Shown: piece by piece, positions 1 to 64,000 of the stretch
Numbering within the stretch: position 1 is the first letter of the stretch
Layout of the letters: each line of letters begins with the position of its first letter
Source: an uncultured Acholeplasmataceae bacterium
GTDB lineage: Bacteria; Bacillota_I; Bacilli_A; ML615J-28; CAG-698
NCBI GenBank assembly: GCA_963542825.1
Contig: CAUTZD010000004.1
Coordinates: forward strand, 406 to 64,405
Direction of reading: 5' to 3'
Length of the DNA: 64,000 bases
Notes under the pieces: generated by a model
The model's database searches: none
What the model was told of the DNA's origin: nothing
Seen by the model: only the letters and a program-made list of their open reading frames with translations
Program-made: the position numbers and the translations under genes

Positions 1-3000
1 TAGGGTTATAGTTATTTTTGAAACTTCCACCATTAGCGTCATAAACGACTTTAATGAGTTTCCGTTTGTAACGTAGAGTAATTTCTCTATCGTTTGTGAT
101 TGTATAGTTATAAACATTATCACTATGACGTTCAAAACCAATCTTTGGTTTGTCAGAAGCATTATACTGTCCAAGTGGAAGATATAAAACTTCACGTAAA
201 GTATCATCTTCTACATATTCACCATCAATGTCTTCATGTTCGTATAAATACTTAACAGTGACTTTAAATGTTGTCCGTTCCCAGTTAGCTTTTAAAACAA
301 CGTTACGGGCAGGCATCCGGAAGTCATTAAGATTTATTGGTGTGTTTGTTGGATCAGCGTTATCACTCCAGAATTTGAACTCATGACCATCTTTTGAGAT
401 GTAATCGCCTTCAGATGGATTAGAAGTGTTAGGGAAACTCTCAAGCTTATGACGATAACGAATTGTTTGTGGATTGATTAATGGTTCACCGCCATCAAGG
501 AAATAATTAAGCGTGAAGTCTTTTTGAACGTAGAAGCCTTTTAAGACAAGACTTCCATCACCAACAACAACTCCAGTTAATTTAGTACCATCGCTGCCAG
601 CAACATTTACTGTTGTTAAACCATTCGCATCTTCACCAGTTAGTGGATTGATTGTGACGTTTTGTCCAGCAGTTGAAGTAATGACATTACGTTTAAGAAG
701 ATCAAAATCATCTGGCGTAGCGCCATTAGGATTTTTGCCTTCTTTTAAAACCCAGTACTCTTCTGTATAGTATGTTCCACCAGTAAGTGGTGCATAAATA
801 GCATAAAGAGTCATATTCTCAAAAACAGTAACATCACCAAATCTGAAGATATCATCTTGTGATGAATAAAGAGCATCTTTATTAGTTGACCAGAAAGCAA
901 ACTTATAACCACTTCCTGTATCAACAACTGCATCTGATGGTGGGTTTGTAATCTTTAAACCATGGTAAACTTTATTATAAACTTCACTTGCGTTAAGATC
1001 GCCACCGTCTTTAAATTTGATTTGATCAGTGATTCCACTAGGTTTATTAAGATCCCAGTTGACAGCATAAACGTTCTTATCGTAGTAAAGCTTAAGTTCA
1101 CGTGTAAATTGTTCGTTAGGCTGTTTAGTATTAGTAACAGTTGTGTTAATTAAACTACTTGCAGAAATGTGGTAGCCTTCGAGACCTTGTAAATTGTAAA
1201 TATATTCATTAGGTATCTGGTAAGTACCAAATGGAACCTTAGGAATTGTAATTGCTTTGACAGCAGTTGATTTGTAAGTTGGAGTTGAGCCAACTGAAGC
1301 TTCATCTTGAACATAATATAGAAGTTTCAAATCATAATTTTCACGTGTGAAGACAGCATATAAAGTAACATCATGAGCTGGCATTATAAACTTACGAGTA
1401 TCATTAGGATCGCTTGGATTTTTAACAATATTATCAGGATTGTTCTTTTCAGTTGACCAGCCGATAAACGTAAAGCCTTCATAAGAAACTGGCTTAAGAT
1501 TAATAACTTCGGTTCCAAAAAGTTGACCTTTGACTGTATCAATACTTTCTGGATATGCTCCTGCCGGAATATCAAACGCCACATCGTAACTACGACGTTT
1601 ATAAAAGGCTTTTAATACCGTTGGTGTATTAGCAACCGCAAAACCACTTAAAACATTACCAGGATCGTCTTTATCGTGAATAAAACCTTCACGGTGTTTG
1701 TGTTCGATGGAAATTGGCGAATTAGTCTTAACACGCCGCTCGATACGAGTTTCAGGAACAGCTGGATAAACACCTAACTGTGTTGTTTCATAGTAATATT
1801 CCATGTAGTAAGTTGACTCTTCACCTTCCTCCCACAAACAAACGAAAGTCATATCTTTCTTGATTGTGTTTTGAGGATCTTCAAAGTTAAACGTACTAGC
1901 TATTCCTTCAACAGACCAGCCTTTAAAGATGTGGTTAGCCCGTGTTGGAATTTCTGGTTCAATAATCTTAGCACCGAACTTGAAGTAGTTTTCAAAAGTT
2001 TGTTCGTTAGTGTGCTTAAACTTACCACCATTAACGTTCCAAGTAACTTTGAACGTTTTCCGTGAGAAGTAAAGTTTAAATACTGTTTGATTGTCTTCTT
2101 CGGCAACTGTTAAGTTATAAACAGCATCATTGTGATCCCACTTAACTTGGAAACCTTCGCGTTCAGGAATAAGTGATTGATTATTTTGTAAGTTATAGTT
2201 CTTACCTGCAGGAAGATTTTCAAGCAGTACATCACTGCCTTTTAGATATTCACTTGTTTGTAAGTCTTCGTAATAGGTTTCAATCTTACCTTTAACTGGT
2301 TTGTCGTTCCAAATATAGTAAAGCGTTAACGTTTCACTAAAGTTTTCAATTGGTGTTGTGTGATAATCAAAAGGTGAAGTATTGTCAGCTTTTCTTGCTA
2401 GACCTGTAAATACCGTATTTGGAATTAAGCCAGTTTGGATATCAGAGTCAGAAATCTTACCACCATATTTTACCTGGATCTTATCGAAACCTTGGTTTGT
2501 TGGATGGTTATAGTAAAGGATAACATCGCAAAGAACCCGGTCGTAGAAAAGTTTAAGAATTGTTTTTTCGCCATTTTTTAAAACACCTTTTCGCACGCTA
2601 GATTGTGCATCAGCAGGTTTTAAGCCAACATAGTTAACAAAATCTACAGTAACTTCCTGACCAACCTCACCATATTCGATTCTTGATGTTGGTTGTCCAC
2701 TAACAATATTTGTTTGTTTAGAATATGAGTTATCATTTTTAATTTCTGATTGGAAATATACTTCTACTTCATAAGCAATCAAAGAGTGAACGTAAACCTT
2801 TGTTCCATCTAAAACTGCTTGGTTATTTTCAATCGGAAATTCTGATGTTGGAAGAAGTGTCTTGTCGCGATGAAAATAGAATTTATCACCAGTGATTCCA
2901 GGAACAATTTTCCGTAAAAGATCAAGACGTGCTACTTGGTTGTTTTCTGCCTTATTAAGCTCAGCTTTAGCGATACTTCCAAGAAGTGTATCTTGAACGT

Positions 3001-3433
3001 TACCATCATGTCCTTTAGTTGCTTTGTAAACAAAGAGTAAGTTTTTATAATCAACAGTTACTGTATAACGTTTTTTCTTACCGCCAACTGTAATGTCAAC
3101 TTCGTAACTTTTCTTTTCAGGATCAAGTGATAAATAATTTTCACCTTCAGTGCCAACAACAGTAGCTTTATCATCTTTGCTTGGAAGTGTAAAGACTGTT
3201 GATAAATCAACTTTGCTGCCACTCTTCGTTGGCACGAAGTTGATTTCTTTTTTCTTATCATCAACGGTAACTTGGTTTTCTTCAACTGGCTTAACGGTTC
3301 CGGCTTTGAAACCATTATTCTTCGTAGCACCAAGTCCAAAAAGCGTAATTAGTAAAACGATTAAAAGGGAAACAGTGGAGATTGTTAAAGAAAGCATTCC
3401 CCTAAATAAATTTTGCCTATTAATTTTTGCCAT
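1..3433 (-). CDS. Very large secreted/surface protein, 5' end only (more than 1140 aa in window). N-terminal signal/TM segment, then at least 5 Listeria-Bacteroides (Flg_new-type) repeats.
   Basis: ATG at 3431-3433 (rc) behind AAAGAGGAA. The reading frame stays open to position 1. N-terminus is MAKINRQNLFRGMLSLTISTVSLLIVLLITLF. Recurrent ...NGG...(F/Y)xGW(S/Y)...TLYA(I/V)(W/F) repeat units. Absent from the ORF track because its stop lies off-window. Confidence 0.7.
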   Translation of the reverse strand, partial: MAKINRQNLFRGMLSLTISTVSLLIVLLITLFGLGATKNNGFKAGTVKPVEENQVTVDDKKKEINFVPTKSGSKVDLSTVFTLPSKDDKATVVGTEGENYLSLDPEKKSYEVDITVGGKKKRYTVTVDYKNLLFVYKATKGHDGNVQDTLLGSIAKAELNKAENNQVARLDLLRKIVPGITGDKFYFHRDKTLLPTSEFPIENNQAVLDGTKVYVHSLIAYEVEVYFQSEIKNDNSYSKQTNIVSGQPTSRIEYGEVGQEVTVDFVNYVGLKPADAQSSVRKGVLKNGEKTILKLFYDRVLCDVILYYNHPTNQGFDKIQVKYGGKISDSDIQTGLIPNTVFTGLARKADNTSPFDYHTTPIENFSETLTLYYIWNDKPVKGKIETYYEDLQTSEYLKGSDVLLENLPAGKNYNLQNNQSLIPEREGFQVKWDHNDAVYNLTVAEEDNQTVFKLYFSRKTFKVTWNVNGGKFKHTNEQTFENYFKFGAKIIEPEIPTRANHIFKGWSVEGIASTFNFEDPQNTIKKDMTFVCLWEEGEESTYYMEYYYETTQLGVYPAVPETRIERRVKTNSPISIEHKHREGFIHDKDDPGNVLSGFAVANTPTVLKAFYKRRSYDVAFDIPAGAYPESIDTVKGQLFGTEVINLKPVSYEGFTFIGWSTEKNNPDNIVKNPSDPNDTRKFIMPAHDVTLYAVFTRENYDLKLLYYVQDEASVGSTPTYKSTAVKAITIPKVPFGTYQIPNEYIYNLQGLEGYHISASSLINTTVTNTKQPNEQFTRELKLYYDKNVYAVNWDLNKPSGITDQIKFKDGGDLNASEVYNKVYHGLKITNPPSDAVVDTGSGYKFAFWSTNKDALYSSQDDIFRFGDVTVFENMTLYAIYAPLTGGTYYTEEYWVLKEGKNPNGATPDDFDLLKRNVITSTAGQNVTINPLTGEDANGLTTVNVAGSDGTKLTGVVVGDGSLVLKGFYVQKDFTLNYFLDGGEPLINPQTIRYRHKLESFPNTSNPSEGDYISKDGHEFKFWSDNADPTNTPINLNDFRMPARNVVLKANWERTTFKVTVKYLYEHEDIDGEYVEDDTLREVLYLPLGQYNASDKPKIGFERHSDNVYNYTITNDREITLRYKRKLIKVVYDANGGSFKNNYNP

Positions 3434-3447
3434 AGATTAATTCCTCT

Positions 3448-3540
3448 TTATAGCGCTGCAATTTTTGTGATGACAAAAATTGCTGCTCCTAAGGCAATAG
3501 CAGAAATTACATATAAAAGCCAAAATACATAATTTTTCAT
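3448..3540 (-). CDS. 30-aa hydrophobic single-TM micropeptide (MKNYVFWLLYVISAIALGAAIFVITKIAAL)
   Basis: ATG preceded by AGGAGG (tagGAGGaaagaaagcttATG). Its stop TAA sits inside the RBS of the downstream giant surface-protein gene (translational coupling). Not in the ORF track (shorter than 60 aa). Confidence 0.35.
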   Translation of the reverse strand: MKNYVFWLLYVISAIALGAAIFVITKIAAL

Positions 3541-3555
3541 AAGCTTTCTTTCCTC

Positions 3556-4848
3556 CTACTTAAAGATAAAGAAAAGACTTGTAAAGACAACGGCGGCAAT
3601 GATTGGGAAACCAATCGCAATGAGAGCAACAAGTCCAGGATGAAGTTCAATAACTTCGCCGACTTCGCCTTTCGCTTTCTTCTCTTTCTTAACCTTTTCC
3701 TTTCGTTCTTCTTCCTCTTCTTCAACCATTACAAATTCCCCAGCGTCGAGGCGTTGTTGTAACTGGTTAAGAAGTTCATTTTTCTCTTCAGCTTCTTTTT
3801 CTTTCTCAGCAATAAGCTTTTCCATCTCTTCCCGTTCTTTACCTTTGAGGTTAGAGATATCATCTTTTGCTTTAGCTAGTTCCATTTCAAGCGTATTAGC
3901 TTCTGATAAAAGTTTTTCATAACGCTTCTCATCATCATTTGATGGGATACTCATTTCATAAACTGATTCAGATTCTGGTAAAACGTACATGCCTTTAGTC
4001 GTACTTGCTCTTTGTAGAATGAACTCAATAACTTGTTTCTTGTTAAGTTCAATCGCAATCTTAATGTCGTTAGCTGCTGCAAGTGCCTTAATGTCAGTAG
4101 AGCGTCCAGATTTACAAGTCTCTTCATTTTCTGGGGTTAAAAGACCACTCACTTCAAGCATACCACGAACGTATTCCCGTAAACCATCACCTGAGAGTTT
4201 GTTAGGAACTTCAATGCCGTACTTTTTACCAAGACCAATTAGCTGGTCTTTTGTTGCTGAGTTATAAAGGATTGGACGAAAGTCTTTCATTTCAAGACCA
4301 TCGAGCATCCCCTCAAGGTCGATGAAAAGTTCTTCCATCTGGGCGTTTAGTTTATCAGGATCAATCTTAATCCGTTTACCAACGCTTTTTTGGTACTTGT
4401 CGGCTAACTCAATAAACTCAACAAGAACCATTTCGTTCTTATCATCTTCAGCAAGACTGTAGATCATGTGGCTGAACAAATCTTCCGCATACGATGTTTG
4501 CATCTTCTCATCATCAAATTGGCTAAAGAATATGCTCATTTGATATTCTGAGAAAACATTAAACCACAGCAAGCGGTAGTTAAGCCGGCTATCAAGTGTT
4601 AAACACTCATAACGAGTTTTAAGCACGAACGGACGCAAGGCGGTCCTCATCGCTGCCATCCGTACACGACGATCAAAACTCAAATTCCGATCCTTGAAGA
4701 ACTTTAGAAGTTCTGCAGCTGGAATTGCTTTGATTCGTGAAGCCAATTCAGAAACTACAAATTCGCCAGAAGATAAAGTCAGTTTTTCTTCTTCTAATTT
4801 CACTTTTGTGTATCCTCCTTGTTTTCTTTCAATTAGAACCCTTCTCAC
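3556..4848 (-). CDS. Hypothetical C-terminally membrane-anchored protein with a long acidic/basic coiled-coil region (430 aa)
   Basis: ORF in track. C-terminal hydrophobic stretch LHPGLVALIAIGFPIIAAVVFTSLFFIFK. E/K-rich coiled-coil segment upstream. No recognisable catalytic motif. Confidence 0.55.
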   Translation of the reverse strand: MRRVLIERKQGGYTKVKLEEEKLTLSSGEFVVSELASRIKAIPAAELLKFFKDRNLSFDRRVRMAAMRTALRPFVLKTRYECLTLDSRLNYRLLWFNVFSEYQMSIFFSQFDDEKMQTSYAEDLFSHMIYSLAEDDKNEMVLVEFIELADKYQKSVGKRIKIDPDKLNAQMEELFIDLEGMLDGLEMKDFRPILYNSATKDQLIGLGKKYGIEVPNKLSGDGLREYVRGMLEVSGLLTPENEETCKSGRSTDIKALAAANDIKIAIELNKKQVIEFILQRASTTKGMYVLPESESVYEMSIPSNDDEKRYEKLLSEANTLEMELAKAKDDISNLKGKEREEMEKLIAEKEKEAEEKNELLNQLQQRLDAGEFVMVEEEEEERKEKVKKEKKAKGEVGEVIELHPGLVALIAIGFPIIAAVVFTSLFFIFK

Positions 4849-4961
4849 CGTTGATTATACAAGAAGAAAAAGCAAGAGCAATTTTTATGCAGTAAAAAAA
4901 CTTAAAAGATTTTTTATAAAGAGAAAAACCAAAAAAAAAAAAAAACGACCTAAAAACACCT

Positions 4962-5047
4962 CAAGGGGTATACCTTCAACTAAAATTTTTAGGTCTTCCT
5001 TATATATAGCTTTTTGTTAAAAATTCTTGAAGGGGTATACCTTCAAC
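4962..5047. promoter_or_regulatory. Two direct copies (about 62 bp apart) of a near-palindrome TTGAAGGGGTATACCTTCAA (core GGTATACC). They lie in the 440-bp region upstream of the 3556..4848 gene. A15 tract at 4931-4945.
   Basis: Read directly: caaggggtataccttcaact at 4962-4981 and cttgaaggggtataccttcaact at 5025-5047. Confidence 0.3.
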
Positions 5048-5288
5048 TCCCAAAATGTTCAAAATTTCCTAATTTTCGTTTTTTATTCACTTTTTCCGAG
5101 GTTTTTTGAAAATAATAAGGAAATTTTCATTAATGCTAGGACTTTTTTTATTTTAAAGGAGAATCTATAAACTCTGTTCTTTTGGCACTTAATTAAACAA
5201 CTAATAGAAAATTCTAGCTTGGAACTATTTATAATAAAAATACCCTAAACTTGGTTCTTGCAAGTTTAGGGTACGTTGCTTTTTAAAA

Positions 5289-6317
5289 TTAATCTTCGTC
5301 GAGTTTCCAATAACCGTTGTTTCCACTACCTACATACTTTAAATTCTTTATTTCTTTTACAATTCGTTCAATTGTTTTTACGCTAACCTTAGCACCATCG
5401 GCAATTTCTTTTCTCGTGATTTTATTGTTTTCTCGGATTTTTGTTTTGATAAATTCTACAAAATCAATATTGTTTTCGTGAGCGACATCGTGAGCGACAT
5501 CGCCAACAACATGGCGAGTATCATCGTGAACATCATAGTGAATAGCATTTGATCCACCGACCTTTAAGGTAGCAATCTTTCTAAGAGGAATGGTTGTTCT
5601 AAAAACATCTCCTTCCTCAAAAGTTGGATTTTGCCATGAATAAAGCTGTGTATACTTATAGGTATTACGCATCCCTGATCCCAGTTCGTCAGCAAGCCCA
5701 ATTTCTCTAAAAACTTTAGATATTGGTGGGTTTTTAGGAAACGGTTCAAATTTTTGTAAATCAAGCACCCCAACACCATGAGCTAGATTGCTATTTTCAA
5801 CAACAATTTTTTCATCATCAATAATCATCTTTGCCGGAAAGCCACTTGAATAATCGCGATGAACAAGCGTATTAGAAACTATTTCCCGAAGTATTTTATC
5901 CCTAGAACTTACTCTAAAGATTCCATCAAGAGTAAATAAATCATTCAAATGCTTTTGCCCAAAACTAATAAGTCTTTCATAACTATCGATGAGATTTGTA
6001 ATGACAACATCACGATCATCATATCTATCTTTGTTTTCTACTCTAAATATCGCGTCTGTTTTATACTGTGGAAGAACAGACATAATTGTACTATCTTTTC
6101 CAAAAAGTAAAATCGCCGCTAAAGTTATTCCTTCTTTACCAGTTTCTGGATCATCTAAAATCAAACCGGCACTTCGAAGAAGCTCTTCATCATCCATCCT
6201 TTTCCAAGGATGGTATTGGTTTGTAGAAAAAGTCATTTTTCTTGCTTTTTCAATAACTCTTGTGTCTAGGTGCTCAATTTTAAAATTTGGATATACTTTG
6301 TCAACAAATGCTCCCAT
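5289..6317 (-). CDS. HATPase_c_4-type ATP-binding / putative transcriptional regulator (RecG-C-terminal-like ATPase plus C-terminal HTH), without the AlbA_2 N-domain
   Basis: Motifs LVHRDYS, GSGM and C-terminal ITRKEIADGAKVSVKTIERIVKEI (HTH). Paralogous to the C-terminal two thirds of 14844..16175. Internal 12-bp tandem duplication gtgagcgacatc x2 at 5485-5508. Confidence 0.6.
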   Translation of the reverse strand: MGAFVDKVYPNFKIEHLDTRVIEKARKMTFSTNQYHPWKRMDDEELLRSAGLILDDPETGKEGITLAAILLFGKDSTIMSVLPQYKTDAIFRVENKDRYDDRDVVITNLIDSYERLISFGQKHLNDLFTLDGIFRVSSRDKILREIVSNTLVHRDYSSGFPAKMIIDDEKIVVENSNLAHGVGVLDLQKFEPFPKNPPISKVFREIGLADELGSGMRNTYKYTQLYSWQNPTFEEGDVFRTTIPLRKIATLKVGGSNAIHYDVHDDTRHVVGDVAHDVAHENNIDFVEFIKTKIRENNKITRKEIADGAKVSVKTIERIVKEIKNLKYVGSGNNGYWKLDED

Positions 6318-6487
6318 ATCTTCTCCTTTCCTTAATACACTTTATTTCTAGTAGGCTTTTTTACAATATCAATATACCTTAAAAATATGTTTCCAATTAT
6401 CTTTTTATAAAATCTAATTAAGGCTTCTTCAAAATAAAATAAACCCCCAAAGCTATGTATCTAGCTTTGGGGGTTTCACTACTTGTT

Positions 6488-6652
6488 TCAGTCTTTAATA
6501 AATTCGAAACTGTCTTTAGAAACTCCGCATATTGGGCAAACCCAATCATCAGGAATATCTTCAAACTTTGTTCCAGGCGCGATACCGCTATCAGGATCGC
6601 CTTTGGTTTCATCATAGACGTAACCGCAAACCGTACATACCCATTTCCCCAT
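6488..6652 (-). CDS. rub: Rubredoxin (54 aa)
   Basis: Translation is [54 protein letters not shown], with the canonical CxxCG...CPxCG pair. GGAG RBS. Missed by the ORF track (shorter than 60 aa; the overlapping 6418..6705 and 6455..6715 ORFs are spurious). Confidence 0.85.
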
Positions 6653-6667
6653 TGTCTTCTTCTCCTT

Positions 6668-8029
6668 CTATTTGTGTGTATTAAGTGCAAAGCTAAGTCC
6701 TTCATAGAAACTTAGTTTTTGGTTTTTAATTTTTTCACTATCTTTCAAAAGTGCTTCTTTTAAATCGATAAATGGTTTTAAAACTTTTGTGTATTTCTTT
6801 ACTTTTGAAAAAAGCGTTAAGAATTTATCACTATTTAGTTCGTATTTCTTTAGTTCTTCATCAAAACTTTCAAAAACTTTCTTTACTTTAGAAAGTTCAT
6901 CATAAACATAAACAAGTTTAAGTTTGCCATCAGTGTTAATTATAGATGGAATCTCGCCTTCATCAAACGTTTGTTTGTTTGGATTGATAATCAAAGTAAG
7001 AAGCGTATATTCTTTCTTTTGCAGTTCTTCTTTTAAACTAACGAAGCGCCTAAAAGCAAACACAAGTTTTTCCATAACTTCGGTGATGTGTTCATTATGT
7101 TCGACCGCAGTTTCCCGAAGCGCTAAAAGTTCAAAGATAACTTTTTTTGTTTCTTTAAGTCTTCCTTTTATTTGTAGATAGCTATTAACATCAGTTTCTG
7201 TAAGTTTTAAAGAGCTATAGTCAAAATGCAAAAGACTGAAATCGAGAAGTTCATCACGATACGTTTTAAAAACCTTGAGAAGATTCTCTGTTTCTTCGTC
7301 GTTTAGTTTAAAAACTTCTTTGATTTCTGAAGCTTCCGGATTTAGTTTTTTCAAAACTTCAAAAATCCGAATGTCTTCGTTTTGCGATAGAAAGCTTTGG
7401 ATATTACGGTAAATAAGAATATCTTCTAAAGTTCCCGAAAACTTTTCCTTGCTTTCTTCATAAAGTTTATCAAGTTTTGTTAAAAGAGTTTTTATTTCCA
7501 TTTGCTTGAGATCGTCAAACAAAAGCGAACTATCAAGCTTCATAACATTTGAAATTAAAGAAAGCTTTGCTAAATCAATAAGATGATAATCTAAAAAGCT
7601 TTTCAGATTTTCATCATATACTTCTTTGGCTTCTTTAAAAGCATATTTAGCTTTAGTAGCCCCATGAAGGGAATTAAGCTCGTTTTGAATGTTAATTGTA
7701 TTATCACTGTCTTTTAAAAAGCTATAATAAATTGTCGTATCTTTACTGTTTGTTAGGATGCCTTTATTTGTCGCATCAACAACCATAAGTTCTAAAGCTT
7801 CAAGTAAATCTTTACCCATAAGCTCACTAAACGTAGCAAGAACATGTGACTGTTCGTTATGAGAAATTATTGACTTTACTTTTCCTTTGTCATCAGTTGT
7901 GATATCAAGTTCAATTACTGATTTCAAACTCAAGTAGCTATTTGCAAAACTTTTCGTTTTTTTGCAGCCCGTCATAACAAGTGTTAATAGAAACAAACTC
8001 AAAATAATAAAGATTTTTTTGATTCTCAT
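6668..8029 (-). CDS. Lipoprotein, alpha-helical, function unknown (453 aa)
   Basis: Signal peptide plus lipobox LVMTGC. ATGA start/stop overlap with the upstream gene. Last gene of a co-directional operon. Confidence 0.6.
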   Translation of the reverse strand: MRIKKIFIILSLFLLTLVMTGCKKTKSFANSYLSLKSVIELDITTDDKGKVKSIISHNEQSHVLATFSELMGKDLLEALELMVVDATNKGILTNSKDTTIYYSFLKDSDNTINIQNELNSLHGATKAKYAFKEAKEVYDENLKSFLDYHLIDLAKLSLISNVMKLDSSLLFDDLKQMEIKTLLTKLDKLYEESKEKFSGTLEDILIYRNIQSFLSQNEDIRIFEVLKKLNPEASEIKEVFKLNDEETENLLKVFKTYRDELLDFSLLHFDYSSLKLTETDVNSYLQIKGRLKETKKVIFELLALRETAVEHNEHITEVMEKLVFAFRRFVSLKEELQKKEYTLLTLIINPNKQTFDEGEIPSIINTDGKLKLVYVYDELSKVKKVFESFDEELKKYELNSDKFLTLFSKVKKYTKVLKPFIDLKEALLKDSEKIKNQKLSFYEGLSFALNTHK

Positions 8030-9132
8030 TTTATTTGCTCCTTGAATTCTATAATATCCCCAAAGTCTTTAGAACCTAAAAGTAAAAAGCTTTTAAGATC
8101 TGGATTAAGGACTTTGTCAAGATCAATAAATAAGCTACTCGCAAGTTCTTTAAAATGAGCTTTAAGCGAAGGCTTTATTTCTTCTTTACTATAGACTTCT
8201 TTTAAAAGCATCAGTTTATCTAAAGTGCTTTTTACGCTTTCATTTTCAACAAGAAGTGTGTAGTCAAAACTATTAATAGTGCTTTTCTCTTTGAGTTTTC
8301 GGTAGAAACAATACGTAAAGTATTCTTCGTTAAGTTTCGTAATTTCCCGAGTAAAGTGGTTATCGAGAGCCTCTTTTGAATTTAAAGTATCGGGAAGACT
8401 ATGTTTCTCTTTAAACTTCGCCCAGGATTTCTTATTAAATTCCTTAACAGTATTACTATAAGTATTACGCATTTCCGTTAACTTTTCCCGGTAAGAAAGT
8501 GTGCTCACAAAATCATCGGTGTTTGTGTAATCGTTAAACTTCTTTTGAAGAGTATCATATTCCGCACCATAATACTTTAAAAGGAGAGAAAAATTCTTTA
8601 AGCGTTTTCTTGCTTCCTTGCGCATATAAATGAGGCTATCAGGCCTGCGTTTATTTTGCTCGGGGTAACTAAATAGTTTTAAGTTAACAAGGTTTGTTTT
8701 AAACACTTCTAGTTCTCGTTTCAGTTCTTTCTCGCGTGCGGTATTATTTGTTAAATACTCAAGTTCAACGATGTCCTCAGTCCCTAAAAGGAAGGTATCA
8801 CGGTAAGCTTTGAGGATAAGTTCTAAGGCTTTATTAAGGTTTTCACCTTTGACGCTAGGCTCATAGTTAACACTAAGGCTAATCGCTTCTTCATTGAGAG
8901 GCGATAAACTATCGACCTTCCCGTCTTTATCGAGCACAAGGGCAGTAATCGCCTTATTTTTTAAAATTACGTAACTATTCTTCGAAGGACGGTCAATTAT
9001 AATGAAGAGCATAAAGCCAATGAGGAATAAAGCAAAAATATAACCAGCTAAAAGTAAGGGCTTAAATTTTTTCTTCGGTTTCTTACTTGCGTTCGGTTCA
9101 ATAGTACTATTTGTTTCTTTATTAGAACTCAT
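8026..9132 (-). CDS. Membrane-anchored hypothetical protein (N-terminal TM, 368 aa)
   Basis: Basic N-terminus then TM segment LLLAGYIFALFLIGFMLFIII. Overlaps its neighbours by 4 and 11 bp. Confidence 0.55.
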   Translation of the reverse strand: MSSNKETNSTIEPNASKKPKKKFKPLLLAGYIFALFLIGFMLFIIIDRPSKNSYVILKNKAITALVLDKDGKVDSLSPLNEEAISLSVNYEPSVKGENLNKALELILKAYRDTFLLGTEDIVELEYLTNNTAREKELKRELEVFKTNLVNLKLFSYPEQNKRRPDSLIYMRKEARKRLKNFSLLLKYYGAEYDTLQKKFNDYTNTDDFVSTLSYREKLTEMRNTYSNTVKEFNKKSWAKFKEKHSLPDTLNSKEALDNHFTREITKLNEEYFTYCFYRKLKEKSTINSFDYTLLVENESVKSTLDKLMLLKEVYSKEEIKPSLKAHFKELASSLFIDLDKVLNPDLKSFLLLGSKDFGDIIEFKEQIK

Positions 9133-9877
9133 ATTCTTCCTCCTTCAAACCAAAATCATCAATTATCGTAAAATCGAGAGTGTTACCAATTTTTACAGGA
9201 CGCTTGAAGTTAGTTGTTTCGTCTCTTAAAACGTCGTAGTAGTAAACGTTTGGTTTCAAATCTTCGAGGCTATCAGGAATCGTACCAACAACGTAGCCAA
9301 TCTTCGTTTTAAAATGTTTCTCTGTGTAGTCGATAATTTCTTTGATAGGTTTTTGGCTATTCATGATTACTAAGATGTTTCCAAGCTCGTTTGTAATATA
9401 ACAGTACACTTCGTGCTCAATTAAATCTTTGCTGTCATTTTCCAAAATGTCGTGACGGTCAAGATCTAAAGGGAACGAAAAAAGCGTGACCTTATCACTC
9501 ACCTTGTAGTCTTTTTGGAAAATCGTTGTGTAACTTTTATTTTTAAAGCTTTTACTTAAGCTCTTTAGTTTTCCACCTTCTTCTTTTTTGAAATCGGAGA
9601 AAACATGTTCGTTGATTAAAAGCCTGGCTTTATAACTTTTTTTAATCGTCTTTTTCAAAAAGCCATTATTGTTTGTAAAAGCACTCATGACAACGACAGA
9701 AGAAATCCGCCGAAAATCCGTGTCAAGAAACCGAGCGTTATAGAAAAAGTTTTTGGAGCTACCAACATCAAGAATTAAACGCGTATCGTCACCATCCTCT
9801 AAAAGAAAACTATAACCGCGCCCTTTTTTGTAAACTTGGGATTCTTGGTTTGTTCCATTAATTAGTGTTAGTTTCAT
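9122..9877 (-). CDS. Hypothetical cytoplasmic protein (251 aa)
   Basis: ORF in the operon. No motif recognised. Confidence 0.5.
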   Translation of the reverse strand: MKLTLINGTNQESQVYKKGRGYSFLLEDGDDTRLILDVGSSKNFFYNARFLDTDFRRISSVVVMSAFTNNNGFLKKTIKKSYKARLLINEHVFSDFKKEEGGKLKSLSKSFKNKSYTTIFQKDYKVSDKVTLFSFPLDLDRHDILENDSKDLIEHEVYCYITNELGNILVIMNSQKPIKEIIDYTEKHFKTKIGYVVGTIPDSLEDLKPNVYYYDVLRDETTNFKRPVKIGNTLDFTIIDDFGLKEEEYEF

Positions 9878-9880
9878 TAT

Positions 9881-10924
9881 CTAGGCCTCATAAATCTCAA
9901 GGCAGCCGCTTGGATTAAAGCCATCATCCCAACCACTTGGCTTTGCTTCGTGGCCCTTAATTCTGATTCTTAGTTTTATCTCTTTATGTAAACAATCAAG
10001 GAAAGCATCTTTTTTAACAGTTTCAACGCCTTTGGGAACTATAATTTCTAAAAGACCAACACAGCCAAAAAAACTTTTCTCGCCAATTTGTTTGAGCGAT
10101 TCTGGTAAAACGATGCTATTTAGATTGTAAGCTCCCGAGAACAAGAAATCATTAACCTCTTCAAGGCCTTTCGGTAAAATGATCTCGGTAGCATCAGACT
10201 TTTGGAAAAGCCCAGGAACAAGCGATTTCACTTCCATCCGGCTCAAATCAAAACTTCGAGCAAAACTACCTTCAGCTTTCGTAAAGGCTTCTTCTTTGAA
10301 AGTGATGTTTGTCTTGCCTTTTAAAGAGCGAGGGACGATTATTTTTTCCTGATCATGACCAAACTTACTAAGACCATTTACCTTAACACTATCAGTTAAT
10401 TCCTCAAGTTCAAAAAGCTCTTCGTAATCGACCCACTTAGCGTAAAGTGTCATGTTAGTTTCAACAGGGTTTGCTTTACCAAAGTAGTCTTCTTTTTTAA
10501 ATTCTTTACTAACATACCACCCAGCAAAGAAATGGTTTTTACCAACGGGGCGGAGTTTGATAACATCACCATACTTAAATGTTTGCTCATTAACAATTTC
10601 TTCTTCCAGTTCTTCACTTAAAGTATCGAAATTAACATTTAGATACTTCTCAGTCCACCTAAGGATGATCTCGGTTCTTTTCTTGATTTTAATCGTGTTA
10701 TTTTCAAGGCGCTTTTTCCCGCCTAAAACATACCAACCATCGTAGTTAAAACCAGGGTTTTTTGGATAGTCAACAACATAATCTTTGTTGTAGTCAATCT
10801 CTCTTACCTCAACTTCTTTACTCATAAAGCCGTTATAGTTGAGAACTAGCTCTACCTTTTTCTTGCAGCCAGCAAGCACCGTCATAACAAGTACTAATAA
10901 AAAAACACTAATTATTTTTTTCAT
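9881..10924 (-). CDS. Lipoprotein with a Listeria-Bacteroides repeat and C-terminal BspA-type leucine-rich repeats
   Basis: Start most likely at MKKIISVFLLVLVMTVLAGCKK (lipobox), 18 codons inside the track ORF. GWY...TLYAKW repeat. LRR5-like LPESLKQIGEKSFFGC...VPKGVETVKKDAFLDC. Confidence 0.65.
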   Translation of the reverse strand: MKKIISVFLLVLVMTVLAGCKKKVELVLNYNGFMSKEVEVREIDYNKDYVVDYPKNPGFNYDGWYVLGGKKRLENNTIKIKKRTEIILRWTEKYLNVNFDTLSEELEEEIVNEQTFKYGDVIKLRPVGKNHFFAGWYVSKEFKKEDYFGKANPVETNMTLYAKWVDYEELFELEELTDSVKVNGLSKFGHDQEKIIVPRSLKGKTNITFKEEAFTKAEGSFARSFDLSRMEVKSLVPGLFQKSDATEIILPKGLEEVNDFLFSGAYNLNSIVLPESLKQIGEKSFFGCVGLLEIIVPKGVETVKKDAFLDCLHKEIKLRIRIKGHEAKPSGWDDGFNPSGCLEIYEA

Positions 10925-12167
10925 TTCTTTCCTTTCCAATCCATTTAAGGATAGCCTCTTCGGGGCTATTTGTATCAAGCCAAAAGTGCGGCATGAAACC
11001 GACCCCAGGCGTAATTTTTGTATATACTTTTGTTTGTGGGATATTTACTAAAATCCCGGAATTTGGTAGTTTAAAAACATCAATATCTTTACAGCCGCTC
11101 GTTCCCGAAGTTGCTCCACCAATGATGATTGTTCCCGGAAGATGGTTAATAAACTCGATTGCTTCTTCGGTTTCTGAAGCGACACTTTTATTCGTTAGAA
11201 TAAAGATAATCGGCATATCATATTTTTTATTTGGAGTATCATCAGTTACGAGATACTTAAATTTCTTAAGGTGTGCTTCTTCAATTGTTGCTTTCAAGGT
11301 TTCAAAATTTTCTCCTAAAAGGCCATTAAAAAACGACTGGATAAACTCGATATTACCACCGGAGTTATTAATAAAATTAAAAATGACGATACGTTTACCG
11401 CGAGCTTTATAACCGAGGCGATCAAATTTAATTTTCGATTTTAAATCAAGATTAAACGAGTGAATAGCAAGATACAAAATATCTTCCTGTTCAAATCCTG
11501 AACCAAGACTTGTCATCTCAATGGTATCAGTTTTTAAACGGTGAAGCTTGATACTACGGTTCAAAACTTCGATGCTTTTCACTTCGTGGTTTGTATAAAC
11601 ACCAATTAAATAACGCTTTTTATGGGTTTTTCGGTCAGGAAGCGTTGGTAAAAGAAACTTTTTTACTGCACTGATTTTAAGACGTTCACGCTCTAAAAAC
11701 ACGCCACATTTCTTTAAAAAGACAAGTTCTCCCGCATCTTCTTCCAAAATAGTATCAGCAACATAAGCTACCTTACCTTTATAAAAGTTGAGATAAGTTT
11801 TGTAAGCAATCATCGAGAGATTACCATCGTTAATGTATGGACTAATCTCTTCATAAATTATTTGCATTAGTTTATCATTTGAAAGTTTGTTTTTAATCCT
11901 GGTTTTAATCTTTTCTTCAACAACTTCTAAAACATTTTGGAGATTAAAATATTCATAGCCACTATAAAAATGTTTAAGGATGTCGAGGAAATACCGAACA
12001 TCACGCTCGGCTTCCGTTTTTCCAACTGTTCTTTTCACAGTAGCGTCTTTTTTAGCTTTTAAATAATCACTCCACTTAACACTACAAGGGCGTAAAAGCA
12101 TTAGTTCCGATGGATTTAATTCGTTCTTAATTGCCCGATAAAATTCGATAAAATCGTTATGTTCCAT
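10908..12167 (-). CDS. S41 (C-terminal processing protease)-like peptidase, no signal peptide
   Basis: IVIFNFINNSGGNIEF resembles the S41 DLRNNxGG segment. PIIFILTNKSVASETEEAIEF resembles LVVLVNxGSASASE. A downstream Lys is present. Family assignment is by motif only. Confidence 0.45.
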   Translation of the reverse strand: MEHNDFIEFYRAIKNELNPSELMLLRPCSVKWSDYLKAKKDATVKRTVGKTEAERDVRYFLDILKHFYSGYEYFNLQNVLEVVEEKIKTRIKNKLSNDKLMQIIYEEISPYINDGNLSMIAYKTYLNFYKGKVAYVADTILEEDAGELVFLKKCGVFLERERLKISAVKKFLLPTLPDRKTHKKRYLIGVYTNHEVKSIEVLNRSIKLHRLKTDTIEMTSLGSGFEQEDILYLAIHSFNLDLKSKIKFDRLGYKARGKRIVIFNFINNSGGNIEFIQSFFNGLLGENFETLKATIEEAHLKKFKYLVTDDTPNKKYDMPIIFILTNKSVASETEEAIEFINHLPGTIIIGGATSGTSGCKDIDVFKLPNSGILVNIPQTKVYTKITPGVGFMPHFWLDTNSPEEAILKWIGKERNEKNN

Positions 12168-12402
12168 CGCGAAAACGCTCCTTTAAATCTTTATAATTAT
12201 ACCTTTAATCACCTTTATTTGCAATAACAATCACGGGAAAGGGAAACTTTAGAAAATTTCCAAAAACACTGTTTTACAGGGGTTTTTAATAGGTTTTAAA
12301 GGGGTTTTCGGGCTAAAACGATATCGAAACTTAAGTTTAGAGACAATTATCTTTTTTAAGGTGTAAAATTATCAATAACTTGATTTAAAAGTTTGGGCTT
12401 GT

Positions 12403-12437
12403 TAAAACATCTGCTTTCGTGTATAATAAGAAGGCTT
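12403..12437 (+). promoter_or_regulatory. Sigma-A-type promoter for tRNA-Cys (TTGTTA - 17 nt - TGTATAAT, extended -10)
   Basis: Read directly, about 28 bp upstream of the tRNA 5' end. Confidence 0.5.
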
Positions 12438-12464
12438 AAAAGAAACGTATTTAGTGTTTTTACG

Positions 12465-12538
12465 GCTCCATAGCCAAGTGGTAAGGCAGTGGTCTGCAAA
12501 ACCTTGATCGCCAGTTCGAATCTGGCTGGAGCCTCCAA
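12465..12538 (+). tRNA. tRNA-Cys (anticodon GCA), with encoded CCA
   Basis: Cloverleaf by eye: acceptor GGCTCCA/TGGAGCC, anticodon loop CTGCAAA, T-arm GTTCGAATC. Confidence 0.9.
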
Positions 12539-12552
12539 AAGAGAAACAGAAA

Positions 12553-12592
12553 AGCTTTAAGGTAACTTCCTTAAAGCTTTTTTAATGCTTTT
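12553..12592 (+). terminator. Rho-independent terminator after tRNA-Cys (GCTTTAAGG-taactt-CCTTAAAGC followed by a T-run)
   Basis: Inverted repeat followed by T-run, read directly. Overlaps the stop of the convergent 12582..14303 gene. Confidence 0.55.
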
Positions 12593-14303
12593 TAATGTCG
12601 TAACTGTTAATGAAAAACGGATCAGCTTCGTTTAGCATGAAGTCAGAATCAAGAATATCTTTATCAACAAGTTTCGGAGCCGTAAGCACAAATACCGGAT
12701 CTTTATGTTCTATAAAAGAACCAAGGCGTGGCGGAAACATATCTGAATAAAACAAGGACATTAAACCAGTTTTATTATTGTGAACTTCGAAGTAAAAAAT
12801 TTCATTACTGAGAGGCGGAGTCGTCGCAAGTTCATACGCTTCATCAAGAAACAAAATTACCCCAACAAGATATTCTTCAATATTTGTTAAAACTTCGCGA
12901 AACGAAACCTTTTTGATGGTTTCAATATATCCATAGCTTCCTGCAAAGTTTTTAAGGTCGTAAAATATCACTGTTTCTCCCCGCATATTAACATCACCAG
13001 GATACGGGATTTTAAAAATGCGTCCCATCGAGTTAACGTAAACGATGCTAATTTTTTCGTCCTCAGCAAGCGAGAAGAGAAACTGCGAAACCCCAGGCTT
13101 CAACTCTTCGATTCGCAGAAGTAAAATAAATACTGTGAGATCGAAAAAACTTGAGGTTTTGCCATAACTTTTCCATAGCCCATCTTTGTGAATGAGACCC
13201 ATGATTATTCTACGCGCACTTAAAAGAACATCACTGCTTTTAGGGACAAGCTCACTTTGAGGGATACAAGCAAGTGAGCGGAAAATAGTTTTCAAAAGTT
13301 CAAGGGTTTCATGGGGCGCAAAATTTATTAATGGATGATTTCCCGTAATACTGCCATGATAATCAAGCAATTTGAAGTCCATAGAAGTGATTCTCCCTAG
13401 AGTATCATTTTTTAAAATCTCTTTGTGACGCTCTTTTTTCTCATCAATAATTGTTAACGGTGTTTCTACGAAACTATCACTACCGATAATATAAAATGGC
13501 ATTGGATTTTTCGCGCCTCTTCTTTTTACTAAAACCTTTCCCCAAGTATTATAAGAAAGTGTTGAGGTTGCAAAAATAGGCATTTCTCTTTCATAGCCAA
13601 TCGGATAACTAATTATCTGATAAGACTTGGGTTTTGCTTTTAACGCTTTCCAGTGGTTTTTAGTGTCTTCACTAAGTTGTACAACCTTTTCAAAGTGGTC
13701 ATAATCAACCATCTCAAACGAATAGTTAAGCTCAGCTAGCGAAAACATTCTAACTTCATCAATAATGCCTATACATTCATTAATGCCGGTACGTGAGATA
13801 ATAAGGTCTCCCTTTTGGTAATTATGCGGATTAAAAATATAGAAAGTGTTGAGTTTAAACGAAGCTTTCGCAAGCAAAAACTCAGCTCTCATAAAATTAA
13901 TTTCTTCGCGTCCTATTAAATCATTGTGCGAACCTAAATACAAAAGTAAAGTACACAGTACTGTATGCACTTTATTCTCATAAGGTAAAAAGGTCATCCC
14001 GCCTTTAATCTCCACAAACCCTGAGATATCAGCTTGATCGTAGTGCGTAATAAAAAAGAAAGAGAAAGTAATTTTTTCTTTAATAGTTTTTAAACTGTCT
14101 TCCATCCCACTATTGTTAGCATACTCCCGATTAAAAGCGTTAAAATCAAGGAAAAAGCGTTCACTTTTATTTTTATCAAGATATAACAGGAAACCTTCAA
14201 AATCTTCAAAGTCGTCAAAATCTAGATGAAAGATTTTTTCATACCATGTATCGAGTGTTGTTTTTGTTACTGTTTTCGTCTTCACGCTATTTATCATACC
14301 CAA
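12582..14303 (-). CDS. Hypothetical protein, 573 aa, no recognisable domain
   Basis: Long intact ORF. No signal peptide and no known motif. Confidence 0.55.
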   Translation of the reverse strand: MGMINSVKTKTVTKTTLDTWYEKIFHLDFDDFEDFEGFLLYLDKNKSERFFLDFNAFNREYANNSGMEDSLKTIKEKITFSFFFITHYDQADISGFVEIKGGMTFLPYENKVHTVLCTLLLYLGSHNDLIGREEINFMRAEFLLAKASFKLNTFYIFNPHNYQKGDLIISRTGINECIGIIDEVRMFSLAELNYSFEMVDYDHFEKVVQLSEDTKNHWKALKAKPKSYQIISYPIGYEREMPIFATSTLSYNTWGKVLVKRRGAKNPMPFYIIGSDSFVETPLTIIDEKKERHKEILKNDTLGRITSMDFKLLDYHGSITGNHPLINFAPHETLELLKTIFRSLACIPQSELVPKSSDVLLSARRIIMGLIHKDGLWKSYGKTSSFFDLTVFILLLRIEELKPGVSQFLFSLAEDEKISIVYVNSMGRIFKIPYPGDVNMRGETVIFYDLKNFAGSYGYIETIKKVSFREVLTNIEEYLVGVILFLDEAYELATTPPLSNEIFYFEVHNNKTGLMSLFYSDMFPPRLGSFIEHKDPVFVLTAPKLVDKDILDSDFMLNEADPFFINSYDIKKH

Positions 14304-14330
14304 AATATTTTTTTGTAAAGAAAAGAGAAA

Positions 14331-14819
14331 CTAAAGATTTAGTTCCTTCTTAATCTTACTAATCCAGTTATTGATTTCGGTTTCCTTTGTCCGAAGTTTC
14401 TTCTCATCAAAAACAATGTTAATACCATCTTTAACTACAGAATCTTTACATTTATTTTTAATATCTTTCATCGTCGTTCCAAGCCAGCCGCCATTTGTAA
14501 TAAATGGATAAATTGTTTTACCTTTTAAATCAAAACTATTTAAAACTGTATTAATAGCTGGAGCAAACGTATACCACCAAACCGGCGACCCAAGAAAAAT
14601 AACATCGTAATCGCTTGGATTAACTTGGAGCTTTTTAATATCAGGTTTACCGCCAGATTCTACTTCTTTCTTTGCGTATTCAACAACAGTGTCATAATCA
14701 CCCTCGTAAGGCTTTGCTGTTTCCACTTCACACATATCGCTTGGAATTTCTTTGTGAATCATCTGCGCAATTTTTTTCGTGTTTCCACCAAACGAATAAA
14801 ACAAAATTAAAGCTTTTAT
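14331..14819 (-). CDS. Flavodoxin (short-chain)
   Basis: (I)KALILFYSFGGNTKKIAQ matches the flavodoxin N-terminal FMN-phosphate loop, plus a WW(Y) motif. The track starts at TTG (14804). A GGAG RBS is optimally spaced for an ATA codon at 14817-14819. Confidence 0.8.
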   Translation of the reverse strand: MKALILFYSFGGNTKKIAQMIHKEIPSDMCEVETAKPYEGDYDTVVEYAKKEVESGGKPDIKKLQVNPSDYDVIFLGSPVWWYTFAPAINTVLNSFDLKGKTIYPFITNGGWLGTTMKDIKNKCKDSVVKDGINIVFDEKKLRTKETEINNWISKIKKELNL

Positions 14820-14843
14820 TTCTTTTCTCCTTTTAAAAACTTA

Positions 14844-16175
14844 TTATCTAATAATAGTCCAGTTACCGTCACGTTTCGATCCAGTACGCTCAATCATTTT
14901 CTTTTCTCTAAGCGCTTTAAACGCTCTCTCAATTGTTCTTTTCGCAACCCCAATATTTTCAGCAAGATAAGTTGATGTAGCACCGGGGTTTTTCAAAAGA
15001 AGCTTCATCATTTTCTTCTCGGTTTCACTTAAGCCAGAATCTGAATTAACGTCTAACTCAATGTTTCTACTTTCTATTTTAGAAACAATATCTTTTTCAA
15101 AAGGAATGGTACATTTAATATAATTGTCCTCGATCATAAAAACATCTTTACCATATTTGTTGACAATTGTTGGTACGCCGTGCCCCGTGTGCTCAGTAAG
15201 ATCCATATTTAAAAATATTCTCATAAGTGTTGTGTTTCTTGGTCTACTGATTCCTTCGAAAAACTGTTCTTTCGTCATCCCGGTTGGCAATCCCCCATGA
15301 GAAAGCACTTCAATCCTGTCACTAAACATCGATATTTGTGGCTCAGTAATCGTCCAGTCGTTATGAACTAAAGCATTTAAAACAGCTTCATCAACACAAT
15401 CAAAATCAAACAAACTTACATCTTTTCTTGGTCTAACTGTAGTGTCTGATATCGTGATGTTCTCAGCTTTTAAGCGATTCTTGATTTTAACGTAAGTCGA
15501 TAAAATACATCCATATCCATAATCGCTTCGCTCTGATATTGAGGCTTTGTTTTTTCCTTTAAATTTTACAAATATAAAAGGAATATTATTTTTATCAGCC
15601 AGAAGCTCTGCCAGTAAATTGTATTCACCTTTCTCATTTTTTAAATTTAGATTTGCTTCAAAAGACTTATCGTCAAGATGGTAACCTTTTTCCGAATAAT
15701 ATATTTTGAGTTCTCTAAATGATAGTTCTTTCAAACTCGACCGCTTTTTTAAGATAAACTCTGAATCCACAAATTTCCCTTCATATCTGGTTTTTATTTG
15801 TTCCTGAGTCATCTCCTTGCAAGTTGTTCCAATTCTTATCGTACAGCCCGCAGTTGAAAAGCCATACTTCTTCTGACAATAAATATGTTTCTGCCCTTTT
15901 TTGATATTGATTGCAACTATCGTTTTTCCTTCGACAAATTTAAGTTCAGAATTAATTTCATCTTGGGGATTCGGTTCTATTTGGTTAGTTATAATGTCAG
16001 ATATTTTTCTGAGGACATTATCGATTTTTTCTACGCCGACAATAGTGCCATCATCGTTTATTCCAATGAGTATAGTTCCACCATTACCATTCAAAAAGGA
16101 AACAATTTCTTTTACTATATTATCCGTGTATTCTTTCTTTAATTCTAGAGTTTCTGATTCCACATATTTTTCCAC
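14844..16175 (-). CDS. AlbA_2 (Schlafen-like) plus HATPase_c_4 plus C-terminal HTH putative regulator (443 aa)
   Basis: N-terminus ETLELKKEYTDN...FLNGNGGTILIGINDDGTIVGV (AlbA_2). LNALVHNDW (HATPase_c_4). C-terminal HTH. GTG start behind AGGAGG. Confidence 0.7.
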   Translation of the reverse strand: MEKYVESETLELKKEYTDNIVKEIVSFLNGNGGTILIGINDDGTIVGVEKIDNVLRKISDIITNQIEPNPQDEINSELKFVEGKTIVAINIKKGQKHIYCQKKYGFSTAGCTIRIGTTCKEMTQEQIKTRYEGKFVDSEFILKKRSSLKELSFRELKIYYSEKGYHLDDKSFEANLNLKNEKGEYNLLAELLADKNNIPFIFVKFKGKNKASISERSDYGYGCILSTYVKIKNRLKAENITISDTTVRPRKDVSLFDFDCVDEAVLNALVHNDWTITEPQISMFSDRIEVLSHGGLPTGMTKEQFFEGISRPRNTTLMRIFLNMDLTEHTGHGVPTIVNKYGKDVFMIEDNYIKCTIPFEKDIVSKIESRNIELDVNSDSGLSETEKKMMKLLLKNPGATSTYLAENIGVAKRTIERAFKALREKKMIERTGSKRDGNWTIIR

Positions 16176-16196
16176 TATAGTATCCTCCTTTATAAA

Positions 16197-16240
16197 CCGA
16201 CATTCAAACCGACATTCAAACCGACATTCAAACCGACATT
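16197..16240. repeat. 12-bp tandem repeat CCGACATTCAAA x3.7, located 22-65 bp upstream of the 14844..16175 start
   Basis: Read directly. Confidence 0.9.
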
Positions 16241-16323
16241 TTTATTTATTAGCTAATAACATTATACCCTTTTATCGAAGTAATGGAAAATTATCAAAAG
16301 ACATTTTTACATAAAATAATAAA

Positions 16324-17631
16324 TTAATTATTATTTTTAATACAGAAAACAGCATAAAGTGGCACTGATTTAATACTATTTTCAAACCCAAAGTTTTTCT
16401 TTGATACTCTTATTGCGTATTTAGGAGTATAGAGTTCTATATAACTTTTTAAACTTTTAGATGTTATATTTTTACCAGATTTGACTTCTATCGGGATAAC
16501 ACAAGATCCAAGTCTCACAATAAAATCTACTTCGGCTTCGTACCTACTTTTCCAGTAATATCTTTTCACGCCGTTAACAGCTAGCTGATTGTTAACATAG
16601 TTCTCCGCAAGTCCCCCACGAAATTCAAAATCATTTATATCTGACTCAATATCTTCAATATACACATCTTGCATAGCCCCGCAAAGGCCAACATCGTTCA
16701 TATAAAACTTGAAATCACTCATTGATTTATGACTTTCGAGCGGTAATGATACTTGTTCTAACCGAAAGAGCTGACTGGCTAGTCCTGAAAGACAAAGCCA
16801 TTTTACAGCTTCTTCGTAAAGCGATTTTCTTGCTCCGTCTTTTAGCATTTTATACTGAAACTTCTTATTTTCCTTAGCAAGCTGTGATGAGATGTTTTCA
16901 AAAAGAAGCTTTGTTTTGGGAATCTCCGTTGCCTTATTATATTTACTCATGTCATTAAAATATGCTTCAAGAATATTATGTTGAATAATACGCACAATTT
17001 CCGTGTTCTTCGTTTCAACATACGCCTTAACAGCTTCTGGCATACCGCCAACGTATAAGTACTTATTGTATGTATCAAGTGCCATTTCATGGAAAGGTTC
17101 GGGAAGAGGATTATTAGTTTCATAAGATGAATGAATTTCTTCGCTAAGTACTTTATACTCAACTCCAAGAGCAAGTAAAAACTCTTCAAAATCCATCGGA
17201 AACATCATCATCATATCAACCTTCCCAACGGGGAAAGTACTATTTTCTCTATTAACAGAAACTCCAAGAAGCGAACCTAAAGCAACGATGTGATAATTGT
17301 TTGCTTCTTCGTTAAAATATTTAAGTGATGCAAGTGCCTTAGGGCAAGCCTGAACCTCATCAAAAATAATTAATGTGTGTTCTGGCAAGATTTCTTTATG
17401 CTTGTATATACTTATGTTCTTTATTATTTTAGACGGTGAAAGCGTAATAAAGAAATCCTTTAAAGCTTCTTCTCTTTCAAAATTACAGTACACATAATTA
17501 GCATACTCGTTTTGAGCGAATAAATTAACAATATAGGTTTTCCCAACTTGCCTTGCTCCTTGAAGTATTAAAGGTTTTCTCTCAGAAGAATGTTTCCAGT
17601 TTAGTAAATCTTTATATATTTTTCGTTCCAT
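16324..17631 (-). CDS. AAA_14 / DUF4143 family ATPase
   Basis: Walker A GARQVGKT. C-terminal DUF4143-like region. Paralogous to 17816..19069, 38600..39811 and 44515..45768. Confidence 0.75.
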   Translation of the reverse strand: MERKIYKDLLNWKHSSERKPLILQGARQVGKTYIVNLFAQNEYANYVYCNFEREEALKDFFITLSPSKIIKNISIYKHKEILPEHTLIIFDEVQACPKALASLKYFNEEANNYHIVALGSLLGVSVNRENSTFPVGKVDMMMMFPMDFEEFLLALGVEYKVLSEEIHSSYETNNPLPEPFHEMALDTYNKYLYVGGMPEAVKAYVETKNTEIVRIIQHNILEAYFNDMSKYNKATEIPKTKLLFENISSQLAKENKKFQYKMLKDGARKSLYEEAVKWLCLSGLASQLFRLEQVSLPLESHKSMSDFKFYMNDVGLCGAMQDVYIEDIESDINDFEFRGGLAENYVNNQLAVNGVKRYYWKSRYEAEVDFIVRLGSCVIPIEVKSGKNITSKSLKSYIELYTPKYAIRVSKKNFGFENSIKSVPLYAVFCIKNNN

Positions 17632-17785
17632 GAATTAACATATCCCTTTCTTTTCACAAAGATAGTATCATATTGTGTATAAAAAATCAAGTTTTTTACA
17701 CTTTTTTGGAGATGAAATTTCCAAAATATTACATTTTTCTGGAGATAATCATTGATTTGTCAAAAGAACATCAAATAAAAAGAAC

Positions 17786-17812
17786 TAAATAATCGCTATT
17801 TAGTTCTAGTAA
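17786..17812 (-). terminator. Terminator hairpin AGAACTAAAT-agcgat-ATTTAGTTCT followed by T-rich sequence
   Basis: Perfect 10-bp inverted repeat immediately after the stop of 17816..19069. Confidence 0.5.
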
Positions 17813-17815
17813 AAT

Positions 17816-19069
17816 TTAAAGATCGAGCGCATTTTCGTTTAACAAAAAATCTCTTAAGCTCATCGTGACAATTCCATGTTCATCCCTTCGCAGTTTAATG
17901 TTATCATAAACAATAATAATCTTTTTAAAAGAATCAGAGATGTTAATTAAAGGGCGTAGTTCTTGGTTTTTCTTATCGCTTGTTATCAAATTATATGCTG
18001 ACTGAATATAATATCTATTGCTTCCAGAGTTCGCAACAAAGTCTACTTCTGTCTGCTTCTTTACGTAATTGTTGTTCTTGTTTTTTTCACTTATAGAAAC
18101 GATACCTATATCTACTAAATACCCTCGAGCCTTTAATTCATTATATATCATGTTCTCCATTAAATGGTTCTCTTCGGTTTGTCGAAAATTGAGCCGAGCA
18201 TTTCGTAATCCCAAATCCGTAAAGTAATATTTTTTAGAATTCTTGATATACTTCTTCCCCTTGACGTCATATCTTGAAACGCCTGTAACAAGAAACGATT
18301 CCTCAAAGATTTTCAAATAAGCATCAATTGTGTTTTTTGAAACCAAAGTTTTTTTAACACTTTTAAAAGTATTTTCAAGCTTTACAGAATTTGTTAAAGA
18401 GCCAACAGATGATGAAATAACATCGAGAAGCTCTCCCATTTCTACATCATTGCGAATATTATATCTTTCCTTGATATCTTTTAAATAAATTTCCTTATAA
18501 AGGTTAGTTAAGTAATCAGCTTTCATTTTCTCAGTTTTGCGGTTTAGAATAAAAGGCATTCCTCCATATGTTAAATATTCGCTCAAAGCCATATCATATT
18601 CCATATTCACAGCTTCAAAATACTCTTTAAACGTTAAGGGATTTACATGAATTTGATCACCGCGCCCACGAAACTCGGTAATTATGTCACTTGATAAAAA
18701 CTTAGAATTAGATCCTGTAATATAGATATCAAGGTTAGGAAGCTTTGCTAGTCCATTTAATAGTAAAACGAAGTTATGAACTTCCTGAATTTCATCAAGA
18801 AAAAGATAATAGATATCGTTATCTAATAACTTACTTTTAATATAACTATTAAGTTTAACTGGGTCACGCAGTTCTAGATTTTCTAAATCATCAAAAGCAA
18901 TTCTAATGATGTGATCACTATTAACGCCTTCCTCAAGCAAATAATCATAAAATAGCTTATTAAGCAAATATGATTTCCCACATCTTCTAATTCCTGTTAT
19001 CACTTTGATTAAAGAATTATGCATCCGGTTTTTTAGCTCATCCAAATAATAATCTCTAATGATGTTCAT
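17816..19069 (-). CDS. AAA_14 / DUF4143 family ATPase
   Basis: Walker A GIRRCGKSYLL. Very similar over its full length to 44515..45768. Confidence 0.75.
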   Translation of the reverse strand: MNIIRDYYLDELKNRMHNSLIKVITGIRRCGKSYLLNKLFYDYLLEEGVNSDHIIRIAFDDLENLELRDPVKLNSYIKSKLLDNDIYYLFLDEIQEVHNFVLLLNGLAKLPNLDIYITGSNSKFLSSDIITEFRGRGDQIHVNPLTFKEYFEAVNMEYDMALSEYLTYGGMPFILNRKTEKMKADYLTNLYKEIYLKDIKERYNIRNDVEMGELLDVISSSVGSLTNSVKLENTFKSVKKTLVSKNTIDAYLKIFEESFLVTGVSRYDVKGKKYIKNSKKYYFTDLGLRNARLNFRQTEENHLMENMIYNELKARGYLVDIGIVSISEKNKNNNYVKKQTEVDFVANSGSNRYYIQSAYNLITSDKKNQELRPLINISDSFKKIIIVYDNIKLRRDEHGIVTMSLRDFLLNENALDL

Positions 19070-19130
19070 AAAAATCCTCCAGTTTTTTATATAAGCTACA
19101 AGCTTTTTGCAATTTCATTATTTCATAACT

Positions 19131-19191
19131 TTGACAATATGTCAAGTTTCTATTGACTTTTTTTGCAAGTTTTTATAAAAAAAGTCAATAG
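19131..19191. promoter_or_regulatory. Perfect palindromes in the leader of 17816..19069: TTGACA-ATA-TGTCAA and CTATTGACTTTTTTT-N12-AAAAAAAGTCAATAG
   Basis: Read directly. Candidate operator/promoter. Confidence 0.35.
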
Positions 19192-19635
19192 ATTTATTTA
19201 CAGCATTTGATTCAATAATAAGAAAAAAGTGGCTAAAAAGCTACTTCTAATTTAAAAGCAATATTTACTTAATATTATATTTATTATTTTGAACACAAAT
19301 AATACAAATGATAAAATTACAGTTGTACGATTTTTTCGTACAACTTCTTATGTGCTTATGTTTTGTAATTTCATATCTACATAGGGACAATTTATCCCTA
19401 TGTAGAAAGTCAGCTAATCATCACACTTTTTTATCTTATTAAAACGATCTATTAAATTTTTATTTTCTAACAAAATATTAACAACATCAAATACTAAAAA
19501 ATACTATATTAAACAATGTGAAAATTGCTTTATTCGCTACTGTTTTTTAGAAAAACAACTTGAAAGTAACTATGTTAAGGGGATTTTTGCTTCGCTATTT
19601 GTTATACAAAATTTATATGCATCAATAAAACATTA

Positions 19636-19722
19636 TGGTGCCACCAGCGGGATTCGAACCCGCACGCTTTGAGGGCGCTTGATTTTGAGTCAAGTTTGTC
19701 TACCAGTTCCAACACGGTGGCA
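19636..19722 (-). tRNA. tRNA-Leu (anticodon CAA), long variable arm, encoded CCA
   Basis: rc reads TGCCACCGTGTTGGAACTGGTAGACAAACTTGACTCAAAATCAAG...GGGTTCGAATCCCGCTGGTGGCACCA. Confidence 0.9.
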
Positions 19723-19762
19723 TTTATTTAGGTACTTATAATATAAGTACCTAAAGCTTTTT

Positions 19763-21250
19763 TTACTCCGTTTTAAGAATCGCATAACCAATAATTTTAT
19801 CGCTATCGATTTTATACTGATTACGCTTTACCTGATTGCCGGAATTTCCTTCAATCGTATAAACATAACCACCTTCAACTTTTTCAACAATTCCGACATG
19901 ATTTAAATTACCATCAAGTTCCCAATCGAAGAATATCATATCACCAGGAAGGGGCGTATAGTCTTTACGCTCACGCCAAAGATTAAAACTGCCACCACCA
20001 GGCACGCCTTTACCAAAATATAAAGCGCCTTCGTCACAGTTTGAAAACTGTCTAAAGTAGCGTCCGCTGACGCCCGCTTCGTTCATGACCCAGCTGACAA
20101 ACATCGCACACCAGTGTCCGTCTTCCCATCCGTACCATAAATTGTATTTAGAATAAGGATCAGAAGCATTGGGACGGTAATATCCAAGGGTCCCAACTTC
20201 CTTTAAGGCAACATTAACAACTGTTTCGCGGTAGTTTTTGGGCTTTTTTTCGCCCTTCACTTCAACAAGAATCTTATTATAAAGTTTATCGTTAGTACGT
20301 GATTTAATAAGAACATAAGTATAACCAGTTTCTCCAGTAGCTAAAACCTTACCGTTTTCGCTAACGCGGGCAATCTTATCATCGCTTACTGAAAACCTAA
20401 GCTGCTCGTAAACTGGTTTAGAACTGTCAAGCTTAAAATCAAAGCTTAGAAGCTCTTCAGCTTGGGGATTAAGCATAACATAGCCTTTTGGAAGATCGAC
20501 GCTTAATTCGCTTGCTTCTTTTTCTTTAAAAACAAGCGTAAATTCTTTTTCGTAATTAGGAGCTTTTTTCATCCCAATCTTTACTGTGTAGCTACCTGGC
20601 ATGCTAGCAGTAAACGTTAGAAAATCCGTCATCCTAAGTTTCTTATCGTGACTTATAGTTAACTCTTTCTCAGGATCAACAAAATCATCACGATTTAAAA
20701 AAGCAATTGCGTTACTGTTTCCAACAGCTGTATAATCTTGTCCAAGCTCTAAAAGTGGAAAGGCTTTGATAATATCAACAACATAAGAAAGAACCGTGTT
20801 TGTTTCCTTATGAGTGATTTTAACTAAACCTTTACCAATCTTAACTGCACTAATTTTTTGACCATCAAACATCAAATAATCATTCGTTTCGACTGTGTAA
20901 TCGGTGATACTATAAAACCCAATAATTCCTAACTGGTGTTTACTATTTAAAGAAACGACGCGTGGCATCTTAACTTTAATATCGACAAAAACTTTCGTTT
21001 CGTATGTTGCCGTGCCAATCTTTGTTTTGATAACTGTATTTCCATAATCCTCAGCGAGAAACACCCCATCACCAACATGCGATACGATGTTTTTGTTTTC
21101 AATCGTGTACTTACGCTTAGGATTATCGAGGCCAAGCGTAAAGGTTTCCTCAAGGCCTACTTTCACAACTTCAAGAGGCATATCGCGTTTCACCTTGCAA
21201 GCGGACAGAACTAAAACACATAAAAAACTTAAAATAATAGCTATTTTTTT
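19763..21250 (-). CDS. Lipoprotein with Ig-like (Big_2-type) region and C-terminal CHAP amidase/peptidase domain
   Basis: Lipobox VLVLSAC. C-terminus contains Cys in WEDGHWCAMFVSW and His in NHVGIV (CHAP). Start probably at MKKIAIIL. Confidence 0.7.
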   Translation of the reverse strand, partial: KKIAIILSFLCVLVLSACKVKRDMPLEVVKVGLEETFTLGLDNPKRKYTIENKNIVSHVGDGVFLAEDYGNTVIKTKIGTATYETKVFVDIKVKMPRVVSLNSKHQLGIIGFYSITDYTVETNDYLMFDGQKISAVKIGKGLVKITHKETNTVLSYVVDIIKAFPLLELGQDYTAVGNSNAIAFLNRDDFVDPEKELTISHDKKLRMTDFLTFTASMPGSYTVKIGMKKAPNYEKEFTLVFKEKEASELSVDLPKGYVMLNPQAEELLSFDFKLDSSKPVYEQLRFSVSDDKIARVSENGKVLATGETGYTYVLIKSRTNDKLYNKILVEVKGEKKPKNYRETVVNVALKEVGTLGYYRPNASDPYSKYNLWYGWEDGHWCAMFVSWVMNEAGVSGRYFRQFSNCDEGALYFGKGVPGGGSFNLWRERKDYTPLPGDMIFFDWELDGNLNHVGIVEKVEGGYVYTIEGNSGNQVKRNQYKIDSDKIIGYAILKTE

Positions 21251-21328
21251 CATACTTTGATTATACACTATTTATCGTATTTCTTGGAAAAAAATTAGTG
21301 GTAGCATATAAATGCTACCACTAATTAA

Positions 21329-23221
21329 CTACCAAATCTTAACCATATCTTCTTCTTTTAAGTACATCTTATCACCAGGAAGAGTTTTAAAAGTTTCGTG
21401 AAACTCTGGTAAGTTCATTACCTGGACGTTACAACGAAGTTCGTGTGGAGCATGAACATCAGACTTTAACAAAAGCTCAGCAAACTCTGGTTTGTCTTTA
21501 CCGCGCCAGCATCTTGCCCACGATAGGAAAAAGCCTTTGTAGTCAGTTAAGCCTTCCTTTTTAAAGCATTCAAGCGCGCAACGGATGCCACCAGCATCGG
21601 CGATGTTTTCGGAAACTGTGAGTTTACCATCACATGGTCCAACTTTAGTTTCACGTTTATCAAAAAGTTTTTCCATCGCTTCAACTTTTTTCGAAAACTT
21701 ATCAAGATCTTCTTTCGTCCACCAGTCTTTCATACAACCCTTTTCATCAAAATGAGCACCATTATTATCAAAAGCATGAGAAATCTCGTGAGCGATAACT
21801 GCACCGATTGAACCATAGTTTTCGGCCCGCGAATGTTTTAAGCTAAAGAATGGATCAGCTAAAATAGCCGCTGGGAAAACAATCATATTCTCAGTTGGTG
21901 AATAGTAAGCATTCACTGTATCTGGTGACATGTGCCAAAGCTTACGGTTTGGTTCTTCAAGATATTTTGAGAATCCATGGCGGGTAACAATTTCCGAAAA
22001 TTTCAAACTAGATTTAAGAAGAGCACCTTCCTTTGCTTCTACAGGAATAAGCAGATCATAATACTTTTCAATTTCCTCAGGATATCCAATATGTGGAACA
22101 ATTTTATCAAGTTTTAAAATGGCTTTTTCTTTTGTTGCTTCGCCTAAAAATTCGTTATTTTTGAGGCGCTCTTTATACGTTTCGATAATATTCAAAACCA
22201 TATGAAGAACTTCCTCTTTGGCTTCAGGACCAAAATACTCATGAGCATAGTAAAGTCCAATTGGCATATCATAAGTTGAACGAACGATATTAAATGCCGA
22301 TTTTTCTTTAATCGATGGCTTTTTAACTCCCATGAGCATACGCATGTAACTGCCAGCGCTCACGCGCGTTGTTTCATCAAGAAGTCGCGTATGATCATAA
22401 ACCGCCCAGCCAAGCATCCAGCTCTTAATTAATGGAAAGTTTTCTTTAGTTACAACTTTACTGAAAGCTTCAGCATATTTTTTAGACATTACATTGATAC
22501 GTGTGAGTTTTTTACCAGTAAGCGTTTCAATAACTGGTGATAGTTTAACTAAACCAAGGAGTTTATCAAACTCTTCTTTTTTCGTTGGGTTAACAAAATT
22601 AACATACTCGGCTTTTTCTAAAGCTGTTGGAACAACATCTTTCAAAATGTTATCGAAAGCTAAACATTCATCAGCGACAGTTATCGCATTTTCATAGCCT
22701 AGTTTGTTTAAGAAAGTTACGAGGTTATCTTTAAACGTTTTAAGAATTTGTTCTTTTAAAGGAAAACTTTCTTGGTAACGAGATTCTTCTCTCAAGATAA
22801 GTTTTGGCCAGCCGAAATGAAAAATATTGACACTTGAATCCATGAAATCAGGTTCAATCCCGGCTTCAAAAGGAAGCGTTAGATTCATTAAAATAAGTTT
22901 TTCAAGTTTTGCGTTGAAATCATCAATAGTATTAATACTGTCAATAAAACTAGTAATCTCTTTTAAAGGTTTAATGCCGTCGCGCTCACGCGTCTTAAAA
23001 TCGGTTGCGAGTTTATAAAAACTGTAGGCATTCTTAAGTGATTGATCTTTCAAAACCTTTTTAGATTTGAAATCGTGGGCAATTGTTTTCTCGATATTTT
23101 CGTGAAGCAAACTAAACGAACCAATTCTTGGCATATCGCCAGGAATGCGGTGACGCTTAATCCAGCCCTTATTAACTTTTGTGTAAAAGTCATCCGTATA
23201 TTTCATAACTTTTTCCTCCAA
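21329..23221 (-). CDS. pepO: M13 family zinc metalloendopeptidase (PepO / neprilysin-like)
   Basis: HEISHAFD (HExxH), ENIADAGG, family length. Confidence 0.85.
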   Translation of the reverse strand: MEEKVMKYTDDFYTKVNKGWIKRHRIPGDMPRIGSFSLLHENIEKTIAHDFKSKKVLKDQSLKNAYSFYKLATDFKTRERDGIKPLKEITSFIDSINTIDDFNAKLEKLILMNLTLPFEAGIEPDFMDSSVNIFHFGWPKLILREESRYQESFPLKEQILKTFKDNLVTFLNKLGYENAITVADECLAFDNILKDVVPTALEKAEYVNFVNPTKKEEFDKLLGLVKLSPVIETLTGKKLTRINVMSKKYAEAFSKVVTKENFPLIKSWMLGWAVYDHTRLLDETTRVSAGSYMRMLMGVKKPSIKEKSAFNIVRSTYDMPIGLYYAHEYFGPEAKEEVLHMVLNIIETYKERLKNNEFLGEATKEKAILKLDKIVPHIGYPEEIEKYYDLLIPVEAKEGALLKSSLKFSEIVTRHGFSKYLEEPNRKLWHMSPDTVNAYYSPTENMIVFPAAILADPFFSLKHSRAENYGSIGAVIAHEISHAFDNNGAHFDEKGCMKDWWTKEDLDKFSKKVEAMEKLFDKRETKVGPCDGKLTVSENIADAGGIRCALECFKKEGLTDYKGFFLSWARCWRGKDKPEFAELLLKSDVHAPHELRCNVQVMNLPEFHETFKTLPGDKMYLKEEDMVKIW

Positions 23222-23275
23222 TATTATGGTTAATTATACCCCACCTTATAATATTTAGGTCAATTTTATTATTAA

Positions 23276-23300
23276 AAAATCCTGCCTCTTCGGCAGGATT
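23276..23300 (-). terminator. Rho-independent terminator (AATCCTGCC-gaagag-GGCAGGATT plus T-run) after mgtC
   Basis: Read directly. Confidence 0.55.
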
Positions 23301-23307
23301 AAAAGCA

Positions 23308-24039
23308 CTATAGTTCTTCAACTTTATAAACAAAGTTATTCGAAGCAAGCGAAGTCAAAGACTCATCAAAAATTGTCAAGGAAGGAACAGACAAATAAAC
23401 AATTAATTCTTTAAACTGAACATCGTTTTGTTTGAAAGTATTAACAAGAAACGTCTTTCTTATCGTTGCTCCTGTTTCCTTAATTTTGTTTAAGACTTCT
23501 TCTTCGTGGGCTTCCTCAAACGTTATATCAACACGGTGAACTTTTTTTCCAATAATTAATTTATCACTTAAATGCCGTGATAAATAACTAAAAGGTAACA
23601 CGATAATGACGGTTACAAGAACGGCGATATAGTTATAAATACCACCAGTTCCAATTAAAAGTCCAAGAGCCGCAACAACCCATAAAAGGGCCGCGGTTGT
23701 GATGCCTTTAACGCTAGCTTTAGTATGGATAATTGTTCCCGCACCTAAAAAACCAATTCCGCTAACGACCTGAGCAATGATTCGACCTTGGTCAACCTTA
23801 ACAATTGCCTGAAAAGCAGAGTCCTCAACGGTCGTTGCGGTATGCGTAACGTTTTGCTGAAGGATAGCAATGAGACAGGAACCAACGCAAACAAGCGTGA
23901 AGGTTAAAAATCCCGCGGGTTTACTTTTAATCTCCCGTTCGTAGCCAACACTAGCACCAACGATGACAGCAGCAAGAACTTGTAACGCCTGCTCTAAAAC
24001 TCGCCACCAATTAACATCAAGTTTAAATAAAAATTCCAT
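23308..24039 (-). CDS. mgtC: MgtC/SapB family membrane protein
   Basis: N-terminal QALQVLAAVIVGASVGYEREIKSKPAGF is typical of MgtC. Confidence 0.8.
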   Translation of the reverse strand: MEFLFKLDVNWWRVLEQALQVLAAVIVGASVGYEREIKSKPAGFLTFTLVCVGSCLIAILQQNVTHTATTVEDSAFQAIVKVDQGRIIAQVVSGIGFLGAGTIIHTKASVKGITTAALLWVVAALGLLIGTGGIYNYIAVLVTVIIVLPFSYLSRHLSDKLIIGKKVHRVDITFEEAHEEEVLNKIKETGATIRKTFLVNTFKQNDVQFKELIVYLSVPSLTIFDESLTSLASNNFVYKVEEL

Positions 24040-24041
24040 AA

Positions 24042-25343
24042 TTACCTCACGATTTCGTAAACCATCGGTTTAATTTTTGGTTTACTCTTAGTAATTGTAT
24101 AAGCATCCATAACTTTTTGGTAAGCTTCTTTCTTACCTTTTTCGTTAACGTAAAGAAAAGCTAACGTTTCACCTTTAGACACATAATCGCCAGGCTTTTT
24201 AATAATTCTTAGGCCAACCCCTAAATCAATTTTATCATCTTTTGTCTCGCGCCCAGCTCCAAGATTCATTGCTGCAACACCAATCGATGTCGTATCAATT
24301 TCATTGACGTAACCCTCAAGGAGCGATTTAACTTCTACTGTTTCTTTAAAGTTTGGGAAAAGTTTATAATCATCAATAACTTCAGGATTACCTTTTTGGT
24401 ACATAATCATTTCCCGAAGTTTTTCAAGAGCCTTGCCAGATTTGATGGCATCATCAACAGCAATTAAAGCAAGATCACGATTTGGATATTTACCAGTCAT
24501 TAAAAGTAGTTCAACGACAAGTTCATAAACTAAAAGCTTTAAATCGCTCGCGCCCCTACCTTTTAAAACCTCGATCGCTTCCATAACTTCAAGGCTGTTA
24601 CCAACATATTCCCCAAGGGGAGCATCCATATTTGTAAGTAAAGCTACTGTCTTTTTTCCAAAAGCTGAACCAATCTTGACCATTTTGCTGGCAAGAACCC
24701 TCGCATCATCAAGCGTTTTCATAAAAGCGCCACTACCAACCTTAACATCAAGAAGGATGTATTCGGCACCGCTTGCTAGTTTCTTACTCATAATCGAAGA
24801 AGCGATAAGACCAGAATTATCAACAGTTCCCGTGACATCACGTAAAGCGTAAAGTTTTTTATCAGCAGGTGCGATATCTTTAGTTTGACCAACGACTGCT
24901 AAACCAATCTTTTCGACTTGATTGTTGAATTCTTTACTAGTTAGGTTAATCGAAAAACCAGGAATCGATTCAAGCTTATCAAGTGTTCCACCAGTATGCC
25001 CAAGTCCCCGACCACTCATCTTCGCAAGCTTAAGCCCAAGAGATGCGAGAATTGGGGCAACCATCAAAGTTGTCGTATCACCAACCCCTCCTGTCGAGTG
25101 CTTGTCAACACAAATCCCTGAGATATGACTTAAGTCAATCATTTCTCCAGATTCAACCATCGCCTTTGTTAAAAAATAAATTTCTTCTTCGGTTAAATCA
25201 TTAAAGATGATTGCCATAAGTAGAGCACTAGTTTGATAGTCAGGAATCGTTTGATCAAGAAGACCCTTAACAAAAAACTTGATTTCTTCGTTTGTTAAGC
25301 TCTCTTTATGCTTTTTCTTTTCGATTAAATCTATCATATGCAT
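24042..25343 (-). CDS. pdp: Pyrimidine-nucleoside (thymidine) phosphorylase
   Basis: CVDKHSTGGVGDTTTL, SGRGLGHTGGTLDKLE. Confidence 0.9.
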   Translation of the reverse strand: MHMIDLIEKKKHKESLTNEEIKFFVKGLLDQTIPDYQTSALLMAIIFNDLTEEEIYFLTKAMVESGEMIDLSHISGICVDKHSTGGVGDTTTLMVAPILASLGLKLAKMSGRGLGHTGGTLDKLESIPGFSINLTSKEFNNQVEKIGLAVVGQTKDIAPADKKLYALRDVTGTVDNSGLIASSIMSKKLASGAEYILLDVKVGSGAFMKTLDDARVLASKMVKIGSAFGKKTVALLTNMDAPLGEYVGNSLEVMEAIEVLKGRGASDLKLLVYELVVELLLMTGKYPNRDLALIAVDDAIKSGKALEKLREMIMYQKGNPEVIDDYKLFPNFKETVEVKSLLEGYVNEIDTTSIGVAAMNLGAGRETKDDKIDLGVGLRIIKKPGDYVSKGETLAFLYVNEKGKKEAYQKVMDAYTITKSKPKIKPMVYEIVR

Positions 25344-25399
25344 AATAAAAGTTCTCCTTTTTAGAGTATTAGTATACCATAATTTCCTAGTTTTTTCTA

Positions 25400-26356
25400 T
25401 TATTTATATTTTGCAATAAGCATAATGCGATTCTTTGTTGGGTTCAAATTAATGGTTGAAATGGGCAGAGTAAAATCAAATGGTTTATTATCATACATTT
25501 CAAGCCAGTATAAAAAGGTAAACCCAGGCTTTACAGGATCAGAAGGCTTTTCAAGCGGCTTTCCATAATAAAACTTCTGCCTTAAAGTTTTGATACTACC
25601 ATTTTCATCATTCATGTTATAGTCAAAAGTTGCATGTCCATATAATTCAATATCGATAACTATGCTAGTCAGGAGTTTTTCACTACCAAAAATATATGAT
25701 TTTTGATTAGCCCTGGCTTCTGTAAAAAAGTTATAGCTATTTAAAAACTCTGGTTCTTCTAAATAGCTACCAATTTGCTTCACCTGATAAAACTTAACGT
25801 TAACGAGTTTATAAGTTACAAGCACTTGGCTTTTTACCTCAAGAACTTCTGCTGTAAAATATTTGTTAGAAGCTGTAAATTGAGCCGCCAAAACCAAAAG
25901 ATCCGTGCGATTATCAGCTAAAAGCTTTTCGTGAATCAAATAGTTACTGAGGTTTTTATACAAAATAATACTGTCATCACGTGTGAGCGAAAGCTTTGTC
26001 ATCAGCTCTTCGATCTTTTGTTTTTCGTTAGTTTCAGGGCTTATCTTTTCTTTAATCATTAAGTAAAACCCGGAATATAAAACACTAGGTTCATAAACAG
26101 CTTTTAAAACGATGTCTTTTTTAACTGGTTCTATAAACTCGTATTTTGCGCCATCAAGCTCCCAGTGCTTAAAAACAAACCCCGGTTTTTTTGGATCAAT
26201 TGGTTTATTAACTAAAGAATTTTCGGTAACTTTTTTAGTAACTAAAGAACTACCATTGTCTTCATCAAACGTTACAGTAAACGTTTTGGTTTTAACGGTG
26301 CAACCAGTTAAAACAAACAGTAAAAAAACTAGTGCTGCTTTATAAAACATTTTCAT
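25400..26356 (-). CDS. Lipoprotein with two Listeria-Bacteroides repeats
   Basis: Lipobox FVLTGC. TFTVTFDEDNGS...FKHWELDG and GFTFLYWLE repeat signatures. Start overlaps the stop of the upstream gene (TAATG). Confidence 0.65.
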   Translation of the reverse strand: MKMFYKAALVFLLFVLTGCTVKTKTFTVTFDEDNGSSLVTKKVTENSLVNKPIDPKKPGFVFKHWELDGAKYEFIEPVKKDIVLKAVYEPSVLYSGFYLMIKEKISPETNEKQKIEELMTKLSLTRDDSIILYKNLSNYLIHEKLLADNRTDLLVLAAQFTASNKYFTAEVLEVKSQVLVTYKLVNVKFYQVKQIGSYLEEPEFLNSYNFFTEARANQKSYIFGSEKLLTSIVIDIELYGHATFDYNMNDENGSIKTLRQKFYYGKPLEKPSDPVKPGFTFLYWLEMYDNKPFDFTLPISTINLNPTKNRIMLIAKYK

Positions 26357-26703
26357 TAGTTTAACCTCATTCTAATAATAATGAACGCAATAACAATCCC
26401 GATATTGACAAAAATTCCGGTAATTCCTAAAACAAGACCAACAACGCTGAAAGGCTTGAGATTTTTTTCTGCGGGCCTACGCGATAAAATAATCGCAATA
26501 ATACTTAAAACAAAAATGGGAATTAGAAATCCTAAAATTGCTAAAATAAAACTAAGGATAGGGTTGTCCTTTAAGTCAGAAGGATTTCGGTATTCTTTCT
26601 TGATAGCCTCTTCTTCCTTTTTTGTTAAAAACTCATACTGACAATTTGGACAAGTTTTGTTAAAATCATCATTTTCTTGACCACAACGTAAACATTTTTT
26701 CAT
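26356..26703 (-). CDS. Zinc-ribbon plus DUF4190-like two-TM membrane protein (115 aa)
   Basis: CLRCGQ...CPNCQ zinc ribbon, then two hydrophobic helices flanking SRRPAEKN. Confidence 0.6.
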   Translation of the reverse strand: MKKCLRCGQENDDFNKTCPNCQYEFLTKKEEEAIKKEYRNPSDLKDNPILSFILAILGFLIPIFVLSIIAIILSRRPAEKNLKPFSVVGLVLGITGIFVNIGIVIAFIIIRMRLN

Positions 26704-27143
26704 CGGCTTTTCTTTTCCTTTTTTAATTCTTTTTCTTTAAGACTTTGTCTTTTATCATATAACTTCTTACCTTGACATAAAGAAATCTCAAGTTTAATTA
26801 ATCCGCCTTTTAAATATAGTTTGGTTGGGATAAGCGTTAACCCTTTTTCGTGAATTTTGGAACCGAGACGCACAATCTCCGTTTTGTGAAGCAAAAGCTT
26901 ACGATCGCGCGTTTCCTCATGATTAAACAAAGTTCCCTTACGGTACTTACTAATATTTAAAAGGGAAACAAAAATTTGTCCTCCCTTAATATAGCAGTAA
27001 CTATCATTAAAACTAACGCCGTGTTCTCTCAAAGCCTTAACTTCAGTTCCCGTTAAGACAATCCCAGCTTCAAAGCGCTCAATTACTTTATAGTTGAAAG
27101 AGACTTTTTTATTAACTAAAATTGTTTTTTCTTTGTTATCCAC
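26700..27143 (-). CDS. smpB: SsrA-binding protein SmpB
   Basis: VNKKVSFNYKVIERFEAGIVLTGTEVKALRE is canonical SmpB. Confidence 0.9.
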   Translation of the reverse strand: MDNKEKTILVNKKVSFNYKVIERFEAGIVLTGTEVKALREHGVSFNDSYCYIKGGQIFVSLLNISKYRKGTLFNHEETRDRKLLLHKTEIVRLGSKIHEKGLTLIPTKLYLKGGLIKLEISLCQGKKLYDKRQSLKEKELKKEKKSR

Positions 27144-29093
27144 TTACTATCTCGAGATCAATTTCGCCTTTGTATTTGTTAGCGTGTTTTACTCGTACTT
27201 TTATTTTACCACCGATTTCATAATGTTTGCTGTTTATTATTACAAAACCGTCTTTTAAGTTAACAATTGGCTTACGCTTTAAATGCCTGAAAACAACGAG
27301 ACCTTCAAAACCATCATTAAAATTCACAAACATTCCAAACTCTTGAATGTTCATAATGATGCCTTGGTATACTGAGCCAAGATGTTTTTCCATATATTCA
27401 GCCCCCTTTATTGAGAGAAGCGTTCGTTCTAATGCAAGTGCATTTTTTTCTTTTTCGTTGATGCTACTTATAACAGCTTCGATATCTGGAAGTGTGTATC
27501 CTTCCTCTTTAAAAAGCTCTCTATGAATTAACCAGTTAATATAAAGATCAGAGAAGCGTCTAATTGGCGCCGTAAAGTGAGTGTAGCAAGAGCTTCCAAG
27601 GCCAAAGTGTCCGATGTTTGAGGCTGTATATTCAGCCTTTGCAAGCGAGCGTAATAGAAGCGAGCGGTAAGCTAAATTGTCAGGAAGCGTTTTATCTAAA
27701 TAATTATAAGTACTAGCCTTTAGGCGTTCTTTAACCAAAAAGCCTTTAGCTTTTAAAAAGGCTTTGAGCATTTTTTCTTTTTGAACTGGAGGTCGATCGT
27801 GAACACGATATATTGTATCAACATTTGTTTCCTTTAAAAAAGAAGCTACCGTTTCGTTAGCGATAATCATCAGTTCTTCAATGAGGTCTTCCATAGTATA
27901 ACGCTTACGATTAACAAAATTTAAAAGAAAACCATTTTTATCAAGTTCTAAAAAATATTCAGGAAACGTAAAATTGATGCGGCGGCGATGAACATCGCGG
28001 GCTTTTAAAACGCCTAAAAACTCTCTAAAAAGAAGGGCTAAGCTATGATACTTTTCTTCTTTATTTATAAGAGCTCTTTCTAGTCCCTCATAACTTAGCC
28101 GGTCACTAACAACAATTGTTAAAGGCTTTATGTTCTTTTTTCTATTAGACCCTCGTTTGTTAGAAAAAACTCAACCCCAATAACTTTCCGCATTTCGCCT
28201 TTTTTTAAACTACATACGCCGTTTGAAATCGCTTCTGGGAGCATCGGAAAAACATAGTCAGAAAGATAAAGGCTTGTCGTCCGAAAAAGCGCCTCACAAG
28301 CGATTTTCGATTGATTTCGGACATAAAACCCAACGTCAGCGATATAAACACCAATTTGATAACCGTTTTCTACTTTTGTGATTTTGATAGCATCATCCAG
28401 GTCTTTAGCACTAACTGCGTCTACCGTATAAATGTTTTTAGTAACAGGATCCATTAAAGGCGCGTCTTTTATTTTTCTTGATTCAAGGATAACATCTTCG
28501 GGAAACTTTGGGTGAAACCCAAACTCGTAAACGAGGCGCACAATATCACCACTACGTCCCTTAAGTGAATCAAGAGTTTTTAAAACCTCAACTTTTAAAA
28601 GACCAATATTTAAATTAACAGGTGTAAGTTTTACTAAAAGAACGGTATCACTTTTAAAGTCTTCTGAAGTTTCGAAAAGAAACGAAAAATTAGATTTCAA
28701 AAAAGTTTCAAAAATTTTCTCCCTAGTTAAATACCCATAAGTTTTCTCCGGAAACGGCTCAATAATATCATAAACATATGCCACTTCTCCTTTTGCAATG
28801 CTTGCCCCGATACGGTAAATGGCTTTAGCCCCAGAAAAAGCATAAAAGGCACGCGATTTAAAAACCTTAATTCCATCCACGCTAAAATGCATTCCCCCTT
28901 CATACTTTAAAGTTCCGACATTTACTCCGCCATCAAAAAACCGAAACTTACCGTTTGAAAAGAAAATCTTAAAATCTTTCCGAAAACTATTTAAAATCTT
29001 TCGGGCCTTTATTTCGTTAATCTTAGTTTTATCTAAAAACTCCAAAAACGTAAAAGGCTTATGAAATAACTGTTTTAATTCATTTATTGTCAC
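27136..29093 (-). pseudogene. rnr: RNase R (rnr) split into two ORFs (28128..29093 N-part and 27136..27894 C-part) by a -1 frameshift in a T6 (A6 on the coding strand) homopolymer at 28136-28141
   Basis: N-part has the RNB start AKDLDDA. C-part has ELMIIANE plus an S1 domain. The frame joining them is open across the 233-bp gap. Adding one A gives ...GLIEKKNIKPLTIVVSDRLSY, which aligns to the B. subtilis RNase R segment GEVVEHRIFPSVIKTTERMTY. Confidence 0.75.
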
Positions 29094-29143
29094 GTTTATT
29101 CTTCCTATTTAAAAAGGCGCTTTTAAAAGCGCCACCTTCATTT

Positions 29144-29386
29144 TTAATTATGCGTAAAAAAGGCTACTACGAATGCCAGGATCAAAAAGACAACGCTTAA
29201 TGATGTCGTAATCCAGCCAACCCAAGCTTCAATTCCGCGCCGTTTGCGATTTGCAAAAAGTTCGGATTTACGTCCCGTAAACGCTTCGTTAGCATCTTCT
29301 TTTGTTTCTTGTAAAATGATAATAATAATCAAAAGAATTGATACGATAATTAATAGAATATCCCAAACAGTCATAGATTCCTCCAC
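29144..29386 (-). CDS. secG: Preprotein translocase subunit SecG
   Basis: 80 aa, two TM helices. LQE.K....FTGRKSELFANRKRRG resembles the SecG loop. Conserved secG-rnr-smpB neighbourhood. Confidence 0.65.
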   Translation of the reverse strand: MEESMTVWDILLIIVSILLIIIIILQETKEDANEAFTGRKSELFANRKRRGIEAWVGWITTSLSVVFLILAFVVAFFTHN

Positions 29387-29428
29387 TGCATTCTAGATTA
29401 TACTTTAATACCATGGTTTTAGCAAGGT

Positions 29429-31720
29429 TTATTTTAAAGCAAGTTTAAATACTTCATCGATTGTTGAAACAAGAGTAATTGTTAACTCTTTGCGAACGCT
29501 TTCCGGAATTTCTTCGATGTCACGCTCATTTTCCTTTGGAATCAGAATTCGCTTCAAACCGCTTCGGTGCGCAGCAATTGCTTTTTCGCGTAAGCCGCCA
29601 ATTGGTAAAACAATTCCGCGCAATGTAATTTCCCCGGTCATGCCAAGAAGCCGGTCAACTTTTCGTTTCGTTAGTGCTGAGGCAATCGCTGTTGCTAAGG
29701 TTACACCAGCTGACGGTCCATCTTTTGGGGTTGCTCCCTCAGGAACGTGAATATGCATACTGAGCGTTTCAAACATCTTTGAGTCAAGTTTTAAATCTTG
29801 GGCATGAGCTTTGATGTAGCTCAAAGCTGCCTGAGCCGATTCTTTCATTACATCGCCAAGCTGCCCTGTTAAGGTAAGCTTACCATCGCCCGCATAAGTT
29901 GTTACTTCAACCGCTAATGTATCACCACCAAACTGTGTATACGCAAGTCCCATAACGATACCGACTTGGTCTTCTTTGCTAACTTTGTTGTAGAAAAACT
30001 TTGGCTTTCCAAGCCACTCACCAATATTTGTATCGTTAAGCGAAACATCTTTAATATTATCAGATAAAATCTTCTTGATTGATTTTCTAATAAGATTTCC
30101 TAAAATCCGTTCGAGCTCACGAACACCCGCTTCCATCGTATAATCGCGAATGATTTTTAAAATAACGCTATCAGTAATTTTAAATTTCGTTTTTGTAAGA
30201 CCGTGGTTTTGGAGTTGCTTGGGAATCAAATGTCTTTTCGCAATCTCAAGCTTTTCAAATTCTGTATAGCTACTTAATTCAACGATTTCAAGCCGGTCCC
30301 TTAAAGGAATCGGAATGTCTTGTAAAAAGTTAGCAGTTGTGATAAAGAACACTTTACTTAAATCGTAAGGCTCTTCTAAATAGTGATCGGAAAAATACCG
30401 GTTTTGTTCAGGATCAAGTACTTCAAGAAGTGCTCCTTCAGGAGAACCTTTCCAGCTAGCTCCGACTTTATCAATTTCATCAAGAAGGAACACGGGATTT
30501 GAAGTTCCGGCTTTCTGCATTGCCTGAAGAATCCGTCCAGGAAGCGCGCCAACGTATGTCCGCCGATGGCCACGAATCTCTGATTCGTCACTAATGCCGC
30601 CAAGCGACTGCTTAACAAACTTTTTGTTTAAAGCACTCGCAATTGATTTCGCAAGCGAAGTTTTACCAACTCCCGGAGGACCAGCAAAACATAAAATCGT
30701 CTGGGGATTTCTTCCTGACATAATTTTAACAGCTAAATATTCAAGAATCCGTTCTTTGACTTTTTCAAGTCCATAGTGATCTTTATCAAGCTGTTCTTTG
30801 GCTTTGTGAATATCCGTATTATCAACTGATTCCTTACCCCAAGGAAGCCCAACAACAAAATCAAGATAGCTTCGTAGCATCGTGTATTCTGGTGACATCG
30901 TTGAAACCGTCCGGAAACGCTCAAGTTCCTTGAGCATCTTTTCTTCAACTTCTTTCGGCATCTTTGCTTTTAGAATATTTTCTCTGATTGTTTCAACTTC
31001 TTCAATTTGCAAAGCCTTATCACCAAGCTCTTCTTGAATAACTTTAATTTTTTCCCGGAGATAATATTCTTTCTGACTATCAGCAATGTTTTTGCGAATC
31101 TGTTCTTCAATTTTGTCTTCAAGCTCGCGAAACTCTGATTGCTTCAAAACTTCTTCCAAAACCTTACGGGCTCTTAAAAGTGCACTTGGCTCTTCAAGAA
31201 AATACAGTTTTTTATCAAGGGGTCTTTTTAAAAAATAAGCAATCACATTAACCTTTTGTTCAAGGTCAACAGCTTCATTATAAGTACGCGTAAAATCAAA
31301 GTTTTCTCTAAAGAAGTCCGATTTACTAACTTCCTTGTCGATGAGTTTTAGGGTTACTTCTTCTTCCTGGTCGTGTTTTAAAACGACCGGAATTGTCTCA
31401 ACCTCGGCAATTACTGGGTTATCTTTAATGATCTTTAAAATCTTCGCCCGCATCGAACCAATGACTTTAATCTTATAGGGTTTACTGCTACCCATTCGGT
31501 AACCAATTCTCGCAATAACTCCTGTCTCAAAATATTCTTTACCGTCAGCTTTCGTAAAAAGAAGCATCACCATCCGATCATTTTCCATTGCTTGATTAAT
31601 CGCTTTGATGACATCTTCGTCGCTAGCTTCAAAACGGTAATCACAAAAAGGTAAGACTAAGACGTCTTTGATTTTAATAACTGGTAGTGTTACCTTTTGT
31701 GATTTTGTAAAATCTAACAT
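29429..31720 (-). CDS. lon: ATP-dependent Lon protease
   Basis: GPPGVGKTSLAKSIA and PKDGPSAGVT (catalytic Ser). 763 aa. Confidence 0.92.
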   Translation of the reverse strand: MLDFTKSQKVTLPVIKIKDVLVLPFCDYRFEASDEDVIKAINQAMENDRMVMLLFTKADGKEYFETGVIARIGYRMGSSKPYKIKVIGSMRAKILKIIKDNPVIAEVETIPVVLKHDQEEEVTLKLIDKEVSKSDFFRENFDFTRTYNEAVDLEQKVNVIAYFLKRPLDKKLYFLEEPSALLRARKVLEEVLKQSEFRELEDKIEEQIRKNIADSQKEYYLREKIKVIQEELGDKALQIEEVETIRENILKAKMPKEVEEKMLKELERFRTVSTMSPEYTMLRSYLDFVVGLPWGKESVDNTDIHKAKEQLDKDHYGLEKVKERILEYLAVKIMSGRNPQTILCFAGPPGVGKTSLAKSIASALNKKFVKQSLGGISDESEIRGHRRTYVGALPGRILQAMQKAGTSNPVFLLDEIDKVGASWKGSPEGALLEVLDPEQNRYFSDHYLEEPYDLSKVFFITTANFLQDIPIPLRDRLEIVELSSYTEFEKLEIAKRHLIPKQLQNHGLTKTKFKITDSVILKIIRDYTMEAGVRELERILGNLIRKSIKKILSDNIKDVSLNDTNIGEWLGKPKFFYNKVSKEDQVGIVMGLAYTQFGGDTLAVEVTTYAGDGKLTLTGQLGDVMKESAQAALSYIKAHAQDLKLDSKMFETLSMHIHVPEGATPKDGPSAGVTLATAIASALTKRKVDRLLGMTGEITLRGIVLPIGGLREKAIAAHRSGLKRILIPKENERDIEEIPESVRKELTITLVSTIDEVFKLALK

Positions 31721-31734
31721 TTAGAGCCTCCTAT

Positions 31735-33024
31735 TTATTTCTTAACGGCCTTATCAAGTACTAATTTTTGGGCTTTTTGAATTAAAGCATAACCTTCAAT
31801 TTGGTGTTTTGGATAAAGCTTTTTAATTTCCTCAAGAGGTTTTTCTTGTTCTTTACTAATCTCTTCTAAATCTTTTTCATAATCTTTATCAGTATACTTT
31901 AATTTTTCTTGCTCACTAATTGCATAAAGAACGATTCGTGTTTTAACGGTGTTAACAATTCCTGGACGCATTAGCTCTTTGTGCTTTTCAAGCGATTCGA
32001 TACCATACATTTTCAAAAGATCTTCCACTGGAATTTTATAAGCGTTTGCTTGTTTTTCAAAATAGTTAAGATGATACTTAAGTTCGTTTTCAACAAGCGT
32101 TTCTGGAACATCAGTTTTACTATCATTTACAACTTTTTCTAAAACATCACTGTTAAACTTATTAGTGCTTGCTTCTTCGGCTTCTTTTAAAAGTGTATCT
32201 TTCACATGTTTTTTGTATTCACTAACTTTATTTACACCTTCAATTTCTAAGCTCTTAACGAAATCATCAGTAAGTTCAGGAATTTCCCGTTTTTTAATTT
32301 CGTGAAGCGTTACTTTAAAAGTTGCTTCTTTTCCCTTGAGGTTTTCCGCATGATAGTTCTCAGGAAACGTTACTTTAATTTCCCGAGTTTCACCTTTTTT
32401 CATGCCGATAAGTTGGTCTTCAAAACCGGGGATAAAAGAGTTAGATCCAATCTCAAGTGGATGGTTCTCACCTTTTCCACCTTCAAAAGCAGTCTTTCCG
32501 ATAAACCCTTCAAAATCGATGATTGCTGTTTCCCCTTTTTCAAGTGGTTTGTCATCCTCCACTAAAACCAGGGAAGCGTAGCTTTTAAGGGTGCGATCGA
32601 TATGTTCTTTAACTTTCGCATCCGATACGGTTTTCTTTTCTTCTTTAACTTCAACCCCTAAATATTTTCCAAGTTCAACTTCAGGCCATACTTCAAAAGT
32701 AATTTTGATATTAAATGGCTCGTGAATTTTGACTTTTGAAAAATCAACATCAACATTTGGTTGGTTTAAAGGACTAACCTTATATTTAGTAATACCTTCG
32801 TATAAAAACTTATTAATTGCAATGTCACAAGCATCGACAACAAGCGTTTCATCACCGATATGTTTTTGAAAAAGTTCCCGCGTAACATGTCCTTTCCTGA
32901 AACCCTTAATCTCAACAGTTGGCTGTTTTTTTAAAAACGCCTCGTCAAGAGCGTTGTCAAACTGTTGACGCGATACCTCGCCTGTTAATTCAACTAAACA
33001 TTTTGATAAATAATTAATTTTCAT
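31735..33024 (-). CDS. tig: Trigger factor
   Basis: N-terminal ribosome-binding GFRKGHV motif, PPIase middle domain, 429 aa. tig-lon order. Confidence 0.9.
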   Translation of the reverse strand: MKINYLSKCLVELTGEVSRQQFDNALDEAFLKKQPTVEIKGFRKGHVTRELFQKHIGDETLVVDACDIAINKFLYEGITKYKVSPLNQPNVDVDFSKVKIHEPFNIKITFEVWPEVELGKYLGVEVKEEKKTVSDAKVKEHIDRTLKSYASLVLVEDDKPLEKGETAIIDFEGFIGKTAFEGGKGENHPLEIGSNSFIPGFEDQLIGMKKGETREIKVTFPENYHAENLKGKEATFKVTLHEIKKREIPELTDDFVKSLEIEGVNKVSEYKKHVKDTLLKEAEEASTNKFNSDVLEKVVNDSKTDVPETLVENELKYHLNYFEKQANAYKIPVEDLLKMYGIESLEKHKELMRPGIVNTVKTRIVLYAISEQEKLKYTDKDYEKDLEEISKEQEKPLEEIKKLYPKHQIEGYALIQKAQKLVLDKAVKK

Positions 33025-33436
33025 TTTTCTTCCTCTCCCCTAATAAATTACCAAATTCCACCAGTTCTTCTATAATATCTTTATTTACTCCCATCTCTTT
33101 TAAGTTGTTTATGGCATCATAAAGTCTAATAAAAGGATCAAGAGAAGCTTCTTCTTTTTGAAGAGTTTCCGCTAAGTAAGAAAGCACATATAAACTTTCT
33201 TTTCCTTTAAACTCTTGAAGTCCCATAAACCCCATTTCTTCGTAGACTTTACAGAAAGCTTTGAGATCGTTATTTTTAAGTTTAAGAAGTGTAAAATAAG
33301 CGTACTGTTTCGTTAGAAAAAGATACAAGAAAAAACTGAAACACAAAATGTTTTCCTGTAATAAGCTTTCGAGTTTGGCTTGGTAATCGTTCATTTTAAT
33401 CTTTTTGATTATACCACCGTTTACCCTAATTAGCAA
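33014..33436 (-). CDS. Hypothetical small protein (probable start at MNDYQAKL)
   Basis: ORF only. Overlaps the tig start by 11 bp. Confidence 0.35.
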   Translation of the reverse strand: MLIRVNGGIIKKIKMNDYQAKLESLLQENILCFSFFLYLFLTKQYAYFTLLKLKNNDLKAFCKVYEEMGFMGLQEFKGKESLYVLSYLAETLQKEEASLDPFIRLYDAINNLKEMGVNKDIIEELVEFGNLLGERKKNEN

Positions 33437-33465
33437 TTGTTTTGCCGTAAGCTATGAACTATCAG

Positions 33466-34869
33466 CTACTTCTTTTCTATGGGGCTTTTCTTATTGAACT
33501 GTTCGTAAAACTTCATAACACCAGGAAGCTGGCGCGGTTCTTCTCCTTCCGTTAGTTCAAGTTTATCGTAGTTTGGAAGCATGAAATTTAATAAAACACC
33601 AATAAGTGTTGCGAGACTCATTCCACTCATACCATTGATACCATTTTTGTCAAACGGTAAAAAGGCATTGCCAAGACCAACGACAAGCATCGTTGAAACA
33701 ATGATTAAGTTTTTGGTTTTGCCCATATCAACCTTATTATCGATGAGTACCTTTAAACCGTTAATACTGATAAAGCCATATAGAACAATTGAAATACCAC
33801 CCATAACCGAAGCTGGGATGAGAGAAATTAGTGTAACAATAATATTACAAAAGCTCATGACAATTGCAATTATAGCAGCTCCGCCTGTCACCCAAACGCT
33901 TGCAACCTTGGTCATACCAACAACGCTTGTATTCTCACCATATGTTGTATTAGCAGGTCCCCCAAAAAGTGCGGCAACAATTGTTGCAACGCCGTCTCCC
34001 AAAAGCGTTTTCTTAAGTCCGGGATTCACAAGATAATTTTGACCAGTGATTTTACCAAGAACAGCGTGATCACCAATATGTTCACTGATTGTTACAATTG
34101 ATAAAGGAACAATTGTGAAAAGCGCTTGAAAACTAATTTTGTGAATTGTAATATTTGTACTAAGGAAACTAATTTTCTTATTAGTTAATCCAAGGAACAT
34201 GAAATCAGGGACCTTGAACCAGTTTTGCGGTGCTCTTAAAACTTCGATAAGTGGTTTAAAGTCGATAGCCCCAAGAACTGCCGCTATTAAAAACCCGCCA
34301 AATATTCCAAAAAGAAATGGAATGATCCGCATGAATCCTTTGGCCTTAAATAAAACGATTAAAACAATTATTAAACTAGCCACACTAATAATCATATCTT
34401 GGTAGCTATTATCACCACGTAGTAAACCACTATTTTTGATGGCAACCTGACTTAACCCAAGACCAATGATGATGATGGCAGGTCCGATGACAACGGGCGG
34501 TAATACTTTCTTGAGCCAGTCGCCTTTAACAAAATGTAAAATGGTAGCAACAAGCACATAAACAAGCCCAACAACCATAATTGCCGTCATCGTTGAGCCG
34601 TAGTTTCCCGTGCCAACGCCGTGATACCCAGAGGCAATGATAATTGAAGAAATGAAAGCGAAGCTTGATCCAAGATAAACAGGGACTTTAGCTTTTGTAA
34701 TCAAAATATAAATAAGTGTACCTACACCGCTCGTAAAAAGGCTAACATTCACTGGAAGCCCTGTTAAAAGGGGCACGAGAATCGTTGCCCCAAACATTGC
34801 GAACACGTGTTGAAAACTTAAAGCGAGACCCTTACCAAAGGGCGGTTTTTGACTAGCACTATATAACAT
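33466..34869 (-). CDS. pyrP: Uracil permease (NCS2 family)
   Basis: LALSFQHVFAMFGATILVPLLTG... has the characteristic NCS2/UraA N-terminus. Confidence 0.85.
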   Translation of the reverse strand: MLYSASQKPPFGKGLALSFQHVFAMFGATILVPLLTGLPVNVSLFTSGVGTLIYILITKAKVPVYLGSSFAFISSIIIASGYHGVGTGNYGSTMTAIMVVGLVYVLVATILHFVKGDWLKKVLPPVVIGPAIIIIGLGLSQVAIKNSGLLRGDNSYQDMIISVASLIIVLIVLFKAKGFMRIIPFLFGIFGGFLIAAVLGAIDFKPLIEVLRAPQNWFKVPDFMFLGLTNKKISFLSTNITIHKISFQALFTIVPLSIVTISEHIGDHAVLGKITGQNYLVNPGLKKTLLGDGVATIVAALFGGPANTTYGENTSVVGMTKVASVWVTGGAAIIAIVMSFCNIIVTLISLIPASVMGGISIVLYGFISINGLKVLIDNKVDMGKTKNLIIVSTMLVVGLGNAFLPFDKNGINGMSGMSLATLIGVLLNFMLPNYDKLELTEGEEPRQLPGVMKFYEQFNKKSPIEKK

Positions 34870-34900
34870 AAATTTCCTCCTTTTTTTACTTCTCTAATAT

Positions 34901-34928
34901 TTTAAAAAATAAGAGGGAATAATCCCTC
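34901..34928 (-). terminator. Rho-independent terminator (AATAAGAGGGA-uuau-UCCCUCUUAUU plus U6) after the AzgA-like permease gene
   Basis: Perfect 11-bp inverted repeat followed by a T-run on the minus strand. Confidence 0.6.
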
Positions 34929-34939
34929 TTATTATTTTA

Positions 34940-36385
34940 CTATTTAATGACTCCGGCTTTAATTAAAGCGAAAATTAAATAATAAACAATGAATAAAGCG
35001 GCCGTCACATAAAGCAAAGGATGAATCTTTTTGATCTCTTCTTTCTTAAATGTTGTGAGCTGCATAAGAATGTAAAAGATGATTCCAAAAGCGATACCAT
35101 TGGAAATATTATAAGTAAGAACCATCACAACCGCAGTCATGAACGAATAAACAGCAACTCGGAAATCCGACCATTCAATCTCTTTAAAGCTTGTTGCCAT
35201 CATAATACCAACAACAACGAGGGCTGGCGCTGTAGCGCATCCTGGAATAATTGCCACAAGTGGTGATAAGAAAATCATAAGTAGGAAGAATAGTGATGTA
35301 AAGACACTTGTTAGACCAGTTTTACCGCCAGCTTCGATACCAGCAGATGATTCAACAAACGTTGTAACAGTTGATGTACCAAGAACGGCACCAACAGAAG
35401 TTGCGACAAAGTCAACAACCATCGCTCTTTCAAGTCGTGACTGTAAATATCTTTTTTTAGGAGCCTCAGTTTCACTTACAACTTCACCATTTTCTGGTAA
35501 CTGTTTTTGTTTACTTGTTTGTAAACTCTCAAGTTCTTCTTCGCTGAAGATACCACTCTTTCGACCAGTACCAATAAATGTACCAATAGAATCGAAAGTA
35601 TCACCTAGACACAAAACAAAGATTGCAACAAGAACAAGTGGCAACGCCTTAAGCGATGAGAACATCTTACCAATTCCATAAAAGGCTTGTCCAGAAACTT
35701 TGCCAAGCTCAGGAAAAGCTTCCCAGAACTTCCAGCCTTGTTTCAAGCTGTCAAACTTGGTAACGCCAAATGGAATACCAACGATTGTTGTAAAGACGAT
35801 ACCGATAAGAATTGCACCAGGAACTTTTAAAGCAACCAAAACTACTGTTGCCATAATACCAATGAGAGCAGTTAGGGCTGCCCAGTTATTGAAACTGCTT
35901 AGTTCAGGAACAGCTCCCGCTAGATCAATCATGCCAGCGTTTCTGAAACCAATGTAAGCGATAAAAAGACCGATACCGCCACTAATTGCGTACTGTAAGT
36001 TTTTCGGAATGGCTAGAATTAAATACTTTCTAACTTTAGTGACTGATAAGACAATATTAATGATACCATTAATAAAAACCATTCCTAAAGCTTCTTGCCA
36101 TGAAAAACCAAGAGTAAAACAAATCGTGTAAGTGAAGAAGGCATTTAATCCCATGCCTGGGGCCAAAGCATATGGAACGTTAGCAAAAAGTGCCATGAAA
36201 AGCGTTCCAAAGACAGTTGCAAAGATCGTCGCTAAAAATACAGCTTGAACAGGCATTCCGGTAGCGCCTAAGATTTGTGGGTTAACAAAGACAATGTAGA
36301 CCATTGCCATGAAGGTTGTAAGCCCGGCTAACGCTTCCCGTTTGACGTTCGTTGCGTATTTTTCTAATTGAAAGAATTTTCGCAT
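34940..36385 (-). CDS. AzgA-type purine (adenine/guanine/hypoxanthine) permease, NCS2 family
   Basis: LAGLTTFMAMVYIVFVNPQIL and GMGLNAFFTYT match the AzgA/PbuG family. Confidence 0.8.
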   Translation of the reverse strand: MRKFFQLEKYATNVKREALAGLTTFMAMVYIVFVNPQILGATGMPVQAVFLATIFATVFGTLFMALFANVPYALAPGMGLNAFFTYTICFTLGFSWQEALGMVFINGIINIVLSVTKVRKYLILAIPKNLQYAISGGIGLFIAYIGFRNAGMIDLAGAVPELSSFNNWAALTALIGIMATVVLVALKVPGAILIGIVFTTIVGIPFGVTKFDSLKQGWKFWEAFPELGKVSGQAFYGIGKMFSSLKALPLVLVAIFVLCLGDTFDSIGTFIGTGRKSGIFSEEELESLQTSKQKQLPENGEVVSETEAPKKRYLQSRLERAMVVDFVATSVGAVLGTSTVTTFVESSAGIEAGGKTGLTSVFTSLFFLLMIFLSPLVAIIPGCATAPALVVVGIMMATSFKEIEWSDFRVAVYSFMTAVVMVLTYNISNGIAFGIIFYILMQLTTFKKEEIKKIHPLLYVTAALFIVYYLIFALIKAGVIK

Positions 36386-36394
36386 CCTTTTTCC

Positions 36395-36531
36395 CTTTCT
36401 ATTAGATTATAAAAAAAGCGTGCAAATTTTACTTTGCCCGCCAAAAATAATCCTTAAAAAGGAATACCAATAGTCAAACGATTAGGTCGTTTGGTAGAAA
36501 CTTAGGAACCAAATTATCCAAATTATATTGG
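36395..36531 (-). ncRNA. Purine riboswitch (guanine-type, C74) with terminator-type expression platform, in the 5' leader of the AzgA-like permease
   Basis: Aptamer (rc of 36467-36531) has P1 CCAAUA/UAUUGG, UAUAAU, an L2 containing UUGG, J2/3 AAGUUUCUACC, P3 AAACG/CGUUU with loop ACCUAAU, and GAC-UAU. Followed by a GC-rich hairpin plus U7 (36395-36440) and then the RBS. Confidence 0.6.
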
Positions 36532-36597
36532 CGCTGCTTTTATTTATATCTAACAAACCCATTATACTAATGATTGCTAAATTTGCAACTATTTTTT

Positions 36598-38223
36598 TTA
36601 TTTAATTGTTGAAGTGAATGTTTTTGTCAAAGTTTTTCCATTATATTCAACTTTAACTTCGTAAACTAGTTTAGTACCGGCTACGGGACTGCCAAAAACA
36701 CGGCCGTTTGCTTTCATGTATGTCGTGTCTTCTGGAGTGAAAGTAATCTTTGCAGTTGGGGCATTTTGTAAAAGCCATAGTTCAAACTCAACAAGTTTGA
36801 TAAAGCGGTCCCAGCCGTTATAACCATCACTCTTATGATTACGCAGGCCATTAGGACAGTTCTTACCTGAGAAAGTATTGTGCATCTTAACACGGGTTGC
36901 ATCAAGGTTATGTCTAAACAAAATATCAGCAACAAGCTTGGCATTCTTTTGCCAAGTGTCGATAATATCGCCATTTGTATTAACACACGTTTCGATGCCG
37001 ATTGAATTATTGTTGCCACCACGACTAGCAATCTTTTTAAAACTTTTATTATAATAGCTAGTTCCTAAAAAGTAAAAGCCATCGACAATTTTCCAAGTTG
37101 GACCAAGATCAGAGAGATCGGCTTTTGTTGCCGCTCTTCCATTTACCCGTGGAGCATGAACGCTAGAAAGAATACCATTTAGTATGTATTTTTCTGCCAG
37201 TGGGTCAACATCAAATGTTGGCTGCTTATTAACAAAAGCTGGAACACCGGTACTTTCCCAGCCAAAGAGTGCGCTCGTTCCATCACCAGCGTGATAAGCA
37301 ACGTTTGTCTCAGGAGCTGATTTTAATACCATTTCATCGCCAACAATATAGTGAATGGAAACCTGTGTACTATCATTTCTAAAGAACTTACCGTGGCCAA
37401 TTGCTCCGGCTTTAATGTTTGCTGTATCGTGAACCGTAACAAACTCGACTCTGTCCATCGCACTTCCACAGTGAGTCGCCACCTGGGCATCAGTTAAAGC
37501 ATATTCCGTGTTAATACTTAATTTCCCTGTTTGATAAAGATTAACGGAATGATATTTCTCTGTCCATGTGTTAGCGCCTTTATCATAAAGAAGACTAATT
37601 TTTTGTTTTGTTAAGGTTTCATTATGAAACTCAGTTAATTTATTCATAATGTAATCAATTTCTGATACTGGATCTTCAAACTTCTTTTTATACTTAAGTT
37701 CGAGAGTAAACTCATCGCCCTTATGAACAAGAAAATGATAATCAGAATCTAGAAGTTCATAGCCTTCGAGATTTTCAGCATATGTTTCACCATCAAGCTC
37801 AGTTTCTGTGAGAGCAAAGCGTTTCTCCGTTTTATAAAGTTTATATTCGTTCTCATGATAAACCATATGATTAACTGTAATATAAATATTGATTGGTTTA
37901 GGACTAGGACTAGGATCTTCATCCTTAGGTAGCACTTTAATCGTTACAAAACCAACCGCACTACCAGCCTCGAGACTAACCGCCGTCTCACCTTTCTTAA
38001 GACCCGTTACTACGCCATCTTCAACTTTAACAATTTTTGGATCTTGTGCTTTCCAAACAACAGTTTCTTTCGTGTTTTTAAGTTCATACTCAATTTTAAC
38101 ACTTTCACCCACTTTTAAAGTGTACTCTTCTTTGCTCAAAACAATTGCTGGATCTTTTTTACATCCAGCAAGGACAAACATTAACAAAACCAAAACAAAG
38201 CCTGTTAAAACTTTTCGCATCAT
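36598..38223 (-). CDS. Lipoprotein with Big_2 Ig-like domain and Amidase_2 (N-acetylmuramoyl-L-alanine amidase / PGRP-like) domain
   Basis: Lipobox FVLAGC. VTVHDTAN...HYIVG...AYHAGDG motifs. Confidence 0.75.
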   Translation of the reverse strand: MMRKVLTGFVLVLLMFVLAGCKKDPAIVLSKEEYTLKVGESVKIEYELKNTKETVVWKAQDPKIVKVEDGVVTGLKKGETAVSLEAGSAVGFVTIKVLPKDEDPSPSPKPINIYITVNHMVYHENEYKLYKTEKRFALTETELDGETYAENLEGYELLDSDYHFLVHKGDEFTLELKYKKKFEDPVSEIDYIMNKLTEFHNETLTKQKISLLYDKGANTWTEKYHSVNLYQTGKLSINTEYALTDAQVATHCGSAMDRVEFVTVHDTANIKAGAIGHGKFFRNDSTQVSIHYIVGDEMVLKSAPETNVAYHAGDGTSALFGWESTGVPAFVNKQPTFDVDPLAEKYILNGILSSVHAPRVNGRAATKADLSDLGPTWKIVDGFYFLGTSYYNKSFKKIASRGGNNNSIGIETCVNTNGDIIDTWQKNAKLVADILFRHNLDATRVKMHNTFSGKNCPNGLRNHKSDGYNGWDRFIKLVEFELWLLQNAPTAKITFTPEDTTYMKANGRVFGSPVAGTKLVYEVKVEYNGKTLTKTFTSTIK

Positions 38224-38229
38224 CCCTCC

Positions 38230-38565
38230 TTAAAATATATTTATTAATTTCCATAAATTTAAAAAACTAATGACAAGCTGAATAAGAAACATAAAAAGCG
38301 CAATTGTAATTCCAATAGCACAAAGTCTTCTCGTTTTTCTTTGTTTAAGCTTGCCAAGACCAATAGCCCCAAAAATTAATCCAAGAAGCGGTAAGAAAAA
38401 TGAAAAAACAATCGCTAGAATTCCATAAGAAGTACTTGATTCATTATCATCCGTACGGTTGAGCGTTGTTAAGTGCCCTACGGTATCATCAAAAACAAAA
38501 TTACAGTTTGAACAAATTTTCGCTTCGTTTAGTAAAACTGTATTACATTTTGGACATGCTTTCAT
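38230..38565 (-). CDS. Zinc-ribbon plus DUF4190-like membrane protein (111 aa), paralogous in architecture to 26356..26703
   Basis: CPKCN...CSNCN, then two TM helices with GAIGLGKLKQRK. 6-bp gap to the downstream lipoprotein gene. Confidence 0.6.
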   Translation of the reverse strand: MKACPKCNTVLLNEAKICSNCNFVFDDTVGHLTTLNRTDDNESSTSYGILAIVFSFFLPLLGLIFGAIGLGKLKQRKTRRLCAIGITIALFMFLIQLVISFLNLWKLINIF

Positions 38566-38599
38566 TTTTTAACTCCTTTAGATATTCTCGCAAAGTTTC

Positions 38600-39811
38600 T
38601 CAGTCTTTTAAACAGCCAATTGGAACAACAAAAACTTCATCATCTCTTTGGTATCCATAGTTAGTGCTCGTAATAAGCATTTTAAATTCTGAAAGTTTAG
38701 GATAGCCATTTTTCAAATCTTTCGTTATTTTTTCATGAAGTTTATTTAACTTTTCTGCTTCTTCTTCAATACCGTTTGGACCAAGAGTCGAACTGACAAT
38801 TGCTGCTTTACCACTATCAAGTGTTAAAACAAAACTAATTTGTTCATCATTTTCTAAGTAAAAGATTTTGCCACCATAAATATTAGCATATACTTTTAAA
38901 TCCCGTAAAACAAGCGATTTAAAAATCGTTTCGTAGTCACTAAGGTTTAGCCGTAAATAATCAGGAGTTTTGTGAAAAATTGCAGTAACAAGTGAAGGAT
39001 CAACAAACATATATTTCTTTGTAGCTTTATTGTCCTTTTTACCCCACAAAGGAATCTCTTCAACAATATATAAATCTTCTAAAACTTTAATGTACTTATT
39101 GAGAAGGTCATTATTGAGTTTACCTTTCGAAAACGTAAAGCGCTCATAATCATAGCTTTCCAAAACTTTCTTCATAATTTCATGATCAACTACTTGATTC
39201 TCTTTAATAAGTTTAGGAGACGGAATATTTTTTAGGTAAGTTTCTACATAACGTATTTGCTTCGTCTTATCATTCTCGGCTAAACTTTCTGGCCACCCGC
39301 CACGACATGTAGCAAAAACAAGATCATCTAAACTAAGAGACGCTTCGCATCTTTTTTCTAAGCGATCAATGCCAGTGAAAAGTTCAATTAACGAAACACT
39401 TCCATTACTTTCAGCTGATTCATATAAACTCAAAGGATACATTTTAATCTCATAAAGCCAAGGTTTTTCTAGTTCTTCTTTACATGAACTTGTAACGATG
39501 TACTGACGTTTTAACTCTCTATTTTCTAAACTACTCCCAATAATTTCCCAAAGCTTTGATTTTTCTTGGCACTCGGCAATAAGTCTTGGTTTCGCTCCTT
39601 TTAATAAGAAATGTGGATTAAGTTCTTCGGTAATTCGGTTCTTTTCATCATCATCACTATATTTTAAAAGAATACTACTTTTCGCTTTTTCTAAAGCAAC
39701 GATTGTTTTGCCGCTGCCCTTAACTCCTGTCAGTAAAACAGCACCATAGGTGTACGTCTTAATATCTAAGAGCTCGTCGATAATTCTTTGATAGTAAATA
39801 TTTTCTTCCAT
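38600..39811 (-). CDS. Divergent AAA ATPase (DUF4143-like)
   Basis: Walker A LLTGVKGSGKT. Length and C-terminal region resemble the other DUF4143 ATPases. Confidence 0.55.
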   Translation of the reverse strand: MEENIYYQRIIDELLDIKTYTYGAVLLTGVKGSGKTIVALEKAKSSILLKYSDDDEKNRITEELNPHFLLKGAKPRLIAECQEKSKLWEIIGSSLENRELKRQYIVTSSCKEELEKPWLYEIKMYPLSLYESAESNGSVSLIELFTGIDRLEKRCEASLSLDDLVFATCRGGWPESLAENDKTKQIRYVETYLKNIPSPKLIKENQVVDHEIMKKVLESYDYERFTFSKGKLNNDLLNKYIKVLEDLYIVEEIPLWGKKDNKATKKYMFVDPSLVTAIFHKTPDYLRLNLSDYETIFKSLVLRDLKVYANIYGGKIFYLENDEQISFVLTLDSGKAAIVSSTLGPNGIEEEAEKLNKLHEKITKDLKNGYPKLSEFKMLITSTNYGYQRDDEVFVVPIGCLKD

Positions 39812-40075
39812 TTTTCCCCTCTACAGTTTAATTATATATAGTAATCGAGAAAAAGTCAACATGAAACGGTTTCATTAAGTGCAATATATTACTATAAAAT
39901 AAATATAAAAATGCCGACCTCCAGTCATTAGATTTATTAGTCTAACTTTTGAAGATCGGTAAATCGAACAATCAGCTAAGGATATCTCTACAATGCAAGT
40001 ATATGAAAATATTTTTTAGTTTGAAGATAATTTTCTAAAAACTTATCTACATTGACAAGCTTAAAAATGAATATG

Positions 40076-40816
40076 CTATTTAATGAATTTCTTTTGCCTC
40101 ATTTCATCGTAGACTTGATTAACAGCTTCAATGTAACAAATGAATGACGGATGGTCATAGTCATTTTTTACAAGATACATATTCTTTTTATTTAAATATA
40201 CTTCTCTTACTTTGGTCCACAAATTATTATCTTTTAACCATTCAACTTTTTCTATTAACCCTTGAGAATTTCTGCCTTTATTCCAAATCCATTCATCAGT
40301 TTGTATTATTCCTGTTTTCTTATGGATTAATCTCTGCCATCCATTTTCATCCTCAGTTACAATACAAAGATCAATACTAAATAACGTTTTGTTGTTGGTT
40401 TTAAACCTTATCTGTTCAGTTGTTAAAGCCGATTTTGAATCTTGGCAATCCGCCAATCCTTTACGCTTTAGAACCTTATTGAATGATTTTCTAACATATT
40501 CTTTGATATTTTTACAATCATTAATATTAAACTTAATAGAATCTATAATACAAAGGTTATAATCTAAATCAATTGGTTTATTTGCATTTTGTGTAACTAA
40601 ATTCCTTGCTCCGCTTCCAACTAAGTGTGCTTCAACTTCTAGTAATCCTTCATTATTAATCATTTGGACTAATTGATTGATAATTCCAGAACATAAATTA
40701 TTCATTCTTTTTAAAAAATCTTTGTCTTCTACAAAGTGATACATAATATTATTTCCTTTCTTGTCCCAACTCGACCATTCAACAACATTATTCACTAAAA
40801 ACGACAAAAAATCCAT
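40076..40816 (-). CDS. Polymerase-beta-superfamily (minimal) nucleotidyltransferase-fold protein, 246 aa, function unknown
   Basis: hG[GS]-x14-DhD signature (LVGSGARNLVTQNANKPIDLDYNL) plus a downstream acidic strand SIDLCIVTED. Own RBS 27 bp after the upstream nuclease gene. Confidence 0.45.
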   Translation of the reverse strand: MDFLSFLVNNVVEWSSWDKKGNNIMYHFVEDKDFLKRMNNLCSGIINQLVQMINNEGLLEVEAHLVGSGARNLVTQNANKPIDLDYNLCIIDSIKFNINDCKNIKEYVRKSFNKVLKRKGLADCQDSKSALTTEQIRFKTNNKTLFSIDLCIVTEDENGWQRLIHKKTGIIQTDEWIWNKGRNSQGLIEKVEWLKDNNLWTKVREVYLNKKNMYLVKNDYDHPSFICYIEAVNQVYDEMRQKKFIK

Positions 40817-40843
40817 ATTTATTATTGATGACGAATTATTTTA

Positions 40844-41527
40844 TTAAATTGATATTTTTTTAAATTCTTTTCCTAAACATTTTGCAAAACTATATTTTTT
40901 ATTATATTCTTCTATGGTAAGAAAACGTTCATTAGGTATTGATAAAAATGATTTTGATTTTAAACCCAATATGCTTTTTACTTCTTCTTTAGACTTTGTT
41001 ACACAAATAATATCAAATCCGTAATCATTTATTAACTGACTAAAACTAATGCTTTGAGTGCTTCTAACCCCTCCATCACCTGACAAAAATTTAGTAACTT
41101 TTTTCTCTAAAAACTTTCCTAGTTTTGGGTTTTGTCCATATACTAAAAATAATAGGTTACTAGCGTTTTTCCAAATGGCTAAACATAAAAATACTTTATC
41201 GCTTTGAAAACATTTTGTTTTTTCTATAGTAGTATCATTAAAAGTCGCACCCCAAGTTGAAGCAGAAAAACTTGCAGATTTAACTTCTAAAAACACATCA
41301 ACTTCTTTGTCTAACTTGCAGTCAAAACCATGCTTTTCAACATTAACCAAATTATACCCTAAATAATATCCTGCCATTGAATCTCTTAATTCATTAATGA
41401 AAGTGTCAGTATCGCCTTTTCCCCATTTTTCTTGAATAATTGCTACTTCTTCTAATATTTCATGACCTTCAATTAAAAATTCTCCATTTATTGGTTTGTA
41501 TGTTCCTTTTTCTAACAAGCTACTCAT
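40844..41527 (-). CDS. PD-(D/E)xK nuclease-fold protein, candidate Type II restriction endonuclease (227 aa)
   Basis: GFDCKL...VDVFLEVKS gives a canonical D...(E)xK arrangement. Its start overlaps the stop of the methyltransferase gene by 8 bp. Confidence 0.45.
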   Translation of the reverse strand: MSSLLEKGTYKPINGEFLIEGHEILEEVAIIQEKWGKGDTDTFINELRDSMAGYYLGYNLVNVEKHGFDCKLDKEVDVFLEVKSASFSASTWGATFNDTTIEKTKCFQSDKVFLCLAIWKNASNLLFLVYGQNPKLGKFLEKKVTKFLSGDGGVRSTQSISFSQLINDYGFDIICVTKSKEEVKSILGLKSKSFLSIPNERFLTIEEYNKKYSFAKCLGKEFKKISI

Positions 41528-42776
41528 AAATTCTATCCTTTACTATGTAATCAACATCTTTTTTAATATGTTTTAAATAAGTATCTATTCTTACTAACAT
41601 CACATCACTAACTTTCGGAAGTGAGTATCCTAAGCCACTCATTATTTTAAATGAATCGGTTTCTTTATTAATTAATTCATCCAATTGAATAAGGATATAT
41701 TTGTGTTTTCTTTTATCTTCATAATTTATTTCATATACAGCTTGTGCAGTTGTACCACTGCCTGCGTAAAAATCTAAAATAATAGCATCGTTGTGCTGAG
41801 AGCATCTAATTAAAAATTTAATTAACTCAACCGGCTTTGGAGTATCAAATAATCCATCTAAACCTAATTTTTTAAGATTATTAGTCCCTTGACGAGAATA
41901 AAAATCTAAAATTGAGGAAACGTTATTAGTTGCTTCTTCTAAATATTCAATAGCATATGGCCTTCCATTTTTGAAAACTAATCTATTTTGGTTATACAAT
42001 GATAATATTTTTTCTTTGCTCGACCATCCTCTAGTTTTTAGTGGTTCCAAATGTAATCCGATTTCATCAATATCTAGTCTGCTTGGTTTTCCAGGAGTTG
42101 ATAAATCTTTAGAAAAGTAAATTCTTCCATCATTAGAGATATTAGAATAATTCCTTATCCATGTTTGTCCTGTTTCGATAATGTATTTTTCTATCATTTT
42201 TTTTAACTCTTTTTCTGCTAATTTAAAATCAGAAGAATATATTGATTGTATTTTTTTAATGATTACTTTAATTTTTGAATTTTCAAAAGGATCGTTTAAA
42301 CGATTAATAAAAAATTTTGGCAACTTCTTTTTGTTTTTGGCAAATGCAACCACGTATTCATGTATTATGTTAATATGTTTTGCATTACTTCTTTGTGCTT
42401 GTTTGGTAATAAATATTCCCACATAGTTTTCTTTTCCAAAAATTTTATAGCACGTATGCAGTAATGAGGATAATTCATTGTCATCAATACTCATAAAAAT
42501 AATACCTTCGTCGCTCAAACACTTTCTCGCAATCTCTAGTCTCACAAAAATATCTTTTACCCACTCCTCGTTGTCATCATTGTATGAAAATATATTTTTT
42601 GTATTGTATGGAGGATCAATATAAATAAAGTTGATGTTGCCAAAAAATCTTGAAAATTCATAATGACACATGGTTTGATAATTATCGCCTATGTAAATAA
42701 TATTTTTTTCTAAAATCATCGTCCAAAACCTACACCTATTGGGCTTTAAAAATTGAGAAAAAAGTGGTATAATCAT
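41520..42776 (-). CDS. Beta-class DNA methyltransferase (N6-adenine or N4-cytosine)
   Basis: Motif IV IYIDPPYN lies N-terminal to motif I DFYAGSGTT. The functional start is probably the second Met (MILEKN..., 42719), behind AGGTG. Confidence 0.8.
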   Translation of the reverse strand: MIIPLFSQFLKPNRCRFWTMILEKNIIYIGDNYQTMCHYEFSRFFGNINFIYIDPPYNTKNIFSYNDDNEEWVKDIFVRLEIARKCLSDEGIIFMSIDDNELSSLLHTCYKIFGKENYVGIFITKQAQRSNAKHINIIHEYVVAFAKNKKKLPKFFINRLNDPFENSKIKVIIKKIQSIYSSDFKLAEKELKKMIEKYIIETGQTWIRNYSNISNDGRIYFSKDLSTPGKPSRLDIDEIGLHLEPLKTRGWSSKEKILSLYNQNRLVFKNGRPYAIEYLEEATNNVSSILDFYSRQGTNNLKKLGLDGLFDTPKPVELIKFLIRCSQHNDAIILDFYAGSGTTAQAVYEINYEDKRKHKYILIQLDELINKETDSFKIMSGLGYSLPKVSDVMLVRIDTYLKHIKKDVDYIVKDRIYE

Positions 42777-42904
42777 AGTGGAAAATATTAAATATTTTAA
42801 AATATTATAAGGAATTTTTTATATTACGAAAGGTGTACTTTTTGAGACTTATTCTTGATAAGTCTATTTTTTTATTTAATATATACGTTGAGGAGGTCAT
42901 AAGC

Positions 42905-43522
42905 ATGAAATATGGCTATGTAAGAGTCAGTACTGCCCAGCAACATATAGATAGACAAATTGATTCGCTGTTAAAAATGGGATTAGATAAAAATTCAATT
43001 TATATTGATTGTGAATCAGGTAAAGATTTTAATAGGAAAAACTACAAAAAATTAATAAGAAAATTAAAGAAAGATGATCTATTAATAATAAAATCTATTG
43101 ATAGATTGGGGAGAAATTACAACACGATAATTGAAGAGTGGAGATTAATTACAAAAAGTAAAGGAGCGAACATCGTGGTAATCGATATGCCACTTCTCGA
43201 TACTAGAATTGATGGAAAAAATCTTGTCAGTAAATTGATTAGTGATATTGTTTTACAAGTGTTATCATTTGTTGCACAAAATGAAAGAGAAACTTTACAT
43301 ATTAGACAAGCAGAAGGCATTAAGGCTGCTAAAGCTAGAGGAGTAAAATTTGGCAGACCTAGAATTTCTTTACCTTTTAATTACAAAGTAGTCGCAAAAC
43401 AATATTTAAATAAAGAAATCACAAATAAAAAAGCCTGCGACATACTCGGTATGACACGAGGCTCTTTCTTCAGATATTTGAAGGAAATGAATATAAATTC
43501 AACTAATAAAACAAAAACATAA
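42905..43522 (+). CDS. Serine recombinase (resolvase/invertase family) with C-terminal HTH
   Basis: MKYGYVRVSTAQQHIDRQ (catalytic Ser), ...DRLGRN... GAGGAGG RBS. The track ORF starts 24 codons upstream without an RBS. 7-bp inverted repeat GACTTAT-tcttg-ATAAGTC at 42846-42864 just upstream. Confidence 0.85.
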   Translation: MKYGYVRVSTAQQHIDRQIDSLLKMGLDKNSIYIDCESGKDFNRKNYKKLIRKLKKDDLLIIKSIDRLGRNYNTIIEEWRLITKSKGANIVVIDMPLLDTRIDGKNLVSKLISDIVLQVLSFVAQNERETLHIRQAEGIKAAKARGVKFGRPRISLPFNYKVVAKQYLNKEITNKKACDILGMTRGSFFRYLKEMNINSTNKTKT

Positions 43523-43602
43523 AAAATTTAATACATGTATTAAAACCATTTCATCATAATGTATAAGTATGTGATTGGTTGATACAATTTCTTAACTCCT
43601 TA

Positions 43603-44392
43603 CTATTTTCCATACCCCTGAATATTGTGTACACTAATTTTATTATCATTTTTTGTTTTTTCCAATTTCTTGATGTTGCTATTAGTTGTTTTATTTAATG
43701 AAAGTAGCTGTAAATTACATAATTTCTTAAGTTCTATCATTCTCTCTTTTTGTTGTAGCCCTTTAGTAAAAATAGCATTATAGCTTTCCATATTAGAAAG
43801 AACTAATAGTTCGTTAAGTAATGCGAAGTCTCTAATATTTCCTTTTAAACTAGGATTTCAATTTGACCATTTTTTAGCAGTTTTGCTAAAAATGACAAAA
43901 TTTAACATATCAGCTTCACTTGCATATTTAAAAGATAATTTACTTTCTGTTAAATCTTGAGTTAAGCATTCTTCAATAGCGTCCGCATGGATTTTGTAGT
44001 TTATTTTTGATATTTCTCTATTTAAATTCCAGCTGAGAGACAATTTAGAACTCTGATCTAACTTTATTCTCTTATTTTATATATAATTTAAATTCAGAAG
44101 AAATCCACGAAGCAAATTCCATAGCGATATCGCTATGAGCATAAGTACCACCATATTTGCCAGATTTAGAGACTATACCGATTGCGTTAGTTGAATCAAT
44201 CCATTTATTTGGGGTCATCGTAAGCCTGTTGAGACCGGCTTCGTTTCTAAACGTGTCGAATTCGACACGGTTAAAATTGGGATTATTTAGTGCTTCCCAT
44301 AATCCGATAAATTCAAGCGTATTTCTATTGCGCATCCAGTTTTGAATAACAAATCGCGAATCATCATTATTTTTATATCTAGTTTTAATCAA
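43603..44392 (-). pseudogene. KilA-N domain phage-type gene (intact N-domain ORF 44072..44392) followed by two short out-of-frame ORFs (43858..44043, 43603..43791) that look like its disrupted C-terminal part
   Basis: ...GKYGGTYAHSDIAMEFASWISSEFKLY matches the KilA-N conserved GTW/Y-H-D-A-FA-W-S-F block. Downstream fragments have no independent RBS. Confidence 0.45.
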
Positions 44393-44514
44393 TTTCTAAC
44401 GTTCAAAATAGTCAACTTTTTGGGTTCACCTCAGTGTAATTATTATATGAAGATATTCATCTTATTATTGATACAAATAAAAAGTTCTCGTACTACCGAG
44501 AACTATAATAAATT

Positions 44515-45768
44515 TTAAAAATGATCATTCAATAAAAACTCTTTGATCCCCATGATTGTAATTCCATCACCAGTTATCCAAGTATTAATATCATCTTTAA
44601 CAATGATAATCTTTTTAAACGAGTCATCTATTTTTAAAAGTGGTCTTGTTTCTTGCTCCATCTTTTCGGAGTTCGGAATTGAATACACTGATTGAATGTA
44701 ATATTTTTGCATGCCATCATTGCACACAAAATCAATTTCTAACTGTTTGTAATTTAATTTGTCATTTAGTCTTCGCCTATCAATCGCCATTCCAACATCA
44801 ACCGAAAAGCCTCTTATAAGCAATTCATTATAAATAATATTTTCCATAATATGATTTTCCTCTTGTTGTCGAAAATCAAGTTTGGCATTTCTTAAACCAA
44901 TATCTGTAAAATAGTATTTAGAAGGTGATGAAATATATTTTCTACCTTTCACATCAAATTTTTGCGCTTTTGAAATGACAAAAGCATCAAGAAGATATTT
45001 AATATATTCGCTTATAGTAAGATCAGTTGTTTTGTACCCCATCGACTTAAAAGTATCGGATATTTTTTTCGCGCTAGAAAATGATCCGATTGCTGACGCT
45101 AATATATTTACAAGCGTGTCTAGTACCTTCTCGTCTTTTAAATTATTACGCTCGACGATATCTTTTATATATGTATATTCAAACAAAGTTTTAAGATATG
45201 CCCTTTTTTCTTCATGGGTCTTCTTCGCTAGAATGAAAGGCAAGCCACCATAAGTGAAAAAGTTTTTCCAAGCATCGTTAAAACTTAATTCATTATCAGA
45301 ATAATATTCTTTAAAAGACAAAGGATACACCCTTACTTCATCTCCGCGACCACGAAATTCGGTAATAATATCTGAAGAGAGAAATTTTGAATTTGACCCC
45401 GTTACATAAATATCTAGATTTTCAATTCTATTTAATCCATTAAGCATAGCCTCAAAGCCGTCGCACATTTGAACTTCATCGATAAATAAATAGTATGCTT
45501 TGTTATCAACAATCTTTTTTTCAACATATGCTCTTAATACTTTTTTATCCTTTAAACTTTCGTATTTATCATCATCAAGCGATATTTTAATAATATGATC
45601 GTTTGGGACGTTTTGTTCTAATAAATAATTATAAAACAAATTAAATAATAGAAAAGATTTTCCGCTTCTTCTGATTCCTGTAATGATTTTTATCGCTGAA
45701 TTGTCTTTTCTTGCGATTAATTTATTTAAGTAAATGTCGCGCTTGATAATATGCATTATAATCTCCAC
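44515..45768 (-). CDS. AAA_14 / DUF4143 family ATPase
   Basis: Walker A GIRRSGKSFLL. Collinear with 17816..19069. Confidence 0.75.
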   Translation of the reverse strand: MEIIMHIIKRDIYLNKLIARKDNSAIKIITGIRRSGKSFLLFNLFYNYLLEQNVPNDHIIKISLDDDKYESLKDKKVLRAYVEKKIVDNKAYYLFIDEVQMCDGFEAMLNGLNRIENLDIYVTGSNSKFLSSDIITEFRGRGDEVRVYPLSFKEYYSDNELSFNDAWKNFFTYGGLPFILAKKTHEEKRAYLKTLFEYTYIKDIVERNNLKDEKVLDTLVNILASAIGSFSSAKKISDTFKSMGYKTTDLTISEYIKYLLDAFVISKAQKFDVKGRKYISSPSKYYFTDIGLRNAKLDFRQQEENHIMENIIYNELLIRGFSVDVGMAIDRRRLNDKLNYKQLEIDFVCNDGMQKYYIQSVYSIPNSEKMEQETRPLLKIDDSFKKIIIVKDDINTWITGDGITIMGIKEFLLNDHF

Positions 45769-45777
45769 TATGAATTT

Positions 45778-45870
45778 TGTGTAATATTACACTTTTCTCA
45801 TATTCATTATATCATGAACAAAATAAAATGTCAATATGAAAAAAGTGTAATATTACACTTTTTTCATATT
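45778..45870. promoter_or_regulatory. Two direct copies (66 bp apart) of AGTGTAATATTACACTTTTyTCATATT, each containing the perfect 14-bp palindrome GTGTAATATTACAC, in the leader of 44515..45768
   Basis: Palindromes read at 45779-45792 and 45845-45858. Confidence 0.4.
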
Positions 45871-46078
45871 AAGAATTACATAAAAGTTTACCTTTTATCC
45901 ATGTTATAACAATAATTATCTGAAACTATTTTTAAAATAAAAAGGGAAAGATTCAATTGATGCTTTTGCGTTTGTAAATCAAATGGATCCTTTTTCCCGC
46001 ATTTTCTGCAAAAATTTCTCCTTTGGAATCATATTCTACAGTGAACCCCTCAGTTATATCAAACTTTTATGGCTCGCC

Positions 46079-46223
46079 TCAAAACTCTTTAATCCAAATC
46101 TCTAAACTATCTAGATTAAGTGAGAGGTTTTCTAACTCAATATATAATATTCCATTATCATCATACCAAGGCAGTATATTATCTTTAATTACAACAACCT
46201 TTTTGAATGAATCATTAATTTTT
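46079..46223 (-). pseudogene. C-terminal 47-aa remnant of another DUF4143 ATPase (KINDSFKKVVVIKDNILPWYDDNGILYIELENLSLNLDSLEIWIKEF)
   Basis: Matches the C-terminal ...DSFKKIIIVxD... block of 17816..19069 and 44515..45768. A stop lies immediately upstream in the same frame. Confidence 0.5.
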
Positions 46224-46738
46224 TAAACCCTTTTTTGTGGATATTTACATTTTTTGTCAATAATAAGATGAGGAAACACTATCGATTAGTCGTTTGTTTT
46301 ATCTTGTAATACTTCAAGTATAAACAAAAAAGCTTAATGAAATAAAAAAAGGTCTGATAACTTGTATCAAACCTATACATTCACATATGTAAGATAATTA
46401 ATTTTAAAACTAATAATGTTCTCATTTTTCAACTAAAAATCTATTATCATAGAAACCGCCAAAAAGTGCTTTCATGAAGAAAATACTTATCTATCATCTG
46501 CTTGTGAATAATACCATTAGGATCTCTAAAAAAAAAAATCAAATATGTGCCTAAATATTCTTCGCTACCAGATACTATTTTATTACTTCCCAATACCCTT
46601 TTTTTCTAAAACCAATTTTCTTTATAATCAAACCATCCATGTTCATCAGAAAAAGATAATATATTCTCAATAATATCAATATTATCACTCATAATCATTC
46701 CTCCTTTATATCATTTATAGTGTACCACAACTGCTTAT

Positions 46739-46786
46739 AAAGTATACAATAAAGTATACAATAAAGTATACAATAAAGTATACAAC
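46739..46786. repeat. 12-bp tandem repeat AAAGTATACAAT x4
   Basis: Read directly. Lies about 45-95 bp upstream of a 27-aa RBS-bearing ORF stub (46609..46692, minus strand) that dissolves into frameshifted fragments across a T11 tract. Confidence 0.9.
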
Positions 46787-46859
46787 GCACATTGATTTTT
46801 ATAATCTATCATTTGTAAAATTTAATAACTTTTCCTATTAAAGAATCGTTGCATAAGCC

Positions 46860-47200
46860 CATTTTACGTATTATCTATAATTTCCCAATAGCCTTTAGTT
46901 AATCTAATTTTTCTGATAAAGCTATCTTCTTTTGATTTAGCAATTGTTCTTTAGATAAAACGGAAAGATTTATTAAGCATTTTAACTAATTTTTTCGCTG
47001 ATAAATATGGATCATTTTTGATTAGTTTAATTAATGTTTTTTATCATCAGTTGATGTTCTATTTATGTGACCATTTAAAACATCATTTACGATACGACGT
47101 TTAAAAATAAATGTAAACCTTCCATGACAATAATATATTCTCTTTTCATTTCACTTTCTTTAAACTTTTTAAAACTCTTTTAAAGCCACTACCATAAGAC
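46860..47200 (-). pseudogene. Decayed gene debris, possibly a transposase N-terminal HTH region, broken by several stops
   Basis: Minus-strand frames give ...KRRIVNDVLNGHINRTSTDDKK.. / ..LIKLIKNDPYLSAKKLVKMLNKSF.. interrupted by stops. Weak call. Confidence 0.25.
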
Positions 47201-47338
47201 TCAACATCATCGGATAAAAATATATTTAATTGTTAAAAAGGCTTTTCATGCTTTCACCAAAATGATAATTGTGAAAATAAGAAATGAAAAAAGACTGATA
47301 TTTAGAAAAATCCTTATATCAATCTTATTGTCCTTTAA

Positions 47339-47416
47339 TGGTGTCCTTGATGGGATTCGAACCCACGACCTTCGGCTTCGGAGACCGACACTCTAATCCA
47401 GCTGAGCTACAAGGAC
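47339..47416 (-). tRNA. tRNA-Arg (anticodon CCG)
   Basis: rc reads GTCCTTGTAGCTCAGCTGGATTAGAGTGTCGGTCTCCGAAGCCGAAGGTCGTGGGTTCGAATCCCATCAAGGACACCA. Anticodon stem TCGGT/GCCGA, loop CTCCGAA. Confidence 0.85.
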
Positions 47417-47509
47417 GTAAAGCATAGTTAATATACCACGAAACTTTGTTTTCTTCCATTATTTATTTAAAAAGCTAGAGAGCATTCTCTAGCTTTAAAT
47501 CTCTAAAAA

Positions 47510-47586
47510 TGGCGTCCCAAAGAGGATTTGAACCCCCGACCAATAGTTTAGGAAACTACTGCTCTATCCAGCTGAGCTATTGGGAC
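47510..47586 (-). tRNA. tRNA-Arg (anticodon CCT)
   Basis: rc reads GTCCCAATAGCTCAGCTGGATAGAGCAGTAGTTTCCTAAACTATTGGTCGGGGGTTCAAATCCTCTTTGGGACGCCA. Anticodon loop TTCCTAA. Confidence 0.85.
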
Positions 47587-47623
47587 AAAAGATTAAGGTA
47601 TATAGTTTATATTTCTATATACC

Positions 47624-49615
47624 TTATGATTTAATTTCTTCAGCAGCTTCAAGAGTTGAAAAAGTTGCCTTGCATTTAGGGAAACGCGAGCACGCATAAA
47701 ACTTTTGACCCTTAGAGCGCCCACGCTTGGAAATACGTTCAACAATCTCTCCTTCTTTACAGTAAGGACACTTAACGCCTGTTTTAACAGGATTAACGGT
47801 TAGTTTATCTTTTTTAATATACCGGCAGCTTGGATAACCGCTACAAGCCGTAAACTCACCAAAGCGTCCGATGCGGTTGACAAGCGGTTTACCACATTCT
47901 GGACACATCTCATCAAGAAGGATTGGGTAAACTTTTTCCATCTTCTCGTTAGCTATTGCTAAAAGTTTTACATATTCATCATAAAATGTCCGAAGAAGTT
48001 TAATCCAGTCAACCTCTCTCGAAGCAATAAGATCAAGGCGCTCCTCAAGTGAGGCAGTGAAAGGAATGTCAATGATTTTAAGAAAATACTGTTCTAAGGC
48101 ATTAATTGTTTTCTTGCCTTGCTCAGTTGGTACAAACATATTATTTTCCATAATAACATAGTGACGGATCTTGAGCGTTTGGACAGTTGAAGCGTAAGTT
48201 GATGGTCTACCAATTCCTTCTTGTTCCATCGCTTTAATGAGCCGGGCTTCGGAATACCTAAGTGGTGGGTTCGTAAACTTTTGCTCCGCTTTTACCAAAG
48301 CATTTTTAATCGTATCACCAATTTTATATTCTGGTAAAGGATTATCGCTTGGCTCAAACTTTCCATAAACTTTCAAAAAGCCTGGGAACGTTTGTTCACT
48401 ACCTGTGATTCCAAACTCATAGCCAGAGTTTGTAATCGTAACTTTTGTTTCCGTAAATTTTGCATTGCTCATAAGGGCAGCAAGGCTTCGCAAATATATA
48501 AATTCGTAAATCTTAAATTCGCTACTATCAAGATAAGGCTTGACTTTTTCCGGAGTATTTTTAAGACTCGTTGGCCGAATTGCCTCGTGAGCGTCCTGAA
48601 TCTTTTGTTTCTTCTTCTCGGAGAGCTTATAACCTTTATAGTATTTAGCACCAAACTCATCATAAATGTAAGTTTTGGCTTCACTGATAAACTCTTGGCT
48701 AAGTCTTGGCGAATCGGTACGCATATACGTAATTAAGCCAACCCTTTCATTCCCTAGGTTGACGCCTTCATAAAGTTTCTGAGCAATCATCATAGTTTTC
48801 TTCGCTTGATAATTAAACCTTGTTGATGCTTCTTGTTGAAGTGTCGAAGTAATTAAAGGAATACGGGGAATCTTAAGCTTCTCAGTTTTTTGAACATCGC
48901 TTACTAAATAAACAGGACCTAAAGCTTTAGTAATATCACTGGCTTCACTTTCCGTTTTGACTTCGATTTTCGCCCCCTTATAACCAGTTAGCTCAGCTTT
49001 TTGGTGCTTCTTCTCCTTTGTGTATTCAATCCAGATTTTCCAGTACTCTTCACTGACAAAATTTTCGATTTCTTTTTCCTTATCGCAAATCATCTTAAGA
49101 GCAGCAGACTGAACGCGCCCAGCCGATTTCGAACCAATCTTTCTTTGCATGAGCTTTGAAAGTGAAAAACCAATAATCCGGTCAAGGATTCTTCGGGTCT
49201 CTTGGCTGTTTACAAGATCAAGATCAATCTTCCGAGCATAGTTAAAAGAATCGCTTACTGCATGACGTGTAACTTCGTTAAAGACGATTCGGTAATAAGT
49301 AGAATCGGTTAGTCCCATCGTTTCATATAAATGCCAGCTAATCGCCTCACCTTCGCGATCGGGATCGGTAGCTAAATAAACCATTTCGGCTTTTTTGGCT
49401 TTTTCTTTAAGATTTTTAACAAGCGTACGCTTATCAGGAAGAACCCGGTACTTTGGTGTAAAATCATTTTCAACATCGACACCATATCCATTAACTCCCG
49501 ATAATGAAAGATCACGCACATGACCCATACTACTAACAACTTCGAAATCTTTTCCTAAATATTTTTGAATCGTCTCACTTTTAGCAGGCGATTCAACGAC
49601 AACTAAATACTTCAT
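47624..49615 (-). CDS. topA: DNA topoisomerase I, with C-terminal zinc ribbons
   Basis: Toprim N-terminus MKYLVVVESPAKSETIQKYLG (the true start, 24 codons inside the track ORF, behind AGGA). C-terminal CxxC pairs. Confidence 0.9.
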   Translation of the reverse strand: MKYLVVVESPAKSETIQKYLGKDFEVVSSMGHVRDLSLSGVNGYGVDVENDFTPKYRVLPDKRTLVKNLKEKAKKAEMVYLATDPDREGEAISWHLYETMGLTDSTYYRIVFNEVTRHAVSDSFNYARKIDLDLVNSQETRRILDRIIGFSLSKLMQRKIGSKSAGRVQSAALKMICDKEKEIENFVSEEYWKIWIEYTKEKKHQKAELTGYKGAKIEVKTESEASDITKALGPVYLVSDVQKTEKLKIPRIPLITSTLQQEASTRFNYQAKKTMMIAQKLYEGVNLGNERVGLITYMRTDSPRLSQEFISEAKTYIYDEFGAKYYKGYKLSEKKKQKIQDAHEAIRPTSLKNTPEKVKPYLDSSEFKIYEFIYLRSLAALMSNAKFTETKVTITNSGYEFGITGSEQTFPGFLKVYGKFEPSDNPLPEYKIGDTIKNALVKAEQKFTNPPLRYSEARLIKAMEQEGIGRPSTYASTVQTLKIRHYVIMENNMFVPTEQGKKTINALEQYFLKIIDIPFTASLEERLDLIASREVDWIKLLRTFYDEYVKLLAIANEKMEKVYPILLDEMCPECGKPLVNRIGRFGEFTACSGYPSCRYIKKDKLTVNPVKTGVKCPYCKEGEIVERISKRGRSKGQKFYACSRFPKCKATFSTLEAAEEIKS

Positions 49616-49679
49616 TTTTTTCCTCGCTAGTATTATAAACAAAAAGTTAGTAAAAAGCAATAAAATTTTATGATGATAA

Positions 49680-49705
49680 AAAGCCAAGTTTCCTTGGCCT
49701 TTTAA
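49680..49705 (-). terminator. Rho-independent terminator (GGCCAAG-gaaa-CTTGGCC plus T5) after the peroxiredoxin gene
   Basis: Read directly. Confidence 0.5.
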
Positions 49706-50377
49706 TTACTTATCTTTCTTAAAACAAAGATACCAATCGATGCATTCAAGATTGCCATCTTTTCCAAGTTTCCGATTTTTAGCATCAGCGTTTGTGTGCG
49801 GAGGAGGAAGCAAAACATCTTTTCCTGGTTCCCAGTTAGCAGGCGTAACAACACCTTCCTTATCCGTTTTTTGTAAAGCCGTAACAAGACGTAAAATCTC
49901 AGGGATGTTGCGCCCATTTGATGAAGGATAATATAGTATCGATCTAACGATTCCTTTATCGTCGATTACAAATACTGCTCTTACAGTTTGGTTAGCTGAT
50001 GTTGCTTGAATCATTCCGTAAAGGTTAGCAACTTCCATTTTCAAATCTTCGATAATTGGAAAACCAATATTAACGTTCTTTTGTTCACCAATTTCATAGT
50101 TTTTAATAGCATCGACCCACGCAATATGTGAGAATAAACTATCAATTGATAAACCAATTAGCTGAACGTTTTTCTTCTCAAAGTCCTTGCGCATTCCTTC
50201 AAACGCCATGAACTCAGTTGTACATACAGGCGTGAAATCTGATGGATGAGAAAATAAAACGACCCATTTCTTTTCATAATCCTCAGGGAAGTTAACAGTT
50301 CCATGAGTAGTTACAGCTGTGAAGTGGGGAGCTTTCTCACCAATTAGTGGCATCTTGCCAAAATTTTTTTCTTCCAT
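49706..50377 (-). CDS. Peroxiredoxin (Prx6-like, 1-Cys type)
   Basis: FTPVCTTE peroxidatic Cys motif. 223 aa. Confidence 0.8.
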   Translation of the reverse strand: MEEKNFGKMPLIGEKAPHFTAVTTHGTVNFPEDYEKKWVVLFSHPSDFTPVCTTEFMAFEGMRKDFEKKNVQLIGLSIDSLFSHIAWVDAIKNYEIGEQKNVNIGFPIIEDLKMEVANLYGMIQATSANQTVRAVFVIDDKGIVRSILYYPSSNGRNIPEILRLVTALQKTDKEGVVTPANWEPGKDVLLPPPHTNADAKNRKLGKDGNLECIDWYLCFKKDK

Positions 50378-50415
50378 ATTTTTACCTCTTTCTTTAATTA
50401 CCTTGCTATTCTTAC

Positions 50416-51033
50416 CTAATAGTTAGTTTTTTTCAAGTTTAATGCTTTCATTGTTTTAACTGGTTCAAAGCTTAATCGATGAATCTTACAAAAGCCGTGT
50501 TCAATAAGTTCATCTTGATGAGTTTTGGTTAAATAGCCTTTGTGCTTGGAAAAAGAAAACCCCGGGAAGAGCTTTTCTTGACGCTTCATATACCGGTCAC
50601 GCATAACTTTCGCAACGATTGAGGCAGCAGCGATTGACACTGATTTTTGATCACCTTTGATGATTGATAAACTCGGGACTATTTCTTCGGAAAGCTTAAC
50701 AGCATCAAGCAAAGCATAGTCAGCAAAGGAAAAACGGATAACTTCTCTGAAGCCTTTTAGCGTTGCCTTAAGAATATTAATTCTATCAATAGTTTCTTCA
50801 CTAACAAAGCTCACACCAACAAATAAAGCCGTATCAAAGATCTTAGAAAATAATTCTTCCCGCTTCTTTTTGGAAAGTTTTTTACTGTCATTGATTCCCT
50901 TGGGAATCTTTTTCATGTCAAGAATAACCCCAGCAACAACTACCGGTCCTGCCACCGGACCACGCCCAGCTTCATCAAGACCAATAATCCTTTTATAGCC
51001 TTTCTTAATTAAGGTCTGTTCGAACTCTTTCAA
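50416..51033 (-). CDS. rnhB: Ribonuclease HII
   Basis: IIGLDEAGRGPVAGPVVVAGV. Confidence 0.85.
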   Translation of the reverse strand: MKEFEQTLIKKGYKRIIGLDEAGRGPVAGPVVVAGVILDMKKIPKGINDSKKLSKKKREELFSKIFDTALFVGVSFVSEETIDRINILKATLKGFREVIRFSFADYALLDAVKLSEEIVPSLSIIKGDQKSVSIAAASIVAKVMRDRYMKRQEKLFPGFSFSKHKGYLTKTHQDELIEHGFCKIHRLSFEPVKTMKALNLKKTNY

Positions 51034-51853
51034 GAAATAATTCTCCTAAATATCCTTTTTGGAAATCGTTGATGATTCGCTCATAGAGCCTTTCGTACTC
51101 GACTTGACCATTTTTCATAAGGCCAATACTCTTTCCAACTTCATTCAGAAAAGATAAGAAATCAAAATTCAAAAATCGGCGTTTGTAGCGATTTGTCAGT
51201 GCTACCGGATAATTGACCTCAAGGTACTCTAAAAGCCATAGGACAACAAGTTCTGTATCAATTTGGGTCTTTTTTATACCAAGACATAGAGCAATTTCAA
51301 CAGCATAGACTTCGTTTGTGATTTTGGGAGGGAGAATCCCTGGCGTATCATATATTTGAAAACCAAAATTAGTTTTTACGGGGCTTATCGTTTTTGTTAC
51401 CCCAGGTCTGTTTTCAACTTTTAAAACTTTCCGGCCTTTTAAAAAGTTAATGAATGTTGATTTACCAACGTTTGGAATACCAATAACAACCGCCTTAATT
51501 TCTGGCTTTAGCATGCCTTTGTTCTTTGCCTTAAGACGTTTTTCTTCCGTGATTTTTTTAAAAGCTTCTAAAAGCGGCTTTTCACCAAACCGCGTGACAC
51601 TATCAAAGAGAACGTAGTCGTGTCCTGAAGTTTTTTGTTTAACCGTGAATTCGTGAGCCCGTTTCTTATCTGTAAGGCTAGCTTTCGTAAGAACCGTGAT
51701 AATAGGAACCTCTTTAAAAATATCCAACAAAAAAGAGTTAGATGTTGCTTTGGGCGCTCTGCTATCGACAATCTCAATCACGAAGTCAACATCATTTTTG
51801 ATTGCCTCGAGGGCTTTCATCGATTTGGCCATATGACCAGGAAACCACTGCAT
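51005..51853 (-). CDS. rbgA: Ribosome biogenesis GTPase A (YlqF/RbgA)
   Basis: MQWFPGHMAKS...DSRAP circularly permuted GTPase, IGIPNVGKST. Confidence 0.85.
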   Translation of the reverse strand: MQWFPGHMAKSMKALEAIKNDVDFVIEIVDSRAPKATSNSFLLDIFKEVPIITVLTKASLTDKKRAHEFTVKQKTSGHDYVLFDSVTRFGEKPLLEAFKKITEEKRLKAKNKGMLKPEIKAVVIGIPNVGKSTFINFLKGRKVLKVENRPGVTKTISPVKTNFGFQIYDTPGILPPKITNEVYAVEIALCLGIKKTQIDTELVVLWLLEYLEVNYPVALTNRYKRRFLNFDFLSFLNEVGKSIGLMKNGQVEYERLYERIINDFQKGYLGELFLERVRTDLN

Positions 51854-51856
51854 ACA

Positions 51857-52636
51857 CTAACTCCACTTTTTATCTAATTTTTCGAATTTAAAAAAACCCA
51901 CTACTTTTTGGGTAACAACACCAACAATCTCGGAATATTTAAATGACCCAAGCTGAGTTGAATCAAAACTATGCGCCCGGTTATCTCCAAGTAAATAGTA
52001 TTCACCATCTGGTACTGTAAAACCTTTTGGCTCAACGTAATACCTTCGGGAACCTAAAAACGGTTCATTAAGCTTATTACCATTAACGTAAATATCAAAT
52101 CCCTTAAAATACAGTTTGTCTCCCGGAAGTCCAATAATCCGCTTAACCCAAAACTCACTTTGAAGAGGACGTGTATTTTTCTCGTTACGATATCTCGCAA
52201 CTGAAGATGTTGGTACATTAACAACGACGATGTCGTTACGCTCGAGTTTCGACCGGTGGACAACAAATACCATATCACGATCACTTAGGTTTGGTTTCAT
52301 CGAGCTTTGACTGACACGCGCTGGGAAAAAGAACACCGCAAAAATAAAAGTTACAAGAAAATAAATAATTGCGATGAAAAAGAAATTTTCAACAACCGTT
52401 TTCACCCATTTAGGGTGGTGCCGGTCTGTTGTTTCGAAACTTAAGGTTTTAGTTATCCTTGCGTATTCAACAGAATAAAGAATAACAAAAAACGTTGAAA
52501 GAATAATTCCTGCACCCGTAATATAATAAGAGAAAACCCGGTAAACCGAAACATTTGCAAGCGAAAAAATCAGAATTATAATAAAAAGTAGTTCTGTAAC
52601 GACAGCTTGAAATAATGGTAAACGAAAAAATTTCAT
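51857..52636 (-). CDS. lepB: Signal peptidase I
   Basis: SQSSMKPNL (catalytic Ser box), YYLLGDNRAHSFDS (box E), RIIGLPGD. ATGA overlap with the ftsK stop. Confidence 0.75.
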   Translation of the reverse strand: MKFFRLPLFQAVVTELLFIIILIFSLANVSVYRVFSYYITGAGIILSTFFVILYSVEYARITKTLSFETTDRHHPKWVKTVVENFFFIAIIYFLVTFIFAVFFFPARVSQSSMKPNLSDRDMVFVVHRSKLERNDIVVVNVPTSSVARYRNEKNTRPLQSEFWVKRIIGLPGDKLYFKGFDIYVNGNKLNEPFLGSRRYYVEPKGFTVPDGEYYLLGDNRAHSFDSTQLGSFKYSEIVGVVTQKVVGFFKFEKLDKKWS

Positions 52637-54846
52637 AGCCGGGAAATGATCTCTTCAAACTCTTGGGGTGAAACTAAAACTTCCCGAGCCCGGGAACCAA
52701 GGTTTTCAGATATTATTCCTAAATCTTCCATCGCTTGGATAATATTTTGCGCGCGGTTAAAGCCAATACCAAATGTCTTTTGAATTTTGTTCATCGATGC
52801 ACTTCCTTGTTCCATGACAAATGAGGCAATCTGAACAAAAAGTTCATCGTTTGCTGCATCAAAAGCGATGCCAGAACTATTTCCAGTATTAATTGGCTCA
52901 TTTAGTTCTTCTTCAGAGATTATGTAATCAGGTTCAGAATTTGCGGAAATAAATTCAGTTACGGCTCTAATTTCTTCGTTAGAAACGAAAGCTCCCTGAA
53001 TTCTTGAAGTATCGCGAGAATCAAAATAAAGCATATCGCCCTGGCCAAGAAGCTTTTCAGCTCCGCCCTGATCAAGAATAATTGAAGAATCGACTTGACT
53101 GTTAACCATAAAAGCGATTCGGTTAGGGATGTTGCCTTTGATTGTACCCCGGATAACATCAACTGATGGGCGCTGAGTAGCCAGAATCAAATGGATACCA
53201 GCTGCTCGTCCTTTTTGGGCAATTCGCTGAACATAAAGTTCAACATCGTTACCAGTTGCCGTTGACATGAGATCCGCAAACTCATCAACGATAATTACGA
53301 TATAAGGGAGATGCTCGCGGTTACGGTCACTTTTTGTCAGTTCATTATAATCAACAATATTTCGGGCCTTAACCGTTGCCATAATCTTATAGCGTTCATC
53401 CATTTCTTTTGATGCCCAGTTAAGAGCCTGGGTAGCTACTTTTGCATCGGTAATAACTGGTGTTGCAAGGTGGGGAATATCAGAATAGCTTGACAGCTCG
53501 ATAAACTTCGGGTCAACAAGAATCATCTTAAGGTCATCCGGATGAGCACGATAAAGCATACTCATAATAAACGAGTTAATACAAACAGATTTACCAGAAC
53601 CAGTTGTACCGGCAATTAAGCAGTGTGGCATCTTTGACACGTCAGGGAAAATATTTTCACCACCAATATCGGTACCTAAAACCACAGTAAGAGGGTTTTT
53701 GTTTTTACTAATTTTCGGATCTTTTAAAAGCTCGCCAAAGAAAACCAAATCCTTAACAGCATTTGGTACTTCGATGCCAACAGTTGATTTGCCAGGAATT
53801 GGCGCTTCGATACGAATGCTTTTAGCCCGAAGGTTTGCCATGATGTTGGAGTTAATCGCGGTAATCCGGTTCATCTTGACACCAGGGTCAAGCTGAATTT
53901 CATACTGGGTTACGGTTGGTCCAGGAGTGTAGTTAACAACACTTCCACCAATCCCAAACTCCACAAGTGTATTATTAATAATTTCTTTTTGTTTTAAAAT
54001 TCCACCAATTAAATCATTTTGGTCAACAGGACGTCCTGAATGTAAAAGATCAAGCGGTGGAAAAACATAATGAGTACGTCTTTTTTTGCCAACACTGCGA
54101 ACTGTTTTTGACTGTTCTTCATCGCGCGACTTATATTCCTTTTTCAAAGGAATCGTAACTTCTACAGGGTCTTTATCATAAATAGGTGTTGTTTCCTCAA
54201 CATAAGTTTGACGTTCGGGTTTCTTTTGGGTAGAAAGGTACCGTGAATAATCAGGAGTTGGATCAAGAATAATCTTTCCTTCTTCATCATAGCCTGTAAA
54301 GTTTTCATCAAATGTGTCTTCTTTTGTTTTTGACTGTGTTTCCTTTACTGTATAATCAACATCATCATCAAGAAAACTCGAAGTAAATTCTTTAGGTTCA
54401 GAAGGACTATTAAAACCAAAATCGTCAGTTGCAGTTTTTGTGTCTTTCAAAAGATCATCAACTTCTTCAGTCACCTTCTCTTCAAGCGATTTTAAAGCAA
54501 CATAATCAGGAATCGTTGTCGCATTACGACCCCTCACAACAGTTGTTTGCGAGTTTGATTTAATGACGCCTTCAAGTTCGCTGTTTGTTTTGCTGTATAA
54601 ATCATCAGGATTAACTTTTACAAGATACTCGGAAAAATCATCCTTTTTAACGCGTTCATCTTCGTCGCGGAAAATGTCGTACTGCCGACCCTGATTACCA
54701 TAACTTGTTCCATGGTAAGTAAACTGATCCTTGACATGCTTTCCATAAATTGGTGAAATAAAACCTGCGTTCTTTTTCTTCTGGTTTTTGGGTGCTTCTT
54801 CGTCGTCTTTTTTTATTTGGGGAATGTAAAAATTTTTCTTTGCCAT
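52633..54846 (-). CDS. ftsK: FtsK/SpoIIIE-family DNA translocase, soluble type without N-terminal TM helices (SftA-like)
   Basis: Walker A GTTGSGKSVCINS, gamma-domain-like C-terminus. N-terminus is hydrophilic. Confidence 0.88.
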   Translation of the reverse strand: MAKKNFYIPQIKKDDEEAPKNQKKKNAGFISPIYGKHVKDQFTYHGTSYGNQGRQYDIFRDEDERVKKDDFSEYLVKVNPDDLYSKTNSELEGVIKSNSQTTVVRGRNATTIPDYVALKSLEEKVTEEVDDLLKDTKTATDDFGFNSPSEPKEFTSSFLDDDVDYTVKETQSKTKEDTFDENFTGYDEEGKIILDPTPDYSRYLSTQKKPERQTYVEETTPIYDKDPVEVTIPLKKEYKSRDEEQSKTVRSVGKKRRTHYVFPPLDLLHSGRPVDQNDLIGGILKQKEIINNTLVEFGIGGSVVNYTPGPTVTQYEIQLDPGVKMNRITAINSNIMANLRAKSIRIEAPIPGKSTVGIEVPNAVKDLVFFGELLKDPKISKNKNPLTVVLGTDIGGENIFPDVSKMPHCLIAGTTGSGKSVCINSFIMSMLYRAHPDDLKMILVDPKFIELSSYSDIPHLATPVITDAKVATQALNWASKEMDERYKIMATVKARNIVDYNELTKSDRNREHLPYIVIIVDEFADLMSTATGNDVELYVQRIAQKGRAAGIHLILATQRPSVDVIRGTIKGNIPNRIAFMVNSQVDSSIILDQGGAEKLLGQGDMLYFDSRDTSRIQGAFVSNEEIRAVTEFISANSEPDYIISEEELNEPINTGNSSGIAFDAANDELFVQIASFVMEQGSASMNKIQKTFGIGFNRAQNIIQAMEDLGIISENLGSRAREVLVSPQEFEEIISRL

Positions 54847-54960
54847 TCTTTCTTTCCTTATTATTTTATTACCATTTATTATACACTATAAAAGAATTTT
54901 TAACAAATTTTTTTGAATTTTTTTCTTTAAAATTTTTAGTTTGTTTGGTATAGTTAGAGG

Positions 54961-55785
54961 ATGAAACTAAAGAAACTACAGAACTATTTGATTGCTGTTG
55001 ATCTTGATGGAACGCTTGTTGATAGTCATGGAAGAAACGATAAAAAAAGCTTTCGCCTCTTAAAAAAGCTAAGTAAAAATAACTACGTCGTTATTGCTAC
55101 TGGAAGACCTTGGCGAATCAGCGAATCATTTTACCAGCTTTTGAAACTGGAAACACCAATCATCAACTACAACGGATCGCTTGTCCATAACCCAAGTAAT
55201 CCTTTGTTTACAGAATATCACGAAGTCATTCCTAAGGAAGACATGATTAAGCTCACCGAAGCGTTTAATGATAGCATGACAATATTTTGTGAAATCAGAG
55301 ATGATATTTACTTAAACAAAGAAGATCAAACAATAAATAAATATTTATATGCGATGCCAAATACGAAAGTAACTGTTGGTAAGTTTAAAGATACGTTAAC
55401 GTGTAATCCTCATGGAGCAATCATTTTACTAAAATCGGGGTTTGAGAATAAACTAAAAGATTATATCAACAAAACATTTCCAAATACTTATGCTATTAGA
55501 TTTTGGTGTAGTGATGGTGAACATGTTGTTTGTGAGTTTCACAAAAAGTGTGCCTCAAAACTTAATGCACTTTTGTACATCTCAAAGTACTATAATATTC
55601 CTTTTGATAAAACGATAGCAATCGGTGATGCGGAAAACGACCTCAAAATGATTGAAGGGGTCAAATATGGAGCACTTATGGGCAACTCTCACCCTAGTTT
55701 AACAACTAATGTTAAAAAAATATTGCCAATTGAAAAACATGGCGTTTACTATTTTCTTAAAAGCCTTAACAAAAAACTAATTTAA
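54961..55785 (+). CDS. Cof-type HAD-IIB family hydrolase (sugar phosphatase-like)
   Basis: IAVDLDGTLV (motif I), GDAENDLKM (motif IV). Confidence 0.8.
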   Translation: MKLKKLQNYLIAVDLDGTLVDSHGRNDKKSFRLLKKLSKNNYVVIATGRPWRISESFYQLLKLETPIINYNGSLVHNPSNPLFTEYHEVIPKEDMIKLTEAFNDSMTIFCEIRDDIYLNKEDQTINKYLYAMPNTKVTVGKFKDTLTCNPHGAIILLKSGFENKLKDYINKTFPNTYAIRFWCSDGEHVVCEFHKKCASKLNALLYISKYYNIPFDKTIAIGDAENDLKMIEGVKYGALMGNSHPSLTTNVKKILPIEKHGVYYFLKSLNKKLI

Positions 55786-55836
55786 AACGGAGGTATGATG
55801 AGGTGAACCCAAAAAATTGGACATTTTTATAATAAT

Positions 55837-56159
55837 TTAATTTGTCGTAAGACGGGACTGTTGTCTATATTCTAATGGACTCAGTCCTTTTAATTTGACT
55901 TTAATTCTGTCTTTGTTGTAGTACTTTATATATTTTATCATCGCCTGTTCTAAATCATGAAGTGATTTGAATTCATGTTCATGACCATAAAACATTTCGT
56001 TTTTCATAATTCCAAAGAAGTTTTTCATTAAAGAATTATCAAGGCAGTTTCCTTTTCTAGACATAGACTGGATAATGCCTTTATCCTTTAGAATCTTTTG
56101 ATAATAGCACATTTGATATTGCCAACCTTGATCACTGTGAAATATTAAACCATTTAAGT
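55837..56159 (-). pseudogene. IS3-family transposase (OrfB) C-terminal remnant, about 105 aa from the second DDE residue onward
   Basis: ...LIFHSDQGWQY...SMSRKGNCLDNS...FFG.MKNE...YYN..R..KL...SPLEYR. The frame is open to a stop at about 56160 and there is no upstream catalytic domain. Confidence 0.7.
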
Positions 56160-56163
56160 TATT

Positions 56164-56421
56164 TTATTTATTAAAAGCTTTATCAAGCATATCTAAAATT
56201 TGATCAAAGTTTGGACTTTGAGAAATCGAATAAGAATCGTTTAAATAAAAATGAACAAGTTGCTCTTTAGCACAATTGTAAATAGACACATAATCAATAT
56301 TTTTTTCTTCAATACCGTTGTTTTTTAAGATTTCTATTAGTTTTAATAAACTATCTTTCTTAGTTTCCATTTGTGTATCCTTTTGCTTGCGTATTAAACA
56401 GTTCAGAGTATTTTGCGCCAA
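56164..56421 (-). CDS. Small hypothetical ORF overlapping the 3' end of the ABC transporter gene (85 aa)
   Basis: ORF only. Possibly spurious. Confidence 0.2.
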   Translation of the reverse strand: MAQNTLNCLIRKQKDTQMETKKDSLLKLIEILKNNGIEEKNIDYVSIYNCAKEQLVHFYLNDSYSISQSPNFDQILDMLDKAFNK

Positions 56422-58132
56422 GTTTAATCAATTCGATGTGGTTGCCCGACTCAATAATTTTTCCTTCTTCTATATAAATTATTTTATCGGCGTCCTTCGT
56501 TGTTGACAAACGATGGGAAATTAAAATTAAAATTTTATTTTGGGTGAAATTTTGTATAAGTTTATTTAATTTTTTTTCACTTATTGGATCTAGCATACTT
56601 GATGGCTCATCCATAATAAAGCAACTCCCGTTTTTATATAATAATCTTGACAAAGCAAGCTTTTGAATCTCACCACCAGACAAAATAAGCCCTTCCTTAC
56701 TAAACATTTTGGTATATTGGCTGTTGATTTTTAATTCGCTTTGTTCTATTTTTTCGTATATTCCGGTTTTCTTAAGTGCGTCGATTATTTTATCTTTTTT
56801 GTATTCTGTTTCGCACGAAATTTGTTCTGCGATTGAAATAGAATATAATTGAAAATCTTGAAATATACTTGATATATGTTTTCTTAACTGTTTAACATCG
56901 TATTTTTTAATATTTATATTATTAATTAGTATTTCACCTTCCGATACATCGTAGAATCTCATCATAAGTTTAATTAATGTTGTTTTGCCGACGCCATTTA
57001 ACCCCACAATAGCAAGTTTTTGACTTCTGAAAACTGAAAACGATACATCGTTAATAATTAGTTTTTCGCTGAACGGATATTTAAATGATACATTTTTAAA
57101 TTCTATGCTTTCTATCTTATCAATGTTTAATGTTTTTTCTCCGCCTTCTTTTTCGATTATTGGTTTGTACTCCATTACTCTTCTAAAGTTTTTCACAAAA
57201 AGTGAGCTTTCTTTAAAATTAGAAACGTTTCTAGATACTTCAGAGACACTATTGTTAAATAAATTGAACGAACTCCACAATGCACCAACATCACCATAAG
57301 AAATTATCCTTTTAATTCCTTGATATGCAATGTAACCTAGTGGTATAAGATAATTAATGATAACTACCAAAAATGATTGAACAAAATTTTTAATGTTATT
57401 ATCTTTTTTTATCCGCTTCTTTATGTTAATTTTTTCATGACAAGAATCAACATATTTATTTTCTATAATGTTCTTTAAACCGAAATATTGTTTTATGTCA
57501 AAAATAGTTTTTCGATCATAAAAAACACTTTTAAAATAATTAATTTTTCTTTCTGGTATTGCCAATTTATTTTGATTTAGATATTTTTTCTTAACAAATA
57601 AAATATCTAGGAAATAAAAAATAATGCTTGTGAAAACAGCGATTAGCAAGAGGAGTGGATCAATGTAAATTATTATCGAAAAAGAAATAATTATGCAAAG
57701 TATGTTATTTATAAATTGGAAAAATTGGTTGTATACAATCATTGCTCTATTATCAGCTTCTTTAACCGCTCGCATTAATTCGTTATTAAAAGCCGGATCA
57801 TCGAAAACTTCAATATCCAAACTAGAGATTTTTTCCAGAAGCATAATATTTAATTTTTTAGATACTTTAATGCTTAGTATTTCGTTCTGGTAATTAAAAA
57901 TAATAGACGCAAAAATTCTTGTTGTAAATTCAATTAAAGCAAACGCCGAAATATAAATAATAACATTGTAAAATTTTTCTTGCTTTTCTATTGAGTCAAT
58001 AATGATTTTAAAAATAAAAACTCTTAAAAAAGTCGGAATTGTGTTATATAACACATATAAAATCCTAAACAAAAAATTTTTTTTGTCGGCTCCCCAAACT
58101 ATTTTCAACATATAAAAACAATTTTTAATCAT
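56360..58132 (-). CDS. ABC transporter, fused permease/ATP-binding half-transporter (exporter type)
   Basis: Six predicted TM segments then an NBD with GLNGVGKTTL, LSGGEIQKLALSRL, IMDEPSSMLD. Confidence 0.85.
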   Translation of the reverse strand: MIKNCFYMLKIVWGADKKNFLFRILYVLYNTIPTFLRVFIFKIIIDSIEKQEKFYNVIIYISAFALIEFTTRIFASIIFNYQNEILSIKVSKKLNIMLLEKISSLDIEVFDDPAFNNELMRAVKEADNRAMIVYNQFFQFINNILCIIISFSIIIYIDPLLLLIAVFTSIIFYFLDILFVKKKYLNQNKLAIPERKINYFKSVFYDRKTIFDIKQYFGLKNIIENKYVDSCHEKINIKKRIKKDNNIKNFVQSFLVVIINYLIPLGYIAYQGIKRIISYGDVGALWSSFNLFNNSVSEVSRNVSNFKESSLFVKNFRRVMEYKPIIEKEGGEKTLNIDKIESIEFKNVSFKYPFSEKLIINDVSFSVFRSQKLAIVGLNGVGKTTLIKLMMRFYDVSEGEILINNINIKKYDVKQLRKHISSIFQDFQLYSISIAEQISCETEYKKDKIIDALKKTGIYEKIEQSELKINSQYTKMFSKEGLILSGGEIQKLALSRLLYKNGSCFIMDEPSSMLDPISEKKLNKLIQNFTQNKILILISHRLSTTKDADKIIYIEEGKIIESGNHIELIKLGAKYSELFNTQAKGYTNGN

Positions 58133-58211
58133 TTTATAACTCCTTAATTATTTTAATTAAATCATTATTCAAACTATTGTATGTAAGTAAAAATCCATTT
58201 GCTTTTTTGTT

Positions 58212-58256
58212 GATTTTAAAACATTGTAGTGAACCCCTAAAGTTGGACACCAACTG
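58212..58256 (-). terminator. Nested hairpin (12-bp outer stem GTAGTGAACCCC/GGGGTTCACTAC, 6-bp inner stem AGTTGG/CCAACT) after the GHL10 gene
   Basis: Read directly. Followed by a weak U-tract. Confidence 0.4.
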
Positions 58257-58287
58257 AGGGGGTTCACTACATGAAACCTCCGTTTTT

Positions 58288-60351
58288 CTATTTAAATAAA
58301 CTGTCAAAAAAGTTGTTTAGCTCTGCTTGTAAATAATTAAAGTCTTCAGTAACATCACCGCTTGCCAAGGATAAAGTAAATTCTTTCGTTCCTTTTTGGG
58401 TAAGAATTTTTAGATACAAATACGGATTAACATCGAAAAGTTCAACATCAAACTTAACTTTACTGAAAACTGGGGAAATAGGTTTCCCTGTATAATCTTT
58501 ATAATTTTGAGAAACTTCAAGTTTCAAAACCTCGAGCGTTTGTCCATAAAGATCTGGCAAAAACTCAAAATCAATTGTTAGATTATTATTATTTCTTGTA
58601 ACTGTATAATTACAATCTTTCCGGTTATAAACAAACGAAGGCTTTGCTTCTTTTGTATTAACAAGTGTTACTTCTCCTTCCTCTCCAGCTTTGTTTAAAG
58701 GAACAAAGAAAAGATAGGGATAAAGTGCAGCTGATGATCTTGACAGCATAAAATAATAGTAGCCGTCAACATTTCTAAGAAGCGGAGTTATTTTCGTTTT
58801 TGTTTTTGGGTCTTTTGACTGTGAACCAAAAAGCATGAGCGTTTGCCCTGGGTCTTCCATCTTAATCCGGTAATACTTATCATTTCCTTTTATGTCCTCT
58901 GATACTTCTAAAGTTCCTTTATAAGTTTCGTAGTTGGGAGCTTGAAGAAAAGTAGGCGTACTTCCTTTTTCAAGAGGTCTTTGGGCTTTCGTTGACGAAA
59001 GGGAAGTGTGGCTTGGTAAACTAACAAGACGTGATAAACGGTTTTCCCGGTGAAGCCTCATAATATCGACAGAATTTTCGTGTTGAACAAGTGACCTATA
59101 AGAAAATAAAGCGAAGCCCTTGACCATTGGATAGTATTCATCGAGTGTGGCTATTTCTTTATAGAGTTCAAATTTATCACTTTTCCAGCCGTCTTCGCTG
59201 CCTTGCATAACACCCTTACGGTAGAGCCCAAGTCCACAATAGAGATGGGTTTTGCTGTTTTTACAAACATAGCTCCACCACCTGACAAGTTCACGATACT
59301 CAGTAATAGCATTACCAATTCCTTGATACATCTGAGGAATTACATAATCGATTAGTTCCTCATCAACCCATTTCTTAACGTTTGAATATAATGGATATGA
59401 ATAGTGAGCATAGCCACCAGTTCTACTACCGTTAGTCAAAGCTACTCCGTTTCCATCATACTCAATTTTTCCATCGCCATTTCGCCAAACACCTGATGGG
59501 GAAATACCAAGCTGTACAAAACGCTTAAGTTCGCTATTTAATTCAAAGATGCGTTTCCGTAAATCAAAAATTAAAAGATCGACCTGCCGGCGCCTAAAAT
59601 CAGCTAAATTTTCAGAAGGTAGTTTATACTCATCGTATGACTCCTTGTCATCTTCTGGATTCAACTTAATGTAGAAATAATCATCGAAGTGAATAGCATC
59701 GATGCCGTATTTTCGAATAATTTCTTCACAAACATCGATGATATGTTTTCTCACAACAGGTTTTGCTGGGTCAAGAATCGATGCCGTTTCTCCAGAAACT
59801 GTTGAAACTAAAATGTTTTCAGCACTGCTTGCAGGATTTAAAGGATAGTCCTTAAATTTTTTAGCAATCTCTTCTTTGCTTGTTGGTGTGTTCACCGAAT
59901 AAATCCGATAAGGATTGAGCCAAGCATGAAACTCGATGCCATTTTTATGGCACTCTTCGATGAACCACGGAAGATAAGCCATATCAGTACCTTTTGTGTA
60001 AGTGCTAACTGGAGCTAAGCTACTTTCATACAAACTGTCATTAAGAATCCGCAAATGAAAATACACAACATTCAAATGATTGCGTTTCATAACTTCAATA
60101 ACTTCAGTTAATCTATTTTTAATTACGCTGAGGTCTCCACGCAAAGAGATATCACCAACGTGTGGCGTTAGCCAAACACCCCGATGTTCCTCACTATGGT
60201 TTACTATTTCTAAATCACTAGTGTCAGTTGGCCAAGATGGTGGCGGCGTTAAACCGGCATGAGATTTCGCAAAAATCTGTTGATTAAAAAAGCCGAGTGT
60301 TAGTATAAATATTAACAGTACAAATATCCATATTCGTTTAAATAATTTCAT
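58288..60351 (-). CDS. Secreted glycoside hydrolase-like family 10 (GHL10 / YngK-like) protein
   Basis: Signal peptide. HAWLNPY, GIDAIHFDDYFY motifs. Confidence 0.65.
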   Translation of the reverse strand: MKLFKRIWIFVLLIFILTLGFFNQQIFAKSHAGLTPPPSWPTDTSDLEIVNHSEEHRGVWLTPHVGDISLRGDLSVIKNRLTEVIEVMKRNHLNVVYFHLRILNDSLYESSLAPVSTYTKGTDMAYLPWFIEECHKNGIEFHAWLNPYRIYSVNTPTSKEEIAKKFKDYPLNPASSAENILVSTVSGETASILDPAKPVVRKHIIDVCEEIIRKYGIDAIHFDDYFYIKLNPEDDKESYDEYKLPSENLADFRRRQVDLLIFDLRKRIFELNSELKRFVQLGISPSGVWRNGDGKIEYDGNGVALTNGSRTGGYAHYSYPLYSNVKKWVDEELIDYVIPQMYQGIGNAITEYRELVRWWSYVCKNSKTHLYCGLGLYRKGVMQGSEDGWKSDKFELYKEIATLDEYYPMVKGFALFSYRSLVQHENSVDIMRLHRENRLSRLVSLPSHTSLSSTKAQRPLEKGSTPTFLQAPNYETYKGTLEVSEDIKGNDKYYRIKMEDPGQTLMLFGSQSKDPKTKTKITPLLRNVDGYYYFMLSRSSAALYPYLFFVPLNKAGEEGEVTLVNTKEAKPSFVYNRKDCNYTVTRNNNNLTIDFEFLPDLYGQTLEVLKLEVSQNYKDYTGKPISPVFSKVKFDVELFDVNPYLYLKILTQKGTKEFTLSLASGDVTEDFNYLQAELNNFFDSLFK

Positions 60352-61102
60352 TATTTACCTCTTTAAGTTTATTTTTAATATCTTGGTAGTTAAAACCTTT
60401 CCGCTGATATTTCTGAATAATTTTCGTTTGTGAAAGTTTTTGTAAGTCTTTCACTATCCCTTTTCTAAGTTCTTCTAAACTTTCATCTACCAAAGAAAGA
60501 TTATTAATAAGCTCTTCGGCCTCACCCATTAAAAAACCATTTTCTAGAGAAAGCCCTAACAGCTTCCTTTTCTGAATGGCTAAGGGATAACTTTTATACC
60601 GATAACGGTTTTTATTTAGAAAAGCCACTAGTTCTTCTTTGAAACTTAAGCTATCAACGCTTATAACTTTTTCAGGATCTACTCCTTTTTCTTTAAGTTT
60701 ACGCTTAATAAAAAGCGGTCCTTTATTTTTGTTCTTTAAATAAATAATATAATCTTTAAAATACTCTTCATCATTTATAAGATTAAGTTCTTTAAGTTTT
60801 GTAATAATTTCTTCGTTCTCTAAATCTGAAAAATAAAGTTTATCTCTAATCTCTTTTTCTGATTTCCGTTTTTTGATGAGGGTATTAACTAAACGAAGAT
60901 AACTTTTACTTAAAATATTTTCCGCTTTTAACTTTGAAAACTCGGTTTCAGTTAGTTCGTGATTTTGAAAAAGCTTATAAGAAATAACAAGCTCTTCAGT
61001 TATTTTAATGGTTTCACCAAAAACGGTGAGTTCGTATCCTTTACTACTTGTCTTTTTTAAGTTTGTTACGGATCTTTTTTCCATAAGTAAATCCTTCGCC
61101 AC
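60338..61102 (-). CDS. recX: RecX-like regulatory protein
   Basis: Three helical repeats, e.g. LINDEEYFKDYIIYLKNKNKGPLFIKRKLKEKGV. Length 254 aa. Confidence 0.55.
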   Translation of the reverse strand: MAKDLLMEKRSVTNLKKTSSKGYELTVFGETIKITEELVISYKLFQNHELTETEFSKLKAENILSKSYLRLVNTLIKKRKSEKEIRDKLYFSDLENEEIITKLKELNLINDEEYFKDYIIYLKNKNKGPLFIKRKLKEKGVDPEKVISVDSLSFKEELVAFLNKNRYRYKSYPLAIQKRKLLGLSLENGFLMGEAEELINNLSLVDESLEELRKGIVKDLQKLSQTKIIQKYQRKGFNYQDIKNKLKEVNNEII

Positions 61103-61988
61103 TTACTTCGCTTGTTCTTGTGACATAATAAAAAACATCAGGATCAATTAATTCAAGAAGCTGCTTAAGTTTGTAGAAATCACTAGAGTTAAGCACACAA
61201 ACAAGCATCTTTTTATGGCTGCTACTAAATCCTCCTTGAACATCAAATTCCGTTACCCCGCGATTTAAATTTTCCAGAATTGCTTTTTTGATTTGCTCTG
61301 GCTTATCACTAACGATGTGAACGGTTCTACTAGAAAAACCAGAGAACACAATTGCATCCGTAATAAATCCTGATACGAGAATATAGAAAATACCATAGAG
61401 TAAGTTGATGAAATTTCGAAAAACAGCTAAGGAAATGAGAAGAACAAAACCATCAACAAAAATTAAAGAAAGTGAATAGGGAATGGCAAGTTTCTCGTAT
61501 AAAATCTTTTGCGGGATCTCGCTTCCTCCGGTTGAACCTCCATACCTTAAGGTAATACCAAGGCCAAACCCCGTTAAACATGCTCCAAACACCACACCAA
61601 TAAACATGTGTTCTTTGTGAAGGTTTTGAAATAAATCAGGCAAAGCATTATTAATAACTTTATATAACAGTGCAAACAAAGCAATAACTATTGGATACAT
61701 AATTGATCCATAAAAAGTCTTATTAAAAAAGTCTCTGCCAATAACAATCCAACCAATAATTAAAAGCACGACGTTAAGCGAAAGAATGAGGATATAGGAA
61801 TCCATGTTCGTTAGTTTACTAAAAGTTATAGCAAGTCCACCAACACCTCCCGTTACAAGATCGATTGGATCAAGAAAAAAAGCAAACGAAAAAGATGTAC
61901 AAATAACACCAAGCGTAATAAAAACATATTCTAAAATAACATGCTTTTTTTGTGCTTTATCTTTCTTTGCTTTTTTTACTTCTGTCAT
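61044..61988 (-). CDS. YitT family membrane protein (DUF161 plus DUF2179)
   Basis: HVILEYVFITLGVICTSFSFAFFL...GGVGG N-terminus. C-terminal DUF2179-like soluble domain. Confidence 0.75.
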   Translation of the reverse strand: MTEVKKAKKDKAQKKHVILEYVFITLGVICTSFSFAFFLDPIDLVTGGVGGLAITFSKLTNMDSYILILSLNVVLLIIGWIVIGRDFFNKTFYGSIMYPIVIALFALLYKVINNALPDLFQNLHKEHMFIGVVFGACLTGFGLGITLRYGGSTGGSEIPQKILYEKLAIPYSLSLIFVDGFVLLISLAVFRNFINLLYGIFYILVSGFITDAIVFSGFSSRTVHIVSDKPEQIKKAILENLNRGVTEFDVQGGFSSSHKKMLVCVLNSSDFYKLKQLLELIDPDVFYYVTRTSEVSGEGFTYGKKIRNKLKKDK

Positions 61989-61989
61989 T

Positions 61990-63084
61990 TTAACCTCTAT
62001 TATATTCGCTTTTTAAAAAGCTATCGATGAAACCTGTAATTTCTCCATCCATGACTTTCACAACATTTGTTTCTTCATACTGCGTCCGTAAATCTTTGAT
62101 TAAACTATACGGATGAAAAACATAACTTCTGATTTGACTACCAAACGATGTTTCGTTTTTTGTGCCACCAATTTCATTAATTTTCTTAAGTTGCGCTTCT
62201 TCTTCAAGTTTTAAAAGTTTCATCTTTAAGACTTGAAAAGCCCGCTCACGGTTTTGAATTTGACTACGTTCGCTTTGACAAGTAACAACAATTCCTGTTG
62301 GAATATGGGTTATTCTAATCGCTGATTCGGTTTTATTGATGTGTTGACCTCCAGCACCACTAGAACGGTAGGTGTCAACACGTACATCTTTATCGCTGAT
62401 AACAATGTCAATATCACCTTCAATGTCAGGAACGACATAGACAGAAGCAAACGATGTATGACGCCTTTTATTGGCATCGAATGGTGATATACGCACGAGT
62501 CTGTGAACCCCCGTTTCGCCTTTTAAAAAGCCATAAGCATTCGTTCCTTCAATAAGAAACGACACGCTTTTAATTCCTGCTTCTTCGCCATCAAGTAAAT
62601 CAAGAACCGTCAGTTTAAAGCCATATTTACTTGCGTAGCCTTTATACATCCGAAAAAGCATATCCGCCCAGTCCTGAGCTTCGGTACCGCCAGCACCCGA
62701 ATGAATTTCCACGATTGCGTTTTCTTGATCATACTGTTTACTTAATAAAACTTCAAGTTCCAAACTATGGATCTCTTTCGTAAGCCTTATAATCTCCGTT
62801 TCAAGTTCATGAAAAAAACTATTATCTTCCTTTAAAAGCTCAAACATCACTTTAACGTCAGTTAGCTCTTTACTTGCTTTATCAAGGCGCCCAAGTGTTC
62901 CTTTAATATACTTAATTTCCTTGACAAGTTTTTTATCAGGATTTAACCAAAAATCAGGATTACTAATAGTTTCTTCTTTTTCCTTAATAAAAATGGTTTT
63001 CTCTTTGTAGTGATAAGCCTCTTTTAAATCAGCAATCGTTTTTAAAAGCTTACTAAAAGTGTCTTTTAATTCATACAGTTCCAT
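61990..63084 (-). CDS. prfB: Peptide chain release factor 2, encoded in a single frame (no programmed +1 frameshift site)
   Basis: SGAGGQHINKTESAIRITHIPTG (GGQ). SPF motif in the GFLKGETGVHRLVRISPFD region. Full N-terminus MELYELKD aligns with the RF2 start without interruption. Confidence 0.92.
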   Translation of the reverse strand: MELYELKDTFSKLLKTIADLKEAYHYKEKTIFIKEKEETISNPDFWLNPDKKLVKEIKYIKGTLGRLDKASKELTDVKVMFELLKEDNSFFHELETEIIRLTKEIHSLELEVLLSKQYDQENAIVEIHSGAGGTEAQDWADMLFRMYKGYASKYGFKLTVLDLLDGEEAGIKSVSFLIEGTNAYGFLKGETGVHRLVRISPFDANKRRHTSFASVYVVPDIEGDIDIVISDKDVRVDTYRSSGAGGQHINKTESAIRITHIPTGIVVTCQSERSQIQNRERAFQVLKMKLLKLEEEAQLKKINEIGGTKNETSFGSQIRSYVFHPYSLIKDLRTQYEETNVVKVMDGEITGFIDSFLKSEYNRG

Positions 63085-63087
63085 ATT

Positions 63088-64000
63088 TTACTGTCCACAG
63101 CAATTTTTATATTTCTTGCCACTACCACAAGGACAAGGGCTATTACGACCAACCTTTTCTTCTTTTCTAACGACCGGCTTTTTCTTAACTGGCGCCTCGC
63201 CACTTGAGGCAACCGGATCTTTGACAACTGCTTCACGTTCAAGATTTTCCCGAATTTGCGCGCGGTTAATATATTTAAAAATATCTTCATTAATACTGTT
63301 AATCATCGTTTGAAATTTCTCAAAACCAATTTCTTGATATTCGCGCAAAGGGTCAACTTGAGCATATGATTGTAGTTGAACAGCTTGACGTAGTTCACTC
63401 ATCGCATCGATATGCTCCATCCAGTATTCATCAACAACCCTTAGTAAAATTACTTTTAAGAATTCTTGAATCATTTCTTGTCCAAACTGCTTTTCTTTTT
63501 CGGTAATTAGTTCAAGAGCTTTATCATATAAGAAATCTTCAAGCTTATTTTCAGGTAAACTTAAGAATGCTTCTTTATTCAAATAGTTCAATGGATAATA
63601 AATACCGTTAAGTGTTTTATATACTTTTTCTTGATATGTTTCTTCTTCGCCTTTCAAAGGATGCGAAACTTTCACTAAAAGATCACTAATCGTATCTTTA
63701 AACATCGAGTAAACAACTGGCTTAATGTCTTCTAAGAATAGCACTTGATCACGTTCCTTATAAATGATCTCCCGCTGAATTCTTAAAACCTCATCGTACT
63801 GTAAAACGCCTTTCCGGGCATCGTAGTTACTAGCTTCAACTTTCCTTTGAGCTGATTCGACAAGTCGAGAAAAAACTCTAAACTCAATTGGCTCTTCTTC
63901 ATTTCCTTTGGAAGCTCCCGTAATATTTTGAACAAGGCGAATAAAAGACTCGCTACCAAAACGTTTAATTAAATCGTCTTCAACTGATAAATAGAATCTT
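63088..64000 (-). CDS. secA: Preprotein translocase SecA, 3' portion (gene continues beyond the window edge)
   Basis: C-terminal zinc-binding CPCGSGKKYKNCCGQ. Reading frame open to position 64000. Confidence 0.9.
   Translation of the reverse strand, partial: RFYLSVEDDLIKRFGSESFIRLVQNITGASKGNEEEPIEFRVFSRLVESAQRKVEASNYDARKGVLQYDEVLRIQREIIYKERDQVLFLEDIKPVVYSMFKDTISDLLVKVSHPLKGEEETYQEKVYKTLNGIYYPLNYLNKEAFLSLPENKLEDFLYDKALELITEKEKQFGQEMIQEFLKVILLRVVDEYWMEHIDAMSELRQAVQLQSYAQVDPLREYQEIGFEKFQTMINSINEDIFKYINRAQIRENLEREAVVKDPVASSGEAPVKKKPVVRKEEKVGRNSPCPCGSGKKYKNCCGQ

Follow-up and report, generated by a model that had tools for sequence, protein, structure and literature searches.

Limits and composition of the island

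Low-GC DNA that meets the 3' end of a tRNA gene raises the question of whether it arrived as one integrative element, which then decayed, or was assembled and exchanged block by block. Such a segment lies in the 64,000-nucleotide stretch analysed here (the window), which comes from an uncultured Acholeplasma-like Bacilli species of the gut/rumen type, represented by metagenomes only. The segment is probably a horizontally acquired, strain-variable island of defence and accessory genes, in a recombination hotspot flanked by tRNA-Arg(CCG) on one side and by a conserved DUF4143-ATPase gene on the other. The best reading is that of an ordinary variable "defence island", a cassette-swapping hotspot rather than a single decayed integrative element.

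The initial annotation described a mosaic island of about 7.5 kb beside the tRNA gene, and both foreign composition and strain break points bear this out, at a slightly smaller size (Table 1). Its GC content is 27.6%, versus 35.0% in the rest of the window (z = -4.7), and the minimum among 168 other 7.4-kb segments is 31.4%. The tetranucleotide distance is 0.34, versus at most 0.15 elsewhere, and so is double the value of every other segment of this length; the suggested comparison of composition with the flanks thus marks the island as foreign. Its limits coincide with the loss of collinearity in at least five strains of the same species (95-97% nucleotide identity). Since tRNA-Arg(CCG) is encoded on the minus strand, its CCA end abuts the island, and collinearity with strains L091 and L094 stops 4 nt beyond it, so that the island does end at the tRNA, as proposed. 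On the left, blastn alignments break at about 39878-39960, where a conserved hairpin lies upstream of a divergent ATPase gene. This gene belongs to the conserved flank, outside the island; it was found in all strains recovered, with 8 members in a 90% cluster and 97-98% amino acid identity in L086 and L088.

Table 1. Features of the island and its borders (positions in the window)
Feature	Position	Strand	Remarks
Divergent AAA_14/DUF4143 ATPase gene	38600..39811	-	weak Pfam and PADLOC matches
Conserved terminator-like hairpin	39915..39960	-	L086/L087/L088 alignment; left limit of strain variability
Island	~39961-47335		~7.4 kb; adjoins tRNA-Arg(CCG)
Stand-alone minimal nucleotidyltransferase (NTase)	40076..40744	-	CD-NTase-like fold; 222 aa (246-aa ORF)
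Candidate type II restriction endonuclease (REase)	40844..41527	-	PD-(D/E)XK fold; 227 aa
Type II DNA methyltransferase (MTase), N6-adenine/N4-cytosine	41520..42776	-	DPPY ahead of FxGxG
Small serine recombinase, resolvase/invertase type	42845..43522 (CDS 42905-43522)	+	205 aa; divergent
Inverted repeat AGACTTAT-N5-ATAAGTCT	42845-42865		recombinase leader; perfect 8-N5-8
KilA-N (PADLOC candidate PDC-S22) pseudogene	43603..44392	-	Pfam KilA-N
Self-contained ATPase transcription unit	44499..45941	-	promoter, twin palindromes, CDS, terminator
Terminator of ATPase unit	44504-44483	-	
AAA_14/DUF4143 ATPase CDS	44515-45756	-	Pfam; PADLOC PDC-S01
Consensus promoter of ATPase unit, TTGACA-17-TGnTATAAT	45834-45806	-	
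Two perfect 14-bp palindromes GTGTAATATTACAC	45845-45858 and 45779-45792		flank ATPase promoter
C-terminal stump of another ATPase (DUF4143, PDC-S01 type)	46097..46222	-	translation KINDSFKKVVVIKDNILPWYDDNGILYIELENLSLN
Remnant of second AlbA_2/HATPase_c_4/HTH_24 gene	46578..46698	-	blastn/tblastn against L091
Four tandem 12-mers (GTATACTTTATT)	46736..46783	-	AlbA_2-type gene promoter region
Frameshifted C-terminal third of AlbA_2/HATPase_c_4/wHTH-type gene	46867..47193	-	5' side cut by tRNA junction
tRNA-Arg(CCG)	47339..47416	-	ARAGORN; Rfam 67.5 bits; CCA 3' end is the island's right limit

Mosaic architectures among strains

Metagenome contigs represent the comparison strains, whose flanks share 95-97% identity with the window; none of the contigs spans the whole region, and those of L091 and L088, from the same sample, would join through a 40-nt overlap. 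L086 and L102 retain the NTase and the ATPase/KilA-N end; in the interval between these, the recombinase and the restriction-modification (R-M) pair of the window are replaced by an IS30 fragment, a gene for an IetA-like AAA ATPase and a DUF4238 gene. L088 retains the recombinase and the R-M pair, and its NTase slot holds a HATPase_c_4 gene, a three-gene ABC transporter and small ORFs, while L103 has the transporter together with a divergent NTase allele. In L091 the AlbA_2 and KilA-N genes are intact and the ATPase is reduced to a 3' stump. The strains therefore differ block by block, in at least four mosaic architectures and without presence or absence of the island as a unit, and the search for an empty site recovered none on these contigs. 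A gene order shared by related strains without indel polymorphism had been named as the contrary case; it does not hold, because such polymorphism is abundant among them. Block replacement and deletions are seen between strains, with an IS30 remnant at a junction in one of them. Junctions recur at about 39960, 40799/40839 and 47335, and another, at 44192, occurs in a single strain.

Part of the mosaic could be an assembly chimera, stitched from co-occurring strains. The source is a metagenome-assembled contig, several strains do co-occur in public samples, assemblies break within the region, and the REase/NTase junction (40800-40838) is present in the window's own assembly only. Low GC, however, runs uniformly across this single unsupported junction, and all the others are corroborated by independent assemblies: tRNA to 12-mer array by L091 and L094, array to KilA-N by L086, KilA-N to recombinase by L091, recombinase to nuclease by L088, and NTase to flank by L086 and L102. 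A chimera is thus extremely improbable.

Gene content

Intact genes in the window's strain are limited to the R-M pair, the NTase, the recombinase and a single ATPase. About half of the genes are broken: pseudogenes or stumps are all that is left of the KilA-N gene, of two genes of the AlbA_2 type and of a second ATPase.

The R-M pair and the NTase had been assigned to a single module, of which the pair stands. Its MTase, of the beta class, matches Pfam N6_N4_Mtase (E = 7e-36) and PADLOC MTase_II (E = 5e-103), and its stop codon is overlapped by 8 nt by the start of the nuclease ORF, which matches no Pfam, NCBIfam or PADLOC family. For the latter 118 representative homologues were found, residues D69, E81 and K83 being near-invariant, and the AF2 model (pLDDT 93.5) is placed by Foldseek closest to PvuII, followed by NhoI, Eco15I-N and DpnI. 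The predicted PvuII-like nuclease is a candidate for the cognate REase of the MTase, and the two genes are kept together in L088.

The membership of the NTase in this module did not stand, since in 80 homologous loci it is never linked to this R-M system, to a constant neighbour or to an effector. The GSG...DLD...D triad is invariant in this family of 1441 homologues, which also occur on 14 IMG/VR (viral) contigs. The protein resembles the CBASS CD-NTases CdnE and CdnB, the top fold matches of its AF2 model (pLDDT 90), in predicted fold and in the GS...DxD...D triad, yet it is some 70-100 residues shorter, reaches a TM of only ~0.48, and matches no PADLOC or Pfam CD-NTase/SMODS model at E <= 0.01. 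With block limits derived from L086, L088 and L102, the NTase is an independent cassette of about 39961-40799.

Two further families, PDC-S01 (AAA_14/DUF4143 ATPase) and PDC-S22 (KilA-N), are predicted phage-defence candidates (Payne et al. 2024, bioRxiv 10.1101/2024.01.29.577857). Profile matches are strong for both: the intact ATPase reaches E = 2e-120, and the KilA-N protein of L091, also intact, E = 2e-123. Within the island, these families also include one pseudogene and one stump. The duplicated perfect palindromes reported in the ATPase leader were found again, two being observed versus none expected by chance, and they form a putative operator of the ATPase promoter. The second ATPase is indeed a C-terminal stump, which tblastn aligns at 39-42% identity with residues ~375-417 of the ATPases encoded in the window. 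The KilA-N gene is frameshifted, as noted, and has in addition lost its promoter and first 33 codons; positions 32-132 and 148-278 of the 281 in the PDC-S22 profile lie in separate frames, and the L091 orthologue is an intact protein of 296 aa. Defence-type content thus comprises the type II R-M system, PDC-S01 and PDC-S22, and in L086 the IetA-like ATPase. Because PDC-S01 and PDC-S22 are candidate families only, the term "defence" amounts to guilt by association for most island genes, the R-M pair excepted.

Next to the tRNA, 46867-47193 had been taken for transposase-like debris. No transposase family matches it, and its peptides match residues 397-460 of a 461-aa L091 protein (BLASTP, E = 2e-6), identifying the C-terminal wHTH of an AlbA_2-type family. 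The last ~35 codons are common to L091 and L094, in which the tRNA-proximal 349 nt are replaced by 206 unrelated nt. The 461-aa protein is encoded by an intact AlbA_2/HATPase_c_4/HTH_24 gene at 7286-8671 of L091, and window positions 46698-46608 and 46628-46578 map to its two ends (blastn, tblastn). Here the first 30 codons are joined to the last ~17 across a 1.24-kb internal deletion, also present in L086. What had appeared as a 27-aa ORF stub behind iterons is the 30-codon N-terminus of this gene. The array of four 12-mers is real, and its role as iterons was rejected: the repeats lie in the promoter of the AlbA_2 gene, L091 has the same four copies upstream of its intact gene, and the neighbourhood of the array holds no replication gene. 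The assemblies of L086 and L094 break inside it.

The small serine recombinase

The divergent serine recombinase and the inverted repeat of its leader were both confirmed (Pfam Resolvase, E = 2e-26; PHROG DNA invertase, E = 2e-49). It is, as stated, the sole recombinase of the island, which has no tyrosine integrase, yet this 205-aa protein is not the island's integrase. It is 47-51% identical to small recombinases of Firmicutes plasmids, and most likely accompanies the R-M block as a resolvase-type passenger; the repeat in its leader may be a site at which the protein itself binds or regulates its own gene.

Alternatively, the recombinase might be the engine of the mosaic, inserting, excising or inverting cassettes site-specifically, as an integron, a shufflon or a master invertase does. 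Its catalytic domain and HTH are intact, it matches the Mpi invertase model (NCBIfam) over the full length, the leader repeat is perfect, and some junctions occupy the same positions in several strains. The match to the model nonetheless scores below the cut-off, the repeat is single-copy, a single match with up to 3 mismatches allowed is at chance level (52 of 100 shuffles), and block junctions hold no matching sites. Moreover, all blastn blocks are collinear, with no segment inverted between strains, those of the L086 type vary despite lacking the recombinase block, and the L088 copy has a 10-residue deletion within the catalytic domain. This alternative is very unlikely.

The R-M block with its recombinase recalls the putative mobile forms of R-M systems reportedly recognised by Furuta, Abe and Kobayashi in 2010 through genome comparison and context analysis. 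The likeness lies in a compact MTase-REase operon with a small, divergently oriented serine recombinase beside it; in two strains, those of the window and L088, the three genes form one block. In the present case no flanking repeats were found and the L088 recombinase carries its deletion, and mobility is putative.

The tRNA boundary and exchange of units

The initial annotation proposed integration at the tRNA 3' end followed by cargo decay. Decay and the tRNA boundary were upheld, the KilA-N and AlbA_2 genes being intact elsewhere; a single integrative element at the tRNA was not. In its explicit form, one island, satellite or prophage remnant would have entered the 3' end of tRNA-Arg(CCG) through site-specific recombination, later losing its integrase and distal att site, with the mosaic being secondary. 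The boundary at CCA plus 4 nt in all strains, the foreign composition and the heavy pseudogenisation agree with such an entry, as does the frequent use of tRNA loci as integration hotspots by defence-carrying elements (PMC10121019). Yet the direct repeat (attL/attR) expected near 39.8 kb is missing: no copy of the tRNA-Arg 3' end was found there or elsewhere in the window and the other strains' contigs, even with 5 mismatches in 25 nt. Six-frame translation and family scans revealed neither a tyrosine integrase nor a large serine recombinase, nor a remnant of either. The gene nearest the tRNA is of the AlbA_2 type, truncated on its 5' side, rather than an integrase, the sequence directly after the tRNA is already strain-variable, no empty site was recovered, and the blocks have separate histories. 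Entry of one element is accordingly unlikely. It is plausible that at least one ancient founding integration at this site seeded the island, because no more than 4 nt separate the right limit from a tRNA 3' end, a classic integrase target.

Williams is said to have formulated, in 2002, sublocation rules for tRNA-integrated genomic islands with tyrosine integrases. The present island shares with these the exact contact with the tRNA 3' end and the atypical composition, but not the integrase, the att direct repeat or the presence and absence as a unit. A closer parallel is found in the E. coli pan-genome, where defence islands at chromosomal hotspots have been mapped (Hochhauser et al. 2023, PMC10121019): conserved flanks enclose a cluster of defence-type genes, strains differ in content, a tRNA is a neighbour and composition is foreign. 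The island differs in having no recognisable carrier (prophage, satellite, ICE/IME or integrase), in its very small cassettes, half of them pseudogenes, and in its uncultured Acholeplasma-like host.

The favoured cassette-swapping hotspot would consist of a row of independent units, each extending roughly from promoter to terminator: an orphan CD-NTase-like NTase, a type II R-M operon accompanied by the small serine recombinase, a KilA-N gene of the PDC-S22 family, an ATPase (PDC-S01) with a twin-operator promoter, and AlbA_2/HATPase_c_4/wHTH genes. Strains would swap, lose or replace these one block at a time, possibly by homologous recombination in the shared flanks, and donor DNA may arrive by uptake, phage or transfer of other mobile genetic elements. 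Independence of the units is suggested because the NTase has no fixed neighbours, because the whole island, compared by blastn with collections of plasmids and phages, yields only scattered single-gene matches in different taxa, and because the exact 1443-nt ATPase segment recurs at 85.5% identity in the unrelated gene context of L089/L090.

Limits and composition of the island

The analysis best supports the reading of window 39961-47335, which lies between tRNA-Arg(CCG) and a conserved DUF4143 ATPase gene (38600-39811), as a variable defence and accessory island at a hotspot bounded by the tRNA gene. Its composition is foreign, its interior varies block by block between strains, some junctions recur, deletions are present, and an IS30 remnant lies at a junction in one strain. 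Four of the island genes in the window are pseudogenes or stumps.

Close relatives were found neither among GTDB representative genomes (TopA scan) nor among JGI metagenome contigs (conserved junction sequences). The most similar TopA from outside the species shares 59% identity, and since synteny downstream of topA is lost at such a distance, sister species are unusable in a search for an empty site. Contigs of conspecific strains, all metagenome-derived (L086, L087, L088, L091, L094, L102, L103 and L104), were instead found through the protein clusters of the window's own proteins, and their flanks are 95-97% identical to those of the window. These strains define the limits. On the right, L091 and L094 are collinear through tRNA-Arg(CCG), whose CCA end faces the island, and collinearity ends at 47335, 4 nt past the CCA, as anticipated in the initial annotation, which had placed one end at the 3' end of this tRNA. 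On the left, five strain contigs (L086, L087, L088, L103 and L104) match as far as a hairpin (39915-39960) on the 5' side of the conserved ATPase gene. The island coordinates first proposed are thereby correct to within about 130 nt. Compared with L086, L087 and L088, the window also carries a 29-nt insertion at about 39885-39913 (ATATTTATTTTATAGTAATATATTGCACT, minus strand), in the interval that separates this hairpin from the conserved ATPase promoter.

The island has a GC content of 27.6%, against 35.0% in the remainder of the window; among other windows of the same size (n=168) the minimum is 31.4% and the mean 34.7% (sd 1.5). In strand-symmetrised tetranucleotide usage, its distance to the remainder is 0.34, compared with at most 0.15 elsewhere. 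The low GC extends to every island gene (26-30%), while the flanking amidase and topA genes have 37.5% and 38.8%.

Features of the island, its tRNA flank and a second tRNA-adjacent cluster (window positions)
Feature	Position	Strand	Remarks
AlbA_2/HATPase_c_4/HTH_24 gene	14844-16175		Second cluster; intact
DUF4143 ATPase	16324-17631		Second cluster; AAA_14/DUF4143, PDC-S01
DUF4143 ATPase	17816-19069		Second cluster; AAA_14/DUF4143, PDC-S01
tRNA-Leu(CAA)	19636-19721	-	
Nucleotidyltransferase (NTase)	40076-40744	-	No Pfam, NCBIfam, PADLOC or PDB sequence match
Nuclease ORF (REase)	40844-41527	-	227 aa; no family model
Type II methyltransferase (MTase)	41520-42776	-	Pfam N6_N4_Mtase, E = 7e-36; PADLOC MTase_II, E = 5e-103
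Small serine recombinase	42905-43522	+	205 aa; Resolvase domain and HTH
KilA-N pseudogene	43603-44392	-	PDC-S22 positions 32-132 and 148-278 of 281, in separate frames
ATPase unit	44499-45941	-	Promoter, twin palindromes, CDS, terminator
ATPase CDS	44515-45756	-	AAA_14/DUF4143; PDC-S01, E = 2e-120
ATPase stump	46097-46222	-	C-terminal end of another DUF4143 ATPase
AlbA_2 remnant	46578-46698	-	Start of AlbA_2/HATPase_c_4/HTH_24 gene
Four 12-mers	46736-46783		Promoter of AlbA_2-type gene
Frameshifted debris	46867-47193	-	wHTH end of AlbA_2-type protein
tRNA-Arg(CCG)	47339-47416	-	ARAGORN and Rfam
tRNA-Arg(CCT)	47510-47586		Next after tRNA-Arg(CCG); topA beyond

Mosaic architectures in conspecific strains

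Between the conserved flanks the interior is swapped block-wise, and at least four mosaic architectures, all of them occupied, were recovered among the metagenome contigs. From the tRNA towards the ATPase flank, the window holds the AlbA_2 debris, the 12-mers, the deleted AlbA_2 gene, the stump, the ATPase unit, the KilA-N pseudogene, the recombinase, the MTase, the REase and the NTase. L086 and L102 follow this order from the 12-mers as far as KilA-N codon 67 (window 44192), beyond which half an IS30 transposase, the C-terminal one, is followed by genes for an IetA-like AAA ATPase and a DUF4238 protein, and they return to window sequence at 40799, with the NTase. In L086 (2374-2952) the KilA-N frame is fused in frame after codon 67 to the IS30-family transposase (E = 8e-34 over NCBIfam profile positions 160-267 of 267); the point of fusion coincides exactly with the block junction, and the IS30 remnant occurs in strain L086 only.

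A further architecture is represented by L091 and L088, which were joined on the basis of a common sample and a 40-nt overlap. Next to the tRNA it has 206 nt of unrelated sequence, followed by the final ~35 codons of the debris gene and the 12-mers, and it continues with an intact 461-aa AlbA_2/HATPase_c_4/HTH_24 gene, the 3' stump alone of the ATPase, an intact 296-aa KilA-N gene, the recombinase with a 10-residue deletion, the MTase and the REase; it ends with a HATPase_c_4 gene, a three-gene ABC transporter and three small ORFs. L103 contains the transporter, a divergent allele of the NTase and a 139-aa ORF. Defence genes and candidate defence genes are clustered in the window, namely the type II restriction-modification (R-M) genes, one intact and one truncated member of PDC-S01 and a member of PDC-S22, and the IetA-like ATPase is present in L086. 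Both PDC families are phage-defence candidates of PADLOC, nominated through guilt by embedding (bioRxiv 10.1101/2024.01.29.577857).

The ATPase unit and the decayed genes

The ATPase gene of the island appears, from sequence comparison, to move as a discrete block that includes its promoter, palindromes and terminator. The promoter is perfect (TTGACA-17-TGnTATAAT) and is flanked by two identical copies of a 14-bp palindrome, spaced 66 bp apart; the terminator is located 3' of the gene. The entire unit recurs as a precise 1443-nt block of 85.5% identity on two other contigs (L089, 9819-11258; L090, 2649-4088), where its neighbours are unrelated to those in the window: QueH and a 783-aa protein on one side and GH20 on the other. 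Both the twin palindromes and the 12-mers are probably operators.

C-terminal stumps of DUF4143 ATPases differ between two strains (window 46097-46260; L091 8990-9180), and both start near residue ~365-375, immediately behind the same upstream flank (...AAAAATGTAAATAT). They could have originated by loop-out between homeologous 3' ends or by targeted replacement, and their common position behind one flank is a point that might repay more work. The KilA-N gene has, besides its frameshifts, lost 250 nt, including the first 33 codons. A possible tRNA fragment at 44028-44043 was dismissed, as the match covers 16 nt at 88%, in the D-arm region only, and both ARAGORN and Rfam are blank there.

The stretch next to the tRNA contains parts of AlbA_2-type genes. 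What was initially described as a 27-aa ORF stub is indeed a stub, of 30 codons, and represents the start of an AlbA_2-type gene, from which 1.24 kb of the interior is deleted in both the window and L086. The 12-mer repeats in front of it are real, and L091 has the same four copies, yet their designation as iterons is unwarranted, since replication genes are absent; both iterons and a plasmid origin were ruled out, the adjacent gene being of the AlbA_2/HATPase_c_4/HTH_24 type. The debris closest to the tRNA, previously labelled transposase-like, corresponds to residues 397-460 of the AlbA_2-type protein of 461 aa (E = 2e-6), and no transposase family matched the island debris in model searches. 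The missing 5' two-thirds of the debris gene would overlap the tRNAs, and the gene was thus cut by the event that created the tRNA junction.

Restriction-modification genes, serine recombinase and nucleotidyltransferase

The MTase and the adjoining PD-(D/E)XK nuclease form a putative type II R-M system, as judged from sequence and a structure model. The MTase contains the catalytic motif IDPPYN and the SAM-binding motif DFYAGSGTT, and its gene shares an 8-nt overlap with that of the nuclease. In the nuclease, D69, E81 and K83 are conserved (118 representative homologues), and its model (pLDDT 93.5) has as best fold matches PvuII, NhoI, Eco15I-N and DpnI, with PvuII on top (probability 1.0, TM(target) 0.59-0.65). 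No homologue of the nuclease was found in the plasmid collection, nor a sequence match in the PDB. The combination of a PvuII-like nuclease lacking a family model with an MTase would represent a new type II R-M pair, supported in silico.

The divergently transcribed recombinase matches Pfam Resolvase over positions 2-144 of 145, with its serine within YVRVSTAQQ, and the PHROG DNA invertase family over its full length (E = 2e-49); it is 47-51% identical to small recombinases of Firmicutes plasmids. Its leader bears an inverted repeat, AGACTTAT-N5-ATAAGTCT, at 42845-42865 (8-N5-8), which occurs in one copy, with no second, and is statistically unremarkable. Inverted segments were not found between strains, and since all the strain blocks are collinear, nothing points to inversion by this recombinase. 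The enzyme is probably of the resolvase type and carried along with the R-M block as a passenger, and the leader repeat would be its own binding site. Long inverted repeats flanking an invertible segment were also considered and rejected: the candidate arms lie in AT-rich DNA and reach a complementarity of just 71-74%, and the strains show no inversion. The L088 copy (L088 3-488) lacks 10 catalytic-domain residues (LKKDDLLIIK) relative to that of the window, a deletion that may have rendered it inactive.

The NTase had been grouped with the R-M genes in a single module, an assignment that its genomic neighbours do not bear out. None of 80 GTDB loci holding an NTase homologue contains this nuclease, a distant MTase homologue lies several kb away in one, and the most frequent neighbour family, a large serine recombinase, occurs in 10; the three-gene module was therefore ruled out for want of a constant partner. 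A CBASS effector is likewise missing, both as a conserved neighbour in the 80 loci and in the window. The family comprises 1441 homologues of ~215 aa, with invariant GSG, DLD and third Asp, which are 50-65% identical across Clostridia, Mollicutes and other phyla, and homologues occur on 14 viral contigs of IMG/VR. The AF2 model (pLDDT 90) finds its best folds in the CBASS CD-NTases CdnE and CdnB, at a TM of only ~0.48. This orphan, CD-NTase-like family could constitute a new single-gene defence or counter-defence enzyme; being widespread and unmodelled, it might repay more work.

Integrative element or exchange of blocks

The initial annotation interpreted the island as a decayed integrative element inserted at the 3' end of tRNA-Arg(CCG). 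This interpretation is supported in part, and much of the underlying description stands: the region is foreign, bounded by the tRNA and loaded with decayed cargo. tRNA loci in E. coli are frequent hotspots of defence-carrying elements (PMC10121019). The traces particular to an element are another matter. A direct repeat of the tRNA 3' end (attL/attR) at the far end of the island is absent: allowing up to 3 mismatches per 25 nt, the window contains only one copy, and relaxed 15-mer matches all lie far from the island. Fuzzy searches (5/25, 3/18 and 10/45 mismatches) of the window and seven strain contigs, of which L091 and L094 contain the tRNA, returned the tRNA itself only. Neither a tyrosine integrase nor a large serine recombinase was found among the ORFs or the debris of the island, the one recombinase being only 205 aa long. 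No empty site exists among the strain metagenome contigs, and the island is not present or absent as a unit. With no att repeat, no integrase and no empty site in the contigs searched, a founding tRNA-targeted integration that left no diagnostic trace is an unlikely account of the island.

The blocks also appear to have separate histories, as the ATPase unit is found in unrelated loci and a whole-island blastn search against plasmids and phages yielded single-gene matches only, to different taxa. For the variable island at a tRNA-bounded hotspot, block exchange would proceed by homologous recombination in the shared flanks or in neighbouring blocks, and incoming blocks would arrive by DNA uptake or transfer on mobile genetic elements. 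A bolder version seems improbable at present: an integrase-independent, position-specific swap of promoter-to-terminator defence units at fixed junctions, in which an incoming DUF4143 unit displaces the 3' end of a paralogue already in place, or inserts there, and leaves a C-terminal stump behind, with the mini CD-NTase-like family as a separate, new enzyme. Among candidates for a swapped unit, the PDC-S01 ATPase with its twin-palindrome operator is the clearest, being found as a precise block of 1443 nt in an unrelated locus.

Adjacency to a tRNA, foreign composition and decayed cargo are thus insufficient to call an integrative element, and conspecific metagenome contigs expose a block-wise mosaic where an element had been expected. 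Current concepts are unchanged by these findings. For annotators of uncultured Mollicutes-like gut and rumen bacteria, the gain is a delimited defence hotspot, the putative R-M pair and notice of the mini CD-NTase-like family, together with the correction of two pseudogene labels in a description that otherwise largely holds.

Other regions of the window

Another cluster of the island's gene families, likewise next to a tRNA and with a GC content of 0.31, extends over 14844-19721, downstream of the 3' end of tRNA-Leu(CAA). This brings the DUF4143 ATPases of the 64-kb window to four intact copies plus a stump. At 27136-29093, the gene for RNase R (RNB/S1) is broken into two ORFs (28128-29093 and 27136-27894), between which ~90 positions of the RNB profile are absent, and may be either a pseudogene or the product of a sequencing frameshift. 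Finally, a 2.47-kb stretch (55799-58270) is missing from the conspecific contigs L092 and L093, in which 58271 is joined directly to 55798; in the window this stretch encodes a 590-aa ABC exporter (ABC_membrane and ABC_tran, 56360-58132).
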